This document shows positions 1-64,000 of a stretch of 64,000 nt of DNA, piece by piece. Source of the DNA: Gemmatimonadaceae bacterium (GTDB lineage: Bacteria > Gemmatimonadota > Gemmatimonadetes > Gemmatimonadales > Gemmatimonadaceae); the NCBI GenBank assembly GCA_051859245.1, contig JBHYGA010000004.1, positions 768,001 through 832,000 on the forward strand, written 5' to 3'. The position numbers and the translations under genes were made by a program. Positions within the stretch are counted from its first letter, which is position 1. The number at the start of each line of letters is the position of its first letter. A model generated the notes under the pieces. The model worked only from the letters and a program-made list of their open reading frames with translations. It ran no database searches and was not told the origin of the DNA.

Positions 1-1
1 G

Positions 2-187
2 TTTGTGTGGCACGCCTTCTTCTGGCCACGTCGTCAGGGCGGACATCATCGCATCCGCCAGCGCGTCTTCTGCCAGTGCGAGATCGCGCGTGCGGCTGGA
101 AAGAATCGCCACCAGCCGCCCATACGAGTCGCGTGCGACTCGCTGGACAGCTTCGTGCGTGACTTCAACGTTTCGATCGAGCGCCAT
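2..187 (-). CDS. ECF RNA polymerase sigma factor, ECF42-like (5' part; runs off the window)
   Basis: Manual translation MALDRNVEVTHEAVQRVARDSYGRLVAILSSRTRDLALAEDALADAMMSALTTWPEEGVP matches sigma-70 region 2 of DGPF-associated ECFs; lies directly downstream of a DGPF gene. Confidence 0.85.
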   Translation of the reverse strand, partial: MALDRNVEVTHEAVQRVARDSYGRLVAILSSRTRDLALAEDALADAMMSALTTWPEEGVPHK

Positions 188-195
188 GCCGTGAT

Positions 196-558
196 TTACG
201 GCGCGGGCGGTGGCGGCAGCATCGGACGCACTTCTACAGAACCCTGTGCCGCTGACGGACACTTCGCGGCCCAGGCCAGTGCCGCATCAAGATCCGGCAC
301 GTTCACCATGAACAGTCCACCGAGCATCTCGTGTGTGTCAGCGAATGGACCGTCCTGCACCTGTCGCTTGCCATCACGCAGGCGCACGGTTGTTGCCATG
401 TCCGGCGTTTGCAAGCCAGCACCGCCAGCTGCCACGCCAGCTTCGACCAGCGCGCGAGAATACGCGGTGTAGGCTGACCAGTAGGCCGTCGCGCGCTCCG
501 GATCGTTGCGGGCGGCAAGTTCGGCGGCCGTTTCGTAAACGAGAATTGCGTACTGCAT
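196..558 (-). CDS. YciI/DGPF domain protein
   Basis: MQYAILVYE...VQDGPFADTHEMLGG...WAAKCP...GSVEVRP; GAGGAG RBS upstream of ATG 558. Confidence 0.92.
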   Translation of the reverse strand: MQYAILVYETAAELAARNDPERATAYWSAYTAYSRALVEAGVAAGGAGLQTPDMATTVRLRDGKRQVQDGPFADTHEMLGGLFMVNVPDLDAALAWAAKCPSAAQGSVEVRPMLPPPPAP

Positions 559-619
559 TGTGGGAATGCTCCTCATGATTGGTTGTGCGGCCGTGGGGAT
601 CGCGGCTGCGCAACGGAAT

Positions 620-646
620 GACGCGCTCGATATCAGCCAATCGACA
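620..646 (-). promoter_or_regulatory. Putative ECF42-type promoter (TGTCGA-N17-CGTC) for the DGPF-sigma operon
   Basis: Minus strand TGTCGA ttggctgatatcgagcg CGTC; matches the ECF42 consensus as I recall it (TGTCGA / CG[A/T]C). Confidence 0.7.
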
Positions 647-680
647 TGCCGGCGCAACAATTCACCAGCAAGGCGCAGCA

Positions 681-707
681 TGTCGATTGAGCGTCGGCTG
701 CCGCGAC
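681..707 (+). promoter_or_regulatory. Putative ECF42-type promoter (TGTCGA-N17-CGAC) for the exported YciI paralogue
   Basis: Plus strand TGTCGA ttgagcgtcggctgccg CGAC, same spacing as the divergent copy. Confidence 0.7.
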
Positions 708-771
708 ATTGGTCACGAGGGCGACAACGCCTGTTGCCTGAACACACGACCGTTCTGTGGAGAACCACATC

Positions 772-1212
772 ATGACCCGTCGATTCCTGCCCGCTGCGTT
801 CGCACTGCTCCTGCTCGCAACATCTGCTCCGCGCGTGTTGCGCGCCCAGAGTGCGCCACCAGATCGCATGTACACCGTGCTCATCTTCGAGCGTGCCGAA
901 GATCTCGCGCGACGCAACAGTACCAAGGACGCGGCATCTTATTGGAATGCGTACAACGAGTTCGCCGGTGCACTCATGAAAGCTGGTGCGCTTCGTGGTG
1001 GCTCGGCGCTCGCAGAGAACACCGTGCTGACGGCGCGCGGCAACGGCGGCGCCGACGCTGGTGTTCGTGGCGCGAAACTTGGCGGCTACTTCGTGATCGA
1101 GGCTGCGACGCCCGAGGAAGCGCTACGGCTGGCCAAGCTGGCACCCGCATTTGCTGTGACCGTTGAAGTACGGCCGCACCGGGCCAATCCATCGGCGCCC
1201 ATGTCACCCTGA
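772..1212 (+). CDS. YciI-family protein with N-terminal signal peptide
   Basis: MTRRFLPAAFALLLLATSAPRVLRAQ signal; shares YWxAY..ALxxAG..GG..L and VEVRP with the divergent DGPF gene; GGAG RBS. Confidence 0.82.
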   Translation: MTRRFLPAAFALLLLATSAPRVLRAQSAPPDRMYTVLIFERAEDLARRNSTKDAASYWNAYNEFAGALMKAGALRGGSALAENTVLTARGNGGADAGVRGAKLGGYFVIEAATPEEALRLAKLAPAFAVTVEVRPHRANPSAPMSP

Positions 1213-1275
1213 AAGCTCGGCCACCGTTTCGGCCGGTGCGTTGCCCCACAGGGCCAACTGCTCCACCTTTCAGGG

Positions 1276-2037
1276 ATGCCCTCGTACGTCGACTCCCGCA
1301 TTCCGCGCCGCCTTGCCGGCTGGCGCAGTCCCGCTCTCGGTCTCGAGATGCCCATCGTTCACTACGGGTGGGGCGGGCAGCCTGTGCTGCTCTTTCCCAC
1401 CGCTGCTGCGGACTATCTCGAGAACGAGCGCTTCTGGCTGGTCAAAGCCATTGAACCGCTCATCGGTGCCGGTCGCATTCAGGTGTTTTCGATTGACAGT
1501 ATCAATCGACTCGCCTGGATGGACCGCAAGATGCCCGTGCAGGAGCAGGCGCGTCGACAGGCGCTGTACTCGCGTTACATCGAAGACGAAGTCGTGCCAT
1601 TCATGCGTCATGCCGTGGGCGATCCGGGGGCGCGTCCGATCACCACCGGCGCGAGCTTTGGCTGCTTTCACGCCGCGAATGCGCTGTTCCGGCGCCCCGA
1701 TCTGTTCGGCGGTTTGATTGGCATGAGCGGCTTCTATGACCTGTCGCCGAGCTACTTCAAGGGATTCACCAACGAAAACGCGTACTTCAATAATCCCATG
1801 TGGTACGTGGCCAACCTCGAGGGTGGACCGCTCGACACGCTGCGACATCACACGCGTATTGCGCTGGTGGCCGGACAGGGAGCGTACGAAGCGCCCGACG
1901 CCACGCGATCGTTTCACGACCTGCTCGACCGCAAGAGCATTGGACACATTTTCGATCTGTGGGGTCATGATGTGAATCACGACTGGCCATGGTGGCGAAA
2001 AATGTTGCCACACTATCTGGAGCGACTCGGATGCTGA
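1276..2037 (+). CDS. Esterase family alpha/beta hydrolase
   Basis: GASFG nucleophile elbow; C-terminal WGHDVNHDWPWW motif. Confidence 0.9.
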   Translation: MPSYVDSRIPRRLAGWRSPALGLEMPIVHYGWGGQPVLLFPTAAADYLENERFWLVKAIEPLIGAGRIQVFSIDSINRLAWMDRKMPVQEQARRQALYSRYIEDEVVPFMRHAVGDPGARPITTGASFGCFHAANALFRRPDLFGGLIGMSGFYDLSPSYFKGFTNENAYFNNPMWYVANLEGGPLDTLRHHTRIALVAGQGAYEAPDATRSFHDLLDRKSIGHIFDLWGHDVNHDWPWWRKMLPHYLERLGC

Positions 2038-3305
2038 AGAAATCTGCGACGGTGCTTGTTGCGCTCTCGATCACGTTCACGAGCGCTGCACATGCGCAAG
2101 CACCGCGTATGCAAACCGCCGACCTGGCCACGCGCGTTGCCCACGCGCGCACCTTGTTGCGTGACGTGCCGCTTGTTGACGGCCACAACGATCTTCCGTG
2201 GGCCATGCGTCAGTTCGCTAACGCGCCGCTTGATGTCGACGCGTACGACATCAGCAAACCGGTGCCGGGGCATACGGACCTTGCACGTTTGCGCAAAGGC
2301 GGCGTGGGCGGACAGTTCTGGTCTGTGTATGTGCCGGGCGAAGTGGCCGATTCCGGCTACGCGCGCATTCAGCTCGAACAGATCGACATCGCCCGACGTG
2401 TGATCGCGCGTTACCCGCGTGACTTGCAGTGGGCACTCACCGCCAGCGAACTGCGTGCGCAGCACAAGGCCGGACGCATTGGCTCCGTGCTCGGCATGGA
2501 AGGTGGGCACGTCATTGAAAACTCGCTGGGCGCATTGCGTGCCTACTACGATCTTGGTGCGCGCTATCTCACACTCACGCACAACGTCACGCTCGACTGG
2601 GCAGACGCGGCCGGTGATGCGCACAAACACGGTGGACTCACCGAGTTCGGACGTGAAGTCGTGCGCGAGATGAACCGACTCGGCATGCTCGTGGATCTGT
2701 CGCACGTCTCGCCGGGCACGATGAGCGATGCCCTTGATGTCTCTGAAGCGCCGATCATTTTTTCACACTCGAATGCTCGCGCGATCACCGATGTGCCGCG
2801 CAATGTGCCAGACAGCATTCTGCGGCGTTTGCCGGCCAACGGCGGCGTGGTCATGATCACATTCGTTCCCGGTTTTGCCTCGCAAAAAGTGGCTGACTGG
2901 GGCGCGCGCCTGAATGCGGTGGCGAAGGCGGCGGGCACGGATGCCGACGCGCAGTTCAAAGCCGTCGCGGCATTTCGCGAAGCGAATCCACTGCCACGTG
3001 CGACATTGTCCGACGTGGCAGATCATATTGACCATGTAAAGAAAATCGCCGGCGCTGCACATGTTGGACTCGGTGGCGACTACGATGGCATTACCGATGT
3101 GGTGGAAGGTCTGGAAGACGTGTCCAAGTATCCGGAACTGCTCGCGGAACTCATGCGCCGCGGTTGGACGGATGCGGAGCTCAAGGGCCTCGCGGGCGAG
3201 AATGTGCTGCGCGCCATGACGCAGGCTGAGAAGGTCGCGGCGCGTTTGCAGCGTGAGCGTCCGGCGTCCACCAAGACCATTCGCCAGCTCGACGGCTCGC
3301 GGTAA
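2031..3305 (+). CDS. Membrane (renal-type) dipeptidase, peptidase M19, secreted
   Basis: DGHNDLPW, GMEGGH, VDLSHVS, FSHS, GLGGDYDG motifs; signal peptide from ATG 2031. Confidence 0.93.
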   Translation: MLKKSATVLVALSITFTSAAHAQAPRMQTADLATRVAHARTLLRDVPLVDGHNDLPWAMRQFANAPLDVDAYDISKPVPGHTDLARLRKGGVGGQFWSVYVPGEVADSGYARIQLEQIDIARRVIARYPRDLQWALTASELRAQHKAGRIGSVLGMEGGHVIENSLGALRAYYDLGARYLTLTHNVTLDWADAAGDAHKHGGLTEFGREVVREMNRLGMLVDLSHVSPGTMSDALDVSEAPIIFSHSNARAITDVPRNVPDSILRRLPANGGVVMITFVPGFASQKVADWGARLNAVAKAAGTDADAQFKAVAAFREANPLPRATLSDVADHIDHVKKIAGAAHVGLGGDYDGITDVVEGLEDVSKYPELLAELMRRGWTDAELKGLAGENVLRAMTQAEKVAARLQRERPASTKTIRQLDGSR

Positions 3306-3489
3306 CACACGCTCGCGCGAGCGACGGTCGCGCGTGGTGGGGACAACTTGAATCGTCTCGTCCCCGCACCGCGCCGGTCGGCCTTTCCTGGGTGAGATCG
3401 ACGCGCTCCAGCGCTAGCGTACCGCTCGTCCGTAGGCTGTGTGTGAGCGCATTTCGCGCTCGCATTTCCTGAGTTTCCCGGAGTGCGTG

Positions 3490-4665
3490 ATGTCGATTGA
3501 TCGTCGCGGTTTTCTCAAGGCGGGTGCGCTCGCCGGTGGTGCGCTCGGACTGGGCCTCACGCCTCGCGCTGGTTTCTCAGAAACGCCAGCGCCTCGCGTC
3601 TATACACCCGATGGCGTGGAGCAGCGACCGGCACCACTGCGCATGCTCATTCTCGGTGGTACGGGCTTCATCGGGCCGGCCCAGGTTGAGTACGCCATCG
3701 CGCGCGGGCACACGGTCACGCTGTTCAACCGCGGACGCACGAATCCGTCGCTTTTCCCGAACGTTGAGAAGCTTGTGGGTGACCGGAATGCGCCCAACGG
3801 CTACGACGCGCTCAAGGGCAATCGCGAATGGGACGTGGTGATCGACAATCCCACTACCTATCCGCGCTGGGTGCGCGGTGCGGCCGACGCGCTCGCCGGT
3901 CGCACCAAGCACTACATGTTTGTGTCCACGATTTCTGTGTTCAGCGACTACTCGAAGCCGCGTATGGCCGAGGACGGTCCGTTGCACGAGCCGGGCGATC
4001 CCACGGCGACCGCGATGACGCCCGCTGGTCCGGCGTCATACGGTGCGCTCAAAGTGCGCTCGGAAATGGACGCGCGCGAGCGATTCGGCGCGAACGTCAC
4101 GGTGGTGCGCCCGGGCTTGATCGTTGGTCCCGGAGACTTGAGCGATCGTTTTTCGTATTGGCCCGTGCGGATCGAAAAAGGCGGCGAGATTCTGTCTCCG
4201 GGTTCGCCAGACGATCCCACGCAATACGTGGACGCGCGTGATCTTGGCGAGTGGATGATTCGTCTGGCTGAGAATCGGGTGTTCGGCACGTTCAACGCCA
4301 CCGGTCCGGCCACACCCACGAACATGGCGCAGATGTTGTACGGCATTAAGGCCGTCACCTCGAGCGATGCACGGTTCACGTGGGTCGACGCCGACTTCCT
4401 GCAGGCCAACAATGTGCGCGGCTGGAGCGAGATGCCCGTATGGCAACCGGCGCGCGGCGGCTCGCTCGGTTTTATGCAGATCGACTGCAGCAAAGCGTAC
4501 GCGGCGGGGCTCACCTTCCGTCCGCTCGCTGACACGGCGCGGGACACCCTCGCCTGGTATCACACACGTCCTGCGGACCAGCAGGCGCAGCTGCGCGCCG
4601 GTATTGCCCCGGACAAGGAAAAGACCGTACTCGCGGCGTGGCACGCGCGCGCAAAAGGTGGCTGA
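3490..4665 (+). CDS. NAD-dependent epimerase/dehydratase family protein with Tat signal
   Basis: DRRGFLK twin-arginine motif; LILGGTGFIG Rossmann motif; YGALK. Confidence 0.9.
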   Translation: MSIDRRGFLKAGALAGGALGLGLTPRAGFSETPAPRVYTPDGVEQRPAPLRMLILGGTGFIGPAQVEYAIARGHTVTLFNRGRTNPSLFPNVEKLVGDRNAPNGYDALKGNREWDVVIDNPTTYPRWVRGAADALAGRTKHYMFVSTISVFSDYSKPRMAEDGPLHEPGDPTATAMTPAGPASYGALKVRSEMDARERFGANVTVVRPGLIVGPGDLSDRFSYWPVRIEKGGEILSPGSPDDPTQYVDARDLGEWMIRLAENRVFGTFNATGPATPTNMAQMLYGIKAVTSSDARFTWVDADFLQANNVRGWSEMPVWQPARGGSLGFMQIDCSKAYAAGLTFRPLADTARDTLAWYHTRPADQQAQLRAGIAPDKEKTVLAAWHARAKGG

Positions 4666-4732
4666 TTACAGCGTCCAACGCTGGTGATCACCGCGAGGTG
4701 ATCGATCACCACCTTTGCCAAGCAGGTGTGGT

Positions 4733-5086
4733 ATGTCGGTGTTTCTGCGCACAACGCTGTTGCTTACGCTGTCCAACATGTTCATGACGTTCGCCTGGTA
4801 CGCGCACCTGAAGGATCAGGCGAGCAAGCCGTGGTACATCGCGGCGTTGGTGAGCTGGGGAATCGCGCTGTTCGAATACATGATTCAGGTGCCGGCCAAT
4901 CGCATTGGCTACACCACGATGTCGCTGCCGCAGCTCAAGATTCTGCAGGAAGCCATCGCGCTGCTCGTGTTCATTCCGTTCGTGATTTTCTACATGAAGC
5001 AGCCCATCAAGATCGACTATCTGTGGGCGTCGCTGTGCGTGATGGGGGCGGTGTTTTTCATGTTCCGGGCGCAGAGTGGGGGGTGA
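4733..5086 (+). CDS. Small DMT family membrane protein
   Basis: SNMFMTFAWYAHLK, SWGIALFEY..QVPANRIG, QLKILQE conserved motifs; four hydrophobic segments. Confidence 0.88.
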   Translation: MSVFLRTTLLLTLSNMFMTFAWYAHLKDQASKPWYIAALVSWGIALFEYMIQVPANRIGYTTMSLPQLKILQEAIALLVFIPFVIFYMKQPIKIDYLWASLCVMGAVFFMFRAQSGG

Positions 5087-5131
5087 TGGTCCGCGGCATC
5101 GGGGTGGCGCGGGGGAACGGCAACGGCATGG

Positions 5132-5253
5132 ACCACGGAGTCGTGGAGGCGCGGAGGACAGCACGCGGTGGCCATCCCCCCCAGTTTTGCACGGGTCGAT
5201 GGGTCGCGATCTCGCGCGCGCAGGCAGTCTCCGTGTCTCCGCGTCTCCGCGGT
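5132..5253. repeat. Degenerate inverted-repeat element built from 8-bp tandem units
   Basis: Left arm accacggagtcgtggaggcgcggaggac vs reverse complement of right arm accgcggagacgcggagacacggagac. Confidence 0.6.
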
Positions 5254-5341
5254 AAACGCTGTTCTCCCAGCTCAGCTCGTAAACCATCCCAGCGGACGAA
5301 GCCCCTCTCGGCAAACCGGACCAGCGCCCATAGGGACCCAC

Positions 5342-5371
5342 TTGACAGCGTTAGGTTAACATCGTTAAGCT
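5342..5371 (+). promoter_or_regulatory. Sigma70 promoter of tetR (TTGACA-N18-TAAGCT) overlapped by TAAC-N3-GTTA palindromes
   Basis: TTGACA 5342-5347, TAAGCT 5366-5371, palindrome TTAAC-atc-GTTAA; ATG 6 nt downstream. Confidence 0.75.
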
Positions 5372-5377
5372 AACCCC

Positions 5378-6040
5378 ATGTCCGTGTCCTCCCCCGCACC
5401 GAAAGCCGGCCCCGCGGCCCGCCGCGTCCGCCAGAAGGAAGAAACCCGCGCCCGCATCCTGGACGCGGCCCGGGAGCTCTTCGTGGAAAATGGCGTGGAG
5501 GCCACCACCATGCGCGCCATCGCGGCCCGCATCGAGTACACGCCCACGGCCATCTATCACCACTTTCGCGACAAAGAGGCGCTGATCGAGGAGCTCTGCT
5601 ACCTCGACTTCCGCGCCCTCGCCTCAGCGCTCATCCGGATCGGAGAAATCGCCGACCCGATCGAACGCATCAGGCGCATGGGAATCGCATACGCCGACTT
5701 CGGGTTCGACAATAGAAGCCAGTATCGATTCCTCTTCATGACACAAACGCAACATGAGCGGCTCGATCTGTCCCGAATTGAAAAGGACAACCCGGAACAG
5801 GACGCCTACGGTTTCCTCGTCATGACGGTGAAGGAAGGGCTGAGCAAGGGCCTTTTCCGCCCCGAGTTTCAGGACGAACACCAGCTGGCGCAGCTCTTCT
5901 GGAGCGGCTTGCACGGCCTCGTCTCCCTGCATATCGCCAAAGAAAATGATCCTTGGATCGACTGGCGTGATCCCAAGTCCACCATTCGACTCGCGATCGA
6001 CGTCATGATTCGCGGTACGCGACGCAACAGCCTCACCTGA
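5378..6040 (+). CDS. TetR/AcrR family transcriptional regulator (WHG-type C-terminus)
   Basis: RARILDAARELF..G..ATTMRAIA..IEYTPTAIYHHF HTH; WSGLHG. Confidence 0.95.
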   Translation: MSVSSPAPKAGPAARRVRQKEETRARILDAARELFVENGVEATTMRAIAARIEYTPTAIYHHFRDKEALIEELCYLDFRALASALIRIGEIADPIERIRRMGIAYADFGFDNRSQYRFLFMTQTQHERLDLSRIEKDNPEQDAYGFLVMTVKEGLSKGLFRPEFQDEHQLAQLFWSGLHGLVSLHIAKENDPWIDWRDPKSTIRLAIDVMIRGTRRNSLT

Positions 6041-6124
6041 TTCTCCGCCTGCCCCAGGTCAACAGCCTCGCTCCCGCGAGGCTCTCTTTGGCCCAAGTAC
6101 CTAACGTTGTTACACAACATATCG

Positions 6125-7555
6125 ATGTTCACCAAAACCCGCGCCGCCACGGCACCGCTCACAGACTGGATGCGACGAATGCACCAACTCCTCACCGTGC
6201 TGAGCGCGGCCGCACTGCTGCTTCCGGCCCAACCGGCAAAGGCCCAACCGACCCCCGCACAACCCGCACCAACCGCCGCGCAGATCCTGGACGAGCTCGT
6301 GCGCACGGCGCTCGAGCGCAACCTGGCCCTCCAGCGACAGCGCCTGAACACCGACCAGGGCGCCAGCGGCGTGCGACAGGCGCGTGGCGTGCTGCTTCCC
6401 ACACTCGCCGTGGACGCGCGGTACTCCGAGTTCAGCGGGGTGGTCAACATCGGCGACTTCATCAATCCGGCCTACGCCGCGCTCAACCAGCTGATCGGCG
6501 AAAATCGATTCCCCACCAACGTCGCGGCCACGCTCCCCTTCCGGCAGGAAACGCGACTCCGCGCTACACAGGTGGTCTTCAACCAGGGCGCCATCGAACA
6601 GTGGCGGCTCGCCCGCACGCTGCACGGCGTCACGCGCGCACAACAGGAACTCGCCGCCCGACAAATCGCCAGCGATGTGCAACTCGCCTGGCTCGGCTAC
6701 GCGGCATCAACCCGCGTGGTCGACGTCTACAAGTCCTCGCTCGACGTGCTCGCCGAAAACGAGCGCGTGGCGGACCGACTGTTCAACAACGGACAAGGCA
6801 CGGTTGACGCGGTCTACCGAGCGCGCGCCGACCGCGCGGAGCTCGCACAGGAACTGGCCAACGCCGAACAACAACGTGATGCCGCACGCCGAGTGCTAAA
6901 CCTCATGCTCGACCGCGATCCTGACGTGGACATCACGGTGGTCGACGACAGTTCGCTGGTTCGTGCACTGCCCACCGATCGCCTGGCCACACTACGCGAC
7001 GCGCTCGCCAAACGCGAAGAGGCGCAACAGGCAGCACTCGGCGTAGATGCCGCATCCCGACAAATCAAACTCGCCTCGTCGGCGTTCTTGCCAAGCGTTG
7101 CCCTCGCCGCTGACTGGGGCGTGCAAGGCGATCAATACCGATTTGATGGCAGCGGCAACGTGGCCGTGGCCTCGCTCGTGTTGCAGTGGAATCTGTTCAA
7201 TGGCGGACAAGACGCCGCACGACGCGAACAAGCGACTCTCGAAAAGCGCAAAGCCGAACTCACGCAGCGCGAAGCGGAGCGCTCTATCACGCTGCAAGTC
7301 GCGCAAGCGTGGGATGCGGCACAGGTCGCCGAACGTTCACTGGGCACGGCCGCGGCGAGACTCGAAGCCGCGAGACGCTCGTTCACGCTTGTGTCCCGTC
7401 GCTACGACGAAGGACTGGCGCCGCACGTGGAATACGTGGCCGCACGGGCTGCATTCACGCAAGCCGAGTTGAACGCTGTACTCACTCGCTTCTCGTACGC
7501 GGCCCGCCGCGTTGAACTCGAACGCGCCGCCGCACTGCGCGCCCTTACGCCCTGA
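6125..7555 (+). CDS. TolC family outer membrane efflux protein (start uncertain: 6125/6170/6179)
   Basis: Signal peptide, two OEP repeats (ALERN, FLPSVAL, WNLFNGG); precedes MFP and RND genes. Confidence 0.9.
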   Translation: MFTKTRAATAPLTDWMRRMHQLLTVLSAAALLLPAQPAKAQPTPAQPAPTAAQILDELVRTALERNLALQRQRLNTDQGASGVRQARGVLLPTLAVDARYSEFSGVVNIGDFINPAYAALNQLIGENRFPTNVAATLPFRQETRLRATQVVFNQGAIEQWRLARTLHGVTRAQQELAARQIASDVQLAWLGYAASTRVVDVYKSSLDVLAENERVADRLFNNGQGTVDAVYRARADRAELAQELANAEQQRDAARRVLNLMLDRDPDVDITVVDDSSLVRALPTDRLATLRDALAKREEAQQAALGVDAASRQIKLASSAFLPSVALAADWGVQGDQYRFDGSGNVAVASLVLQWNLFNGGQDAARREQATLEKRKAELTQREAERSITLQVAQAWDAAQVAERSLGTAAARLEAARRSFTLVSRRYDEGLAPHVEYVAARAAFTQAELNAVLTRFSYAARRVELERAAALRALTP

Positions 7556-7565
7556 GGAACAGAGC

Positions 7566-8654
7566 ATGACCACCCCGATTGTTTCGTCAGCGCGCTCGCG
7601 CACCAACCCGGCTCACACTCGTATGCCACGCCACGCCCTCGTCTCACTCCTCGCCCTGCTGGCCATTGGCTGCAGCGGCGCTGAAGCAACACCAGACAAT
7701 GAAATCCCGCCGGTGCCGATTACGCTGGCCGATGTCTCGCGAGAGTCGGTGTCGCGCGCCATCACGGCCACGGGATCATTTGGACCCAAGGACGAGATCA
7801 GTCTCTCGTTCAAGATCGGCGGCATCGTATCGCGCATTTCCGTGGACGAAGGCGATATGGTCGCACGCGGCGCCGTACTCGGCGCGCTGGACCTTCGCGA
7901 AATCGACGCGCAAATCACCAAGGCCAAAACAGGATTCGATAAAGCCACGCGCGATCTCGCACGCGTTCGTGCACTCTACGCCGATAGCGTGACGACACTC
8001 GCGCAACTGCAAGACGCTGAGTCTGCACTCGCCGCCGCGCAAGCGGATCGAGATGCTGCACAGGTCAATCGTGACTACGCGGTCATCACCGCACCGGTAA
8101 GCGGTCGCGTGTTGCGTCGTCGTGTGCAACCCGGCGCACTCGTGGCGCCTGGACAGGAAGTGATTTCACTCGGCAGCGACAATCGTGGTCGTGTCGTGCG
8201 TATTGGTGTTCCCGATCGCGACGCCGTCCGTCTCGCGATTGGACAGGTTGCACAGGTCACGTTCGACGCCACACCTGGCACCACCTACACGGGACGCGTA
8301 TCACAACGAGGCGCGGCCACCGACGCACGCACTGGCATGGTCTCGGTGGAAATCACCGTGACTGGCGCTGACGCGTTGCCCGCTGGTACGGTGGCGAGCG
8401 TGTCCATCGCCGTACCGTCCACCACGCAAGTGACGCTCGTACCGGTAGAAGCCATCATCGAAGCGGACGCCGACTCGGCCACTGTGTACAGCATGAAAGA
8501 CGGCCGAGCCGTGCGACACGCCGTGCGCGTGTTGTTTGTAAACGGCGCGCAGGTGGCTGTGGAAGGCCTCGATAGCGTGCAGCGCGTGGTACAAAACGGC
8601 GCCGCGTATCTCACGGACGGCGCGGCCGTTCGCGAAGTGAGTGGTGCCAAATGA
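7566..8654 (+). CDS. RND efflux periplasmic adaptor (membrane fusion protein), lipoprotein
   Basis: LAIGC lipobox; SFKIGG..V.EGD.V..G..L, ITAPVSG motifs. Confidence 0.92.
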   Translation: MTTPIVSSARSRTNPAHTRMPRHALVSLLALLAIGCSGAEATPDNEIPPVPITLADVSRESVSRAITATGSFGPKDEISLSFKIGGIVSRISVDEGDMVARGAVLGALDLREIDAQITKAKTGFDKATRDLARVRALYADSVTTLAQLQDAESALAAAQADRDAAQVNRDYAVITAPVSGRVLRRRVQPGALVAPGQEVISLGSDNRGRVVRIGVPDRDAVRLAIGQVAQVTFDATPGTTYTGRVSQRGAATDARTGMVSVEITVTGADALPAGTVASVSIAVPSTTQVTLVPVEAIIEADADSATVYSMKDGRAVRHAVRVLFVNGAQVAVEGLDSVQRVVQNGAAYLTDGAAVREVSGAK

Positions 8655-11600
8655 ATATCGTAAACTTTGCCGTCAAGCGGTGGCAGTTCACCGTATTGCT
8701 GTTCCTTATGCTGATCGCACTCGGTGCCATGAGCTGGCGCTCTATTCCGCGCGCCGAGGATCCATCGTTTCCGGTACCGATCTTTACCGTGATTGCCGTG
8801 TACCCGGGCGCCGATGCGGAAGACATGGAGCAGCAGGTCACTGAGCCCATCGAAACGCGTCTTGCTTCACTGGAAAAGGTGAAAGAGCTGTACTCGCGCA
8901 GCAGCGATGGTCTGGCCGTAATCACGGTTGAGTTTGATGACGTGGTAGACGCCGATCGCAAGCAGGACGAAGTGCTGCGCGAGGTCAATGCACTACGTCC
9001 GCAGTTGCCGGCGTCGCTCGCTCGTCTCGATGTGCAGCGTAACGAAAACAACACGGTGGCCATTGCCCAGATCGCGCTGGTGAGCGAAACCACCCCGTAT
9101 CACGAGTTGGATGTAATCGCCGAACGCCTCGAGGAACGTGTGGAGCGCGTGGCGGGTGTGCGCAGCGCCGATCGCTGGGGCGCTCCGCGACGTGAAGTGC
9201 ATATCACGTTGGATCTCGCGCGCATGGCGACACTTGGCATCGCGCCGGCGCAGGTGTTGCAAGCGCTGGGGAGTGACAACGCGGCTATTCCCGGCGGCTC
9301 CGTTGATGTGGGCGCACGTCGATTCAATCTGGCAGCGACTGGTCGCTACCGCTCGCTCGCCGAGATGGAGCAGACGGTGGTGGCGGGCAGCAGCGGCAAC
9401 CTTGTTCGCGTGCGTGACATTGCAAACGTGCAGTGGGGCTACGGTGATCCCGTGCATGTGACGCGCTGGAACGGCAAGCGCGCGATGTTCGTGAGTATCA
9501 CCATGCAGACGGGCAACAATATCAACGATGTGCGCGACCGGATCTGGCCTGAACTGGATGCCGAAGCAGCGCTGTTGCCCGCCACGGTCAAGATGGAGCG
9601 CGGCTTCGATCAGTCGGTGAACGTCAGCAACCGGCTATCGCGGCTTGGTTGGGATTTTGTGATCGCACTGGCGCTGGTGATTGTCACATTGCTGCCGCTC
9701 GGTTTGCGCGCGTCGGTGGTGGTGATGGTGTCGATTCCACTGTCGCTGGCCATGGCGGTGGCATTGCTCAATTTCACGGGATTCTCCATCAATCAACTGT
9801 CGATCGTTGGTTTTGTCATCGCACTCGGCTTGCTGGTTGATGATTCGATTGTCGTAGTGGAAAACATCACGCGATTCCTCCGCGCCGGATACACGCGCAA
9901 AGACGCCGCGATTCTTGCCACCAAACAGATCGCGGTGGCAGTACTCGGTTGCACGGCAACACTGGTGTTTGCATTCCTGCCGCTGTTGTTTCTGCCCGGA
10001 CTGGCTGGTCGCTACATTCGCTCGCTGCCAATCGCCGTGGTGTACGCCGTGGTGGCTTCGCTGATTGTGTCGTTCACCATCATTCCGTGGCTGGCGAGTC
10101 TGTTGCTGCCGCGCACGGAATCGGCGCAGGGCAATCGATTCCTGCAGCTGCTTGATCGCGGCATTCACAAAACGTACGCGCCGCTGCTCGGTCGCTCGCT
10201 CGCCAATCCGTGGCGCACGCTGGGTCTGTCCGTAGCCGTCGTGCTCGGCAGTCTCGCGCTCATTCCTGCCGTGGGTTTTTCGCTGTTTCCCACCGCCGGC
10301 ACACCACAGTTTCACGTTGACATTGAAGCGCCCGATGGCGCGAGTCTCGCTGAGACGGATCGCGCGGTGCGATTTGCCGAGCGTGTGATTGGTACGCATC
10401 CGTCTGTGCGTGGCATGTTCAGTAATGTGGGCAAGGACAATCCGGTCGTGTACTACAATGTGTTTCAACGAGCAGAAGCGGCGAACCGAGGGCAGCTGTT
10501 TGTGTTGCTCAACGAGTACGATGCCGTGAACACACCGATCATGCTCGACACATTGCGTTCGCGTCTGGCCGAATACGCGGGTGCGCGCATTGAACTCAAG
10601 GAGTTCGAAAACGGGCCGCCAATTGAAGCGCCCATCGCCATGCGCATCGAGGGACCAGATCTGGATTCCCTGCGTGTGCTCGCCGCGCGCGTTGAGCAGA
10701 TCGTGCAAGGCACCGCGGGTACGCAGTACGTGCGCAACCCGATTCGCTTGCGCCGCACCGATCTTCGGTTAGCCGTCGACCGGCAGAAGGCCGGCCTGCT
10801 CGGCATTCCGAGTGTGGAGATTGATCGCACGCTGCGACTCGGTATTGCCGGTCTTGAGGCGGGATTCTTTCGCGGTGACGACGGAAACGAGCATCCGCTC
10901 GTGGTGCGCCTTGATCATGATGGCCGACCAACGCCCGAGGCATTGGACCGGATCTACGTGCCGTCGGTGCAGGGCGCGCTCATTCCCGTGTCACAGGTTG
11001 CGCAGCTGCAGTTCGAAGCAAAGCCAACGGTGATTGATCATCGCGAGCGCGTGCGTGCGGTGAGCATTACCAGTTATGTGCAGTCGGGCTACAACACGGA
11101 TCGCGTCACGCGCGATATTCTGGCGCAACTCGCGTCGCTCGATATTCCCAACGGCTATCGGGTGTATCCAGCCGGCGAAATCGAAAGCCGCGAAGAGAGT
11201 TTTGGCGGCATCGGATCGGCAATCATTGTGGCCGTGTTCGGAATACTCGCCATTCTCGTGCTCGAGTTCCGCAGCTTCCGCACCACGCTTGTGGTGGCCA
11301 GCGTGATTCCGCTTGGTGTCGTGGGTGGCATTCTGGCGCTGCTCTTCACCGGCTACACGCTGTCGTTCACCGCCATGATCGGATTCGTTGCCCTGGTGGG
11401 CATCGAAATCAAGACATCAATCCTGCTGGTGGACTTCACCGACCAACTGCGGCGTGAAGGGTACGATCTCGATCACGCGATTCAGAAGGCCGGTGAAATT
11501 CGTTTTGTGCCGATTGTACTCACGGCGATCACTGCTATTGGTGGTTTGCTGCCGCTTGCATTGCAAGGATCGGCGCTCTACTCACCACTCGCCTGGGTGA

Positions 11601-11737
11601 TCATTGGCGGACTCGTGTCGAGCACATTCATTGCACGACTCGTCACGCCGGTAATGTACAAACTGCTCGCGCCACCACTCGAACAGGAGCAGGAGCGCGA
11701 GCAGCCGACTACGGCTTTGCTGCCGGCGCTGTCTTGA
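8651..11737 (+). CDS. RND efflux transporter permease (AcrB/CzcA-like)
   Basis: 1028 aa; GLLVDDSIVVVENI motif; ATGA overlap with MFP. Confidence 0.95.
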   Translation: MNIVNFAVKRWQFTVLLFLMLIALGAMSWRSIPRAEDPSFPVPIFTVIAVYPGADAEDMEQQVTEPIETRLASLEKVKELYSRSSDGLAVITVEFDDVVDADRKQDEVLREVNALRPQLPASLARLDVQRNENNTVAIAQIALVSETTPYHELDVIAERLEERVERVAGVRSADRWGAPRREVHITLDLARMATLGIAPAQVLQALGSDNAAIPGGSVDVGARRFNLAATGRYRSLAEMEQTVVAGSSGNLVRVRDIANVQWGYGDPVHVTRWNGKRAMFVSITMQTGNNINDVRDRIWPELDAEAALLPATVKMERGFDQSVNVSNRLSRLGWDFVIALALVIVTLLPLGLRASVVVMVSIPLSLAMAVALLNFTGFSINQLSIVGFVIALGLLVDDSIVVVENITRFLRAGYTRKDAAILATKQIAVAVLGCTATLVFAFLPLLFLPGLAGRYIRSLPIAVVYAVVASLIVSFTIIPWLASLLLPRTESAQGNRFLQLLDRGIHKTYAPLLGRSLANPWRTLGLSVAVVLGSLALIPAVGFSLFPTAGTPQFHVDIEAPDGASLAETDRAVRFAERVIGTHPSVRGMFSNVGKDNPVVYYNVFQRAEAANRGQLFVLLNEYDAVNTPIMLDTLRSRLAEYAGARIELKEFENGPPIEAPIAMRIEGPDLDSLRVLAARVEQIVQGTAGTQYVRNPIRLRRTDLRLAVDRQKAGLLGIPSVEIDRTLRLGIAGLEAGFFRGDDGNEHPLVVRLDHDGRPTPEALDRIYVPSVQGALIPVSQVAQLQFEAKPTVIDHRERVRAVSITSYVQSGYNTDRVTRDILAQLASLDIPNGYRVYPAGEIESREESFGGIGSAIIVAVFGILAILVLEFRSFRTTLVVASVIPLGVVGGILALLFTGYTLSFTAMIGFVALVGIEIKTSILLVDFTDQLRREGYDLDHAIQKAGEIRFVPIVLTAITAIGGLLPLALQGSALYSPLAWVIIGGLVSSTFIARLVTPVMYKLLAPPLEQEQEREQPTTALLPALS

Positions 11738-12674
11738 TTTCCATCACCATGGTCTGATTCATGGAGTTGACCTGACCGCCCATTTCCAGGTCGATGGCCA
11801 TTTTCATGTCCATCTTCATGTCCATCGACGGTTGCATACGATCAAAACGAATGGCCAGTGTTGACGTGCCTTTGCCATCAAGGCTGCGCAGTTTTGCGGA
11901 TGCGCCGGCCGGCATGGCCGATGGGTCCATCACCTGATCTTTCGCTGTCTGGGTCAACACCATTTCGAGCGTCATGCTGTCGGCGGTGAGCGACTTCACC
12001 AGGTACTCCACGTCCTGCTGAATCGTCATGCCGTTTTGTGTCACGGGGCGTGAGGCTTTCCACCGCGCCCCAACACCAACGGCTTCGGTTGGAAACGCCA
12101 CGCTCATCTGTTCAATCGACTGCGCCGACTGCATCGCGGCCGCAGGTGCGCCCGCACCAAACTCCAACTTGGAAATCTGACCGGTTGGGCTCATGGTGTA
12201 ATTCATCTTCACACCTTTCATCGCCGAGAGTTGTGGACCCATGGCGCTGACCAGCATCGGATCTGCACCCTCGGCATCCAACTCGACGTTCACAAACTCG
12301 GCGTTGATTGCGGCTGATCCATCAGCCGCAACGTCAGACACATTAAAGCGCGTGGTCGACACCGTGGTGGGAAGTACTTGCGCCGGCATGGCCATGCCGC
12401 CCATCTCGATGTTCATGCTGATCTTCTGACGCACGGAGACGAGTTCACTCGCGCCAGACACAAGTTTGAGGCGAAGTGCGCGGCGCGGAGCTGCGCCTGC
12501 CTCGAGCACGGTAACGCTGGCCGGTGCGGCGGCCGCGGGGCTCGCCGCTTGCGCACGCATCGTGTGCGCGGGCGCGATGAACAGCGTTGCAGCCAACGCG
12601 GCGACTGACAGTCTGCGGAAAGTGGAACGAAGCACGATGAATAACCGGCTGCAGGGTGGGTAGAAATAGTTCAC
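11709..12674 (-). CDS. Secreted hypothetical protein (DUF6263-like)
   Basis: Signal peptide; VLEAGAAPRRALR and FPTEAVGVGARW motifs; beta-rich. Confidence 0.7.
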   Translation of the reverse strand: MNYFYPPCSRLFIVLRSTFRRLSVAALAATLFIAPAHTMRAQAASPAAAAPASVTVLEAGAAPRRALRLKLVSGASELVSVRQKISMNIEMGGMAMPAQVLPTTVSTTRFNVSDVAADGSAAINAEFVNVELDAEGADPMLVSAMGPQLSAMKGVKMNYTMSPTGQISKLEFGAGAPAAAMQSAQSIEQMSVAFPTEAVGVGARWKASRPVTQNGMTIQQDVEYLVKSLTADSMTLEMVLTQTAKDQVMDPSAMPAGASAKLRSLDGKGTSTLAIRFDRMQPSMDMKMDMKMAIDLEMGGQVNSMNQTMVMEIKTAPAAKP

Positions 12675-12717
12675 CCACCCAAGTTACGCGGTCCGCCGCC
12701 CGAGTGCCTGTTGTGGC

Positions 12718-13482
12718 CTATTTCCCGCGTCCGGGGATTGGCGGCAGGATCCTGATGGTGTCTTTGGGAAGCGCCTGAATGCGAAACGCAAAGCTCTGCA
12801 CCACCACCTGCGGCACCGGTGTGCCACGCAAACGCGCTGGCCTGAACTTCATGAGCGGTAACGCCGTTCGTACCGCATTGGTAAAAGCAGTGTCGCTGGT
12901 CTGTAGCGCCATAAAGGAAACAGGATCCGCGCGTCCGGTGGAATCCACAATGAATCGCGCCAGTACTTCGCCTTCAACGCGCGCGTTCAGCAACGTGGGC
13001 GGATAGGCCGGGCCACCGCTCGTGGGATCCGTGGTGACCACCGAATCCACCTGAATCTCGCTCAGGGCAAACTCTTCGAGCGCCGATGACGGAACGGATA
13101 TGTCGTCGACAACGTCCGTGCCCGCCTGCGCCGATCCAATCGGCAACTCCGGAGACGGCGGCGCAAAGTCCGACAATTCCGGCTCCGGCGCGCCGCGCAC
13201 GTCGCCGGTGAGTCCCACGTAGCTCAACCGTTCTTCCGAGGCGCGCGACACATCCTTCTTTTCAGGCGCGATGTACACGGGGCCAGGCGCGTCTTCTTCC
13301 GCCGCTGTAAACCGGTAGTCAATCGACATCAGGACCACCGTGCTCGCCACGGTTGCGAGATGCGCCGACATGCCCAACAACGTGCGCAGCACTTCACGCT
13401 TGCCAATCGCGCGACCCGATTCAATCAGGGTGAGTGCGTGACGGCGAGTACCGGGTGATGTCGCTCGCGCTTTGCTTCGCAT
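12718..13482 (-). CDS. TonB family energy transducer
   Basis: One TM helix, acidic/Pro linker, TonB C-terminal domain PAYP..VEGEVLARFIVDSTG..F.PA..G.PV..VVQSFAF; GGAG RBS before ATG 13482. Confidence 0.88.
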   Translation of the reverse strand: MRSKARATSPGTRRHALTLIESGRAIGKREVLRTLLGMSAHLATVASTVVLMSIDYRFTAAEEDAPGPVYIAPEKKDVSRASEERLSYVGLTGDVRGAPEPELSDFAPPSPELPIGSAQAGTDVVDDISVPSSALEEFALSEIQVDSVVTTDPTSGGPAYPPTLLNARVEGEVLARFIVDSTGRADPVSFMALQTSDTAFTNAVRTALPLMKFRPARLRGTPVPQVVVQSFAFRIQALPKDTIRILPPIPGRGK

Positions 13483-13763
13483 GGTAGGACTCCGAGCGTT
13501 AGCTGTCGAGTAAAAAACACGCCCTCTTGTAACAAACCTGTGTTGGTCCGCGCTGGCAAGCGGGTGGGACGGGCCGAACGGTGGGTGCCCCGCCGTGAAC
13601 CGCAGTGGCAAGGCGACTAACCGCCACACGCAACCAATAGCCAGCGCCATTCCCCGGTGACCCAACGGTGGCGTTCACCGCTCCGTAACCACAGGTTGAA
13701 CCGCTGCAGCTTTTGTAAAGATTCCTGATGTCCCGCAGGTCCCCTCCGATCTCCTTCCGCACC

Positions 13764-16700
13764 ATGAGACGCACCACTCGATTCTCGCTCCTCACCCTGG
13801 GCGTGGCCAGCTTGTCGGCCTCGCTCTCGGCGCCGGCGATTGCCCAGGGCCCCTCAGCCCCGAGCGACTCGGCCGCCGCCGCGCAGGCCATCAGCGCCCT
13901 GCGCTGGCGCAACATCGGTCCGGCCAACATGGCTGGCCGCATTGTCGACGTCGAAGGCATCCCGTCGCCCTCGCGCACGTTCTATGTCTCCACCGCCGCT
14001 GGCGGTGTGTGGAAGACGATCAACGGCGGCACCACGTTCTTCCCCGTGCTCGACACGGCGCGCGTGGCCTCGGGCGGTGATCTCGCGATTGCGCCATCCG
14101 ACAGCAACACGGTGTACTGGGGCACCGGCGAGCCAAACTCGCGTAACTCCATCTCCCCCGGTGGCGGCATTTACAAAACCACCGACGGTGGACGCACCTG
14201 GAGCTTCATCGGGCTCAAGGAGACACAACATATCGGACGCGTGCAGGTGCACCCCACCAATCCGAACATTGTGTGGGTGGCGGCGCTCGGCCACGCGTGG
14301 GGCCCGAACAAGGAACGTGGTCTGTACAAGACCGTCGACGGTGGCAAAACGTGGATGCTGAAAAAGTTCATCAACGAGAAGACGGGCTTCGTTGATGTGC
14401 AGGTACATCCGCGTAATCCCGACATTCTGTTTGCGTCGAGCTACGAGCGCGTGCGTGGTCCGTACTTCCTGAACTCCGGCGGACCGGGTTCGGCGCTCTG
14501 GAAGAGCACCGACGGCGGTGACACGTGGACCGAAGTGAAGGGCGGCGGATTCCCGGCCACCATGAAGGGCCGCATTGAAATCGCGATTGCCGCGAGCAAT
14601 CCCGACATCATGTACACCATGGTGGAAGCCGACACGGCGCCCAAGGCCGCAACGCCGCGCACCGCGCCGCAGCGCCGGCCGAGTGGTCTGTATCGCTCCG
14701 ATGATGGCGGCACCACGTGGGAATATCGCAATCCCGAAAACGTGCGTCCGTTCTACTACTCGCAGGTGCGCGTGAGCCCCACCGATCCGGACGTGGTGTT
14801 CTGGTCATCCACGCCGGTGAAGTATTCGCGCGATGGTGGCAAGACCGCCGGTAACACTACGGTTGGTTTGCACGTCGACCATCACGCCATGTGGTTCGAT
14901 CCGAAAGATCCGAATCGCATCATCGTGGGCAACGATGGTGGACTCGGCATCACGTTCGACGGCGGCGGCACGTGGGATTTCCCGAACACGTTTGCGCTCG
15001 GCCAGTTCTACGCCGTGTCGTACGACATGCAGGTGCCGTACCGCGTGTGTGGTGGTCTGCAGGACAACGGATCGTGGTGCGGACCGAGCCGTCGTCGTCA
15101 GGGCCCGATCACGAATGCGATGTGGCACAACATTGGTGGCGGCGACGGATTTGTCACCGCGCAGGATCCGACCGATCCCAACATCATTTATTCGGAATCG
15201 CAGGGTGGCTCACTCGGCCGTCTCGATTTTGCCACAGGCACGCGTTTGCCGGTGCGCAAGCCGAACTGGCGTGATTCGTACGCCGCGTGGAATGACAGCA
15301 TCGCCGTGATTCGCGGTGACATGAATCGTCCGGAAACGGCCGACATGCGCCGTCGTATTGCCGAAGTGCGCGCCAAGCAGAAGCAGGACTCGCTCGATCT
15401 GCAGCTGCGCTGGAACTGGAACACGCCGTTCTTTATCTCCAAGCACAACCCGATGACGCTCTACTACGGATCAAACCGTGTGATGAAGAGCATCAATCGT
15501 GGTTCGAGCATGTTCCCGATTTCGCCTGACCTCTCGTATGCCGACACAGCCAAGTTGCGTGTCGCGCTGCGCACCACGGGTGGCATTACGCCAGACGTCA
15601 CCGGTGCCGAAACGTTTGGCACGGTGGTGTCGCTTAACGAATCGCCAGTGCGCCCCGGCGTATTGTTTGCCGGAACAGACGATGGTCGTGTTTGGGTGAC
15701 CAAAAACGATGGCGGCACGTGGGAAGAAGTGACCAAGAACATTCCGGGCGTTGCGGCCGGTGCGTATGTGTCGCGTGTGGAAGGTTCGTACGCGTCCGAA
15801 GGCACGTTCTACGTCACGTTTGATGATCACCGTCGTGATAACTTCACGCCGTACGTGTACATGAGCACGGATTTCGGTCGCACGTTCACGTCGATTGCGT
15901 CGAATCTGCCCAAGGGTGGCGCCGACTTTGTGCACGTGATTCGTGAAGATCCGCGCAACCCGAACCTGTTGTATGTGGGCACCGATGTTGGTGCGTACGT
16001 GTCGCTCAACAAGGGTGCGTCGTGGCAGCGCTTCATGACGGGCTTGCCCACCACGCCGGTGCACGATCTGCAGATTCATCCGCGTGATCGTGAACTCATT
16101 GCCGGTACGCATGGCCGTTCCATCTGGATCGTTGATGTGGCACCGCTGCAGGAAATGACGCCGCAGGTGATCGCGCAGTCGGCGCATCTGTTTACGCCGC
16201 GCACCGCGTTCCAGTGGGGTGAGTCACCGATCAACGGTGGAAGCAACGGACACAAACTGTTCCAGGCGCCGAGTCCGCAGTTCGGCGCGGATATCTGGTA
16301 TCGTGTGGCGCAGGGCAGTGGTCAGGCGCGCATCGTGGTGCAGGATGCACTGGGTGATACGCTGATCAATACCACGGGACCTGGTGGCCCGGGCGTGCAC
16401 CGCTTCTCGTGGAACATGCGTGGCAAGACACCGCCTGCTCCGCCGCTTTCACCGGCGCAGCTGCGTGACAGCATTCAGCAGGCGCAGCGCACCACGTTCG
16501 TGCTCGACTCGCTTGAAAAGGACGGCACCATTCCCGCCAACCTGATTGCGCAGGCGCGCACCGCCATGTCGCAGGGCGCAGCGGGTATTCAGGCGCTCAT
16601 GGGCGGCGGTGGTGGCGGATTCGGCGGTGGCGGTGGCGGTGGTGGTGGCGGATTCGGTGGCGGCGGTTTCGGCGGAGGTGCTCCGAACCTTCGTCCGGGC

Positions 16701-17084
16701 GAAACGCGTCCCACGCCGAGCTTCCCCACGGGTGGCGCAGCCGCAGGCGGCGGTCGCGGCCCCGGCGGCGCTGCTGCCCCGGCGGGCGGCGCGGCGGAAG
16801 GCGTGCAGCAGGTATTCGCGGCCATGCGTGAAGCCATGGGACCCGACTTCAATCCGTTCGGCGGTGGTGGTCGTGGCGGACGTGGCGGCGGCGGTGGTGG
16901 CGGCGGTCTGGCCGGAACGGGTGATTACAAAGTCACCGTGACCGCGGGCGGACGCACCATGTCGCAGATGCTGCGCGTTGAGCAGCTCAACAGTGCCGAT
17001 CCGGCACTCGGCGGCATGTTCGGTGAAGACGAAGAAGCCGTGTTGCTTCGCGACTTCAACCGCTGGTTGCGTACCTGGCAGTAA
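13764..17084 (+). CDS. Secreted VPS10/BNR-repeat beta-propeller protein (glycosyl hydrolase-like)
   Basis: WRNIGPANMAGRI start, many K/RT.DGG.TW Asp-box repeats, HVDHHAMW, GGLQDNG; Gly-rich C-terminal insert. Confidence 0.9.
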   Translation: MRRTTRFSLLTLGVASLSASLSAPAIAQGPSAPSDSAAAAQAISALRWRNIGPANMAGRIVDVEGIPSPSRTFYVSTAAGGVWKTINGGTTFFPVLDTARVASGGDLAIAPSDSNTVYWGTGEPNSRNSISPGGGIYKTTDGGRTWSFIGLKETQHIGRVQVHPTNPNIVWVAALGHAWGPNKERGLYKTVDGGKTWMLKKFINEKTGFVDVQVHPRNPDILFASSYERVRGPYFLNSGGPGSALWKSTDGGDTWTEVKGGGFPATMKGRIEIAIAASNPDIMYTMVEADTAPKAATPRTAPQRRPSGLYRSDDGGTTWEYRNPENVRPFYYSQVRVSPTDPDVVFWSSTPVKYSRDGGKTAGNTTVGLHVDHHAMWFDPKDPNRIIVGNDGGLGITFDGGGTWDFPNTFALGQFYAVSYDMQVPYRVCGGLQDNGSWCGPSRRRQGPITNAMWHNIGGGDGFVTAQDPTDPNIIYSESQGGSLGRLDFATGTRLPVRKPNWRDSYAAWNDSIAVIRGDMNRPETADMRRRIAEVRAKQKQDSLDLQLRWNWNTPFFISKHNPMTLYYGSNRVMKSINRGSSMFPISPDLSYADTAKLRVALRTTGGITPDVTGAETFGTVVSLNESPVRPGVLFAGTDDGRVWVTKNDGGTWEEVTKNIPGVAAGAYVSRVEGSYASEGTFYVTFDDHRRDNFTPYVYMSTDFGRTFTSIASNLPKGGADFVHVIREDPRNPNLLYVGTDVGAYVSLNKGASWQRFMTGLPTTPVHDLQIHPRDRELIAGTHGRSIWIVDVAPLQEMTPQVIAQSAHLFTPRTAFQWGESPINGGSNGHKLFQAPSPQFGADIWYRVAQGSGQARIVVQDALGDTLINTTGPGGPGVHRFSWNMRGKTPPAPPLSPAQLRDSIQQAQRTTFVLDSLEKDGTIPANLIAQARTAMSQGAAGIQALMGGGGGGFGGGGGGGGGGFGGGGFGGGAPNLRPGETRPTPSFPTGGAAAGGGRGPGGAAAPAGGAAEGVQQVFAAMREAMGPDFNPFGGGGRGGRGGGGGGGGLAGTGDYKVTVTAGGRTMSQMLRVEQLNSADPALGGMFGEDEEAVLLRDFNRWLRTWQ

Positions 17085-17119
17085 GTCTGCGCTTCGAGCG
17101 CGACCCGCTGTAATGGAAT

Positions 17120-17163
17120 AACCAACGACACAGCACGCATTCTTGCGGCTGTGTCGTTTGGTT
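17120..17163. terminator. Hairpin between convergent genes (probable bidirectional terminator)
   Basis: aaccaacgacacagc-a-cgca ttct tgcg-gctgtgtcgtttggtt. Confidence 0.65.
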
Positions 17164-17164
17164 G

Positions 17165-17704
17165 TCAGGCGTCGCGTTGTTTGAGACGTTGCACCAGATA
17201 GGCTGCGACTTCCGGATGTTCACGCGTTGCTGCCAGGTCTGACGCGAGTGCACCGTCGTCCATGCGCGCGGAAACATCGGCATCATGCGCCAACAACTGA
17301 TCCGCGATCTCGCGGGTGCCGCGTGCGCCGGCGAGATGCAGCGGCGTGACGCCGTGTCCACCAACACTGTTGGCGTCAGCACCCGCGTCGAGCAACAGTG
17401 CCACAGCCTCGCTATTCGCCGCACCAGCAATGGCGGCGTGCAGTGGCATGTTCGACGTGGGATTGTCAGATCGTACTTCGGTATGTGCGCCATGCGCGAG
17501 TAAATACCGCATAACGTCGACATGCCCGAAAAATCCGGCCAAATGCAAGGCGGTCCACCCGTCGGTACGTCGCTTGTTGATCAGCGCAGGATGTTTTTCA
17601 ACGAGCGCAGAGAGTGCAAGCACATCACCTGACGCGGCGGCATTTCCAATGGCTTCAACAAGTACAAGCTCATCCTGCTCAGGCGCCAACTCGCGCTGAC
17701 TCAC
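17165..17704 (-). CDS. Ankyrin repeat protein
   Basis: GWTALHLA, NMPLHAA, GVTPLHLA repeats; GTG start overlaps the kinase stop (GTGA). Confidence 0.92.
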   Translation of the reverse strand: MSQRELAPEQDELVLVEAIGNAAASGDVLALSALVEKHPALINKRRTDGWTALHLAGFFGHVDVMRYLLAHGAHTEVRSDNPTSNMPLHAAIAGAANSEAVALLLDAGADANSVGGHGVTPLHLAGARGTREIADQLLAHDADVSARMDDGALASDLAATREHPEVAAYLVQRLKQRDA

Positions 17705-20700
17705 GGCTTGTCTCCGGGTGATGCACCAGGTGTAATGGTGCGTGGCTGTCCGGCATCGCGGAGCCTGGCAATGGCGGTGCGCGCTTCCCGTAGCTCTGCG
17801 TGCAGTGCCGGATCTGCACCTTCCCACGCGGCCGCGAACTTTTCATACGCCGCGATCGCGCGCGGCTTGTCGTTCAGCTGTTCGTACACGCGTGCTCGTG
17901 CAAGGAAGCTGCGTGTGTAGAGCGCTGGTCCTGTTTCAACGAAGGCAAGCTGAAAGGTGCGTGGATCTATTGCTTCGTACGTTGCCGCCGCGCCGCGTAA
18001 ATCGCCCAGCCGAGCGCGCACATCGGCCTGCGTCAGCACACGAAGCCCACCCATGGAGAGTGCGACGCCGCGCAGCGAATCGGGCGCGCGAAACTGCGCG
18101 GCAATTTTCCGTGCCGTTGCGGTATCACCACGGTCAAGCGCGAGCCGCGCTTCGATCTCGGTCAGTGGACGCTTGGATTCTGACGCCCAGCGCAATGCGG
18201 TGCGTGCCAATGCCGTATCGCCGCTCGCCAGATATGCAGCGTATGGAATGCTGAGCGTCTGGCTGCGCACCTGCGCGCCGCCACCAGACTGAATACCATC
18301 GAGCGCTTTCACGCCTTCGCGTATTTGCTGCAACAACGCGGGTGTGGGATTCGCTCCAGCACCGAGGCGAACGCCAGCCGAAAACCACGCCGCGGTACTT
18401 TTCGTTGGTGTGTTCGTGAGCGGCATCGTGACTTCCGCCTCGCTTGCGATTGCTGCGAGCGAGTCAAGCAGCCCTACGGCACCGGTTGCGCCGGCCATCG
18501 TCATGCCACTGAGTGGAAAGAGCACGCCGGGCGCGGTGGTGCGTACACCAAGTGATTCCGGAGGGAAACCCGACATTGCGGCGCGCAGCGCGGCACGCGC
18601 TTCAGGAAATTGATCACTAAACGCGTACACGAACGGAAGCCTGTACGCCAACGCGGCAGAATACACCGCAGGACGCGACTGCGCGCGCTGGATGGTGGAA
18701 ATGACCGAGTCGTATTGCTGTGAGGCGATGAAGGCGTTGGCGAGTGCATCCCACGCTTGCGCAGCGTCCGCGTCTTGCCGAACCCATCCGCGGGCAAATG
18801 TCAGCGCGCGTCGTTGCGCGTCGTTGAGCAGTGTGCGACGACGTGCGCTGTCTGGCACCGAACTCGCCAACAGCATGGAGTCGCCGACAATCAGCACGCC
18901 GAACTGCTCGGTCAGGCCGTAGTTATAAATGCCCAGCAGATGCGAGTACGCCAGATGAAATGTAGAATCGAGCGCGATCGCGCGTTCAAAGCCGCGCATC
19001 GCACGCGTGTACCTGGTGACAATCGAATCGGGAGGCACGACGCCGCCATTGGCGACGGAGTGAAACTCGGCATCGGCCAGGCCATACCAGACCTCGGCGT
19101 CTGTTGAATCAGTAGCCAGCAAGGCCTGCAACCGATCACGCGCGTTGGTCCAGCTGCGCAGTGCACCGGCCGCGTCGCCCTTGCCAGACGCGGTAAAGCC
19201 CATCACCAGATCATGATGCGCCAACACCAGCTCACGCTGGCGCGGCGAAAGCCGCGACGCGTAGGCAACGGCCTGGGTCGATGACTGCTCGTAGAGAGAA
19301 TCGAGCGCACCTTTCCAGCCAAGTCCGAGCGAACGTTTGTAATGCGCGAGTGCAAACGTGGAATCAATGCGAGTCGCCTCGGCAAAGAGCGAGTCGGCGG
19401 CATCAAGTCGCCAGCGGTTGAGCGCACTCGACCCTTCGAGATACAGACGATACGCCAAAACGGATTCTGTGGTCTGCTTGGCCAACTCCATTGAGAGTGC
19501 CGGTCCGCCGGCCAGATCCAGCAGTTCGCGCGCAATGCGTTCAAAGAGCACGCGCGGATCGCCACCGATCGGTGCACCGGCGGTGGCATCGTCAATCTTG
19601 TTACCACTGGCCACGTCATAGCGACGCGCCACGACAAACAACGAATCGTTGGCGGTCGTGATCTGTCCCATGATGACCGTGCCCGCCGACGCGCGTCGTG
19701 CAATCTGCCGCGCGTCCTCAAGGCCAACACGACGCGACTCATCGTTGGACGCGTTCTTGAGCAGATCGAGCGTACGCTCGTAGTCAACCACGCTCAGATC
19801 GTTCCACTGCGACAGCGTGAGCCCAAGCATGTTGACGGCGCCTTCACGCAACCAATCGAGCGACGCGTTGCCCGTTTGCAGTTCGAACGGTGCCACGAGC
19901 CACGTTTGCTGATTGCTCGGCGCAGATTCTCCACCACCTGACAACAATGGAATGCTGCCAAGTGCAACCACACCGATACCCGCGGCGATCGCCAACCAGC
20001 GCTTGTTCGAACGCTTCGGCGCTTTTGCATTGCCCACGCGTCGTGCGCCAGACACCACGCGCTTGCCCGACGTCGTGGCCAACTCGTCTTCGTCCAACCC
20101 TTCAAGGGCCGCAGCCATCGCTCGACCGCGCGGTGCGCGCTCGTCGGGTTTTTTGCGCAGCGCTCGCGCAATCACCGCGTCGAGTTCGTCCGGCACATCG
20201 GTAGACAGCGTGCGCAGCGGCGTGGGTTCTTCGGTGAGATGCTTCACCAGGATCGTGGCCGCCGACTCGGCTTCGATCACCGGTCGTCCGGCCAGCATCT
20301 CGTACGCCACCAAGCCGAGCGAGTACAGATCGCTGCGACCGTCAATCGTGGGTTCGCCAGACGCCTGTTCAGGACTCATGTAACGCGGTGAGCCGAGCAC
20401 AAAGCCGGCGCCGGTGAGCCCCGCATCCGCGCTGGAAAGCGCGCGCACCACACCGAAATCGGTGAGCATCGCGCGTCCCGTCTCGCGGTCGAGCAGAATG
20501 TTCTCGGGCTTCACGTCACGGTGCACCACGCCCGCCGCGTGCGCGTCGTCGAGTGCCATGGCCAGATCATGCGTGATCGCCATGACCTCAGCGGATGGAA
20601 TGCGCTGCTCGCGTTGCAACCGGTCGCGGAGACTTTCGCCCGGGACGTACTCCATGGCAAACCAGAGTAGCCCGTCGGATTCGCCCGCCGCGTACACCGA

Positions 20701-20943
20701 CACAATGTTCGGATGTCGCAGGCGTGCGACGGTGCGCGCTTCGAGCAGAAAGCGCTGCCGCACCTCGGGGCTCGCGGCCATTTCCGGCGACACGACCTTG
20801 ACGGCCACCGGCCGGTCGAGCGTGACATCGCGGGCTAGAAATACGGTGCCCATGCCCCCCTGTCCCAACAGCCGTTCCACGACGTACTGTCCGGCGAGTG
20901 CCCGGGCGAGTCGTTCTTGCAGGTCGGGCGGTGGTGCGTTCAT
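17701..20943 (-). CDS. Hanks-type Ser/Thr protein kinase with TM helix and TolB-like/TPR-like C-terminal region
   Basis: LGQGGMG, VAVK, HRDVKPEN, DFG, GSPRYMSPEQ; TM WLAIAAGIGVVALG; helical repeats. Confidence 0.95.
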   Translation of the reverse strand: MNAPPPDLQERLARALAGQYVVERLLGQGGMGTVFLARDVTLDRPVAVKVVSPEMAASPEVRQRFLLEARTVARLRHPNIVSVYAAGESDGLLWFAMEYVPGESLRDRLQREQRIPSAEVMAITHDLAMALDDAHAAGVVHRDVKPENILLDRETGRAMLTDFGVVRALSSADAGLTGAGFVLGSPRYMSPEQASGEPTIDGRSDLYSLGLVAYEMLAGRPVIEAESAATILVKHLTEEPTPLRTLSTDVPDELDAVIARALRKKPDERAPRGRAMAAALEGLDEDELATTSGKRVVSGARRVGNAKAPKRSNKRWLAIAAGIGVVALGSIPLLSGGGESAPSNQQTWLVAPFELQTGNASLDWLREGAVNMLGLTLSQWNDLSVVDYERTLDLLKNASNDESRRVGLEDARQIARRASAGTVIMGQITTANDSLFVVARRYDVASGNKIDDATAGAPIGGDPRVLFERIARELLDLAGGPALSMELAKQTTESVLAYRLYLEGSSALNRWRLDAADSLFAEATRIDSTFALAHYKRSLGLGWKGALDSLYEQSSTQAVAYASRLSPRQRELVLAHHDLVMGFTASGKGDAAGALRSWTNARDRLQALLATDSTDAEVWYGLADAEFHSVANGGVVPPDSIVTRYTRAMRGFERAIALDSTFHLAYSHLLGIYNYGLTEQFGVLIVGDSMLLASSVPDSARRRTLLNDAQRRALTFARGWVRQDADAAQAWDALANAFIASQQYDSVISTIQRAQSRPAVYSAALAYRLPFVYAFSDQFPEARAALRAAMSGFPPESLGVRTTAPGVLFPLSGMTMAGATGAVGLLDSLAAIASEAEVTMPLTNTPTKSTAAWFSAGVRLGAGANPTPALLQQIREGVKALDGIQSGGGAQVRSQTLSIPYAAYLASGDTALARTALRWASESKRPLTEIEARLALDRGDTATARKIAAQFRAPDSLRGVALSMGGLRVLTQADVRARLGDLRGAAATYEAIDPRTFQLAFVETGPALYTRSFLARARVYEQLNDKPRAIAAYEKFAAAWEGADPALHAELREARTAIARLRDAGQPRTITPGASPGDKP

Positions 20944-21159
20944 TTGGCGGGAGCGGGGGCAGGGGCGGGAGCGTGCGGGTCGCTTACACTACGATCATAC
21001 TTCGCCCGCTGTGTCGCAACGCCGTCACAGATTCACGGGTACCATGAGGTACGGCCGTATGCGGCGATAGGTTGCCAGTCGGAACGATGTTCGTGTTGGG
21101 AAACCCGTGTGGTACCCGGCACCTCACCGATTGTTTGACTCTTCCATTGGCTCTCTGCA

Positions 21160-22305
21160 ATGCTGCTCGCGAGACAAATCGCTGTGCGTGGACGCTGGTC
21201 CGTTTCCAACCGTGCCCGGTTGCTGGTCAGGCTGTCGGCGATGCTGCCGCTTCTTGCGATGCTGTTCCTTGAGGGGTGCCGCGTGAGCTATCGACCGTCG
21301 TTTCCTGCGCCGACCAACTCGGCGGCCGCATCGTCTTCCGGGGCATCTTCGGCTGCGGTTGCCAATGATCCGTCGCCGCTGCTGATCGCCCACCGCGGCG
21401 CGAGCGGACACCGTCCCGAGCATACGCTGGAGGCGTACACGCTCGCCGTGCACATGGGGGCGGATTACATTGAGCCGGATCTTGTGAGAACGAAGGACGG
21501 CGTGCTGGTCGCGCGACACGAGAATGAGATTGGCAGCACCACCGACGTCGCCACCAGGTTTCCCGACCGCAAGACAACAAAAGTGGTGGACGGTGACTCG
21601 ATCACCGGATGGTTTACCGAAGACTTCACGCTGAGTGAACTGCGATCGCTGCGTGCGCGCGAGCGGCTCGAGTTTCGCGATCAGTCATACAACGGCCAGT
21701 TCGGCATTCCCACGTTTGACGAAGTGCTCGCGCTCGCCGATTCGCTTGGTCAGGCACGCGGACGTGTGGTAGGCGTGTATCCGGAAACCAAACACCCCAC
21801 CTACTTTCGCTCGATCGGCTTGCCGCTGGAGGAGCCGTTGATCGCCGCACTTGATCGTGCGGGCTGGAATCGCGCCGATGCACCGGTGTTCATTCAGTCG
21901 TTCGAAGTGCAAAACCTGCGCGCGCTCAAGACCAAAACGCCCGTGCGCTTGATTCAGCTCATCGCCGGCGGCAACCCGGGTGATCGTACGGCCACCAATG
22001 GCGTGCCCACGTACGCCGAAATGATCACTGCGGATGGACTGCGCGAGGTTGCCAGGTACGCCTACGGCATTGGTCCCGAAAAGCGAATGGTCTTACCGCT
22101 CGCGTCAGGTGAGACCACGCTCGTGCGCGACGCACACGCGGCTGGTCTCAAGGTGCACATCTGGACGCTGCGTCAGGAAAAGGTGTTCATTGGTGAGCGT
22201 TTTGCTGGAGACATCGCTGCTGAAGCAAAAGCGTTTGTCGCGGCTGGTGTGGACGGGGTGTTTGCGGATCATCCGGAAGCGGTGGCGCGGGCGATCCGGC
22301 CGTAA
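21160..22305 (+). CDS. Glycerophosphodiester phosphodiesterase (start may be 21241)
   Basis: IAHRGASG.RPEHTL, IEPDLV.TKDG, YPETKHP, FIQSFE, DGVFAD. Confidence 0.93.
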   Translation: MLLARQIAVRGRWSVSNRARLLVRLSAMLPLLAMLFLEGCRVSYRPSFPAPTNSAAASSSGASSAAVANDPSPLLIAHRGASGHRPEHTLEAYTLAVHMGADYIEPDLVRTKDGVLVARHENEIGSTTDVATRFPDRKTTKVVDGDSITGWFTEDFTLSELRSLRARERLEFRDQSYNGQFGIPTFDEVLALADSLGQARGRVVGVYPETKHPTYFRSIGLPLEEPLIAALDRAGWNRADAPVFIQSFEVQNLRALKTKTPVRLIQLIAGGNPGDRTATNGVPTYAEMITADGLREVARYAYGIGPEKRMVLPLASGETTLVRDAHAAGLKVHIWTLRQEKVFIGERFAGDIAAEAKAFVAAGVDGVFADHPEAVARAIRP

Positions 22306-22409
22306 GCGGTCCTCCTACGTCATTACTACGACACCTGACCTATTTGGCCACACGACCACGCATTGCTTCGTAGAGATGAACGCGCCACTGGCGCCCAACC
22401 CCTCGATCA

Positions 22410-23495
22410 ATGCGACGCTCTTTCCTCCCGATTGTCCTGCTGCTGCTTGCCTCGCGAACGGTCTCGGCCCAGCCGGCTGCACGTGACGAAGTAACAACCA
22501 AACAGCGCATCGTCGTGCTGCCCGTCCTGGGCGCTGCGCCCGAAACCGGCGCCCAGTTTGGTGTCGCCCTCTTCGTGACCCGTCACCACGCCGACAGCAG
22601 CACGCGCCCGTCGTCTTTGGTTGGCAACGCCATTCGCACCGCGAAATCACAGACGCGCGTGTTCATGGACATCGACAAGTGGACCACCGGCAACCGCTGG
22701 CGGTTTCTTGTGAACACCAGCTGGCAGCAGTTCCCGCTGCTCTACTACGGCGTCAGCGACAGCGCGCCGGATTCGGCCGAAGAAGCCTACACACCACGCG
22801 GCACTGAGCTCGCGCTTACGGTGCAGCGACTGATTGCGCCGTCGATCTGGATACAGGCCGGTGCGCGTCGCATCGAACAGGAGATTGTGCGCACCGATCC
22901 GGGTTTGGTGCTCGAGAGTGGCACCGTGCTGGGCTCTTCGGGCGGTCGCACGGTGCTTGGCAGCGCGGGTCTGGTGGCCGACACCCGGGATAATCTGTTC
23001 GCACCTACTGGCGGTCATTTCGTGGAGCTCACGGGCAGTGTGGCGAATAAGGCGATCGGATCCGAGTTCGATTTCCAGCGCGTTCGCCTCGACGCACGTG
23101 CGTACCGGTCGATCCGGTCGAGTCACGTGGTTGCGGCACAGCTGCTGGTGCAGGGCACGGCCGGCGAGCCGCCGTTCGATCAGCTCGCACTCATCGGAAG
23201 CAGCAGCGCGATGCGCGGGTATGCAGCCGGTCGCTATCGGGATCGTTGGATGACGGCGGCGCAGGCGGAGTATCGCTCGCCCACCGTGCGCAAGTTTGGT
23301 GCGGCCGTTTTTGGTGGTGGCGCCGTGATCGCGTCGTCAGCGAGTGATCTTTCGTCGGGCGAGATGCTGCCAACGTTTGGAGCGGGACTTCGCTATCGCC
23401 TGGATGCCGCGACTCGGTCAACCGTACGTGTGGACTACGCGTTTGGTCGCTCGGGGCAGAGTGGGTTGTACGTGGCGTTTAGTGAGGCGTTCTGA
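22410..23495 (+). CDS. BamA/TamA (Omp85 surface antigen) family beta-barrel without POTRA domains
   Basis: LPV....PETG, DTRDN, MRGY..GRYRD, GAGLRY, C-terminal aromatic EAF. Confidence 0.85.
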   Translation: MRRSFLPIVLLLLASRTVSAQPAARDEVTTKQRIVVLPVLGAAPETGAQFGVALFVTRHHADSSTRPSSLVGNAIRTAKSQTRVFMDIDKWTTGNRWRFLVNTSWQQFPLLYYGVSDSAPDSAEEAYTPRGTELALTVQRLIAPSIWIQAGARRIEQEIVRTDPGLVLESGTVLGSSGGRTVLGSAGLVADTRDNLFAPTGGHFVELTGSVANKAIGSEFDFQRVRLDARAYRSIRSSHVVAAQLLVQGTAGEPPFDQLALIGSSSAMRGYAAGRYRDRWMTAAQAEYRSPTVRKFGAAVFGGGAVIASSASDLSSGEMLPTFGAGLRYRLDAATRSTVRVDYAFGRSGQSGLYVAFSEAF

Positions 23496-23599
23496 GCTAG
23501 CGCCTGGGGCTCCGAGTCGGGGACTGACGAAGAAAACTTTGGGCGTCTCGTGGGTATTGGAGGAGCCTTTGCTTCGTCTCACGCCGAAAGGAGTCCATA

Positions 23600-24820
23600 G
23601 TGATTTGTGCGAGTATAGCGCGAACTGGCGTTCATCTCGGAGTTCTAACAATCGCGTTGGCGTGGCCGACGGCGTCTGAAGCACAAGCCAACACCGCTAC
23701 TACGGAGGGGCCGAGGTCGCAGCGCGAGTGTACTCGTGCCCGTGCGCGTGTTTGGCAGGCGGGTGAGGTATGGCGCGTGCCAGCAACAACTCCCGCGTGC
23801 ACGTTCGACGTGGTCGAGTCTAGCGTTGTGCTCATTCCCGATGGACAGTCGGTGGGAGATGTTGGACAACGTGTGGTGCGAGACCCATCAGGCCGATTCA
23901 TCACGAGCGAACGCTCCGGAATAGTGACGGTCTGGGCGGCAACTGGTCGACGGGAGCGCTCGTTTGGGCGCGGTGGCCAAGGACCGGGAGAGTTTACGCC
24001 AGGTCCGCTCAACATTGCTCCAGTGCGCGGCGGTGGTCTCTACATTTTTGACAACGCCGGGCGCTGGCATTTGTTCGATGCGCAGTACCGTCATCAGCGC
24101 ACTGCGCAGTTCACAGCATTCAAAGCGCCAGAAGAAACAGCTGTGCTTGACGACGGCCAGGTTCTTGACGCATCAGGACGGGAGTCCGAAGCGCAGTTTT
24201 TCGCCGTGATGAGCGCAATGCGAGCAACAGAGAAGACGCGCCCCCAAGTACTCAGAAGGTTTGGCAATGTTTCGCCGGCCGAGTTGCAGTTCGCGAATAC
24301 GGACCGCGCTCGTCGGATCGCATATTCGACCGGCGACCGATTCTGGGCGGGACCGCCCGCTGCTACAGGCCGTGGCTACGTGCTCGAGCAGTGGCATGTG
24401 AACGGAACGCTCCTTCGTACGCTGCAACGCTCGGTGCCATGGTATCCGGAGGGCGCTGATCGAGCGCGCCCTGGAAGAGAACCGTCTGTTCCGCCGCACG
24501 AGATTGAGTCGCTCTGGGACCTGGGCGATGATCTGTTGATGGTGATTCTGCTCGCACCCAACGCGCAAGAGTGGTCGCGCTCATCTGGTCGTGCGCCTGA
24601 TGCCGCGACGCGCGACCGCATGATTGACATCTGGGTTGAAGTGCTTGACACGCGATCGGGCAACGTGCTGGCACAGCGCGGGCCACTGAAATACAGCGAA
24701 GCACAGCGCACGCTTCCGACGGGAATCTTTCACGGCAGTGCATCTGGCTTTCGCCTCGAACTCAATGCCGACGACGAGCGGATCGCGCGCATCGTGAGCT
24801 TGAAGCTCAAGAACAAATGA
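23600..24820 (+). CDS. Secreted 6-bladed beta-propeller-like protein
   Basis: Signal-like N-terminus; FGRGGQGPGEF motif. Confidence 0.72.
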   Translation: MICASIARTGVHLGVLTIALAWPTASEAQANTATTEGPRSQRECTRARARVWQAGEVWRVPATTPACTFDVVESSVVLIPDGQSVGDVGQRVVRDPSGRFITSERSGIVTVWAATGRRERSFGRGGQGPGEFTPGPLNIAPVRGGGLYIFDNAGRWHLFDAQYRHQRTAQFTAFKAPEETAVLDDGQVLDASGRESEAQFFAVMSAMRATEKTRPQVLRRFGNVSPAELQFANTDRARRIAYSTGDRFWAGPPAATGRGYVLEQWHVNGTLLRTLQRSVPWYPEGADRARPGREPSVPPHEIESLWDLGDDLLMVILLAPNAQEWSRSSGRAPDAATRDRMIDIWVEVLDTRSGNVLAQRGPLKYSEAQRTLPTGIFHGSASGFRLELNADDERIARIVSLKLKNK

Positions 24821-26052
24821 CACACGTCGTACGTGAACGGCGATTCTGCCGCGTGCCATCGCGATCGGCGATGGCTCTTGCAACGGCCATTTTACTCACG
24901 ACGGCAAGCAGTGTGCTGTCCGCTCAGTCAACTGCATTTCGCAAACTCGGTGCGAGCGTTTCCTCTGCGCGCCTGATTGTCAAAGCTGAGCTCGAAGCTG
25001 ATGCCCGACTGGCGCTCGGCTGGCGGTCATTGTTCGCTGCAGCGCTGAGTGATCGTGGCGAGGTCGCCGTAGCGATGCATCTGAAACCAGGATCGCTCGT
25101 CGCGCTGTACGCCGAGGACGGCTCATCTCGCTGGTCCGTACCAGTGCCCAACGCTCGCGTTGAATCGGTCGCCATTGTTGGTGATACGGTCGGATACGTG
25201 GAGCGATTCGAGGACCTGAACTTTCTGGTTCTACTCTCCAGGCAAGATGGCATGGAGTTGGACCGGCGACCCATCTCGCTTTCGGGGTTCGAACAGTCGC
25301 GCCTTCTCGGCGCATTCAAGGGCGATTGGTACGCGCAAGTGTCTGAGCTGGCGGGCGAGTACAAGGCCGCACGACTGCCGTTTCGTACAGTTCGGCGGTT
25401 CGATGCGTCGTCTCGGTCGTGGAGCGACGTTGTCACTCGCGAAGATTCGTCGCCACGTGCGATCGCACCCAATGGTGCCGATGCGCTCCCGCCGCCGTTC
25501 GCACCGTCACCTCGATTTGCGTTGAGCGAAACGAAAGGTTTGTTCTTCGCCGCAGGAAACGGTTGGGACGTCGAGTCGGTCAGTACGAACGGAACATTCA
25601 CAACGCATCTGCGACTGCAAGCAATCGCACGCGGGCTTTCGGAAAGTGAATGGCAAAAGGCGGTTGCGGACTGGACGGCGAATCCACCGCTGGTGATGTA
25701 CGGATATACCAAAGACCTGTACACAGCGGCCGCAACGTTGGGTCGCGGAGCTTCCGGAAGAACAATCAGCACTCTGTTTGCGAATTCGCGCGGCGACTTG
25801 CTTGTGCGCCGAAGAGATGCCGACTTCTTTTCCTCATCGACGCCGATCGCCTCCGTTTGGGACATGATTTCGGTGGAATCGGATACACTGTATCGAATCC
25901 AGCTTGAGTCCGACGAATCGATCGTTGCCTTCGCGGCACCTCGCAGCCTCTTGGTGCGAAAGCTGAGCGCCAAGGGTCCAGCGAACATGCGCATCGTGGA
26001 ACTGAACGCAGAGTCGCTACCTAAACCGGTACCATCTCCCCCTCGTCGCTAG
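24817..26052 (+). CDS. Secreted hypothetical protein, probable divergent beta-propeller
   Basis: ATGA overlap with upstream gene; signal peptide ..VLSAQ; PPPFAP and LFANSRGDLLVRR segments. Confidence 0.62.
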   Translation: MTHVVRERRFCRVPSRSAMALATAILLTTASSVLSAQSTAFRKLGASVSSARLIVKAELEADARLALGWRSLFAAALSDRGEVAVAMHLKPGSLVALYAEDGSSRWSVPVPNARVESVAIVGDTVGYVERFEDLNFLVLLSRQDGMELDRRPISLSGFEQSRLLGAFKGDWYAQVSELAGEYKAARLPFRTVRRFDASSRSWSDVVTREDSSPRAIAPNGADALPPPFAPSPRFALSETKGLFFAAGNGWDVESVSTNGTFTTHLRLQAIARGLSESEWQKAVADWTANPPLVMYGYTKDLYTAAATLGRGASGRTISTLFANSRGDLLVRRRDADFFSSSTPIASVWDMISVESDTLYRIQLESDESIVAFAAPRSLLVRKLSAKGPANMRIVELNAESLPKPVPSPPRR

Positions 26053-26061
26053 TGCCGGGCG

Positions 26062-27987
26062 TCAGCGCCTGGGTCCCGTCCACAGCGCGACAATTCCACA
26101 CGAGCCTCGGTTGGTGAGCGGAATCAACTCGGCCGGTGCGTTTGCGGTTGATGCATACACCTCGATCGCCATGACCTCGTTGCCACTGACATATGCGTCG
26201 AGGCTATTCCCGTCCATGAGCTTGCCGTCAAGCAGCACCTGCATGCGACATCCTCCGCGTCCGAACACGCTGCTTCCGCGCACCGTCACGTAGCGTTTGC
26301 CGTACAGCGCTTGCGCAATGTTTGCCTGCGCGCGCAACTCCAACTCTTCAGGCGCAACGAACTCTCCAACTATTGCACCTCGGCGCACGCGCTCCATGCG
26401 ATCATAGAAGCCAGTGCGCGACAGCGCGGTGTTGCGTGGTGCCACCGCGCGCACTTCCGACAGCGTGGGGTTTGCGGGCGACAACGATATCAGAAACGGC
26501 GCGGAGCTTGATGCACGCACCACGGAACCTTGGTACGGCCGAAATCCGATGCGTTGCACGCGCACATCCACGTCGAGTCGATCTGTTCGCGCCAGCAGCA
26601 CACGCCCGAGTGAGTCCGTCGCGCGCGCGGCGCTGTTCCCCACGTACACAAGCGCGTAGGGAATGGGATTGTTGCTGGCATCCCTGACGAGCAGCATGGC
26701 GCCAGACGAAGGCACAGTGAACGCTGACGAATCTGCGGTCGGTAAAGCCGTGACGATTTCACGCGCCGTGGTATCGGGCACACTCAACACCAGAGCTGAT
26801 GTATCGCGAGTCGTGTCACCAGCGATGTCAGCAGCAGGTATCGGGTCCGCGACCGCCACATCTGCTGAATACTGCACCTCACTGTTCACTGCAATGCTCA
26901 TCACCTCGCCCGAAATGTGTTGCCACCCGAGCAGCACTCGCTGCTCGGTGATCACTCGATCCGGATTCACAATGCTTCGCGGTGCGACCTCCACGCGCTT
27001 GGCAACTTTCGGCATGCGAATTTCCCAGCGACTCACAAACCACGCGCCGCTACGCAGCGAGTCGAACGCCATCCAGCCGCCTGGGTTCGCTTTTCGTGTC
27101 ACGGCGTCCAGGCCGAGATAACTGAACTCCATCTGCTGCAACGCGTACGTGGTGCGATCTAGCCACAACGTGCCCTGCACCTCGTTGACCCCACGTCGCG
27201 TGCGCACGGGTCGGAAACTCACGCCAATCCACTCCGGTTGTTCGGCGTGATCGTTGGCCAACTGCAAGCAGTAGTTCGAAAGAAAGCGGTCGTCCACCAA
27301 CACGTGGGCGTCCGGCGCCCGGTACACGGTGCTTCCGTCGGACTGATTGACGACGTACCCGCCCGCGACCAGTGAGTCCACTGACACACTCTGAAACGCA
27401 CGCAGCGAGTCCGTGATTTCTTCGGTCACGCCGCGTAGCGAATCAACGCGTTCACCACGCGCGTTCCAGTGTTCCGAGACGAGACGATACCGCGACTGAG
27501 GACGCCCGTCGTCCGACACCAGCTCCGACGACAAGAGCGCGGTGCGCGCCTGGGTGAACAGCTGCGCAACCAACGCGGCACCATCGGTGCGCGTACGGCA
27601 GCGGTTATCTGTTTGTGCTCGGAACGTCGCGAGCGTAATGCGCGCGTCAGGAAGTGTGGCACTCAGATCTTGGCGCGCCCCCGCAGCAACTCGCAGCGCG
27701 CCGAGTGTGTACGGTTGATGCCCGATACGCAGCGCGCGTACGATGATGGAGTCGGTCGTGACCGCCAGTCGAAACGTGCCGCGTTGTCCCGTCACTGCGC
27801 GGGCAACGAGCGCACCATCGCTGGCTCGGTTCACCGTGACGACAACACCACCCGCCAGTCGCGCGTCAGGCTCCGCGCGCAGCGTACCAACGATTCCCTG
27901 TGCGTGCAGTGGCGCGGCAACGCACAAGGCGATCGCCACACTGCAGAAGAAGTGCGTTCGGCAGAGTCTGTGCGAAACGTTTACCAC
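26062..27987 (-). CDS. Secreted carboxypeptidase-regulatory-like domain protein with C-terminal TonB plug-like domain
   Basis: GGAGG RBS and GTG 27987; signal ..APLHAQ; LRIGHQP and QRIGFRP strands; tail GFYDR..C..LLDG..AIEVY..APAEL..CGIVALWT. Confidence 0.8.
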   Translation of the reverse strand: MVNVSHRLCRTHFFCSVAIALCVAAPLHAQGIVGTLRAEPDARLAGGVVVTVNRASDGALVARAVTGQRGTFRLAVTTDSIIVRALRIGHQPYTLGALRVAAGARQDLSATLPDARITLATFRAQTDNRCRTRTDGAALVAQLFTQARTALLSSELVSDDGRPQSRYRLVSEHWNARGERVDSLRGVTEEITDSLRAFQSVSVDSLVAGGYVVNQSDGSTVYRAPDAHVLVDDRFLSNYCLQLANDHAEQPEWIGVSFRPVRTRRGVNEVQGTLWLDRTTYALQQMEFSYLGLDAVTRKANPGGWMAFDSLRSGAWFVSRWEIRMPKVAKRVEVAPRSIVNPDRVITEQRVLLGWQHISGEVMSIAVNSEVQYSADVAVADPIPAADIAGDTTRDTSALVLSVPDTTAREIVTALPTADSSAFTVPSSGAMLLVRDASNNPIPYALVYVGNSAARATDSLGRVLLARTDRLDVDVRVQRIGFRPYQGSVVRASSSAPFLISLSPANPTLSEVRAVAPRNTALSRTGFYDRMERVRRGAIVGEFVAPEELELRAQANIAQALYGKRYVTVRGSSVFGRGGCRMQVLLDGKLMDGNSLDAYVSGNEVMAIEVYASTANAPAELIPLTNRGSCGIVALWTGPRR

Positions 27988-28007
27988 CGACGGCCCTCCA
28001 ATCGCTG

Positions 28008-29180
28008 TTACCGCACCGCCATCACATGAATCACAAATGCGTCTTCGGTATCCCGAAGGTACAGCGTGTTGTCGCGCACCGCGAGCAACACCCGATCGCC
28101 AGGCAGCGTGACGCGATACGGCGATCCGGTGGCCGGAAACACGGTCCACACATTCTCCCGCACGACGGCCTTCGACGATAGCGAGCCACGCAGCGTCTGA
28201 AACACCGTCTCCACGCGTGCAGCACTCACCCACAGGGCGCCGTCGTTCGACGCTAGCGCACGTGTAGCGACAGAGTGAAGCGACGGTGTGTTCAGCAGCC
28301 GCGGAATTGGCGCATCGCTGTACCGCGGTGATGTACCGCCGCCGCTCATCGAGATCTGAAATCCCGAGCTGGCTACGCGACGTTGTGCAGTGCGCACATC
28401 GTCTGGTGTGACTTCGCGCGGTTCTTGGCGAATCGAGTCGGTGCGAATCGGTGTAAATCCGTTTGTTGTCACGCGCAACCAGCGTACCACGCCTGTATAC
28501 CCGTGAGCGATGGTCAACACGCTGTCGCCAAATAGTGCCCACGTCGCCTCTTGTCCAAATCCGGTGGACGAGAGTTCGGTTCGCGCGCCGGAGATTGAAA
28601 CGGCATGATCTGTACGCCATGACATCAGGGTGTCGATCCGGCCGCGCGCGTTAGTCAGAATCAGATGGCGAAAGTAGGGCTCGTTGCGAGGCGTCTGATC
28701 GTACGGCAAGCGGCCCTTTGCCAGCAGATCGGAGAACTCAAGCACGTGCCCGCTGCGCAATCCGAATCTCTCGTGGGTTGCGTCGGCGTCGCGCGTTGTG
28801 CCAATCCACCTCCCATCCGTGAGATAACGATGCTGACCGGCCACTTCGTCCGCCACGTAGATCGTATCACGGTGAATTCGTAGTGCCCACGGCTGCTGCA
28901 ACTCGCCGGGGCCTCCGCCTGCGTGTGCGATCGAGCGTGCACGTTTGCCGGTAGTGTCGAGCCGGTCGATCTGTTTGCTTGTGGCGTCGAACACGTAGAG
29001 CTGGCCGCGTGTATCCAGTGCCAGACCGGCCACTCGCCCCAGGGCATCGTCGATGCGCTCGCCAATGGTGCGCACGTGCCGGACCGTGCGCTCGGAAAAC
29101 GCCACGGGCGATTGGGCCGCAAGAGCTTCGCAGATCATGACACTTGCGCAGACCGCAGCAACCACCGTTTGTCTATGCAT
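28008..29180 (-). CDS. Secreted 6-bladed beta-propeller protein
   Basis: Signal MHRQTVVAAV..LAAQ; GGGPGEL, GQLYVFD, DTIYVAD, DGALWV. Confidence 0.8.
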   Translation of the reverse strand: MHRQTVVAAVCASVMICEALAAQSPVAFSERTVRHVRTIGERIDDALGRVAGLALDTRGQLYVFDATSKQIDRLDTTGKRARSIAHAGGGPGELQQPWALRIHRDTIYVADEVAGQHRYLTDGRWIGTTRDADATHERFGLRSGHVLEFSDLLAKGRLPYDQTPRNEPYFRHLILTNARGRIDTLMSWRTDHAVSISGARTELSSTGFGQEATWALFGDSVLTIAHGYTGVVRWLRVTTNGFTPIRTDSIRQEPREVTPDDVRTAQRRVASSGFQISMSGGGTSPRYSDAPIPRLLNTPSLHSVATRALASNDGALWVSAARVETVFQTLRGSLSSKAVVRENVWTVFPATGSPYRVTLPGDRVLLAVRDNTLYLRDTEDAFVIHVMAVR

Positions 29181-29308
29181 CCCGGCAACACCTCGAAACA
29201 ATGAAATCAAGTTTCTGCTCTGCCCCGGCGCTAAGCAGACGAGCCGTTGTTCTGACACCACCGCCATCCACGATGGATTCCCAGTCGCGAACGCCCAACG
29301 GAGCCAGA

Positions 29309-30472
29309 ATGTTCAAGCGCGGCGCACTGGTCGCACTCGGCTGCACAAGCCTGTTGGTAGCGCGCGTCGAGAGCCAGCCCCCAATCCCTGAACGTGATCT
29401 GAGCGCCGCGTACCGCACCTACGCCGCGCAGTTCACAGATATCGGCTACGCGCTGCCGCTCGCGAACGGTTCGCTCATGGTGGCCGACTTCGGTGAAATG
29501 ACACTCACGAGACTGGACGGACGAACCGGTGTCGCGCTCTCGGTGGGTCGAAAGGGCTCTGGTCCGAAAGAATATCAGGTGGCGGGTCAGTTGCTCCGTT
29601 TGCCGGGTGATACGATCGCCATGTACGACGCCGCGCAGTTGCGCATGCTGCTCGTTACGGCGGAGGGCGAGCCGATACGCACCGTTACGCTCTCAACAGA
29701 CCGACGCGAATTGCTCACCTTACCGCAGGCGTTCGCCACCGACGCGCGCGGACGCATTTACGCGCACGTATTTGCACGACCGGTTGGCGCTGCGAGAGAT
29801 TCCGCAACATCGCGAATCGACGTCGTGCGAATGCAGAATCTTGCCTCGTCAAAGTACGACACACTGGCAACGCTGTGGTTCGAACGATTGCCGCTGCTGC
29901 GCAAACCACTGGCTGATTCACAGACGCTACGAGTGAGTGTGAATCTCGCGTCGCTCTCTCCGTCAGACGCTGCAGTGGTCGCGCGCGACGGAACACTGCG
30001 CGTGATCAGGGGAGACGAATATCGCGTCGAGTTCATTGACGAGAACGGCACGCTGCAACGTGAGGTTCGTGTGCCAGGCGCTCGTTACCCGCTCCTGCCT
30101 GAAGAACGTCTCAAGATTGTACAGGAAACTCGCGACCAAACCGCGAAAGGCACCGCACACGCGCGTAGGCTACTCGATGCACGAACTCCAATACCGCGCG
30201 TTGTCATCGGGGAGCCTGACGAGTGGCCTGCGCAAAAACCGTACTTTCAGCTTGGCGCTCGGCTCAGCGACAATGGTTGGCTCTACATCCCAGTCAGTTG
30301 CGCCGAGCCCGACCGACAGTGCCTCGATGTGCTGAACCCCGACGGCGTGCGACACAACCGCTATCGACTTCCGAAACACGCGCGCTTTGTAACGGCGAGT
30401 GATCAGTTTGTGTTCGTCGTGCTGCGTGACGAGGATGATCTCGAGACGGTGGTCGCTTACCGCGCGCAGTGA
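29309..30472 (+). CDS. Secreted 6-bladed beta-propeller protein
   Basis: GGAG RBS; signal peptide; GRKGSGPKEY, PGDTIAMYD, WPAQKPYF, DEDDLETVVAY. Confidence 0.82.
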   Translation: MFKRGALVALGCTSLLVARVESQPPIPERDLSAAYRTYAAQFTDIGYALPLANGSLMVADFGEMTLTRLDGRTGVALSVGRKGSGPKEYQVAGQLLRLPGDTIAMYDAAQLRMLLVTAEGEPIRTVTLSTDRRELLTLPQAFATDARGRIYAHVFARPVGAARDSATSRIDVVRMQNLASSKYDTLATLWFERLPLLRKPLADSQTLRVSVNLASLSPSDAAVVARDGTLRVIRGDEYRVEFIDENGTLQREVRVPGARYPLLPEERLKIVQETRDQTAKGTAHARRLLDARTPIPRVVIGEPDEWPAQKPYFQLGARLSDNGWLYIPVSCAEPDRQCLDVLNPDGVRHNRYRLPKHARFVTASDQFVFVVLRDEDDLETVVAYRAQ

Positions 30473-30555
30473 GGCCGTATCCGACCCAAGCGCCGAGTCG
30501 TGCCACCGTCTGAACTGCTTAGCATCCTACGCGTACTGGTCAGCCCTCACGCACG

Positions 30556-31395
30556 GTGTGTATGTCTGCACCAGCAATCGCTCTCGCCTCTTCGGCCTTT
30601 CGCACCGGTCGCCACCTCGCAGCCAACACCGAGTGCGAGTTATCCCATTTGGACTTGCCCAAACCCTTGAAGCGTTCGCACAGGAACCGATTGCCGGTCC
30701 GCGCACTACTGCTTGCGGGAGCCGCGGCACTAGTCGCTTCAAGGGTGGCTTCAGCGCAATCCGTAAACGGCAGCCAACCCGCCGAGACTGCGGCGCCGGC
30801 GGCGGCGCCCGTGTTGAACCGCGCAGATTGGCGCATCGGGCCGTACGTCGGTCGCGCGGCCCAGTCTCCCGTGACCGAACGACTCGGAACGACGCCCGGC
30901 CGGTCACATCTATTTCTAGGTGTGCAGGCCGCCACACCGGTGCTTCAACTCGGTCGACTCGATATTTCGTACGTCGCCCAGCTCCTGCCACTCGTCCGCT
31001 TCCAGGGACGTACCGCGCCCATCGGCTACGGCGGACTCACCAGCGACGACGGCCTGCTGCTCAGCCAGGACGTCGCCTACGCGGTGGGCATTTCGCCGTT
31101 CGGCATCGAGATGGCGTCACCACGCACGAATCGCGTCGCATTCTTTGCGGCCACGTCGGCCGGCGGGCTGTATTTTCGCGACCCGTATCCCATTCCCGAG
31201 TCGGGCCGCTTCAACTTCACGCTCGAGTACGGCGCCGGCGCGTTGATTCGTGTAGCCGACGCGCGTTGGATTCGCGCCGGCTACAAGTACCATCATCTGT
31301 CAAACGCGTACACGGCCCAGCAGAATCCCGGCGTGGACGGAAACGTGTGGTACGCGGGTTTTGAGTGGGGGCTCTCCCTGCCGCGGTCGCGCTGA
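30556..31395 (+). CDS. Acyloxyacyl hydrolase / PagL-like lipid A deacylase (true start probably near 30670-30690)
   Basis: FNFT..G.G, YHHLSNA, NPGVD motifs of the PagL family; signal ..VASAQ. Confidence 0.82.
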   Translation: MCMSAPAIALASSAFRTGRHLAANTECELSHLDLPKPLKRSHRNRLPVRALLLAGAAALVASRVASAQSVNGSQPAETAAPAAAPVLNRADWRIGPYVGRAAQSPVTERLGTTPGRSHLFLGVQAATPVLQLGRLDISYVAQLLPLVRFQGRTAPIGYGGLTSDDGLLLSQDVAYAVGISPFGIEMASPRTNRVAFFAATSAGGLYFRDPYPIPESGRFNFTLEYGAGALIRVADARWIRAGYKYHHLSNAYTAQQNPGVDGNVWYAGFEWGLSLPRSR

Positions 31396-31439
31396 GCAAG
31401 ATCCGGTCGTGAGCGAACGGCGGCGACACAGCACGAGCG

Positions 31440-32285
31440 TTACGAAAGTGGAAGATCAGCCGCCTGAGCAATCACACCGCCAAGTGCGCCCCGATGCTCT
31501 CGAGTATTCGCCCAATCGTCTTCCGACTGCGGCAGAAAGAACTCGCCGCTGCGACGATCCTGCAGCAGCGCACCGGGCTCTCGATGCGTGTTCGCCGCAT
31601 TGAACGCATCGGTCTCTGCAATCATGCGTCGGAAATGCAGCGCGGCGTCCTCAACGCTGTACGCTCCCGTGAAGCGAAGGTACGCGGCGTCTTCGGGCGT
31701 CAGCGTGCGTCGACGGAACTGTTCGAGATACGAAGCAGGATTGAGTCCGGGGTTCTTCTCGACAACGGCCCAAACCAACGCCGGAAACGGGAGGATATGA
31801 ACATCCGCGAAGATCACATCCACTACATCACGCGGCTCACGACGGTTGGCGAGTGCGACCAGCTTGTTGATTGCGAGATCGATCGGGTGCAGCATGACAC
31901 CGCCGCCCTCGATGGGAACCAGCGGCAGGAATCGCCACGAGGATTCGTGTGCCCAGTCCAGAACTGTCGATTCCTTCTCGCGGTGTACCACCGAAGGTTT
32001 TCCGCTACTCGACTGAGGACGCAGCATCTGCTCGAGCCGAGCCGCGGCTCGCCACGCGTCACGCCCCCCGTGTTTGCGCAGGCCATCGGCGACCCACGAG
32101 ACGTCCTTGGCGCCGACGACCAGATCGGGCCGAGCCCACCAAAAGCACTGCAGATAGTGGACTCGATAGAGCTTACGCGCCTCCCGCACCGCGACCATCG
32201 CGCGAGCGCTCTCGGAACTGAGCGCTCGCCGACTGCGGAGTTCGCCAAGGCGGCCCGCTTCAGCAGTGGTCATGCGTGTGGTCAT
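31440..32285 (-). CDS. Hypothetical protein: antitoxin-like N-terminus fused to an AbiEii-like C-terminal half (possible deletion product)
   Basis: N-part CFWW..DL..GLRKHGGR; C-part DWAHESSWRF..LHPIDLAINKLVAL.NRREPRDVVD; no GG-x-A/S-x-D-x-D NTase motif. Confidence 0.6.
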   Translation of the reverse strand: MTTRMTTAEAGRLGELRSRRALSSESARAMVAVREARKLYRVHYLQCFWWARPDLVVGAKDVSWVADGLRKHGGRDAWRAAARLEQMLRPQSSSGKPSVVHREKESTVLDWAHESSWRFLPLVPIEGGGVMLHPIDLAINKLVALANRREPRDVVDVIFADVHILPFPALVWAVVEKNPGLNPASYLEQFRRRTLTPEDAAYLRFTGAYSVEDAALHFRRMIAETDAFNAANTHREPGALLQDRRSGEFFLPQSEDDWANTREHRGALGGVIAQAADLPLS

Positions 32286-32344
32286 ACTCGGTACGTAAGC
32301 GCTTATGATCCGACAGACAATGCACCGAGCACCAAGACAATGGC

Positions 32345-32725
32345 TTAGCGCGGCACCGCCTCCGTCTGATAGAACGAAAACGTGTACCCATCCGGATCGG
32401 CAAAGTCCGCCGACCACCCGCCCGGCGCATGACTCACCGGCGTCACGATCGTGGTGCCCGCCGCCGCCAGATCGGCCATCACCGCATCAATGCCACCCGA
32501 CTCGAGATTGAACACGAGAATCGGTGAGTTGCCCGTGCGCACGTCGCCGTTGAAAAACAGCAGGTCCACATTGCCCTCAATCGACGCAATCAGCCACGGA
32601 CGGCCGCCGCCGTCGTCGGGCTGTTTCTGCAGCGAAAGACCAATCACATCGCGGTAAAACGCCTCCGTGCGATCCAGGTCGGAGACATAGAAGAACACGG
32701 CGCCAATACGGGGGGACTTGAGCAT
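32345..32725 (-). CDS. VOC (glyoxalase/bleomycin resistance) family protein
   Basis: VSDLDRTEAFYRDVIGL, FADPDG. Confidence 0.92.
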   Translation of the reverse strand: MLKSPRIGAVFFYVSDLDRTEAFYRDVIGLSLQKQPDDGGGRPWLIASIEGNVDLLFFNGDVRTGNSPILVFNLESGGIDAVMADLAAAGTTIVTPVSHAPGGWSADFADPDGYTFSFYQTEAVPR

Positions 32726-32730
32726 GGTGA

Positions 32731-33414
32731 CTACTCCGGGTGAGTGCGGTTTGACAAAGGACTCCGTGCCTGTGTGTTGCCGCCGATCGGTAAAACGTGA
32801 GCATCCTTTCGCGAAAGCACGAGCAAGTGCCCATCGGGATCGTGCGCGCCGGCCGATTGTGAGGCCACCACCACGGGCAGTAGCGCGCGGCGGATCAGGC
32901 CGAGTGGTAGGGCGCGGTCCGCGCTCGGCCCGTGCGCTCCAGGTGTTTCAAGCTGCCGCAACTTGCGTCGCAGCATGGCAATGCGTTGACGCATGGCGGC
33001 CTCGCTCACCTTCAAAAGCCAAGCGATCTCGCGACGGTCATGACCGCTCAACGCCAACAGCGCCACCTGTTGCAGCGAAGGCGGCAACTGTGCGATCTCG
33101 GGTATCTCGCGCCACGGGAGCGGCACACTTTCCAGCGCAGATGCCGGCTCGTGATGGTTCGTGTCTTCCGCCGTCCAGCGCGCTTCGCGCAATCGGCGAC
33201 GTACCGCACCGCGCGCTCGCATGGCGCCGAGGTTTCGAATCGTCCCCGTAATCCAGCGATAGTTTGCCGCCTGCGTGAGATCGGCGCGACCCGCACGCAC
33301 CGCCTCAAGCAACGCGTCCTGCAACAGGTCATCGGCTTCGTCGCTCACCCGACTATGTGCGCGTGCCACGGCGCGCAGCGCGTTGAGTGGTTCGAGAATC
33401 GGATCGGGTGGCAT
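32731..33414 (-). CDS. ECF-type RNA polymerase sigma factor
   Basis: ADDLLQDALL region 2; LP...QVALLALSG..RREIA.LL region 4; C-terminal DPDGHL. Confidence 0.85.
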   Translation of the reverse strand: MPPDPILEPLNALRAVARAHSRVSDEADDLLQDALLEAVRAGRADLTQAANYRWITGTIRNLGAMRARGAVRRRLREARWTAEDTNHHEPASALESVPLPWREIPEIAQLPPSLQQVALLALSGHDRREIAWLLKVSEAAMRQRIAMLRRKLRQLETPGAHGPSADRALPLGLIRRALLPVVVASQSAGAHDPDGHLLVLSRKDAHVLPIGGNTQARSPLSNRTHPE

Positions 33415-33548
33415 GCGTGAGACAATGTGCCAACGTCACGAGGCCGGCACTAGTGGACTACGCCCCACGATCGCTCGGCTCATCACGCCGAACAGACGGC
33501 ACGCCACCCGGCACTGGCGTTCGTCCCGAGGAAGCGCGAGCGTCAAGC

Positions 33549-34352
33549 ATGATTGAACGCGTATTGATTGCCGACGATGAGCCGCTCGCCCGGGAGCGGA
33601 TTGAGGCACTGGTTCGGGCCCATGCGCCGAGTGCGCAGATTCGTACGGCTGGCGACGGCACAACCGCCGTGCGCCTCATCAATGAATGGGCGCCGCACGC
33701 AGTGCTGCTCGACATTCAGATGCCCGGCAAAGACGGGTTTGAGGTGGTGGAAGCGGTGGGTGTCACACGCATGCCGCTCACGGTGTTCGCCACCGCGTAT
33801 GACGCACACGCCATGCGTGCCTTCAACGCGGCGGCGGTCGACTACCTGCTCAAGCCGTTCGACGAAGAGCGCTTTGCCGTGGCCTGGCAGCGCGTGGCAC
33901 GCCTGCACGCGGCGTCTGTGCTTGCCCACGAGGCGCAACATCTGGGTGCGCTGCTCAATGCTGTGCGCAGCTCCGATGCGCCAAACACTGTGGTTGAACC
34001 CTCGTCGCGTCCGAGCATCGCGGAACGATTCATGGTGCGCAAAGGCGAACGCACCATTGTGGTGCCGGTCAGCGAGATTCGCTATCTGCAATCCGACGGC
34101 AACTACGTGGAACTGCGCACCGCACAAGGAACACATGTGATGCGTGAAACCATGGCGCATGTGGAAGAGCGACTCGATCCCACCAAGTTCGTGCGTATAC
34201 ACCGGCGCGTGATCGTTGCCATCGAGTTCATCAAGGAACTGCAGCCGTGGTTTGGTGGGGATCAGATTCTCGTGCTGAAAGACGGGTCCAAGTTGCGCGT
34301 GAGTCGCACGCGACGCGAAGCGGTCGCCTCGCGACTCGCGGGACTCGGATGA
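33549..34352 (+). CDS. LytTR family response regulator
   Basis: IADDEPLAR, LDIQMP, TAYD, DYLLKP; LytTR domain FVRIHR..VSR. Confidence 0.95.
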   Translation: MIERVLIADDEPLARERIEALVRAHAPSAQIRTAGDGTTAVRLINEWAPHAVLLDIQMPGKDGFEVVEAVGVTRMPLTVFATAYDAHAMRAFNAAAVDYLLKPFDEERFAVAWQRVARLHAASVLAHEAQHLGALLNAVRSSDAPNTVVEPSSRPSIAERFMVRKGERTIVVPVSEIRYLQSDGNYVELRTAQGTHVMRETMAHVEERLDPTKFVRIHRRVIVAIEFIKELQPWFGGDQILVLKDGSKLRVSRTRREAVASRLAGLG

Positions 34353-35527
34353 ACTCGCCATCGCGCGCGCGAGGGCACATGCCCTGGCGCATGCGCGCAT
34401 TGATGATCGGGTTCTGGGTGATCCCGGCGTTGATTGCAACGTCGGGGTTCACCGTGGTGCCTTCCTTCTACAATCCTGATCTCAGCTTGCCCGCGATCTT
34501 TGTGGCGCAACTGATTATCTGGTTGTCGTGGGGTGGGTGGTCGTTGCTGATTGCTGCGCTCATTCACCGCGTCCCGTTCGAGCGGGAGCGTTGGTGGCGT
34601 GCGGTGCTGGCACATATTCCGCTCTGCGCGCTGGTGGTGAGTGCGCAGATCGTGATCATGTTCATTGTGCTTGATGTGACGGGCATCAGTGGGCGACGCT
34701 CAGTAGTTTCGGCTGCCCTCACCGACTGGGTTGGCATTGCCCCACCACTCCCGCCAGACGCCGCGCCCATCGGCCTCAACAGTGTCTTCGCACTCGGTGT
34801 GCGCGGCTACGGCGACTCGCTGCTCATGGTATACGTGGCAGTCGTTGGTACGCTCACCGCACTGCGCTGGTACGAGGAGTGGCGCACCGCGCAGGTGCAG
34901 GCCGCGCAAATGCGCGAAGATCTCACGCGCGCACAACTGCAGGCGCTACAGGCACAGCTTAATCCGCACTTTTTGTTTAACGCCCTCAATGCCGTGGTCA
35001 CGTTGATCAAACGCGACCCAGTCGCTGCGGAACGCACCACCATTCGACTGGCGGATCTGCTCCGTGCCACGCTCACCGTCGGTGATGAAACGGCCATCGC
35101 GCTGGGGCAGGAGCTCGAGCTCACGAGCCGCTATCTGGAAATTGAGCAAGTGCGATTTCCCGACCGCTTGCGCGTGGAATGGCAGATCCCGGACAATGTG
35201 CGCGAGTTGAGCGTGCCGCCCTTCACGCTGCAACCGCTCGTGGAGAACGCGGTGCGACACGCCGTGAGTCGCAATCCCGAGGGTGGAACGATCACCGTGA
35301 TGGCCTCGCGTACCGCAGATGCGCTGGTGCTCACGGTACGCGATCAAGGTGCCGGCGCCGACAACGCCTCTGCACGCAACAACGGAACGGGTTCTGCCCT
35401 GCGCAATCTGCGCTCACGTTTGCAGCGCGCCTTTGGTGAGCGGGCGTCGCTTGAGCTGCGCGAGCGTAGCGAAGGCGGAACGGACGTGGTGGTGCAACTA
35501 CCGATCACGCCGCAGCGCGGCGCCTGA
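34349..35527 (+). CDS. LytS/YehU-type sensor histidine kinase
   Basis: N-terminal TMs; QLNPHFLFNALN, LQPLVENAV.H; ATGA overlap. Confidence 0.93.
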   Translation: MNSPSRARGHMPWRMRALMIGFWVIPALIATSGFTVVPSFYNPDLSLPAIFVAQLIIWLSWGGWSLLIAALIHRVPFERERWWRAVLAHIPLCALVVSAQIVIMFIVLDVTGISGRRSVVSAALTDWVGIAPPLPPDAAPIGLNSVFALGVRGYGDSLLMVYVAVVGTLTALRWYEEWRTAQVQAAQMREDLTRAQLQALQAQLNPHFLFNALNAVVTLIKRDPVAAERTTIRLADLLRATLTVGDETAIALGQELELTSRYLEIEQVRFPDRLRVEWQIPDNVRELSVPPFTLQPLVENAVRHAVSRNPEGGTITVMASRTADALVLTVRDQGAGADNASARNNGTGSALRNLRSRLQRAFGERASLELRERSEGGTDVVVQLPITPQRGA

Positions 35528-36292
35528 CGACAGCGGCGCCACCGTCTGCGCCGCGGCCGCTTGCAGGGCTCGCACTGCCGACGCCGCAATCGCTGGTGCG
35601 CCGGGAATCGTATCCGGCAATGACTCCGGATTCACGCTTCGCACACTCGCGTAAATCACCAGTGAGGCGAGGTACGCGCCCTGCTTGCTTGCGTGCAGTC
35701 CATCGGACGCGTACAACGGCACGGCGTTGGTCGTAGTCAAATACACGTGCCATGCCGCACCCGCGGGTGCCAACACGCCGCTCACGGCCGCCGCCGCACC
35801 GGCGTACGACTGTCTCACGGCTGGAAAATCCTGCGGACGCGAAATGTGCGGCCACACCTGATACAACACCGGCTTGGCGTTGGCGCTGCGAATCAGTGGA
35901 GTGAACTGCTGCGTCCAGTACGACAGGTGCTGCTGACTGGCCGGCAGCGAAGAGGGCCCTTGCTGCATCACCACGTACTCCCACTTGGACCGCTCAAGTG
36001 CCTGACGCGCTGAGCCTTCATGCCAATGATCTTCGAGCGCGGCATCGGCGAATGCGATCGTGGTGGTGCGGAACGTGGTGTCACCATCCTGGCGTGCGAT
36101 CGCGACCAGCATGCCCGGCACATCTTCCACGTACGTGAACGAGTTGCCAATGAACAACACGCGCGTGAGCCCGTCGGGATACGTGGTAATGCCCGTTGGA
36201 CCACCGGTGGTAAGGCAAGCGCTGACTGCCACTGCGGCAAGGCACACGATCGCCACACGCACACCACTTTGGAAAGCGAAGAGATTTGTCAT
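35498..36292 (-). CDS. SGNH/GDSL hydrolase family lipoprotein
   Basis: VSAC lipobox; VLFIGNSFT; DGLHAS..GAYL. Confidence 0.88.
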   Translation of the reverse strand: MTNLFAFQSGVRVAIVCLAAVAVSACLTTGGPTGITTYPDGLTRVLFIGNSFTYVEDVPGMLVAIARQDGDTTFRTTTIAFADAALEDHWHEGSARQALERSKWEYVVMQQGPSSLPASQQHLSYWTQQFTPLIRSANAKPVLYQVWPHISRPQDFPAVRQSYAGAAAAVSGVLAPAGAAWHVYLTTTNAVPLYASDGLHASKQGAYLASLVIYASVRSVNPESLPDTIPGAPAIAASAVRALQAAAAQTVAPLSSGAALRRDR

Positions 36293-36484
36293 GTCGCAAG
36301 CTGTCGCGACAAGCGCCACGCCACGTATCGAGGGGGCCACGCGGTAACATCGTGTGGGCCAACTGCTCACGTTGAGTGATCAGTCGCGCAACACGCACTT
36401 CTTCGCGCCATTCGCGCTTTTCGCGCCTTCCTGTGCCCTTCACCTGCACCTGCAGCCCAAGCTGGTGTGGAGCGTATCGCGGAC

Positions 36485-36678
36485 GTGCGCCTAATGCTGA
36501 GGGAACTGCGGCGGGAAGGACACGAAGGCACGAAGAACACAAAGAAGAGCAACTGCAAAGGATTTTGTTAGGAAACAACAACAGCACGGCGGTTGAAACC
36601 CCTCGAATGTTTTGCTGTTTTCGTGTCCTTCGTGCTTTCGTGCCCTTCCCGCCGCAGTTCCCTCAGCATTAGGCGCAC
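36485..36678. repeat. REP/MITE-like element with about 59-bp inverted arms containing short CACGAAG-type tandem units
   Basis: Left gtgcgcctaatgctgagggaactgcggcgggaaggacacgaaggcacgaagaacacaaa vs revcomp of right gtgcgcctaatgctgagggaactgcggcgggaagggcacgaaagcacgaaggacacgaa. Confidence 0.85.
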
Positions 36679-36702
36679 CCCGCTGAATGACAAAACTGCC
36701 AC

Positions 36703-37902
36703 TTACCCGCCGTGATACCGCCGCAACCAGTCCGTACTCCACTGCGCAAACGAACCATCAATCACCGCTCGCCGCGCCGCCGCCATCAGCTCGATAACAA
36801 ACGTCACGTTGTGAATCGCCAGCAGCCGCTGCCCCAGCGGTTCATTCGCCGAGAACATGTGACGCAGAAACGCGCGGTCGTACTGCGTGCACGCTTCGCA
36901 CGCGCAATCGGCCACCAGCGGCCGACGATCCGTTCGATACGCCGCCTGCAGAATTTGTGCTTTGCCATCAGGTGTAAACGCTGTACCGTCACGCCCCATG
37001 CGGTTGGGCGCCACGCAGTCGAACATATCAATTCCGCGCCGCACCGCTTCCACGAGATCGTCAGGAAATCCAACGCCCATCAAATAGCGCGGGCGATCCA
37101 CCGGCATGAGTGGTTCGCACACCTCGATCGTGCGGTGCATATCGGTTTTCGCTTCACCCACCGACAAGCCACCGATCGCCACACCAACCCAGTCGCCACT
37201 GGCGAGAATGCCGCGCACGGATGCCCGTCGCAACTCGTCGTGCACACCGCCTTGCACAATCGGAAACAGCGCCTGCGCCGGAGCAACACGCTCGTCATCA
37301 GGATGCGGTTCTTCACGCCCTTCAAGAGGCGGCAACACCAGGCCAGGCTCACGCCCCTCGCGCGTGATGCGATCAAACTCCACTCGGCAGCGGTCGAGCC
37401 AGCGCAAACTGCGCTCCATTGCCGAACGCGCCGCGGCTTCGTCACTGCCGCCGGCAATGAGTTCGTCGAGCTGCATGATCACATCAGCGCCAAGATTGCG
37501 CTCAATCTGCATCACACGCTCAGGCGTGTAATCGTACATCGTACCATCAAGGTGACTGCGAAACTCAACCCCTGATTCACGCACCTTGCGATACTTGGCC
37601 AGCGAAAACACCTGAAACCCGCCCGAATCGGTGAGCATCGGGCCCGTCCAGCGCGTAAACGCGTGCAGTCCGCCCAGTGCGCGCACCATCGGATCACCCG
37701 GGCGCAGGAACAGATGGTACGCATTGGAGAGCATCATGCGGCCGCCCGTAGCGGCCACATCGTGCACCGACAAGCTGCGCACCACGCCGTGCGTGCCCAC
37801 AGGCATGAAGGCCGGCGTTTGCAGGTCGCCATGCGGCGTGGTGAAGACGCCGGCGCGAGCGGAGCCGTGGGTTGCTTCGGTGCGAAATGCGAAGGGCGTC
37901 AT
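36703..37902 (-). CDS. tgt: tRNA-guanine(34) transglycosylase
   Basis: TPAFMPVGT, TDSGGFQVFSL, GGLSVGE, PRYLMGVG, DMFDCV, Zn site CxCxxC..H. Confidence 0.96.
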   Translation of the reverse strand: MTPFAFRTEATHGSARAGVFTTPHGDLQTPAFMPVGTHGVVRSLSVHDVAATGGRMMLSNAYHLFLRPGDPMVRALGGLHAFTRWTGPMLTDSGGFQVFSLAKYRKVRESGVEFRSHLDGTMYDYTPERVMQIERNLGADVIMQLDELIAGGSDEAAARSAMERSLRWLDRCRVEFDRITREGREPGLVLPPLEGREEPHPDDERVAPAQALFPIVQGGVHDELRRASVRGILASGDWVGVAIGGLSVGEAKTDMHRTIEVCEPLMPVDRPRYLMGVGFPDDLVEAVRRGIDMFDCVAPNRMGRDGTAFTPDGKAQILQAAYRTDRRPLVADCACEACTQYDRAFLRHMFSANEPLGQRLLAIHNVTFVIELMAAARRAVIDGSFAQWSTDWLRRYHGG

Positions 37903-37996
37903 TGCGCGCCCTCAGAGAGAAGTGGCATGCGGGAACGTAACCGGCGGTTTGACAGGCTGGGAGCGCCAGCGCTACGATTTGCGTTGAGGACATATC

Positions 37997-39823
37997 ATGT
38001 CTCTGTCTGTGCTGGTACTTAGAACGCAAAAGGCGATCCGGTTTCGCACGCGTCTCCTGTCGATTGCCCGGCTTGGCGCAACGATCGCGCTGACGTTGGC
38101 GAGCCCGCAATTGGCCAGCGCACAGGTGTTGCGCGGACGCGTCCAATCGGTGTTGCCAGAGGGCGGCGCACCCGCTGCTGTCCGTGGCGCGCTGGTTGAA
38201 CTGCTCGACAGCACGCGCTCGGTTGTGGCTCGCCAGATCAGCGCGCCCAATGGCGTCTTCCGGTTTTTGTTGCCAGCCACCGGTCGCTACCAGCTTGATG
38301 TGCGTCGTATTGGATATCGGCGCGCCACGCCCGCGCCACTCACGGTGCGCACTGACACAACCGTCACGGTCACGCTGGACGTTGTCGCGATTGCGCTGCC
38401 GGCCGTCACATCACGCGAAGTCAATCGCTGTAGCAACGACCGCGAGCGCGGATCCGCGACATCGGTGTTGTGGGAATCTGCAGTTACGTCCATGCTCAGC
38501 GCGGCGGCTACCATGTCAGACAGTTCGTATGTGTTTGACCTGATGCCGAGTGTGCGTACGTACACCGTGCCCGATGCGATCATGCTCGACATCTCGCTAC
38601 GCGATGAACGTGTTGCCGACGTACGACCGTGGACCAGTTTGCCCGCGGCGGATCTGGCAGAGTTTGGATACGTGCGACTGGTGGGACGCTCGCTGGAGTA
38701 TGTCGCGCCCGATGTCGAGGCGCTGACGTCGGCCGAGTTTCTGGCCACGCACTGTTTGCGTTTGCGTCAGGATCGATTGAGTGAAGACATCATTGGCGTG
38801 GAGTTTGCGCCAGGCGAGCGCGTCACGCGTGCCGACATTCGCGGCGTGCTCTGGATCGATCGCCTGTCGCAGGAACTGCGTGCGATCGAATACACGTACG
38901 CCGCGGTGCCGTTGGCGGTGGCCGATTCGCTAGCGGGCGGCGTGGTAGAGTTTGCACCGCTCGACGGTGGCGGCTGGATGCCAAGTCGATGGATGGTGCG
39001 GAGTCCGATACCGGAACGGTCATTCGTTGATGCGGTTGCCTATCGCGGCGAAGACTTGCGTCGCGCAGGATTGCCTGTGGCGGTGCGCAACGTTGATCCA
39101 CCGCTGCGTGCTACGCGCATGCAAATGACTGGCGCCGATGTGCAGCGAGTGCGACGTGTTGTTGGACGCGATTCAACAATTATCTGGACGCGCACCACGG
39201 CGACGCTTGAGGTCACGGCCGAGTTCACGCAGAACAACGTGACCATGCCGGCCATGCGAGCGAACGTTCGTCTCTCTGGCTCGGATCGCCGCGGTGAAGC
39301 CGATGTGCTGGGCCGAGTGACGTTCGCCGAGTTGCCAGATGGGGAATATCTCGTTGAAGCGGTGACACCAACGGAATCGGCGCTGCACCTGATGCCCGAT
39401 CGCACGCCGGTCACGGTGCGCGCCGGTGAGTTGCGTAAAATGCAGGTGCCCGTGCTCGCGCCGGCGGCCGCTGTGGAACGCGCGTGCGGGCCGGCAATGC
39501 GCGGCGGCGTGATCTCTGGTCGCGTGTCGCGCGATGGACGCGCTTCATCGAACGCCACCGTCAGTGCGTGGCGGCGCAACATCGCGGCCGGCGACGCCGC
39601 GGCCGGCGACGCCGCGGAGCTCGAATCACTCGGCACCATCACCGCGGATAGCACGGGGCGTTTCCTGCTGTGCGGTGTGCCGCGAGGCGTGGAGCTCACG
39701 ATTATTGCGCGTGGGACAGACAAGTCCATGACGATTGATGAGCTGACTCTGCCGCTGTGGCGCGACGCCATCGGCGAATACGTCCGTACAGTAGAGCTGC
39801 GCTTGCCCTCTGCGGCTCGGTAG
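37997..39823 (+). CDS. Secreted carboxypeptidase-regulatory-like domain protein (head of the array; no plug domain)
   Basis: GAGG RBS; signal ..LASAQ; VRRIGY; middle domain shared with 26062-27987; GRFLLCGVP. Confidence 0.82.
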   Translation: MSLSVLVLRTQKAIRFRTRLLSIARLGATIALTLASPQLASAQVLRGRVQSVLPEGGAPAAVRGALVELLDSTRSVVARQISAPNGVFRFLLPATGRYQLDVRRIGYRRATPAPLTVRTDTTVTVTLDVVAIALPAVTSREVNRCSNDRERGSATSVLWESAVTSMLSAAATMSDSSYVFDLMPSVRTYTVPDAIMLDISLRDERVADVRPWTSLPAADLAEFGYVRLVGRSLEYVAPDVEALTSAEFLATHCLRLRQDRLSEDIIGVEFAPGERVTRADIRGVLWIDRLSQELRAIEYTYAAVPLAVADSLAGGVVEFAPLDGGGWMPSRWMVRSPIPERSFVDAVAYRGEDLRRAGLPVAVRNVDPPLRATRMQMTGADVQRVRRVVGRDSTIIWTRTTATLEVTAEFTQNNVTMPAMRANVRLSGSDRRGEADVLGRVTFAELPDGEYLVEAVTPTESALHLMPDRTPVTVRAGELRKMQVPVLAPAAAVERACGPAMRGGVISGRVSRDGRASSNATVSAWRRNIAAGDAAAGDAAELESLGTITADSTGRFLLCGVPRGVELTIIARGTDKSMTIDELTLPLWRDAIGEYVRTVELRLPSAAR

Positions 39824-39970
39824 GCGGCTGGCGCGATTGGTCACGGAACTCGTGATACAGGTCACGAGTATGAGCGTCTGGTCCCTGCGTATTCGGCGTG
39901 TGTATTCCCGATGTCAGAGTGACGCCCGCCTGTTCCTGCCGTTGCCTCCCGCCCGCTTTCGGAACCTCGC

Positions 39971-41314
39971 ATGTCTCAGCCTGCCACGCTGTGGAGATCG
40001 CTGTTCGCCGTTGCTGTGGCGCTGACTTCGGCTGCGAATCTCAACGCGCAACCGATGGCCATACCGGATACCGTGCGCGGCGTGGTCTTTGACAGTCTGG
40101 CGAATGAACCCCTGGCCGGCGCCTTCGTGGTCGCCAATGCGGCCGGTGCGTCTGTTGCCACCGATTCCCTTGGACAGTTTGTGCTCGTCAGCAGCGAGAC
40201 GGTCACGCAGCTGACCGCCTATCATCCGGCACTCGATGCCATGGGACTCGGCGCCATCTCCGCCCGACGGCCCGCGCGAACGGATCGCTGGCACTCGGCG
40301 TTGGTGGCCACGCCGTCGCTCAACACACTCTGGCCTAAAGTGTGTGGCTCAGGAAAGCCGGACCCGCAGCGCACCGGAATCATCACCGGCACGGCGCGCC
40401 TCGCGGACAACAGCACGCGCGTGTCCGGGGCAAGGGTGATGGTGCAGTGGGAATCGGTGTTCAGCGATGCGCGGAGTATTCGTGATCTCGATGTGATGAC
40501 CGATTCGGTTGGTGAATACGTGGTGTGCGGAGTGGAAGAGTTTGCGGAGCCGCGAATGGTGGCGCTATCTGATCAGGCACAGTCGGGTGCGATTGCGCTA
40601 CCGTCGCAGGTGCGTCCGCTGCGCCGAGTTGATCTGATCCTGTCGCCGACTGATGCGCCGCGGGTGGCGTTGCGTGGCCGCGTGCGCAACGAGCGGGGCG
40701 TGGGTGTGGAAGGAGTGCGCGTGACGCTCGACGGTGTTGAGGGCGAATGGGTGACATCGCGAGACGGCACGTTCAGTGTGATCGGTGCGCCGCTCGGCAC
40801 CCGCATGCTGTCATTGCGTGCGGTTGGCTATTCTCCCGTCTCGCAAGTGGTCGAAGTGTTGGGTGAATCAATGCCCGTGCTTGAGATTCCGCTGGAACGC
40901 ACGATTGAGCTGGAGGGTGTGCGCGTGACGGAACGAGTGGATCTCAGGCGAATACGCTCTGACTTTGAATCGCGCCGACGCGCCGGATGGGCGCGGTACG
41001 TTGATTCCTCGGCGATCGATAAAGCGCCCTTCGTTCGGGCCGCACTGAACATGGTGCAGGGCATCACGGTGCGACCCCTTCGTAACGCACCAACGACGGA
41101 GTTTGAAATTCTCGGGCGCTCCGGATGCCAGGCGCACATCTACATGGATGGGACCATCTCTGACATTGATGAAGTGAACCGCATTCCGAAGGAGCAGATT
41201 GCCGCAATTGAGATCTATGCGTCGGTCGCGTTCGCTCCCGCAACGCTGGTGCGCGTGAAGGCCGACAACTGCGCGGTTGCGGCCTTCTGGACCAAGTATG
41301 GACTACGCCCGTGA
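39971..41314 (+). CDS. Array paralogue 1: carboxypeptidase-regulatory-like domains plus TonB plug-like domain
   Basis: VRGVVFDSL, TPSLNTLWP, PLRRVDL, RAVGY, IAAIEIY, FWTKYGLRP. Confidence 0.88.
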   Translation: MSQPATLWRSLFAVAVALTSAANLNAQPMAIPDTVRGVVFDSLANEPLAGAFVVANAAGASVATDSLGQFVLVSSETVTQLTAYHPALDAMGLGAISARRPARTDRWHSALVATPSLNTLWPKVCGSGKPDPQRTGIITGTARLADNSTRVSGARVMVQWESVFSDARSIRDLDVMTDSVGEYVVCGVEEFAEPRMVALSDQAQSGAIALPSQVRPLRRVDLILSPTDAPRVALRGRVRNERGVGVEGVRVTLDGVEGEWVTSRDGTFSVIGAPLGTRMLSLRAVGYSPVSQVVEVLGESMPVLEIPLERTIELEGVRVTERVDLRRIRSDFESRRRAGWARYVDSSAIDKAPFVRAALNMVQGITVRPLRNAPTTEFEILGRSGCQAHIYMDGTISDIDEVNRIPKEQIAAIEIYASVAFAPATLVRVKADNCAVAAFWTKYGLRP

Positions 41315-41324
41315 GCAGACAGAC

Positions 41325-42725
41325 GTGAGGTCACTCGGAAGCGCGCCCCTGGGCACACCTGTGCGTGAAGGCTGGACACCTCTCGCCCATACCGTGTGCA
41401 CCCTTCTGTTGATCTCGCTGAGCGCCGTGCCGCTTCAGGCACAAGAACGCGTCGATCGCGTCAGGGGTGTTGTATTCGACAGTCTCGCGAACGAAGTGCT
41501 GGCGAACGCATTCGTCGTTGCCAGCCCCGGTGGCGCGACCGCAACGTCGGATTCACTCGGCCGGTTTGAGTTGATCAGCGACGTACGCGTCGCGCAGCTC
41601 ACCGTGTATCACGAAGCGTTGGACGGCATGGGACTTGGCGCGATCTCGGTTGAGCGTCCGGTCACGGCGTCGGTATGGCAAGACGTGACCGTGAGCACGC
41701 CGTCACTGAACACGATCTGGCCACGTGTGTGCGAAGGCCCGCCTCCGCGGAATGCGCGTCTCGGTATTGTCACCGGCACCGCGCGTCTTACGGACAATAC
41801 AACGCGCGTATCCGGTGCCAAGGTCATTGTGCAGTGGAAGCCGACCTCAAGTGGACCAGACGAGCTACAGAGCCTGGAAGCCACCACCGATTCGCTCGGC
41901 GACTATGTGCTGTGTGGTATTGAAGCATTCACGGAACCAATCATGGCGGCGCTGTCGGATCGCGCACAGTCCGGCGTGATCGCTATGCCATTGCAGGTGC
42001 GACCGCTCCGGCGCGTTGATCTGATTCTTGCCACGATTGATTCAGCACGCGCGCCAGAGGTCAGCACCGTTCGCGGACGCATGGTCAATGCACAAGGTGC
42101 GCCGGTGAGTGAGGTACGCGTGAGTATTGATGGACGTGAAGGGGAAGTACTGAGCGGTGACGACGGGACGTTCACGCTCACCGACGTGCCGCTGGGTACG
42201 CGCATGCTGGCGGTGCGCGCGGTAGGATACTCTCCTGTGTCGCAACCGGTAAATGTGTTGAGCGCACCGATGACGCCGCTGCGCATCTCACTCGCGCGCG
42301 CGGTTGAACTCGAAGGTGTGCGAATCACGGAGCGCGCCATCGTGCGGCGGGAGCGAAGCGAGTTTGATTTCAGGCGCCGAGCCGGATTCGGTCAGTTCGT
42401 CGACTCAACAGCGATCGCGCGCGCTCCGAATGTTCGCGCGGCGATACAAATGACGCATGGCGTGCGAATCACGGCGTGGGTTCCGGAAGGGAGCAATGTC
42501 CCCACATCCGGCTTTGATATTCGTGGGCGCAATGGTTGTAGAGCGCACATCTGGCTTGATGGTACGCCCTCAACCATCGACGAAGTGAATGCTGTTCCGC
42601 AAGCGAACATTGCCGCCATCGAGTTCTATTCGAGCGTCGCCTTCGCTCCGGTGCGATCTATCAACGTGCGCGCCGATGTGTGCGCTGTCGCGATCGTCTG
42701 GACGAAAAACGGATTGCGTCCGTGA
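41325..42725 (+). CDS. Array paralogue 2 (start uncertain: 41298/41325/41361)
   Basis: Same motifs; ends VWTKNGLRP. Confidence 0.85.
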   Translation: MRSLGSAPLGTPVREGWTPLAHTVCTLLLISLSAVPLQAQERVDRVRGVVFDSLANEVLANAFVVASPGGATATSDSLGRFELISDVRVAQLTVYHEALDGMGLGAISVERPVTASVWQDVTVSTPSLNTIWPRVCEGPPPRNARLGIVTGTARLTDNTTRVSGAKVIVQWKPTSSGPDELQSLEATTDSLGDYVLCGIEAFTEPIMAALSDRAQSGVIAMPLQVRPLRRVDLILATIDSARAPEVSTVRGRMVNAQGAPVSEVRVSIDGREGEVLSGDDGTFTLTDVPLGTRMLAVRAVGYSPVSQPVNVLSAPMTPLRISLARAVELEGVRITERAIVRRERSEFDFRRRAGFGQFVDSTAIARAPNVRAAIQMTHGVRITAWVPEGSNVPTSGFDIRGRNGCRAHIWLDGTPSTIDEVNAVPQANIAAIEFYSSVAFAPVRSINVRADVCAVAIVWTKNGLRP

Positions 42726-44095
42726 GGAACGTTGTTGCGGCGCTTGCGCTGGCGTGGATGCCACTCGCAGGTGCGCAGGCCCAAAACCCACCGCCCGTGA
42801 TCGACACCGTGCTCATCACCTCCTGCAAAACGGTGTGCGATGTGGTGTCCGGCGTGGTGTACGACAGCCTCGTCCGCGAGCCACTCGCTGGCGCGCTTGT
42901 GGTCGCACGGCCGAGCGGTATCACCGTGACCACCGATTCGGTTGGACGCTTTCTCATCTCCAGCGAAGAGCGCGTGAACGAGCTCACGGTGTATCACGAA
43001 GCGCTCGATAACATGGGTCTCGGTGCGCTCGTGACAACGAGACCGGCGAACGCCGCCACGTGGACGAATGTCACCATTGCCACACCGTCGCTGCTGACCA
43101 TCTGGCCCAAGATCTGTGGCGGTGACAAACGGCCTGTTGGTCTGCGTGCGGTAGTACTCAGCGGTTCGTTACGTCTCGCCGACAACAACACGCGTGTGTC
43201 GGGTGCGAAAGTGCTGGTGCAGTGGCCCAAACCACCGGGCGCCAGCGGCGACGATCTGCGCTCTACAGAAACGGTCAGTGATTCGCTCGGCAACTTTCTC
43301 GTGTGTGGTGTGGAAGAGTTTGCTGAGCCGTCGCTGCTGGCGATCTCCGCCGAAGCGCAATCAGGAATCGTTACCATGCCCGCCGACTCACGTCCGTTGC
43401 GGCGCGTCGACCTGGTGCTTGGTCGCCTTGGTGCAGGCGCAGCGCGGGCCTCACTGCGCGGCATCATCACGAACAACACCGGTATTCCGCTGCGCGATAT
43501 GCGTGTGGGCATTGATGGACGCGAAGGAGAAGTTGTCACCGGGAGCGACGGCACGTTCACGCTCGACAACGTGCCGCTCGGCTCACGCATGCTCTCGGTG
43601 CGTTCGGTTGGCTATTCGCCGCTGTTGCAAGTGGTTGATGTGCTCGAAGCAGACAACGCGCGCATTACGATCCCCATGGAGAAACCGTTTGCGATTGAAG
43701 GTGTGACCGTGACCGCGCGAAGCATCGTGCGACGCGATCGGCAAGAGTTCGAAATGCGGCGGCGCGCCGGATGGGGACGATTTGTGGACTCGACGGCGAT
43801 CAATCGCGTGCCCTTCGTTCGCCAGGCGCTGCAGTCGGTGCCCGGTGTGAACGTGACCACGTCGCCCTATTCAGCAACGGAGTTTGTGATCAGGGGACGC
43901 CGCGGATGCCCGGCGATTTTCTGGGTAGACGGTGTGGAAGATCCCGATGGACTTGTGCAGCGTATTCCCAAGGAGAACATCGCCGCCATCGAGGTATACC
44001 CGAGCTCCGCGCTTGCTCCGGGGCGCTACGTGAAAGTCATGGCCGATGACTGTCCGGTCGTGCTCTTCTGGACCAAGAACGGGCTGCGTCCGTGA
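42722..44095 (+). CDS. Array paralogue 3
   Basis: GTGA overlap; same motifs; ends FWTKNGLRP. Confidence 0.88.
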   Translation: MRNVVAALALAWMPLAGAQAQNPPPVIDTVLITSCKTVCDVVSGVVYDSLVREPLAGALVVARPSGITVTTDSVGRFLISSEERVNELTVYHEALDNMGLGALVTTRPANAATWTNVTIATPSLLTIWPKICGGDKRPVGLRAVVLSGSLRLADNNTRVSGAKVLVQWPKPPGASGDDLRSTETVSDSLGNFLVCGVEEFAEPSLLAISAEAQSGIVTMPADSRPLRRVDLVLGRLGAGAARASLRGIITNNTGIPLRDMRVGIDGREGEVVTGSDGTFTLDNVPLGSRMLSVRSVGYSPLLQVVDVLEADNARITIPMEKPFAIEGVTVTARSIVRRDRQEFEMRRRAGWGRFVDSTAINRVPFVRQALQSVPGVNVTTSPYSATEFVIRGRRGCPAIFWVDGVEDPDGLVQRIPKENIAAIEVYPSSALAPGRYVKVMADDCPVVLFWTKNGLRP

Positions 44096-45588
44096 GTGCG
44101 ACTGTGCGCCGCTTCGCGATCGCCACGTGTCGATCCGTAATGGCGACGGTATTGACCGTCGCATCAGTCGCATTGACGAGCACAACCGCGAAGGCGCAGG
44201 ACCCACCGCCGCTTCAACTCCCGGACACGCTGCTGGTCATGATCTGCAAGCAGGCCTGCGATGTTGTGAGTGGTGTTGTCTTTGACAGTCTCGCCGACGC
44301 ACCGCTCAGCGGCGCGTTCGTTGTCGCGCAACCAACGGGCGTCACCACCACCACCGATTCACTCGGACGATTCATCATTGCCAGCGACGGTCGTGTGCAG
44401 CAGCTCACGGCGTATCACAGCGCGCTCGACGAGCTCGGACTCGGCGCATTGACGGCGTCACGTCCCGCCGGTGATGGCGAATGGAAACGCGTTCGCATTG
44501 CGACACCGTCGCTGCCCACGATCTGGCCGCGACTGTGTCCCGCGACTCCTTTGCTGCGCTCGCGTGGTGTGATCCTCACCGGAAGCGCACGCTTGAGCGA
44601 TAACACCACGCGACTGGCCGGAGCGAAAATTCTTGCGCAGTGGCCCGCACCTCCAACAGATATCGCCAGTGACGCGCCGACCTCTGCACAAACGCTGACT
44701 GATTCCAGCGGCGGTTTTGTTATCTGTGGCGTCGCGGATTTTGTGGAGCCGGCGATTGTGGCGCTCTCCGCCGAAGCGCAAAGTGGTGTTGTCTTGCTGC
44801 CTGCGGATCCGCGGCCGTTGCGGCGTGTGGATCTCGTGATGGCCCCAACGACTGCGACACCAACGATTGTTCGTGGCCGCGTCGTGAATGAGTGGAACGC
44901 GCCGCTTCCGGATGTGCGCGTGAGTATTGACGGGCGTGACGGGGATGTCATCACCGGCAGCGACGGCGTGTTTCGACTGCCAGACGTGCCGTTGGGCTCG
45001 CGCATGCTCTCAGTACGCCGGATTGGATTTCCTATGGCAATGCAGGTGGTACACGTGGTGGAAGGCGACATGGAGCCGTTGGACGTGTCGATCACGCGCA
45101 CCTACACGCTCGGTACCATCAAACTCTCGCCCACTGAAACCGTACGCCGCGAGCGCGCCGATTTTGAACTGCGCAAACGCACAGGCGTCGGGTTTTTTAT
45201 TGACTCCACCACCCTGCAAAAGGCACCCGATTTACGAACCGCGCTCAAGGCCGCACCAGGAATCTCGATTATTGAGCCCATCGCCCAGGCCGCACGTCAG
45301 CCCACGGCGGCTGATCGTGCGCAGGTCGTCAGCGGTGCCCCCACCTCGTCGCAAGTGGTATTTGAACTGCGCGGCCCGGGCACTTGCCGTCTGAATGTGT
45401 ATCTGGACGGTGTGCTGGACCCCGCCTACACCCCACTTTTCACCAACAAGGGCGAGTTCGCCGCCATCGAGGTGTACGCGCGCGCGGCCGACGTGCCGCG
45501 TGACATCATCGTCTCGCGTCGCCAGACCGTGTACGCCAGTCGCTGCGGGGCGGTCTTTTTCTGGACGCGATTCGGACTCCGACCCTGA
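44092..45588 (+). CDS. Array paralogue 4
   Basis: GTGA overlap; same motifs with an insertion in the plug-like domain; ends FWTRFGLRP. Confidence 0.88.
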   Translation: MSATVRRFAIATCRSVMATVLTVASVALTSTTAKAQDPPPLQLPDTLLVMICKQACDVVSGVVFDSLADAPLSGAFVVAQPTGVTTTTDSLGRFIIASDGRVQQLTAYHSALDELGLGALTASRPAGDGEWKRVRIATPSLPTIWPRLCPATPLLRSRGVILTGSARLSDNTTRLAGAKILAQWPAPPTDIASDAPTSAQTLTDSSGGFVICGVADFVEPAIVALSAEAQSGVVLLPADPRPLRRVDLVMAPTTATPTIVRGRVVNEWNAPLPDVRVSIDGRDGDVITGSDGVFRLPDVPLGSRMLSVRRIGFPMAMQVVHVVEGDMEPLDVSITRTYTLGTIKLSPTETVRRERADFELRKRTGVGFFIDSTTLQKAPDLRTALKAAPGISIIEPIAQAARQPTAADRAQVVSGAPTSSQVVFELRGPGTCRLNVYLDGVLDPAYTPLFTNKGEFAAIEVYARAADVPRDIIVSRRQTVYASRCGAVFFWTRFGLRP

Positions 45589-45652
45589 TACTCATCCCAC
45601 CCGTCTTGCCCGCATGGGTGGTCGCGCGCCTCGTGCTCCGTCATTTTGGTGT

Positions 45653-47074
45653 ATGCAGATTCTCACGTCCCCCCGCTCCATCGCCGCCGCGCTCCTGGTT
45701 GGGCTGACCACCGTGTTGGCGTCCGCCGAGTTCACGCACGCGTCGTCGATTCCAGGTGCTCGCACGCCGCACGCGGCACCAGACACGGTGCGCGGCCTCG
45801 TGTACGACAGCCTCACCAACACGCCGCTCGCCGACGCGTTTGTCACCGCCGAGGGCGCGGGTGCGTCCACCACGAGCGATTCACTCGGACGCTTTACGCT
45901 CGTGAGTGAACAGCGCATTACGCGCATCACCGCGTTTCACGAAGCGCTTGACCAAACTGGATTTGGTGGTGTGCAGGCCGAACGTCCGGCCAACACGGAG
46001 CGGTGGACCAACGCAACGCTGGCCACACCGTCGCTCAACACGGTCTGGCGCAACGTGTGCAAACTGGAGCTGCCGGCCGGCGACAAGCGCGGTGTACTGG
46101 TGGGCAGCGCGCGTTTACCCGACAATACCACGCGCATTGCCGGTGCCGCCATTCGTGTGCAATACGAAGTGATTCTGCCGCGTACTGGACTCGCGCAGCT
46201 TGAAGAACTCGAGGCCATTACCGATTCCCTCGGCAGCTTTGTGGTGTGTGGTGCACCCGTGTTTGGCGAAGTGGCGGTGATTGGCTTGTCGTCACAGGTG
46301 CAGTCTGGTGCCGTGCGCGTGGCGTTTGAATCGCGTCCGCTGTTGCGACTTGATCTGGTGCTCGGGCCCGTTGACGGACCGGTGGCCAAGTGGCCCACGA
46401 TTACGGGGCGCGTGGTATCCGACAGCAACACTGCGATTGTGGGTGCGCAGGTATCGATTGACGGACGTGATAGTGCCGTGATCACCGGTGCAGACGGCAG
46501 CTTCACATTGCGCCAGGTACCAACAGGCTCGCGCATGCTCACCGCGTCGGCGACCGGATTTCCCGCGCTGGCCGTGCAGGTGGACGTGCTCAACGAGAAT
46601 ACGCCGGCCGTGACGGTGCAGATGCAGCGCGGCTTTACCATTGCCGGTCTTGAAGGACTCAATGTCACCGAGCGTACGACAATCCGTCGCTCACGGCGCG
46701 ATTTTGAAGAACGGCGCGCCGAAGGACGTGCCTGGTTCGTGGATTCCAGCGAGATCTCGACCGCGGGTTCGTTGCGTGCGGCACTCACCGGGGTGCCTGG
46801 ACTGATGATCGAAACGGCCATTGGCGAGACCGACGAAAAGCTCTTCGACATTTTTTCGTACGGCCGCAACTTCGGTGTGCGCGCCTGCCAGGCGGCCCTG
46901 TTCATTGATGCGGTCCCGGCCAAAATCGCCGATATCCGGGCCCTCGCCGTGGCTGAAATCGCCGCCATCGAAGTGTACCGAAACGAGGCCTACGCCCCGG
47001 AAATCTTCAGCGCCTTCGCCAAGGGCGACTGTGCCGTGGTGGGCTTCTGGACCCGGTTCGGCCTGCGTCCGTAG
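45653..47074 (+). CDS. Array paralogue 5
   Basis: Signal from ATG 45653; VRGLVYDSL, IAAIEVY; ends FWTRFGLRP. Confidence 0.86.
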   Translation: MQILTSPRSIAAALLVGLTTVLASAEFTHASSIPGARTPHAAPDTVRGLVYDSLTNTPLADAFVTAEGAGASTTSDSLGRFTLVSEQRITRITAFHEALDQTGFGGVQAERPANTERWTNATLATPSLNTVWRNVCKLELPAGDKRGVLVGSARLPDNTTRIAGAAIRVQYEVILPRTGLAQLEELEAITDSLGSFVVCGAPVFGEVAVIGLSSQVQSGAVRVAFESRPLLRLDLVLGPVDGPVAKWPTITGRVVSDSNTAIVGAQVSIDGRDSAVITGADGSFTLRQVPTGSRMLTASATGFPALAVQVDVLNENTPAVTVQMQRGFTIAGLEGLNVTERTTIRRSRRDFEERRAEGRAWFVDSSEISTAGSLRAALTGVPGLMIETAIGETDEKLFDIFSYGRNFGVRACQAALFIDAVPAKIADIRALAVAEIAAIEVYRNEAYAPEIFSAFAKGDCAVVGFWTRFGLRP

Positions 47075-47152
47075 GGCTCGCTGATGGCCGCCGGGGGCGT
47101 GCCACGGGGTGGAAAGACCCCGAACCGTCCCCGGATTGGTTAGCTTTCATGA

Positions 47153-49051
47153 ATGTCCAATACCGCAACGCACCTTGATCACACGGATTCGTCCGTGGCA
47201 TCAACTATAGATACGACCGAACTGACTGGCTTCGCCTCGCTCGGCATGGATGTTCGCCTTCTCTCTGCGCTCACCGCGCTGGGATACGAAGAGCCAACAC
47301 CGATTCAAATGGCGGCCATTCCGCCACTGCTCGCCGGACGCGACGTGCTCGCGATGGCAGCCACTGGCACTGGCAAGACGGCGGCCTTTGCGCTGCCGCT
47401 GCTACACAAGCTCAATCCCAACGCACGCGCCGCCGAACGCACCGCCGGCCTCGTGCTCGTACCCACGCGCGAACTCGCCATGCAGGTGGCCGAGGCGGTG
47501 CATCGCTACGGCAAGCCGCTCGGCATTACGGCGCTGGCGATTTACGGCGGCGCACCGATGGAGCCGCAGCTCAAGGCGCTCAAGCGCGGCGTCGATGTGG
47601 TGATTGCCACACCGGGACGCGCGCTTGACCATTTGCGTCGCAAGTCGCTGTCACTCGCGCACATCAAAGTGGTGGTGCTCGATGAAGCCGACGAAATGCT
47701 CGACATGGGTTTCGCCGACGATCTCGAAGCGATTCTCGAGAACACACCGCCCGATCGTCAGACGGCGCTGTTTTCGGCGACGTTGCCGCCGCGCATTAAC
47801 TCGATTGCCAACGGTCACCTCACCGATCCAGTGCGCGTTCGCATTGATCGTGAGATCGTGGCCGACGGTGCAACCGCGCGTGTGCGTCAGGTTGCGTATG
47901 TCGTCACGCGCAATCACAAGATGGCCGCGCTTGGTCGTGTACTCGATGTGGAAAGCCCCACGGCGGCGATCGTGTTCTGTCGCACGCGTACGGAAGTTGA
48001 CGAACTCAACGAAACGCTCACTGCACGCGGATTGCGCGCCGAAGCGTTGCACGGTGGACTGTCGCAGGATCAGCGTGATCGTGTGATGAAGCGCTTCCGT
48101 GCCAAGAAAACTGATTTGTTGATTGCGACAGACGTTGCGGCGCGCGGACTCGATGTTGATCACGTGTCACACGTGGTGAACTTTGACGTTCCGTCAGACG
48201 CCGAGGCATATGTGCACCGCATTGGTCGTACGGGTCGCGCGGGTCGCACCGGTATCGCGATTACGCTCGCCGAACCGCGTGAACATCGGTTGCTGCGCAA
48301 CATTGAGCGGCTCACGGGTCAGCCAATCTCGATTGAAGCGGTGCCCACGGTGTCTGATTTGCGCGCGCGTCGTTTGGAGCTCACACGCTCGGCGTTGCGT
48401 GACGCAATCCTTGAGACGGCGAAAACCGGTGGTGATGAAGCGGGTCACGAAGTGATCGCGTCGCTGGCCGAAGAGTTTGACATTTTTGATATCGCCGCCG
48501 CTGCGGTGCGTTTGCTTGACGCCGGTCGACAGGGAACGGAAGAGCCAGAGATTCCCGTGGCGAGTGTGCGTCCTGAGCGCACGTCGTCGTACAGCGGATC
48601 GGCGCCGGGTGGCGCGCGTTCATTCCCGGCGCGCACGTCGCGCAGTGAACGTTCGGAGCGTTCGGAGTCTGGTGGTGGCCGCAGTGATCGTCCGAGCAGC
48701 TCGCGCGGTGAACGTCAGACGGGTGCCGCAGGACGCATTGCTGCGTCAGGCAGCGAAGGTGCGGCGGCCAAGCGTGCGCCAGCCAAGCCGCGTGCGCCGA
48801 GTGCTGGTGGTTCGCTCACCAAGTTGTTCATTGGTGGCGGTCGCAAGGCCAAGATTCGTCCAGGTGATCTTGTGGGTGCGATTGTGAATGAGACCGGTGT
48901 TGCGGCCGCTGACATCGGCGCGATTGTGATCAGCGATCGTCATTCCACGGTCGAAGTGCCGTCAGCGAAAGCAGATCAGATTGTGCAGGCGCTCGGCGCC
49001 GCGCACATCAAGGGCAAGAAGGTGCCGGTGCGTCGGGATCGCGTGGGGTAA
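47153..49051 (+). CDS. deaD: DEAD-box RNA helicase (DeaD/CsdA-like, DbpA RNA-binding domain)
   Basis: PTPIQ, TGTGKT, PTRELA, DEAD, SAT, HRIGRTGRAG; C-terminal IRPGDLVGAI.NE. Confidence 0.9.
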   Translation: MSNTATHLDHTDSSVASTIDTTELTGFASLGMDVRLLSALTALGYEEPTPIQMAAIPPLLAGRDVLAMAATGTGKTAAFALPLLHKLNPNARAAERTAGLVLVPTRELAMQVAEAVHRYGKPLGITALAIYGGAPMEPQLKALKRGVDVVIATPGRALDHLRRKSLSLAHIKVVVLDEADEMLDMGFADDLEAILENTPPDRQTALFSATLPPRINSIANGHLTDPVRVRIDREIVADGATARVRQVAYVVTRNHKMAALGRVLDVESPTAAIVFCRTRTEVDELNETLTARGLRAEALHGGLSQDQRDRVMKRFRAKKTDLLIATDVAARGLDVDHVSHVVNFDVPSDAEAYVHRIGRTGRAGRTGIAITLAEPREHRLLRNIERLTGQPISIEAVPTVSDLRARRLELTRSALRDAILETAKTGGDEAGHEVIASLAEEFDIFDIAAAAVRLLDAGRQGTEEPEIPVASVRPERTSSYSGSAPGGARSFPARTSRSERSERSESGGGRSDRPSSSRGERQTGAAGRIAASGSEGAAAKRAPAKPRAPSAGGSLTKLFIGGGRKAKIRPGDLVGAIVNETGVAAADIGAIVISDRHSTVEVPSAKADQIVQALGAAHIKGKKVPVRRDRVG

Positions 49052-49058
49052 TGACGCC

Positions 49059-49286
49059 GTGACCGATCGTCGGGAGGCGCGCGCGAACATGCCGGTGCGA
49101 GTGTACCGGCTGGGCGAGGAGCCGTCCGATGATTTGTCGGCGATCACAACGGCTGATCAGCGCCTCGCCATGGTGTGGGAGCTGTCGGCGCGCATGTGGG
49201 CGCTCACGGGAAAACCGTTGGCGAGTTACACGCGAGCAGAGATGCCGGTGCGTGTGATCAGGCGGGGTGTGGATGCAGACGTTTAG
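49059..49286 (+). CDS. Small hypothetical protein, putative partner of the downstream nucleotidyltransferase
   Basis: GTG start; RLGEEPSDDLS..T..QRLAMVWELS; overlaps next gene. Confidence 0.72.
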   Translation: MTDRREARANMPVRVYRLGEEPSDDLSAITTADQRLAMVWELSARMWALTGKPLASYTRAEMPVRVIRRGVDADV

Positions 49287-49740
49287 CGACGACTGGATTG
49301 ATTTCCTGAACGCATTGCTCGCCGCCAACGCGCGCTTCCTGATCGTTGGCGCGCACGCGCTGGCTGTGCACGGTGTGCCACGCGGCACGCAGGACCTCGA
49401 TGTGTGGGTTGACCCGGATCCGGAAAACGCAAAGCGTGTCTGGACGGCGTTATGCGCGTTCGGCGCACCGACGGGCGCATTGCGGTTGGGTCCGAATGAC
49501 CTGAAGCAACCGGACGTGGTAATTCAGCTGGGTGTGCCGCCAAATCGCATCGACGTGCTCACGTCACTCAGCGGACTGGAAAGTTTTGAGGTTGCGTGGG
49601 CTGATCGCGTTCAGAGTGTCGTGGGCGAGATGACGGTGCCCGTGCTCGGCAGGGAAGCGCTCCTTGAGACGAAGCGCGCGTCCGCGAGACGCAAAGACCT
49701 CGCGGATATCGAGGCGCTGGGTGAAACGCCGGCGTGCTAG
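49273..49740 (+). CDS. Minimal nucleotidyltransferase (DUF6036-like)
   Basis: IVGAHALAVHG.PR.T.DLDVW; K.AS.R.KDLAD. Confidence 0.88.
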   Translation: MQTFSDDWIDFLNALLAANARFLIVGAHALAVHGVPRGTQDLDVWVDPDPENAKRVWTALCAFGAPTGALRLGPNDLKQPDVVIQLGVPPNRIDVLTSLSGLESFEVAWADRVQSVVGEMTVPVLGREALLETKRASARRKDLADIEALGETPAC

Positions 49741-50380
49741 TCGCTTCTTTGGGCTCGCGATGCTCGACCTGTACGAGAATTTTAAGAACTCGTCCGGTCC
49801 GTTAAACCAGTCACAGCTCCAAGCGTGTACCACATTCTCGTATCCAAACTTGGCGCTCGAGCCAAATGATGCCATACAGACTGGAAACGCGTGCGCGAAG
49901 TAGCGAACTGCCTTTTTGGATTAGACCCGAGAGTTGGAGCAAGCAGCACTGGCGCGGCGATCGTTTGAGCGCGTTGCGATGGCGGCGGGTCGGCAAAAAA
50001 CGCACGCCACTTTGACGTGAATACAGGTCGACCGTCGCCTTGCGCTCAATGCTTTCATGCGGTGCAGCGCCATTCCTGACAAGTTACATTGTCCGACAAT
50101 CGGGGGAGCGCAATCATTAAGCCAAGCTACAAGCTCGGGACGTCGCTCAAGGTTCTGGGATTCTCGAGGGTGCAGATGTGAATGACGGATCCGTTTCAAG
50201 CGAGCTGATGCAGAACATCTGCCTCTAGACGATCACATACTCAGCCGCTCATCGTCACGAAATGCAGCCGATACTGCAATTCCGTCTGACGTCGCGAAAT
50301 TGGGGTTGCGCGTGGTTGACCCAGAAAGAATATTCGCGATTCGCTGCAGTACAGCTCATATCCAGCGCGAGAACTAAGTA

Positions 50381-51838
50381 ATGCGACTTAAATGGCTCAA
50401 TTTGCTCCGCACACTGACGATCCTTGCTGGAGCGTCAGCGTGCGGCGACGGTCGAATTACTGAAGTCGCTGAAGAACAGCGCTCACCTGCGCTTCAGTGG
50501 CAGCAATCGGCGATGGCGCCGCAGTCAGTCCCGCGGCTGGGATGAGGATCGACGCTTACGTGCTCCATCGTTGCCGAAGGCGTAGCGCCCGGTGTTGCGC
50601 GACGCGTCGTACTGGTTCGCGGCAGCGCGATTCCTTTCGACGTTTCCCGCGCCCGCATTCGCGCGTTGACAGGCGGCATCACGCCGCCGGTGCTGCGTCA
50701 GTCCGCTGCGGGCACTACTTCCAAGGAGCTTTCCGGGACCATGGCACGTGGACAGCGCAACTTGCGAGTAATGTGTCCGCTCGGCGAGTTACTCTCCGCA
50801 ACCCAGCTCCAAGTCCTGATGGAGGAGAGCAGACAAAACGAACGCTGGGCAGCGATCGAGCAAGCGCTCTCCGCGCAAGCGGGAGTCACAAAAATTCTCC
50901 CCTCGGTCACGGTGCGGATCGAACCGGCGAGTTCGATTCCCGAATTCAGCCTAGGAGACTGTGGCGGTGAAGGTGAAAACGTACGAACACTGTCCTCCCG
51001 GAACGATCGTGCTGCGCGCGCGGCGCGTTCACGGTCTGAACCTGGAGCAATGTCGTCGTTAGGTGAATGTTGCGGCCCTTCTGACGTTATGCGGCAGTTG
51101 GCGACACCCGTTGCGCCTATAGCGAGCAGCATGGGTGGCGATTGCGACCCGCCGATGATGGCGACTGTGACTGTCACCGCATCACCTGCCTACGGCTTTC
51201 TCTCGCACGATACGATCATCTGTCTCGTTTTCGGCAAGTGTGCCTCGGAGTGGGGCGCGAACGATCCTTGGTGGGGCGAGTCAGAACTATGGGTTCACTA
51301 CGACGGAATGGGCGGCGGTGGACTATACGGAGCTGGGTCCAGCCCTCCTCCGCCTCCTCCGGTCGACGCGACCACTCCAGTTGCTGCCGATACCATCCCC
51401 GATTGTTCTAATCCGAACAACGATGATGGCCGCAAAGCTTGGTGCAGCCCTGCCTCCTGGACACCCGGGCAAGCTGAGTCTGCGCAAATCGACTCCGCGG
51501 TCACCAGGATGCGCGCCAAAGGTGGGGCATGCACGCAGCTGGCTTCAATCATAGAATCGTTGCTGCTAAAGGGCAGAATCCGCATTTATGCCAGTGGCAG
51601 CTGGCCATTTGGGGGCAAGGCCCCGTTAGTAACCGACGGAACCGGTGCCAATCATTGGATGGTACTGGCCGGCGACTGGTTCACCGTCTTCAACAGTCCC
51701 GCTAACGCCACAGTAAAAGAGCCGGTGCGTCGTTGGCTTGATCAGACGCTCGCTCATGAGGCTGATCATCTTTCCGGCCTGAATCATATTGATCCTCCTG
51801 CCGGGTACTCAACTCCGAATTCCTCTGCCTGCAGTTGA
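50381..51838 (+). pseudogene. Lipoprotein with C-terminal HExxH metallopeptidase-like domain, interrupted by an in-frame TGA at 50543-50545
   Basis: MRLKWLNLLRTLTILAGASACGD lipobox is in frame with ORF 50666-51838 (TLAHEADHLSGLNH); only one stop in between. Confidence 0.65.
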
Positions 51839-51900
51839 GTTGGGAAAGAACAACGATGGAAAATGTGCATTCCTTAACGCAGACCACACACTGGTACACG

Positions 51901-52644
51901 ATGGCGCTCGAAATTTCAGCGATAGTCCGCATTCTACGTACTCTCGCTGTACGCTCAGCTCTGTTCGCCAGTCTGTGCGCACCAGTCGTGACGGAAGCTT
52001 GGGCTCAGAGCGCACCCAATCACCGATTATCTATCGAGACCCGCCTGCCCGACTCGCTACACGAGTCCCACGCCGGCGGCAGATACCGCATGATCATCTC
52101 CCGCTCAGCAACATCTCCATTCGAGCGGGAGCTTATACGAATTGCCGAGCTCGTGTTACCGGACAGCAGTGTATACACCGATCTCTCACTCACGCCTGAG
52201 TCGAGACGGGAGTTCGAGCGAGCTGCGTCCGGTGTCGCGCGAGAGGTATCGTTCGCGCGTCCGGCTGAACCTCGAGTAGCTGGCGAATCCGCTGAACGGT
52301 GGTGGTTTCTGGATTTCGATGGAACCTTCACGCCGCTCTCACTTACGTCCGGTGCGGTTAGCTACTACATCGGGCGATTTCGCGACATCGCCCAAGGACT
52401 TGGGCAGTTTCGGCAACCCGGTGAGGACGGCCCGGATCGCTTGGAGTTCAGCTACCGCGCTCGCGTTATGTCGACCACGGAACACAATGCGCACCGTGTC
52501 GTGGAACTGTCGATGAATTGGAACTACTGGTGCAGCACCCTCTGCGGGATGAGCTTTTCCTACAAGCGTCGGGTGTTCTTCGACACTGAGGGCCGTGTAG
52601 TGCACGTCGATGGCGATGGTCCGGCGAAGGTGAGCGTATCATAG
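51901..52644 (+). CDS. Secreted hypothetical protein with CxxLCG motif
   Basis: Signal ..AWAQ; YWCSTLCGM. Confidence 0.68.
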   Translation: MALEISAIVRILRTLAVRSALFASLCAPVVTEAWAQSAPNHRLSIETRLPDSLHESHAGGRYRMIISRSATSPFERELIRIAELVLPDSSVYTDLSLTPESRREFERAASGVAREVSFARPAEPRVAGESAERWWFLDFDGTFTPLSLTSGAVSYYIGRFRDIAQGLGQFRQPGEDGPDRLEFSYRARVMSTTEHNAHRVVELSMNWNYWCSTLCGMSFSYKRRVFFDTEGRVVHVDGDGPAKVSVS

Positions 52645-52719
52645 CGATCCACCCAGAAAGCAAGAAATCAGCACCCCTCCCCTTGCATCGCCCACACGCC
52701 GTCGATGAGCGCTGACCAT

Positions 52720-53075
52720 CGTGTCCAAGACCTCGCTGGCAGCATAGCGTTCAAGCATACTGCGCGACGAACGGTGATAGAATCGGAATGCCGCGTCGGC
52801 GATAGTGCAACGAATGGCTTCGTCCGTTTTGGCCTCAACGTTGTGGGATCTCATTGCGCTGGTACTTCCCATCGGCAACCGCGCGCAGGATGCCACGATG
52901 TTTGGACACATCCCGCAGCCCCTCTTCCTGATCGAGCGAGGTCTCTACCAGCAGTCGGACTTCTCCGCGCGGTGCGAGAAAAAGTTCGGACACATTCTGT
53001 GCAAGCGACCGCTTCACGTTGATTGCGGAGAGATACCGTGGCGTGTGGCCGAATATGCCATACGCGAGTGCACGA
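52720..53075 (-). pseudogene. Fragment of an archaeal-type AAA+ ATPase (COG1672/DUF234-like); boundaries approximate
   Basis: Frameshifted pieces ALAYGIFGHTPRYL / AINVKRSLAQNVSELFLAPRGEVRLLVETSLDQEEGLRD..ILRAVADG..RNEI / IADAAFRFYHR. Confidence 0.6.
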
Positions 53076-53125
53076 TCCAGTGGGTAGTGGTGGGTTCTGG
53101 AGTAAGTCAGCCAATGCTGCGCACC

Positions 53126-53977
53126 CTAGCGGCGTGTCACAGTTTCCGGCGTCCGTAACATCCAGAAACCCCAGACTGCAATTGCAACGCCGATGAGCTG
53201 CGCGATCTGCGCGTAGCCAGGTCGGGCGGCTGTTGGGCCATAAACTGTGGCGATGGATAGGAAGAAAAATCCCCCCACAATCCGCAGCCATGCCAACTGC
53301 CGCCGCGGAAGCCGACGAACCAGAAAGGCCAGCGGCGCAAACGCCACCACGAGCAGGAATGGCAAGACGGCAGTCATAGCAAGTCTCTTGGTGATTCTAG
53401 ATGTGCCTGTGCCAACTCCAGTCGCGTCGAGCAGCGGGATTCGCAACAGAGCGCCATCATCGCCATGCGCCGTCACGAGCTCGGCCCGCAACTTGCCGCG
53501 CGCTCGTCGCAAACGACCCTCGACGGCGCGGTCAGTCACATCCATCGCCTGAGCAAGCGACGCCACGCTCGTGTTTTCATCGTAGAACTTGCTGAGTAGA
53601 TCCCTGTCGGCCAGCGAAAGGCGGGACATCGCCGCCCGAACCGCGGCGGCACGCTCTCCCTGTTCGACGAGTCCGCTCACGTCTGCTTGAAGCGAAGTGT
53701 CGGGAAGTAGGTCGAGAGCTTCTGCCGATTCTTGGCCGCTCCGGCGCCGATAACGAAGGCGGTTCAGCATCAAATGACGCGCAACTGTGGCTAGCCACGC
53801 TGCGGGTCGATCCGGAACTCCTCTTTCTCGCCAGACCCATACGGCCTGCAGCCAGGTGTCCTGAAGAATGTCGTCCACCAAATCACGATCCCCACCCACA
53901 GTGCGTAAGAGCTGCATCCGCAGCGGGTCGTGCACGCGTGAGTGAACCGATTCGATTACTTCGTCCCAATTGTTCAC
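53126..53977 (-). CDS. ECF sigma factor with C-terminal membrane extension
   Basis: DDILQDTWLQA..W...GVP..P.AWL..VAR; region 4 AVEGRLRRAR; three C-terminal hydrophobic helices. Confidence 0.85.
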   Translation of the reverse strand: MNNWDEVIESVHSRVHDPLRMQLLRTVGGDRDLVDDILQDTWLQAVWVWRERGVPDRPAAWLATVARHLMLNRLRYRRRSGQESAEALDLLPDTSLQADVSGLVEQGERAAAVRAAMSRLSLADRDLLSKFYDENTSVASLAQAMDVTDRAVEGRLRRARGKLRAELVTAHGDDGALLRIPLLDATGVGTGTSRITKRLAMTAVLPFLLVVAFAPLAFLVRRLPRRQLAWLRIVGGFFFLSIATVYGPTAARPGYAQIAQLIGVAIAVWGFWMLRTPETVTRR

Positions 53978-54059
53978 GGTATTATCTGGCGATGGCTCCG
54001 AATAAGTGCTCCACAAAGAAAGACACCGGAGCGAGCAAAAACCCATGAAATCGGCCGCA

Positions 54060-54091
54060 TGTAACCATAGTTGCATGTAATCATGGTTACA
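54060..54091. promoter_or_regulatory. Tandem pair of 16-bp palindromes (TGTAAC-N4-GTTACA-like operator)
   Basis: tgtaaccatagttgca followed directly by tgtaatcatggttaca. Confidence 0.6.
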
Positions 54092-54270
54092 GGCACACAG
54101 GAAGGTGGGCGTCGCGCCGCCTTGCGGCCCGCTCTACAATTATTGATTGCCCGCCGTCCCCAGGATCCGCGAGGCGACCGAGAGCGTTCCTCCCGCCGTA
54201 CGTGCAGTCCGAACACACCCATTTCACAGACCATTCAATGACACCGCTTTCCTCGCCGCGCTCAGCGGTC

Positions 54271-55203
54271 ATGCCCCGTTCGCTCCTCTCCGCCACCGCT
54301 TTTCTGCTCGCTGCCTGCGGCGGTGGCGCCGGTGACACACCGTCCGCCGACTCCGCCAGCGTCGTCCTCACGCCAACCGCACCAGCCAAGATCGGCGAAG
54401 TGACCGGCCTCGCCACGCCAGAAGGTGCGCTGTACGATGTGGCGCGCGACGTGTGGTACATCTCGAACATCAACGGCAACCCGAACGAACTCGACAACAA
54501 CGGCTACATCACCAAGGTGAGCGGTGATTTTGCCATGGTCGACACACTGTTCATTGCCGGCGGCTCGGCGGGTACCACGCTGAATGCACCCAAAGGCATG
54601 GCGCTCGTGGGCGATACGCTCTGGGTGGCCGATATCAACGCGGTGCGCGGTTACGATGTCGTGAGTGGCTTTGAAGTGGCGTCAGTTCCGGTTGAGGGCG
54701 CCGTTTTCCTGAACGACATCGCCGCCAGCACCGATGGCTCGCTGTACATCAGCGACACGGGCATCGCGTTTGGCGCGGGTGGCATGACGCACCCGGGCCC
54801 GGATCGCATTTTCAGACTCGCTGGGCGCACGGTGACGGAAGCGCTGCGTTTCGAAGGTCAGCCGGGCCCCAACGGCCTGCTCTTTGGCACCGATGGCAAG
54901 CTCATCGTGGTGCCCTTCGCGACAAGCACGATTTCCGCGTGGACTGCCGGCGCGGCGACGGCCGATTCACTGGCGACAGGCCCCGGCGGCTATGACGGCG
55001 CGGTGCTGCTCGCCGATGGACGCGTGCTCATCAGCAGCTGGACGGACTCCACCGTGCACGTGCTGCAGAATGGCGCGCTCACACCGTTCATTCGCAACGT
55101 GCCGGCACCGGCCGATATGGGCGTGAACCAGGCGCGGAATCAAATCGCGATTCCGCTCTTTGAATCGGGACGCGTGGAGTTCTGGAGCGCTGGTACTAAC
55201 TGA
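54271..55203 (+). CDS. SMP-30/gluconolactonase-like beta-propeller lipoprotein (start may be 54238)
   Basis: LAACGG lipobox; GLATPE, YISNING, LNAPKGM, FLNDI, GPNGL. Confidence 0.88.
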   Translation: MPRSLLSATAFLLAACGGGAGDTPSADSASVVLTPTAPAKIGEVTGLATPEGALYDVARDVWYISNINGNPNELDNNGYITKVSGDFAMVDTLFIAGGSAGTTLNAPKGMALVGDTLWVADINAVRGYDVVSGFEVASVPVEGAVFLNDIAASTDGSLYISDTGIAFGAGGMTHPGPDRIFRLAGRTVTEALRFEGQPGPNGLLFGTDGKLIVVPFATSTISAWTAGAATADSLATGPGGYDGAVLLADGRVLISSWTDSTVHVLQNGALTPFIRNVPAPADMGVNQARNQIAIPLFESGRVEFWSAGTN

Positions 55204-55221
55204 TTCCAGGGAATCAGAACG

Positions 55222-55259
55222 CGCCGGGTGTGACGGTAACGTCACGCCCGGCGTTTTTT
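55222..55259 (+). terminator. Rho-independent terminator
   Basis: cgccgggtgtgacg-gtaa-cgtcacgcccggcg followed by tttttt. Confidence 0.9.
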
Positions 55260-55278
55260 GTCGCGCTATATTTCACAG

Positions 55279-55926
55279 ATGATGTCCGACGCTGATCACA
55301 CGCCGTTCTATTCACGCGAAGAAGAAATCGCGAACGCGCTCACGCATGGCGCTGGACTACTGGCGAGCCTGATCGGTGTGCCGCTCCTCATTGCCACCTA
55401 CCTCGCGCGCGGCGACGCGCTCATGGTGATCGGAGTGAGCGTTTTTGCGGCATCGCTGGTAGCGGTGTACACCACGTCCACGTTGTATCACGCGGTCCCG
55501 CACCCGCGCGCCAAACGTGTGCTGCGCGTGGCCGATCACGTGGCCATCTACCTGCTGATCGCCGGCACCTACACGCCCTTCACACTCGGTGTGTTGCGCG
55601 GCGCGTGGGGCTGGAGCATGCTGGCGGCGGTGTGGACGCTCGCCGCGCTGGGCATTTTCTTCAAAGTGGTCTTTCACAAGCGCTTCAAGCGACTGAGCAC
55701 GGCCTTCTACATCATGATGGGCTGGGTGATCGTAATCGCCCTGCGCCCGATGGCCCTGGCCATGCCGAGTGCGGGGCTCATGCTGCTCGCAGCCGGCGGA
55801 CTGTTGTACACCGGCGGGGTGTTCTTCTACGTGCGCAAAGCGCGTTACACGCACGCGATCTGGCACTGCTTTGTGCTGGGTGGAAGCGCCTGCCACTTCT
55901 TCGCGGTGCTTCGATACGCGGCATAG
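55279..55926 (+). CDS. Hemolysin III / PAQR family membrane protein
   Basis: EEIANALTHG, STLYH, DH.AIYLLIAGTYTPF, HAIWH.FVL. Confidence 0.95.
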   Translation: MMSDADHTPFYSREEEIANALTHGAGLLASLIGVPLLIATYLARGDALMVIGVSVFAASLVAVYTTSTLYHAVPHPRAKRVLRVADHVAIYLLIAGTYTPFTLGVLRGAWGWSMLAAVWTLAALGIFFKVVFHKRFKRLSTAFYIMMGWVIVIALRPMALAMPSAGLMLLAAGGLLYTGGVFFYVRKARYTHAIWHCFVLGGSACHFFAVLRYAA

Positions 55927-55976
55927 ACTGGGCCAGCCAGTCCGATAGCACGCGCGCTGTGACGCCCTGATGCGCA

Positions 55977-56003
55977 GGTGATGCCCGGGTGATCGCAGGT
56001 GAT
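55977..56003 (+). promoter_or_regulatory. Triple GGTGAT direct repeat upstream of 56083
   Basis: Boxes at 55977, 55988, 55998; mirrored upstream of 59644. Confidence 0.55.
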
Positions 56004-56082
56004 CCGCACGAGAGTCCCGATGCGATAGTTAGCCGCAGCAACATGCTCGGCTGGTCATCACATTTTGAGGCGTCGTACGCTC

Positions 56083-57423
56083 ATGCCCTCTGCGCTCACA
56101 TTCCTGCGAGCCAATCCGGTGTTCTCGGTCACGCTCGGCGTGTTCGTCGGGTGCACCATCATCTTCAGCGTGCTCATCGCGCTGATGACGCGATCCGGCG
56201 TTTCGCCGCGTCCGATCATATTCTTCGCGGGCTATCTCGGCATCATCGTTGCGCCGATGCTGCTCTTCCACGGCGCGCAAGCGTTTGGGCTGATCCCCCG
56301 CCGCGACCTGACGTGGACGTCTGACGGGTCCTCCGGAAGCGCGAGCACTGCACCACTGCGTGTGCGCGGCGAACTGCTCACGGCGCAGAACGGCCAGTTC
56401 ACGCAGCCCAGCCTGGTATTTGGCAACGGGTATCACAAAGACCTGATCAGTGATCTCCGCGAGCGCCTGCCGGACGTCTTTCGAAACGCCATCGCTGCCA
56501 ACATGGCGATCATGTCCGATGGGTCGAGCGTGGTGGTGGCCACGTTCGCCAACGCTGTCGAGGCCGAGACGGCAACCGAACAGTATCTGCAGCGGATGAT
56601 CGGCGAAGTACCCACCGTTGGTGCCGACGGCACGCGCACGGTGAACCGGGCCACGGACGTCGTGAAGGTGCTGGTGCGTGACGCCACCATGATTGCGTGG
56701 TCAGGCGCCAACGCGGAGCGCGTTGAAGCGGCGTTTGTGGCGGCGCCGTTGTTGGAGCGCACGTCGGTAAACGAACGCACCGCCGATGAGGGCAGAGACT
56801 TTTGGCTCTACCGCCCCTACGTGTTGGCGTCGCTGCTGATTCTGCTGCTGATCATCGCCGCGATGTGGTTCTTCCGAATGTCCACATGGGCGAGTGAGTC
56901 TGCTGCCGTCGCGAACACGACTCCAGTCTCCTTGAACGAACTACGCAATCGCCTGCTCAGTGTAAACTCGCTCGACGTGCCGTTCACCGTGGAACCGGTG
57001 CCCGGCAGTGACTCCCGTTTGCAGGTGACGTGGCGCTACGCCGACGCCAAATGGCTCGACCTTGCTCGCGCGCGAGGAATGCGACGTACACATCGCATTC
57101 TGCTGGACTTTGACACCAGCAATCACATGGTGCGTCCTCTCGAGCAACAGGCTCAAATCGATTGGTCCGCGGGTGTTGGTGGAGCGGATTTGCAATGGAA
57201 GATGGAGCTTGGCGTGGTGTTCTTTCAGCGGGAACGCTCCACGGTGTACGGCCTGCAACTCGATCCGTCGGGGCGACTGACGCGGAATCTTTCGTACACC
57301 TACACCTTCGATCTACAGGAAATGAAGCAGCCGCTCATTCAAGCGGTGACGCACGCTGGCTGGAGCTGGCGACCCACACTTCTGCGCGGTCCATCGTGGT
57401 TGCGCTGGCTTACCGGAGCCTGA
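56083..57423 (+). CDS. Hypothetical membrane protein
   Basis: Long ORF, three hydrophobic segments, host-like codon use. Confidence 0.75.
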   Translation: MPSALTFLRANPVFSVTLGVFVGCTIIFSVLIALMTRSGVSPRPIIFFAGYLGIIVAPMLLFHGAQAFGLIPRRDLTWTSDGSSGSASTAPLRVRGELLTAQNGQFTQPSLVFGNGYHKDLISDLRERLPDVFRNAIAANMAIMSDGSSVVVATFANAVEAETATEQYLQRMIGEVPTVGADGTRTVNRATDVVKVLVRDATMIAWSGANAERVEAAFVAAPLLERTSVNERTADEGRDFWLYRPYVLASLLILLLIIAAMWFFRMSTWASESAAVANTTPVSLNELRNRLLSVNSLDVPFTVEPVPGSDSRLQVTWRYADAKWLDLARARGMRRTHRILLDFDTSNHMVRPLEQQAQIDWSAGVGGADLQWKMELGVVFFQRERSTVYGLQLDPSGRLTRNLSYTYTFDLQEMKQPLIQAVTHAGWSWRPTLLRGPSWLRWLTGA

Positions 57424-57424
57424 C

Positions 57425-57751
57425 ATGAGTGATTCACAACGTACGGGACCCGGGCTCTGGGAAACGGCGCTGCTGCTCGAACGCGCCGATCGTTTACCAG
57501 AGGCGGAAGAAACACTTCGAAATGGCATACCGCACATTGCCTTCGCTGCACAAATCGCTGAGTTGTACGCACATCGCATGCACCGCCTGCGCGCGCTGGG
57601 CGACCACGCGCGAGCCAACGACGCACGCGAAGCGGCGCGGCGATGGATTCACAACTATGCCAGCATGGCGACCAGCGGCAGCGAGGGCGGAGCGCTTTCG
57701 TATGAGCGCGATCGCTTTTTAGCCGAACTCGGAGACGATCCGAATGCGTAA
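57425..57751 (+). CDS. Hypothetical protein
   Basis: GGAG RBS, operonic spacing; ATSGSEG.A.S.ERD.F motif. Confidence 0.7.
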   Translation: MSDSQRTGPGLWETALLLERADRLPEAEETLRNGIPHIAFAAQIAELYAHRMHRLRALGDHARANDAREAARRWIHNYASMATSGSEGGALSYERDRFLAELGDDPNA

Positions 57752-58841
57752 CAACGCGAAGCGACGCACATTCCTGCTGCTCATTATCACTCTCATTGCC
57801 GGGTGCGCCAACATGTTCAGTCTTTCGGGCAACAAAAAATACTCGCCCGATGATATTGCGTCGTACGAACTTCCTGATAACTGGACGCCGCGTGAGCCCA
57901 CGCGCGAATCAGACTACGCGCTGCATGAGTATCGACGGTCGCAGCGCTGGTGGTTCAAAGCGGGTGATCCGCTCGAAGTGCACGCGTGGGTGGTGATTAC
58001 GTCTCCGAGGGCAGACTCCGCAGCCTTTGAGCGTGGCGTTGAAGACGCCATGAAACGCGTGCGTACAAGCACCGAATTTCCATCGTTTGGCAGCTTCAAG
58101 GACGGCGATCGCGAAACCTGGGTGTACGAAGGCAACTATCAGATCAACACGCTGCACAAGCCGGAGCAGGTACTCTTCGTAAAATCGGTGGACCGAGCGC
58201 GCAAGGTGGCGTTCGTTGCGCGCGTGTACAAACGCAAGATCGATCATGAAGCGCTGCAAAAAATCACACGAACCTTTTTTACATCATTCACGTTTGGCGC
58301 ACGTCGAGAGGCGTTCTTTGCAGAAGTCGCGGACTGGCCAACCGTGCGTGCGGAACGTGTGCGGAGTGAGCGCGCCTACATCGACTCGATGCTGCTGTCG
58401 CAGGGTCTTCCAGCGGCGCGGCTCGACGAAACGGTTGCGCGCGATGGATGGATCTACACGCTGCGCGAGACATCGTTTTCGATCGGGCGACTGCTTGGTT
58501 CGAAAAGAATGCAGACGCCAGGCTATGGCGCGCGCGTTGAACTGGCGTGGCTGCGCTACACCGGATCGGAATGGAAATCGTGGAGGCCATCGAGTGCCGC
58601 ATTCCCTAAACGCGGGCAGCCGTATCAGGCGAGCGAGTACGCAATGACGCGATGGGGCGACGAAATGCAGCCGCCGCTCGATCGCTCGCTCGCGTGGTTC
58701 TTCCATGTGAAGGATTGTCGACTGACCGGAAGCAGCTGGGAAGATGCGCGGACCGTCGCCCCATGCGTTCTGGACGATTGGTTCGACTACGCGCGCGGCG
58801 TGGAGAAGGCGTTCACGGCGGGTGAACTGTTCGTTGAGTAG
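57744..58841 (+). CDS. Hypothetical lipoprotein
   Basis: LIAGC lipobox; GGAG RBS; overlaps upstream stop. Confidence 0.75.
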   Translation: MRNNAKRRTFLLLIITLIAGCANMFSLSGNKKYSPDDIASYELPDNWTPREPTRESDYALHEYRRSQRWWFKAGDPLEVHAWVVITSPRADSAAFERGVEDAMKRVRTSTEFPSFGSFKDGDRETWVYEGNYQINTLHKPEQVLFVKSVDRARKVAFVARVYKRKIDHEALQKITRTFFTSFTFGARREAFFAEVADWPTVRAERVRSERAYIDSMLLSQGLPAARLDETVARDGWIYTLRETSFSIGRLLGSKRMQTPGYGARVELAWLRYTGSEWKSWRPSSAAFPKRGQPYQASEYAMTRWGDEMQPPLDRSLAWFFHVKDCRLTGSSWEDARTVAPCVLDDWFDYARGVEKAFTAGELFVE

Positions 58842-58915
58842 CACGTTGGCTGGCACCCTGACCGATGGCCGTCCGCGAGCGCCGCGCCGTTGAGTGAACG
58901 AGCCCGCGGGGTGCG

Positions 58916-59644
58916 CTATCTCGGCACCATCACCACGCGGTAGCGCGCACTCGTGCCGCTTGGATCCATTGAACCATCGGCCAGAATGCCCTTGCGCATG
59001 GGTACTGGTTCCGTCCAGGCGGTGTCGTCTGCGAACGGGATCGAGCGTAGTCGCATGTCGAGCGTAAAGCCCACATGATCGTACGGCGTGAAGGTGAGCA
59101 TGCGACGCGTGGATTTCGTGTTGAGTCGCCCGCGCATCGGCACCACCCATTCGCCGTTGCGCAGCGCAATCTGATCGCGATGGACCACGAGGTATTCGTT
59201 GTCAGTGTCGCCCGCGTAGAGCGACGCGCGCGAGTTCTCGTTGCGCAGCGCCTGTTCGCTGACGAGCCCCTGCGGAATGAACACTTCTGCTTCGAGTTCA
59301 AGCGCCATTCCATCAATCGTTGGCGCCGTCGGGCGGGTGATCAGCTTCAGGGCGAAGAACAGCACCACGACGGCGTTCGGAAGGAACTGCGCGAGGGCAA
59401 ATGCACGTCCGAACTGCGACCACGTGGAGGCACCGGCAATGCCAGTGGCGACAACTCCCCACACGAGCCCCGCCAGGGCCATCACGGGACCATAGACAAG
59501 AAGGATGCCCATGCTTCCGCCGCCTTCACGATCGTGGATGTTCAGCAGACTCATGAGCGAGAAGCCAACAGCCGCGGTAACAACGAACGCGGCAACGGCG
59601 TTTGCCAACCCAACGGCGACGGCAATGCTCCAGGACATTTTCAT
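58916..59644 (-). CDS. Hypothetical membrane protein
   Basis: Three TM segments (DREGG motif) followed by a soluble domain. Confidence 0.72.
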   Translation of the reverse strand: MKMSWSIAVAVGLANAVAAFVVTAAVGFSLMSLLNIHDREGGGSMGILLVYGPVMALAGLVWGVVATGIAGASTWSQFGRAFALAQFLPNAVVVLFFALKLITRPTAPTIDGMALELEAEVFIPQGLVSEQALRNENSRASLYAGDTDNEYLVVHRDQIALRNGEWVVPMRGRLNTKSTRRMLTFTPYDHVGFTLDMRLRSIPFADDTAWTEPVPMRKGILADGSMDPSGTSARYRVVMVPR

Positions 59645-59734
59645 GGTGGGTGAGATGAGTGTACGTACAGCGTCGAAGCTCAGGCAGGTGCTGTCAGGTA
59701 GTGGTGGATATATCGTCGGGGGCGTCGCGCACGA

Positions 59735-59761
59735 ATCACCTGCGATCACCTGCGGATCACC
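59735..59761 (-). promoter_or_regulatory. Triple GGTGAT direct repeat upstream of 59644
   Basis: ATCACC at 59735, 59745, 59756 on the plus strand. Confidence 0.55.
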
Positions 59762-59830
59762 GTGTCCAGGCCAGGGCAGTGGCGATGCGTCTCGGAGGGT
59801 AGATTGCGCTATGAACCCTCGGGCCGCACG

Positions 59831-60214
59831 ATGATGGTGTCCTGGAGTATTCGCGTGCTGGCGCTGATTCTCGGTCTGGCCGGCGTGATGCACTTTGTGA
59901 CGTCTCGGATCTTTGAGTCGATCGTGCCGCTGTGGCTGCCATCGTGGATGCCAAGTGCTCGCACGCTCGTGTATCTCAGCGGCGTGGCAGAAATCGCGGG
60001 CGCGATCGGTCTGCTGGTGCCCGCAACGCGTGTCGCCGCCGCGTGGTGTTTGATCGTGCTGCTGATCGCGGTGTTTCCGGCGAACGTGCAAATGCTCATG
60101 GACGCGCGAGCACGCGATGCCGCCGCGTGGTGGGTGTTCGCGTTGTGGATACGGCTACCGCTGCAGCCGGCGCTGATCTGGTTTGTATGGCGGAGCGCGA
60201 TTCGGGCGGCGTAG
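59831..60214 (+). CDS. DoxX-like membrane protein
   Basis: AGVMHF, LVYLSGVAEI, LLIAVFPANV, RLPLQ. Confidence 0.9.
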   Translation: MMVSWSIRVLALILGLAGVMHFVTSRIFESIVPLWLPSWMPSARTLVYLSGVAEIAGAIGLLVPATRVAAAWCLIVLLIAVFPANVQMLMDARARDAAAWWVFALWIRLPLQPALIWFVWRSAIRAA

Positions 60215-60329
60215 CGGAACACCGGTATGGGTTCTGCGGTTAATGGAACGTTGCAGAAGGTGCTCCAACGCCATCGCCAGGCGAGCCGCGTGGCTCGCTT
60301 GCTCCCCCCTCGCGTGAGATTGCCCACCC

Positions 60330-61376
60330 ATGCATGCTGGTCGCTACTTCTCGCTGATTACGACCCTCAAGTGGACTCGGCGCGAGATCGTGCTGTTCAC
60401 GATCGCCGCCACGCTGCCGGCCGCCTTGCATCTCGGGCTGGGGTGGAAGTGGCTCGCGCTGCCCTGGGTGCCGGTGGCCCTCATTGGTACGGCGCTCGCG
60501 TTCATCACAGGCTTCAAGAACAACGCGTCGTATGATCGGCTGTGGGAAGCTCGCAAGATCTGGGGCGCGATTGTCAACGTCAGCCGGCAATGGGCGAGTG
60601 CGGTGCTCACCTTTCCCACAGCGGGTACCGAGCCATCTGCAGAGCAATGGCGAAGCAGTGAACCACCCGGCGTTCCCGCATCGGTCAGTGATATTCAACG
60701 TGTGCTCGTAATGCGACACATCGCCTGGCTCACCGCACTGCGTTACCAGCTGCGCACGCCGCGTGAGTGGGAAATGTTGTCAGCCGCACGTGATGACCAG
60801 GGTCCGCTCAGCTTTCCCATTGAGGAGTGGGACAACAAGCTTGAGCAACGACTGCTGGCGCTGTTGCCGCCAGACGATGCGCTGTATGTACTAAGCAAGC
60901 AGAACCGGGCGACTCATTTGCTGGCACTGCAAGCGCGGTCGCTGGAGCAGCTTGCAAATCGCGGCGCGCTGAGTGACTACAAGCGCGTTGACATGCAGCG
61001 ACTCATCAACCAGATGTACGACAATCAGGGTATGTGCGAACGGATCAAGAATTTTCCGTATCCAAGACAGTTCGCCACGCTCAATCGAACGTTCATGTGG
61101 CTCTTTATTGCCATGGTGCCGCTCGGACTGCTCAACGAGTTCGGTCAGGACGACAATCTCATCGCCGCGTTCATGGTACCGGCGTCAGTGATTGTGGGCT
61201 GGGTGTTCTACGTAATGGAGAAGATCGGCGCGGCGAGCGAAAATCCGTTCGAAGGCAGCGCGAACGATGTGCCGATTACGGCGCTCAGTCGCACAATTGA
61301 AATCGATCTTCGGGAGATGCTTGATGACACCAGTATTCCGCCTGCGCTGAAGGCGGCCGACGAAATCCTGATGTAG
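60330..61376 (+). CDS. Bestrophin-family ion channel
   Basis: GFKNNASYDRLWEARKIWG.IVN.SR, CERIK, ENPF..NDVP. Confidence 0.92.
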   Translation: MHAGRYFSLITTLKWTRREIVLFTIAATLPAALHLGLGWKWLALPWVPVALIGTALAFITGFKNNASYDRLWEARKIWGAIVNVSRQWASAVLTFPTAGTEPSAEQWRSSEPPGVPASVSDIQRVLVMRHIAWLTALRYQLRTPREWEMLSAARDDQGPLSFPIEEWDNKLEQRLLALLPPDDALYVLSKQNRATHLLALQARSLEQLANRGALSDYKRVDMQRLINQMYDNQGMCERIKNFPYPRQFATLNRTFMWLFIAMVPLGLLNEFGQDDNLIAAFMVPASVIVGWVFYVMEKIGAASENPFEGSANDVPITALSRTIEIDLREMLDDTSIPPALKAADEILM

Positions 61377-61378
61377 AC

Positions 61379-62449
61379 CTATTGGGCGAGCTCGTCGACC
61401 GGTATCTCGTGCCGCGCACGCACCGCGTCGAGTGTCTCGGCACTTCCCACCACATACAGATACTCGGTGTTCCGCAAATGACTCACGGCGCCAACCTTGT
61501 GTCCCGCCTGATTATGTATGCCGATCTGCGCGCCCACGTAGCGCTTGTAATCATGTTCAAGCACCAGCACCTCGCCGCGCGCGCTCAGCATTTCTGTCAG
61601 GTCGTCGCGTGAGAGATACCCTTCGTCGCTGAATGATACGATCAGCGTTCCAACGTCAAGCGAGCTGATAATCTCCCGGAATGCGTCTGCATGCCGTGGT
61701 CTGCTGTTGAAGTCACTGGGTCGTGTACGCGTGTCAATTCGTTTTCTCGCCACGCCGTACGCCTCGGGTTCGTCGCATCGCACAAGCGTTTCCCAGATGT
61801 GGTAGTTACCGAGATACGAGTGCTGATTGTAGGGCGGGTCGAGATAACCGATGTCGCCCGTATGCATGCGCGCTGCATCACGTGCGTCGAGATGTGTGGC
61901 CGTACCCTTGCCCGCAGGCGCTTGCGCCAGCAACGCCGGCACGCGGAGTTCCAGCGCGTGCGACGCGCGAGGTGCCCACTGTTTGAGATATGCCATCTGC
62001 ACGCCAGTGGTGGAGTCCACGCGATCCGCGGCTTCCATGAGCGATACCAGCGCGATGGCTTCGAGCTCAGCGGGCAGTGCTCGGGCAGCGATCTCGGCGC
62101 GAATCGCGTCGATGCGTGCGCCATTCTCGGGCGTGAAGTATCGCGCGTCTTCGCAGAACGTTCGCGTAAAGTATCCGGCGCGTGGAGCGGTCTGTTGCAA
62201 CTCGTGCAGCAACGAGGCGGCGGTGTCGTGCCACTGTTCAGCGTCGGCCTGCACGTAGCAGGTAGCGAGTGCGTGGGCGTACGCCGCATAGTCATTGGCC
62301 ATGACCCGGAAGCCGGCGCGCTTGAGGGCGTGACCCACCCGCGCAGTACCGGAGAACAGGTCGACCGCCGACGTCGCGCCAGGAATGGCCGTCGCGATGG
62401 CCGAGATCCGGTCGAGCAGCAGACGCTTGGAGCCGAGGTACTTGATCAT
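61379..62449 (-). CDS. Orphan adenine-specific DNA methyltransferase (D12 class)
   Basis: IKYLGSK, DLFSGT (motif I), YLDPPY (motif IV); no adjacent endonuclease. Confidence 0.92.
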   Translation of the reverse strand: MIKYLGSKRLLLDRISAIATAIPGATSAVDLFSGTARVGHALKRAGFRVMANDYAAYAHALATCYVQADAEQWHDTAASLLHELQQTAPRAGYFTRTFCEDARYFTPENGARIDAIRAEIAARALPAELEAIALVSLMEAADRVDSTTGVQMAYLKQWAPRASHALELRVPALLAQAPAGKGTATHLDARDAARMHTGDIGYLDPPYNQHSYLGNYHIWETLVRCDEPEAYGVARKRIDTRTRPSDFNSRPRHADAFREIISSLDVGTLIVSFSDEGYLSRDDLTEMLSARGEVLVLEHDYKRYVGAQIGIHNQAGHKVGAVSHLRNTEYLYVVGSAETLDAVRARHEIPVDELAQ

Positions 62450-62476
62450 CGTTGGAACCTACGGCGCAGTCACGTG

Positions 62477-62506
62477 TTGACATAGGGCACGGGAGCTGTG
62501 TAGGCT
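62477..62506 (+). promoter_or_regulatory. Sigma70 promoter TTGACA-N18-TAGGCT upstream of the riboswitch
   Basis: TTGACA 62477-62482, TGTG-TAGGCT 62497-62506. Confidence 0.7.
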
Positions 62507-62520
62507 CCAAGACAACTGAA

Positions 62521-62572
62521 GCCGTGGTCTTTTGCCGCCTATTGCCGCCACGTAAAACAAAGAGCTAAAACG
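62521..62572 (+). ncRNA. SAM-II (SAM-alpha-like) riboswitch aptamer
   Basis: GCCGUGG-UCUUUUG..UUGC-CGCCACGU-AAAACAAAGA-GCUAAA: P1 CGUGG/CCACG, pseudoknot partner CAAAGA, conserved UUGC and GCUAAA. Confidence 0.78.
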
Positions 62573-62577
62573 CGAAT

Positions 62578-62608
62578 GCCCGGCGGCCGCAGTTCCGTCG
62601 GGCTTTTT
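62578..62608 (+). terminator. Intrinsic terminator in the 5' leader (riboswitch expression platform)
   Basis: gcccggcgg-ccgcagtt-ccgtcgggc followed by ttttt, 40 nt before the ATG. Confidence 0.78.
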
Positions 62609-62647
62609 CGTGTTCGGACGGCGCACACTTTGCGTCGAGGGTTTGTT

Positions 62648-63622
62648 ATGTCGTTACGTCCCATTGCTGTTCTGCACGAACATCCGGACTGGTTTCGGCC
62701 GCTGTTCGCCGAGCTTGATGCGCGCGGCCTGCCCTACGAGCGGCTCGATGCCGCCGCGCACAGCTACGATCCGTCGCAGGAGAACGTGCCTTACTCGGCG
62801 GTGTTCAACCGGGCGAGTCCGAGCGCCTATTTGCGTGGGAACGGCTCCAGCATTTTTGCCACGCTGCACTGGTTGCGGCACCTCGAACGATTCGATGTGC
62901 CAGTGGTGAACAACGCCAAGGCGTACGCGCTGGAGTTGTCGAAGGCAAACCAGCTGGATTTGTTGGCCAGCCTTGGTCTGCCTTTCCCCAGGAGCCGTGT
63001 AATCAACAATCCCTCGTTGGCGGCAAAGGCCGCTGAGGGGCTGCGATACCCGGTGTTGGTGAAGGCGAATATCGGTGGTAGTGGCGCGGGGATCGTGCGC
63101 TACGATTCCGCCGACGCGCTCGCTGGAGCTGTGGCACGCGGCGAAGTAGAAGTGGGCATTGACGGTACGGCGCTGGTGCAGGAATCCGCCCCGCTTCGCA
63201 ACGGTCACATCACGCGCGTGGAAACACTCGGCGGAAAGTATCTCTACGCCATCAATGTGTTTCCACCGCAGGACTCGTTCGATCTGTGCCCGGCCGATGC
63301 GTGTCAGACCACGTCTGGCGTTGAGCTTGTACGCGGCGCGTGCGCGATCGACGCGCCGAAAACCGGCATGCGCGTGGAAGGCACGCGTCCTTCTGATGCG
63401 ATCATTGCGCAGGTGGAGCTGATCTCCCAGACGGCTGGCATTGATGTGGGTGGCATTGAGTTGCTGGTGGATGATCGTGATGGTCAGCACTACTTCTACG
63501 ACATCAACGCGCTCTCAAACTTCGTGGCCGACGCACCCAATGTGATCGGATTTGATCCATTTGCGCGGCTTGTTGATTACCTCGAAGTGCGAGCTGGCTA
63601 CTCAACCGTCACGGTGCCGTGA
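62648..63622 (+). CDS. ATP-grasp protein (RimK/glutathione-synthetase-like)
   Basis: HEHPDWF.PLF.EL, YPVLVKANIGGSGAGI, LVQE, GGIE..D.RDG..FYDINALSNF. Confidence 0.88.
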   Translation: MSLRPIAVLHEHPDWFRPLFAELDARGLPYERLDAAAHSYDPSQENVPYSAVFNRASPSAYLRGNGSSIFATLHWLRHLERFDVPVVNNAKAYALELSKANQLDLLASLGLPFPRSRVINNPSLAAKAAEGLRYPVLVKANIGGSGAGIVRYDSADALAGAVARGEVEVGIDGTALVQESAPLRNGHITRVETLGGKYLYAINVFPPQDSFDLCPADACQTTSGVELVRGACAIDAPKTGMRVEGTRPSDAIIAQVELISQTAGIDVGGIELLVDDRDGQHYFYDINALSNFVADAPNVIGFDPFARLVDYLEVRAGYSTVTVP

Positions 63623-64000
63623 TGCGATACGGCTACTGGCTTCCGGTGTTCGGTGGTTGGCTGCGCAACGTGGAAGACGAAGGCATGCAGGCGTCATGGG
63701 CGTATGTGCAGCGTCTCGCGCGTCGCAGCGAAGAACTGGGATATGATCTCACGTTGATTGCCGAACTGTTCTTGAACGACATCAAGGGTGTACAGGCGCC
63801 AGCCCTTGACGCGTGGTCAACCGCGGCGGCGCTCGCCGCAGTCACGCAGCGACTGGAGTTGATGGTGGCGGTGCGCCCCACGTTTCATCATCCGGCCACG
63901 CTTGCCAAGCAGGCGGCAACGATTGACCAGATCAGCAACGGCCGCTTGTCGCTCAACGTGGTGTCATCGTGGTGGAAAGACGAGGCGCGACGTTATGGCT
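63622..64000 (+). CDS. LLM-class flavin-dependent monooxygenase (SsuD/SfnG-like), 5' part
   Basis: Manual translation MRYGYWLPVFGGWLRNVEDEGM..GYDLTLIAEL..DAWSTAAALAAVT.RLELMVAVRP..LAKQAATIDQISNGRLSLNVVS; TGATG overlap. Confidence 0.9.
   Translation, partial: MRYGYWLPVFGGWLRNVEDEGMQASWAYVQRLARRSEELGYDLTLIAELFLNDIKGVQAPALDAWSTAAALAAVTQRLELMVAVRPTFHHPATLAKQAATIDQISNGRLSLNVVSSWWKDEARRYG

Follow-up and report, generated by a model that had tools for sequence, protein, structure and literature searches.

Can the plug of a TonB-dependent transporter (TBDT) exist as a protein of its own, without the 22-strand barrel that normally follows it? This question is raised by an array of five genes in Gemmatimonadaceae bacterium GCA_051859245.1 (contig JBHYGA010000004.1, positions 768,001-832,000; this stretch of 64,000 nucleotides is called the window and all coordinates refer to it). 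The first-pass annotation had described five neighbouring paralogues at 39971-47074, and all five open reading frames are present there on the plus strand. Copy 1 (39971-41314) encodes 447 aa with the strand ELEGVRVT, a basic helix, a plug-fold domain and the C-terminal end GLRP. Copy 2 (41277-42725) has the same architecture and comprises an open reading frame of 482 aa, or 475 aa from the ATG at 41298. The frame of copy 3 opens at 42680 (471 aa), and the database gene call P0001 with 457 aa implies the GTG start at 42722 (42722-44095). Its TonB-box-like strand AIEGVTVTA (43691-43717, plus strand) is located between the NTE-type sandwich and the plug-fold domain; the basic helix and the plug-fold domain with its conserved Cys pair follow at 43718-44092 on the same strand. 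Copy 4 (44092-45588, 498 aa) has a GTG start that overlaps the stop of copy 3 and contains, in the alignment of the five copies, a long insert within a plug hairpin. Copy 5 (45614-47074) encodes 486 aa from the ATG at 45614 or 473 aa from the ATG at 45653, within a frame that opens at 45395 (45395-47074, 559 aa). The identity of copies 2-5 to copy 1 is 42-57%. The genes are packed or overlapping, and two junctions are formed by GTGA, at 42722-42725 (copies 2 and 3) and at 44092-44095 (copies 3 and 4). These overlaps are real, but the original description as in-frame does not hold, since an overlap of four bases places the genes in different frames.

Each copy starts with a signal peptide, continues with three beta-sandwiches and a TonB-box-like strand, and closes with the C-terminal plug-fold domain. 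The signal peptides already assigned to every copy could be recognized by eye as an N-terminal hydrophobic core followed by A-x-A-like sites, with putative cleavage at LNA-Q, LQA-Q, AQA-Q, AKA-Q and ASA-E. The sole strong Pfam matches of the array proteins are PF13620 (CarboxypepD_reg; in all five copies, E 8.7e-17 to 8.3e-21) and PF13715, and the transthyretin-like seven-strand sandwich typical of proteins with these domains is present. In the full-length model of copy 3 (pLDDT 91.1) the third sandwich resembles the NTE of SusC (9hfj: Z 12.0, rmsd 2.2, 80 aligned; 6ytc: Z 9.2) and carboxypeptidase D domain 5aq0 (Z 12.7, rmsd 1.5, 80 aligned). As in SusC and Oar, an NTE of the CarboxypepD_reg type is located immediately before the Ton box position, with the PF13715/PF13620 matches ending at the strand. 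Residues 259-439 of copy 3 align to positions 3-180 of the SusC/RagA model TIGR04056 (NCBIfam).

Two conserved cysteine pairs had been noted, and the Cys columns are indeed invariant in the five-copy alignment. The first pair is accompanied by further invariant columns (W121, C125, C186 and G187 in the numbering of copy 1); those of the C-terminal part are C386, D393, A411-A412-I413-E414, Y416, C434, W440, T441 and G444-L445-R446-P447. In the family alignment the two Cys of the plug-fold domain are conserved at 90% or more, and judged by this conservation they probably form a disulfide in the plug core. A stretch R-[RK]-[RK]-x-G-x-G after the helix is similarly conserved (R 98%, G 97%). The GLRP end, which had been called invariant, is shared by all five copies and is only a trait of the close subfamily: in the wider family a conserved ...C-G-x-V-x-V-W-T-K strand is followed by a few residues that vary, and the chain stops 2-5 residues past the last plug strand.

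The assignment of the C-terminal domain as a plug was based on profiles and structural comparison. The HMM scan proposed in the first-pass annotation gave strong CarboxypepD_reg matches in all five copies, no barrel (PF00593 or PF14905) in any of them, and a weak Plug signal (PF07715) that exceeds the cut-off of 23.9 bits in copy 3 only (28.9 bits); copies 1 and 2 stay below it with 15.3 and 22.3 bits, and for copies 4 and 5 no match is listed at E<=1. Whereas by sequence copy 3 alone is above the cut-off, the plug assignment is given by both the family profile and the fold. Using the domain-only model of copy 3 (pLDDT 92.9, pTM 0.85), a Foldseek search retrieved exclusively TBDTs among the listed ranks 1-50 (query TM 0.47-0.59, 106-156 alignment columns). 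A search independent of Foldseek (VIA-align) returned 42 of 48161 chains at Z>=2, and ranks 1-30 were again all TBDTs; apart from the best match FyuA (Z 7.6, 109 aligned) the Z values were only 2.1-4.8, so that the fold call rests on specificity together with the sequence profile and not on high Z. The family profile, compared with PDB sequences, ranked TBDT plug regions first (9gbc_A residues 80-213, E 4.5e-6). Among the matches listed, all three approaches pointed only to TBDT plug domains, and the libraries scanned contain no Pfam or NCBIfam model specific to this module. These data support the conclusion that the array proteins truly combine a plug fold with the absence of a barrel.

The module is not restricted to this locus. 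The family comprises 4076 clusters at 50% identity (representatives at E<=1e-3; proteins of 84-1079 aa) and occurs in 90 of 151 Gemmatimonadota genomes; 17 members were found in this genome at E<=3.2e-7, whereas real TBDTs score only at E>=5.6e-5. Homologues do not continue into a barrel: in 215 of 220 instances 15 residues or fewer follow the domain (median 2), precomputed PF00593 matches were absent from 76 relatives of near length, and neither a plug nor a barrel was found in the single longer match. Public names of the relatives are "hypothetical protein" or "carboxypeptidase regulatory-like domain-containing protein", and the latter annotation takes no account of the plug-fold module at the C-terminus, by which the family is defined. 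Literature searches revealed no published function or functional characterization, in line with the first-pass view of an undescribed system. The expression "diversified family" used there needs a correction, because the tree indicates no recent burst but five old lineages, each closer to proteins of other genomes than to the rest of the array. Copy 1 groups with P0039 (support 100), copy 3 with P0002 (91), copy 4 with P0034/P0055 (100) and copy 5 with P0058 (96). That the copies are paralogues of old origin which have been maintained separately is well supported.

Upstream of the array a gene for an exported 608-aa protein (37997-39823, plus strand) contains CarboxypepD_reg sandwiches (PF13620, E 1.2e-13) and an N-module (residues 72-337) without a plug. 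In other family members the same N-module is fused upstream of the NTE-plug unit; it shows 28% identity over 272-282 residues, with E 9e-20 to the long form in the window and E 4e-23 to P0079. This long form (26062-28008, minus strand) consists of the N-module, sandwiches and a C-terminal plug-fold domain with the end WTGPRR (E 2.2e-10). Its start is uncertain, as the open frame reaches 28620. In L001 a syntenic 636-aa homologue of the 608-aa protein also precedes the array. Just upstream of the 608-aa gene a sigma-70-like promoter match (TTGACA-18-TACGAT, 10/12; 37949-37978, plus strand) is the sole plus-strand match in 37800-47300; the scan reports consensus matches only and gave 4 sites compared with 1.9 +/- 1.4 in shuffled sequences. 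It hints at a six-gene operon, and a common transcript of the upstream N-module gene and the five copies is probable.

Genes of the Ton machinery are not associated with the array in a conserved way. The window contains a paralogue with a TonB_C domain (12718-13665, minus strand; match at 12778-13011, 27.4 bits compared with a cut-off of 24.6), but its linkage to the array is not conserved: in two other genomes 150-170 kb separate it from the nearest close relatives of the array genes. The genome contains one TonB-ExbB-ExbD-ExbD cluster and eight TonB_C matches above the cut-off. Neither TonB, ExbB nor ExbD was found as a conserved neighbour of family loci, and a comparison of the surroundings of 27 loci revealed, apart from local synteny, no partner family common to them.

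It is well supported that the array proteins are Sec-exported and descend from SusC/Oar-type TBDTs, of which they represent the N-terminal part that faces the periplasm. The domain order is equally well supported. Two transthyretin-like sandwiches are followed by an NTE-type CarboxypepD_reg sandwich and the flexible TonB-box-like strand; then come the arginine-rich helix specific to the family and the plug-fold core. As the best overall explanation we tentatively favour, at somewhat less than even probability, that these barrel-less proteins are soluble in the periplasm and display a TonB box there for TonB. Since a barrel, a lipobox and a membrane segment are all absent, they would remain soluble, and the TonB box would bind by strand pairing to the C-terminal domain of TonB or of a TonB paralogue. 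The proteins would then serve as TonB-coupled periplasmic clients or adaptors and not as transport gates, and the helix and the disulfide may replace the support which a barrel wall gives to a normal plug. Tight translational coupling and the long-term retention of distinct paralogues suggest that the copies may act together, possibly as a hetero-oligomer. The role as periplasmic TonB-coupled sensors put forward in the first-pass annotation may likewise be considered. Several points count against a role as TonB clients: a soluble protein offers TonB no resistance to pulling unless the N-terminal sandwiches are anchored, the strand of copy 4 is degenerate, and there is neither a conserved Ton-gene neighbour nor a shared partner family.

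Much depends on the strand itself. The sequences ELEGVRVT, ELEGVRIT, AIEGVTVTA and LEGLNVT quoted in the first-pass annotation are present, but copy 4 contains only the degenerate TLGTIKLS. Across 222 instances the strand at the TonB-box position is summarized by the family motif L-[ED]-[GT]-V-x-V-T-[AE] (L 91%, E/D 65%, G/T 57%, V 78%, V/I 90%, T 49%, A/E 75%), and in copy 3 it is located in a linker of lower confidence (pLDDT blocks 68 and 76). The motif resembles the Ton box DEVVVTG of Bt1763, which follows the NTE and is experimentally required (PMC7782687). At the same time the strand is the C-terminal end of the Pfam model CarbopepD_reg_2 (PF13715), whose match in copy 3 runs through AIEGVTV, and the plug-less N-module contains a comparable L-x-x-V-x-V strand behind its first sandwich, so that the conservation could be structural and not related to TonB. 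On this basis the plug fold may have acquired a second use independent of TonB, terminating Ig-like envelope proteins of structural or adhesive role and serving in binding, oligomerization or anchoring; the strand would then be a linker inherited with the NTE. We consider this somewhat less probable than the favoured reading. The loss of the motif in copy 4 and the missing linkage to Ton genes fit it as well, the domain invariably forms the very C-terminus, preceded by an N-terminal region that varies in length, and as a whole the model is reminiscent of pilins, S-layer proteins and similar strings of Ig-like domains. The likeness to pilins is, however, limited to the common sandwich fold (TM 0.11-0.17). 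Moreover, an NTE-type sandwich and the strand are always found directly upstream of the domain, which argues for one unit and not for a tag on unrelated passengers, and the conservation of L, V and V/I in a low-confidence linker exceeds what a passive linker usually needs.

The first-pass annotation had also proposed interchangeable plugs for a barrel encoded elsewhere, that is, a split transporter with plugs supplied in trans. The fold and the TonB box provide what a plug requires, and the plug and barrel of FhuA, expressed separately, reportedly restore activity in E. coli. The genome argues against this proposal. As previously noted for the window, no PF00593 match is present there, and none was found in the 33 large ORFs scanned. 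In the genome, pairing by coordinates places each of the 23 PF00593 matches above the cut-off in one frame with a Plug match (frame length 695-1170 aa), and the same applies to all 13 PF14905 matches. Eleven further long frames without a Plug match and with an aromatic last residue were picked by eye; eight match other Pfam families only and two have no Pfam match. The eleventh, L027, was rejected as a plug-less barrel since it carries CarboxypepD_reg and, on reading, a divergent plug, and a twelfth candidate, C9, also proved to contain a plug. This search detects barrels through the Pfam models used and could miss others; natural TBDT barrels with no or a small plug are reported from Bacteroidota, where they were missed by the Pfam barrel and plug models (10.1101/2025.11.13.688124), and such barrels can therefore escape detection. 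Nevertheless, every Pfam-detected barrel of this genome has its own plug, next to two candidates with divergent plugs, and 17 free plugs are hard to reconcile with no free barrel. The extra helix and Cys pair look like adaptations to a barrel-free life, and the domain ends with the Pfam Plug core, without the further plug segments that fill a barrel. As no plug-less barrel was found, we regard a split transporter as quite improbable.

Still smaller is the chance that the proteins leave the cell, as surface proteins or as bacteriocin-like agents that exploit the Ton system of neighbours via the TonB box. Outside transporters, TonB boxes are otherwise known from colicins and pyocins, which share with the array proteins a TonB-box-like strand on a non-barrel protein. 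The family is also multi-copy and rich in paralogues, and genes of secreted peptidases (S8 twice, S41, M28) are found near four of the nine own-genome loci scanned outside the window. In contrast to bacteriocins, the array proteins lack any domain for receptor binding or killing as well as an immunity gene, and their strand is internal, after the NTE; toxin, enzyme and immunity domains are absent from copies and neighbours alike. The most variable parts are loops and not a C-terminal effector, the paralogues are old and orthologous across genomes without rapid turnover, and linked genes of a secretion system are absent. C-terminal sorting domains such as the type IX secretion CTD are small beta-sandwiches read by a secretion system of their own, whereas the C-terminal domain of the array proteins is a plug fold. 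Finally, decayed transporters or annotation fragments are effectively refuted: plug-only database architectures are often fragments of short contigs and several short family matches start without Met, but here five intact frames leave no space for the ~600 aa of a barrel, the stop position is conserved in the 215 of 220 instances given above, members lie within contigs of up to 1.09 Mb, the models are confident and the family-specific features are conserved.

Among known systems the array proteins compare most directly with the TBDTs of the SusC/RagA and Oar types. Both share the N-terminal order of NTE-type sandwich, Ton-box-like strand and plug fold, and the plug matches those of SusC, RagA, Cir, FepA and BtuB. 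The array proteins differ in that they lack the 22-strand barrel, the chain ending at the last core strand of Pfam Plug, and in the addition of two N-terminal sandwiches, the arginine-rich helix between strand and plug, and the conserved Cys pair. The plug-less "Type S" TBDT barrels of Bacteroidota appear as their mirror image, with plug and barrel halves naturally uncoupled (10.1101/2025.11.13.688124). In that case barrels lack plugs, the phylum is another one, and the part of the source available describes no free plug (10.1101/2025.11.13.688124); no such barrel was found in the genome analysed here. Taken together, the five proteins of the array are members of a large, unstudied family in which the inner, TonB-facing half of a transporter occurs without the membrane barrel.

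The ORF coordinates bore out the five consecutive plus-strand genes which the first-pass annotation had placed at 39971-47074. Copy 1 (39971-41314) encodes 447 aa and copy 4 (44092-45588) encodes 498 aa. The ORF of copy 2 (41277-42725, 482 aa) probably has its true start at a later ATG at 41298, copy 3 (42680-44095, 471 aa) comprises 457 aa and begins with a GTG at 42722 if the database gene call, P0001, is followed, and the 559-aa open frame of copy 5 (45395-47074) likely starts later at an ATG at 45614 or 45653. With these later starts for three of the copies the five array proteins span 447-498 aa. Copies 3 and 4 each begin with a GTG that overlaps the stop codon of the preceding copy as GTGA, and since the remaining intergenic gaps do not exceed a few tens of bases a barrel cannot fit between the array genes. 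The other copies show 42-57% identity to copy 1. Conservation within the array is highest in the first sandwich and the last strand (pairwise identity 0.55-0.70) and lowest in a loop of the second sandwich and in one stretch of the plug (0.24-0.26). The cysteine pairs and the motifs quoted in the first-pass annotation turned out to be invariant columns in the alignment of the five copies; the TonB-box-like strand of copy 4 is degenerate. The C-terminal GLRP, also described as invariant, indeed ends all five proteins, but it does not extend beyond the subfamily of the array, as other members end with WTGPRR, WTR and similar sequences.

A Pfam scan revealed strong matches to CarboxypepD_reg in each of the five copies (E 8.7e-17 to 8.3e-21). 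The matches to the Plug model were weak, with 28.9 bits for copy 3 at a cut-off of 23.9, 22.3 bits for copy 2 and 15.3 bits for copy 1, and copies 4 and 5 were absent from the Plug matches listed. In NCBIfam, the SusC/RagA model aligned over its positions 3-180 with copy 3 (residues 259-439). The AlphaFold2 model calculated for this copy with 61 relatives reached a mean pLDDT of 91.1 and consists of three beta-sandwiches, a linker which holds the TonB-box-like strand at lower confidence (blocks of 68 and 76), a helix and a mixed alpha/beta domain. Three solved structures resemble the third sandwich: the carboxypeptidase D domain 5aq0 (Z 12.7) and the N-terminal extensions (NTEs) of two SusC-type transporters, one for dextran (9hfj; Z 12.0, rmsd 2.2, 80 aligned residues) and one for levan (6ytc; Z 9.2). 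The sandwiches dominated the fold searches with the whole model, and therefore the C-terminal domain was folded alone. The last 134 residues, modelled with 37 aligned sequences, gave a pLDDT of 92.9 and a pTM of 0.85. Among the Foldseek matches listed (ranks 1-50) only TonB-dependent transporters (TBDTs) were found, including SusC, RagA, Cir, FepA, PfeA, BtuB, ChuA and TbpA, with TM scores on the query of 0.47-0.59. A search independent of Foldseek returned 42 of 48161 chains with Z of at least 2; ranks 1-30 were all TBDTs aligned over their plug residues, with FyuA as best match (Z 7.6, rmsd 3.9, 109 aligned) and the others at Z 3.0-4.8. The first matches of a sequence profile of this domain against the PDB were likewise plug regions of TBDTs (9gbc_A residues 80-213, E 4.5e-6). 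All three comparisons identify the C-terminal domain as a plug, the fold that had been assigned to it by reading the sequence.

An alignment of all proteins collected to the family profile contained 222 domain instances, in which the TonB-box-like strand has the consensus L (91%), E/D (65%), G/T (57%), V (78%), any residue, V/I (90%), T (49%), A/E (75%). This strand is similar to E. coli TonB boxes of the type D-T-x-x-V-T-A. In the same instances the strand is followed by an arginine-rich helix ending with R (98%)-[RK]-[RK]-x-G (97%)-x-G (86%), and behind the helix the family alignment shows two cysteines, a D-G pair, an A-I-E-V-Y stretch and a W-T pair. Neither the helix nor the cysteine pair is represented in the Pfam Plug model, and we infer that both are adaptations which stabilise the plug core without a barrel. 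The strand also resembles the Ton box DEVVVTG, which is located after the NTE of the SusC protein Bt1763; in that study the bacteria no longer grew on levan once the Ton box had been deleted or replaced, and the NTE is described as a domain of still unknown function (PMC7782687).

A profile built from the C-terminal domains of the five copies and searched against 1.84 billion representatives matched 4076 proteins, counted as clusters at 50% identity, at E<=1e-3; 289 remained when the threshold was set to E<=1e-10. Of the 222 aligned domain instances 220 reach the end of the profile, and the domain is followed by a median of 2 residues and by 15 or fewer in 215 of them. The five exceptions are four proteins with tails of 21-72 residues and the first unit of P0218, a protein of 1079 aa with two tandem units of NTE, strand and plug, of which the first extends to residue 810 and the second closes the chain. 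No tail had the length of a barrel, so that the absence of a barrel noted for the array holds for the family. In two adjacent members of the window's genome (L024:6374-8974, corresponding to contig C4:24971-27574, -) the plug-fold domain is non-terminal and followed by about 170 residues of unassigned nature. Among 76 near-length relatives of copy 3, precomputed matches to Plug were present in 19 and to a barrel in none. These relatives belong to Gemmatimonadaceae or to unclassified bacteria, and no names are given to them other than "hypothetical protein" and "carboxypeptidase regulatory-like domain-containing protein". A search among proteins of 826-2355 aa, weak evidence in itself, yielded one match, a sandwich-repeat protein without plug or barrel. 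Besides the 450-500 aa form of the array, there are members of about 250 aa with signal peptide, one sandwich, strand, helix and plug, and members of 750-1080 aa with an additional N-terminal module.

Named records and a language-model atlas alike point to Gemmatimonadota. When 25 candidates per genome were scored, 90 of 151 sampled Gemmatimonadota genomes, including the unpublished genome G097 with one match, contained the family (at least one match, E<=1e-5), with 1 to at least 25 matches each, and presence by taxonomic family ranged from 30 of 31 genomes down to 0 of 13. A single narrow sequence pattern recovered 16 related loci, a number with little bearing on the range of the family. In the window's own genome 17 members scored at E<=3.2e-7 and genuine TBDTs at E>=5.6e-5 with the same profile, a gap which separates the family cleanly from the transporters. 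Free plug proteins were not described in the full text searched, which mostly does not cover subscription journals, and "Plug domain-containing protein" occurs in literature listings as an annotation label only; within that literature the family is without earlier functional characterization, as had been supposed. Taken together, these data support well that the array proteins are exported, lack a barrel and derive from the N-terminal, periplasmic part of transporters of the SusC/Oar type. The large family to which they belong has neither a model nor a study devoted to it, and its only name refers to the sandwich domain most common in it.

Directly upstream of the array lies a gene for a 608-aa exported protein (37997-39823). 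Its residues 72-337 are common to the N-terminal module of long plug-terminated members, with 28% identity and E values of 4e-23 to P0079 and 9e-20 to the long member of the window at 26062-28008 (-), which joins the gene and the array by a fusion-type link. A PDB search with this N-module, which spans 38210-39010, found no sequence relative, a language-model look-up gave leads of up to 0.91, and in a profile comparison with the plug units only the end of the sandwich and the strand matched. The only plus-strand promoter-like match in 37800-47300, a weak consensus match, is located immediately upstream of the gene for the 608-aa protein. The gene order is retained in a Gemmatimonas metagenome-assembled genome, where a 636-aa homologue is followed by four copies and then by a DEAD-box helicase. 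The long member of the window occupies the last approximately 640 residues (N-module, sandwiches, plug-fold domain and a WTGPRR end) of an 852-aa open frame at 26062-28620 (-) with a putative start, the upstream part of which looks like a non-coding extension. Its neighbours at 22410-26052 (+) are a small Omp85-family protein of 361 aa and, behind this, two proteins with a length of approximately 410 aa, and for the latter two no Pfam or NCBIfam matches were obtained.

A quick maximum-likelihood tree with SH-aLRT support was calculated from 25 proteins, the five copies and 20 hand-picked from 75 others. The five copies were not mutual closest relatives: the nearest partners were P0039 for copy 1 (support 100), P0034 and P0055 for copy 4 (100), P0058 for copy 5 (96) and P0002 for copy 3 (91). 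P0055 and P0058 are encoded on one contig of 5324 bases, so genes resembling copies 4 and 5 are close together elsewhere as well. The array is therefore an old set of separately kept paralogues.

The signal peptides, recognized by eye, and the absence of a barrel or a lipobox predict a periplasmic location. Our tentative main reading is that the array proteins may be soluble periplasmic proteins which present a TonB box to TonB or to a paralogue of it. The genome encodes one TonB-ExbB-ExbD-ExbD cluster and has eight TonB_C matches above cut-off, one of them inside the window (12778-13011). This match belongs to a TonB_C paralogue at 12718-13665 (-), which scores 27.4 bits at a cut-off of 24.6 and does not adjoin exbB or exbD; its linkage to close relatives of the array was not conserved in the other genomes checked. 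Complex predictions of the canonical TonB C-terminal domain (L017:517-816) with the strand and plug of copy 3 gave scores of 0.32, 0.31 and 0.28, with the mark set at 0.32 and controls at 0.00, values which carry no weight on either side of the binding question. Also located in the window (6107-11737, +) is a complete RND efflux operon, which encodes an outer-membrane factor, a membrane-fusion protein and a pump of the AcrB type (E 7e-203). The chief alternative, that plug fold and strand were re-used without any role for TonB, is in our estimate only somewhat less likely; it is favoured mainly by the loss of the strand in copy 4 and by the presence of the same strand behind a sandwich in the plug-less N-module. 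Rather improbable in our estimate is the most extended form of the TonB reading, in which soluble TonB clients would occur throughout the Gemmatimonadota as free, disulfide-stabilised plugs with a working TonB box, and the five conserved paralogues would assemble with the N-module protein into a single hetero-oligomeric device in the periplasm.

The neighbours of the family were heterogeneous. A Pfam scan of 69 of 110 selected ORFs, those nearest each member around nine loci of the own genome, identified SusC/SusD, a DsbA-like protein with SRP54, DNA polymerase III, enolase, flagellar genes and peptidases of families S8, S41 and M28. When the 261 ORFs of 27 loci were clustered all against all, no conserved partner family beyond the plug family was found outside local synteny, and recurring neighbours were limited to three-locus synteny groups. 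A SusC/SusD pair lies tail-to-tail with a family member in two unrelated contexts (L018, contig C1:1658001-1672000, and L005-L007); with an estimated 35 or so TBDTs per genome, this adjacency is possibly due to chance.

The genome was also searched for plug-less barrels. Above cut-off it contains 35 Plug matches, copy 3 and 34 in frames of 580-1254 aa, and 23 barrel matches in frames of 695-1170 aa. Pairing by coordinates demonstrated that all 23 barrel matches share a frame with a Plug match, and all 13 matches to PF14905 are likewise in Plug-bearing frames. A sub-threshold barrel match on contig C9 was rejected as a divergent plug is visible on reading the sequence. The same applied to L027 (contig C1:427153-429906), where a divergent plug was seen by eye; the transporter-like protein of this frame starts in an STN-like manner, contains a CarboxypepD_reg domain, ends with a barrel-type C-terminus and matches neither the Plug nor the barrel models, which indicates that Pfam misses some Gemmatimonadota transporters. 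Ten other long frames with aromatic ends, picked by eye, comprised eight with other Pfam families and two without a match. NCBIfam gave nothing useful for hidden barrels among 11 unannotated neighbouring ORFs, and an unannotated 765-aa neighbour reads as a membrane protein and not as a barrel. At C1:1469759-1472328 one transporter is distributed over two consecutive frames of 695 aa (plug and half of the barrel) and 412 aa (rest of the barrel), which could be a frameshift or a pseudogene. A 2025 preprint reports natural plug-less barrels in Bacteroidota that Pfam models missed (10.1101/2025.11.13.688124), and the negative result for this genome is accordingly short of proof. Since this genome encodes 17 free plugs and the search recovered no free barrel, the earlier proposal that the array provides interchangeable plugs for a barrel encoded elsewhere is unlikely.

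In the established view of TonB-dependent transport the motor pulls on a plug held within a barrel. A large, conserved family in which the NTE, a putative TonB box and the plug core are retained and the barrel is always missing is outside this standard picture: either TonB clients without a barrel exist, or the plug fold also serves in a second role, as a domain by itself. If the reading as TonB clients is true, the Ton motor would act on periplasmic proteins and not on barrel-embedded gates. The family is predicted to offer a well-folded, soluble plug open to membrane-free study, and it provides a handle on the envelope biology of the poorly studied but soil-abundant Gemmatimonadota.
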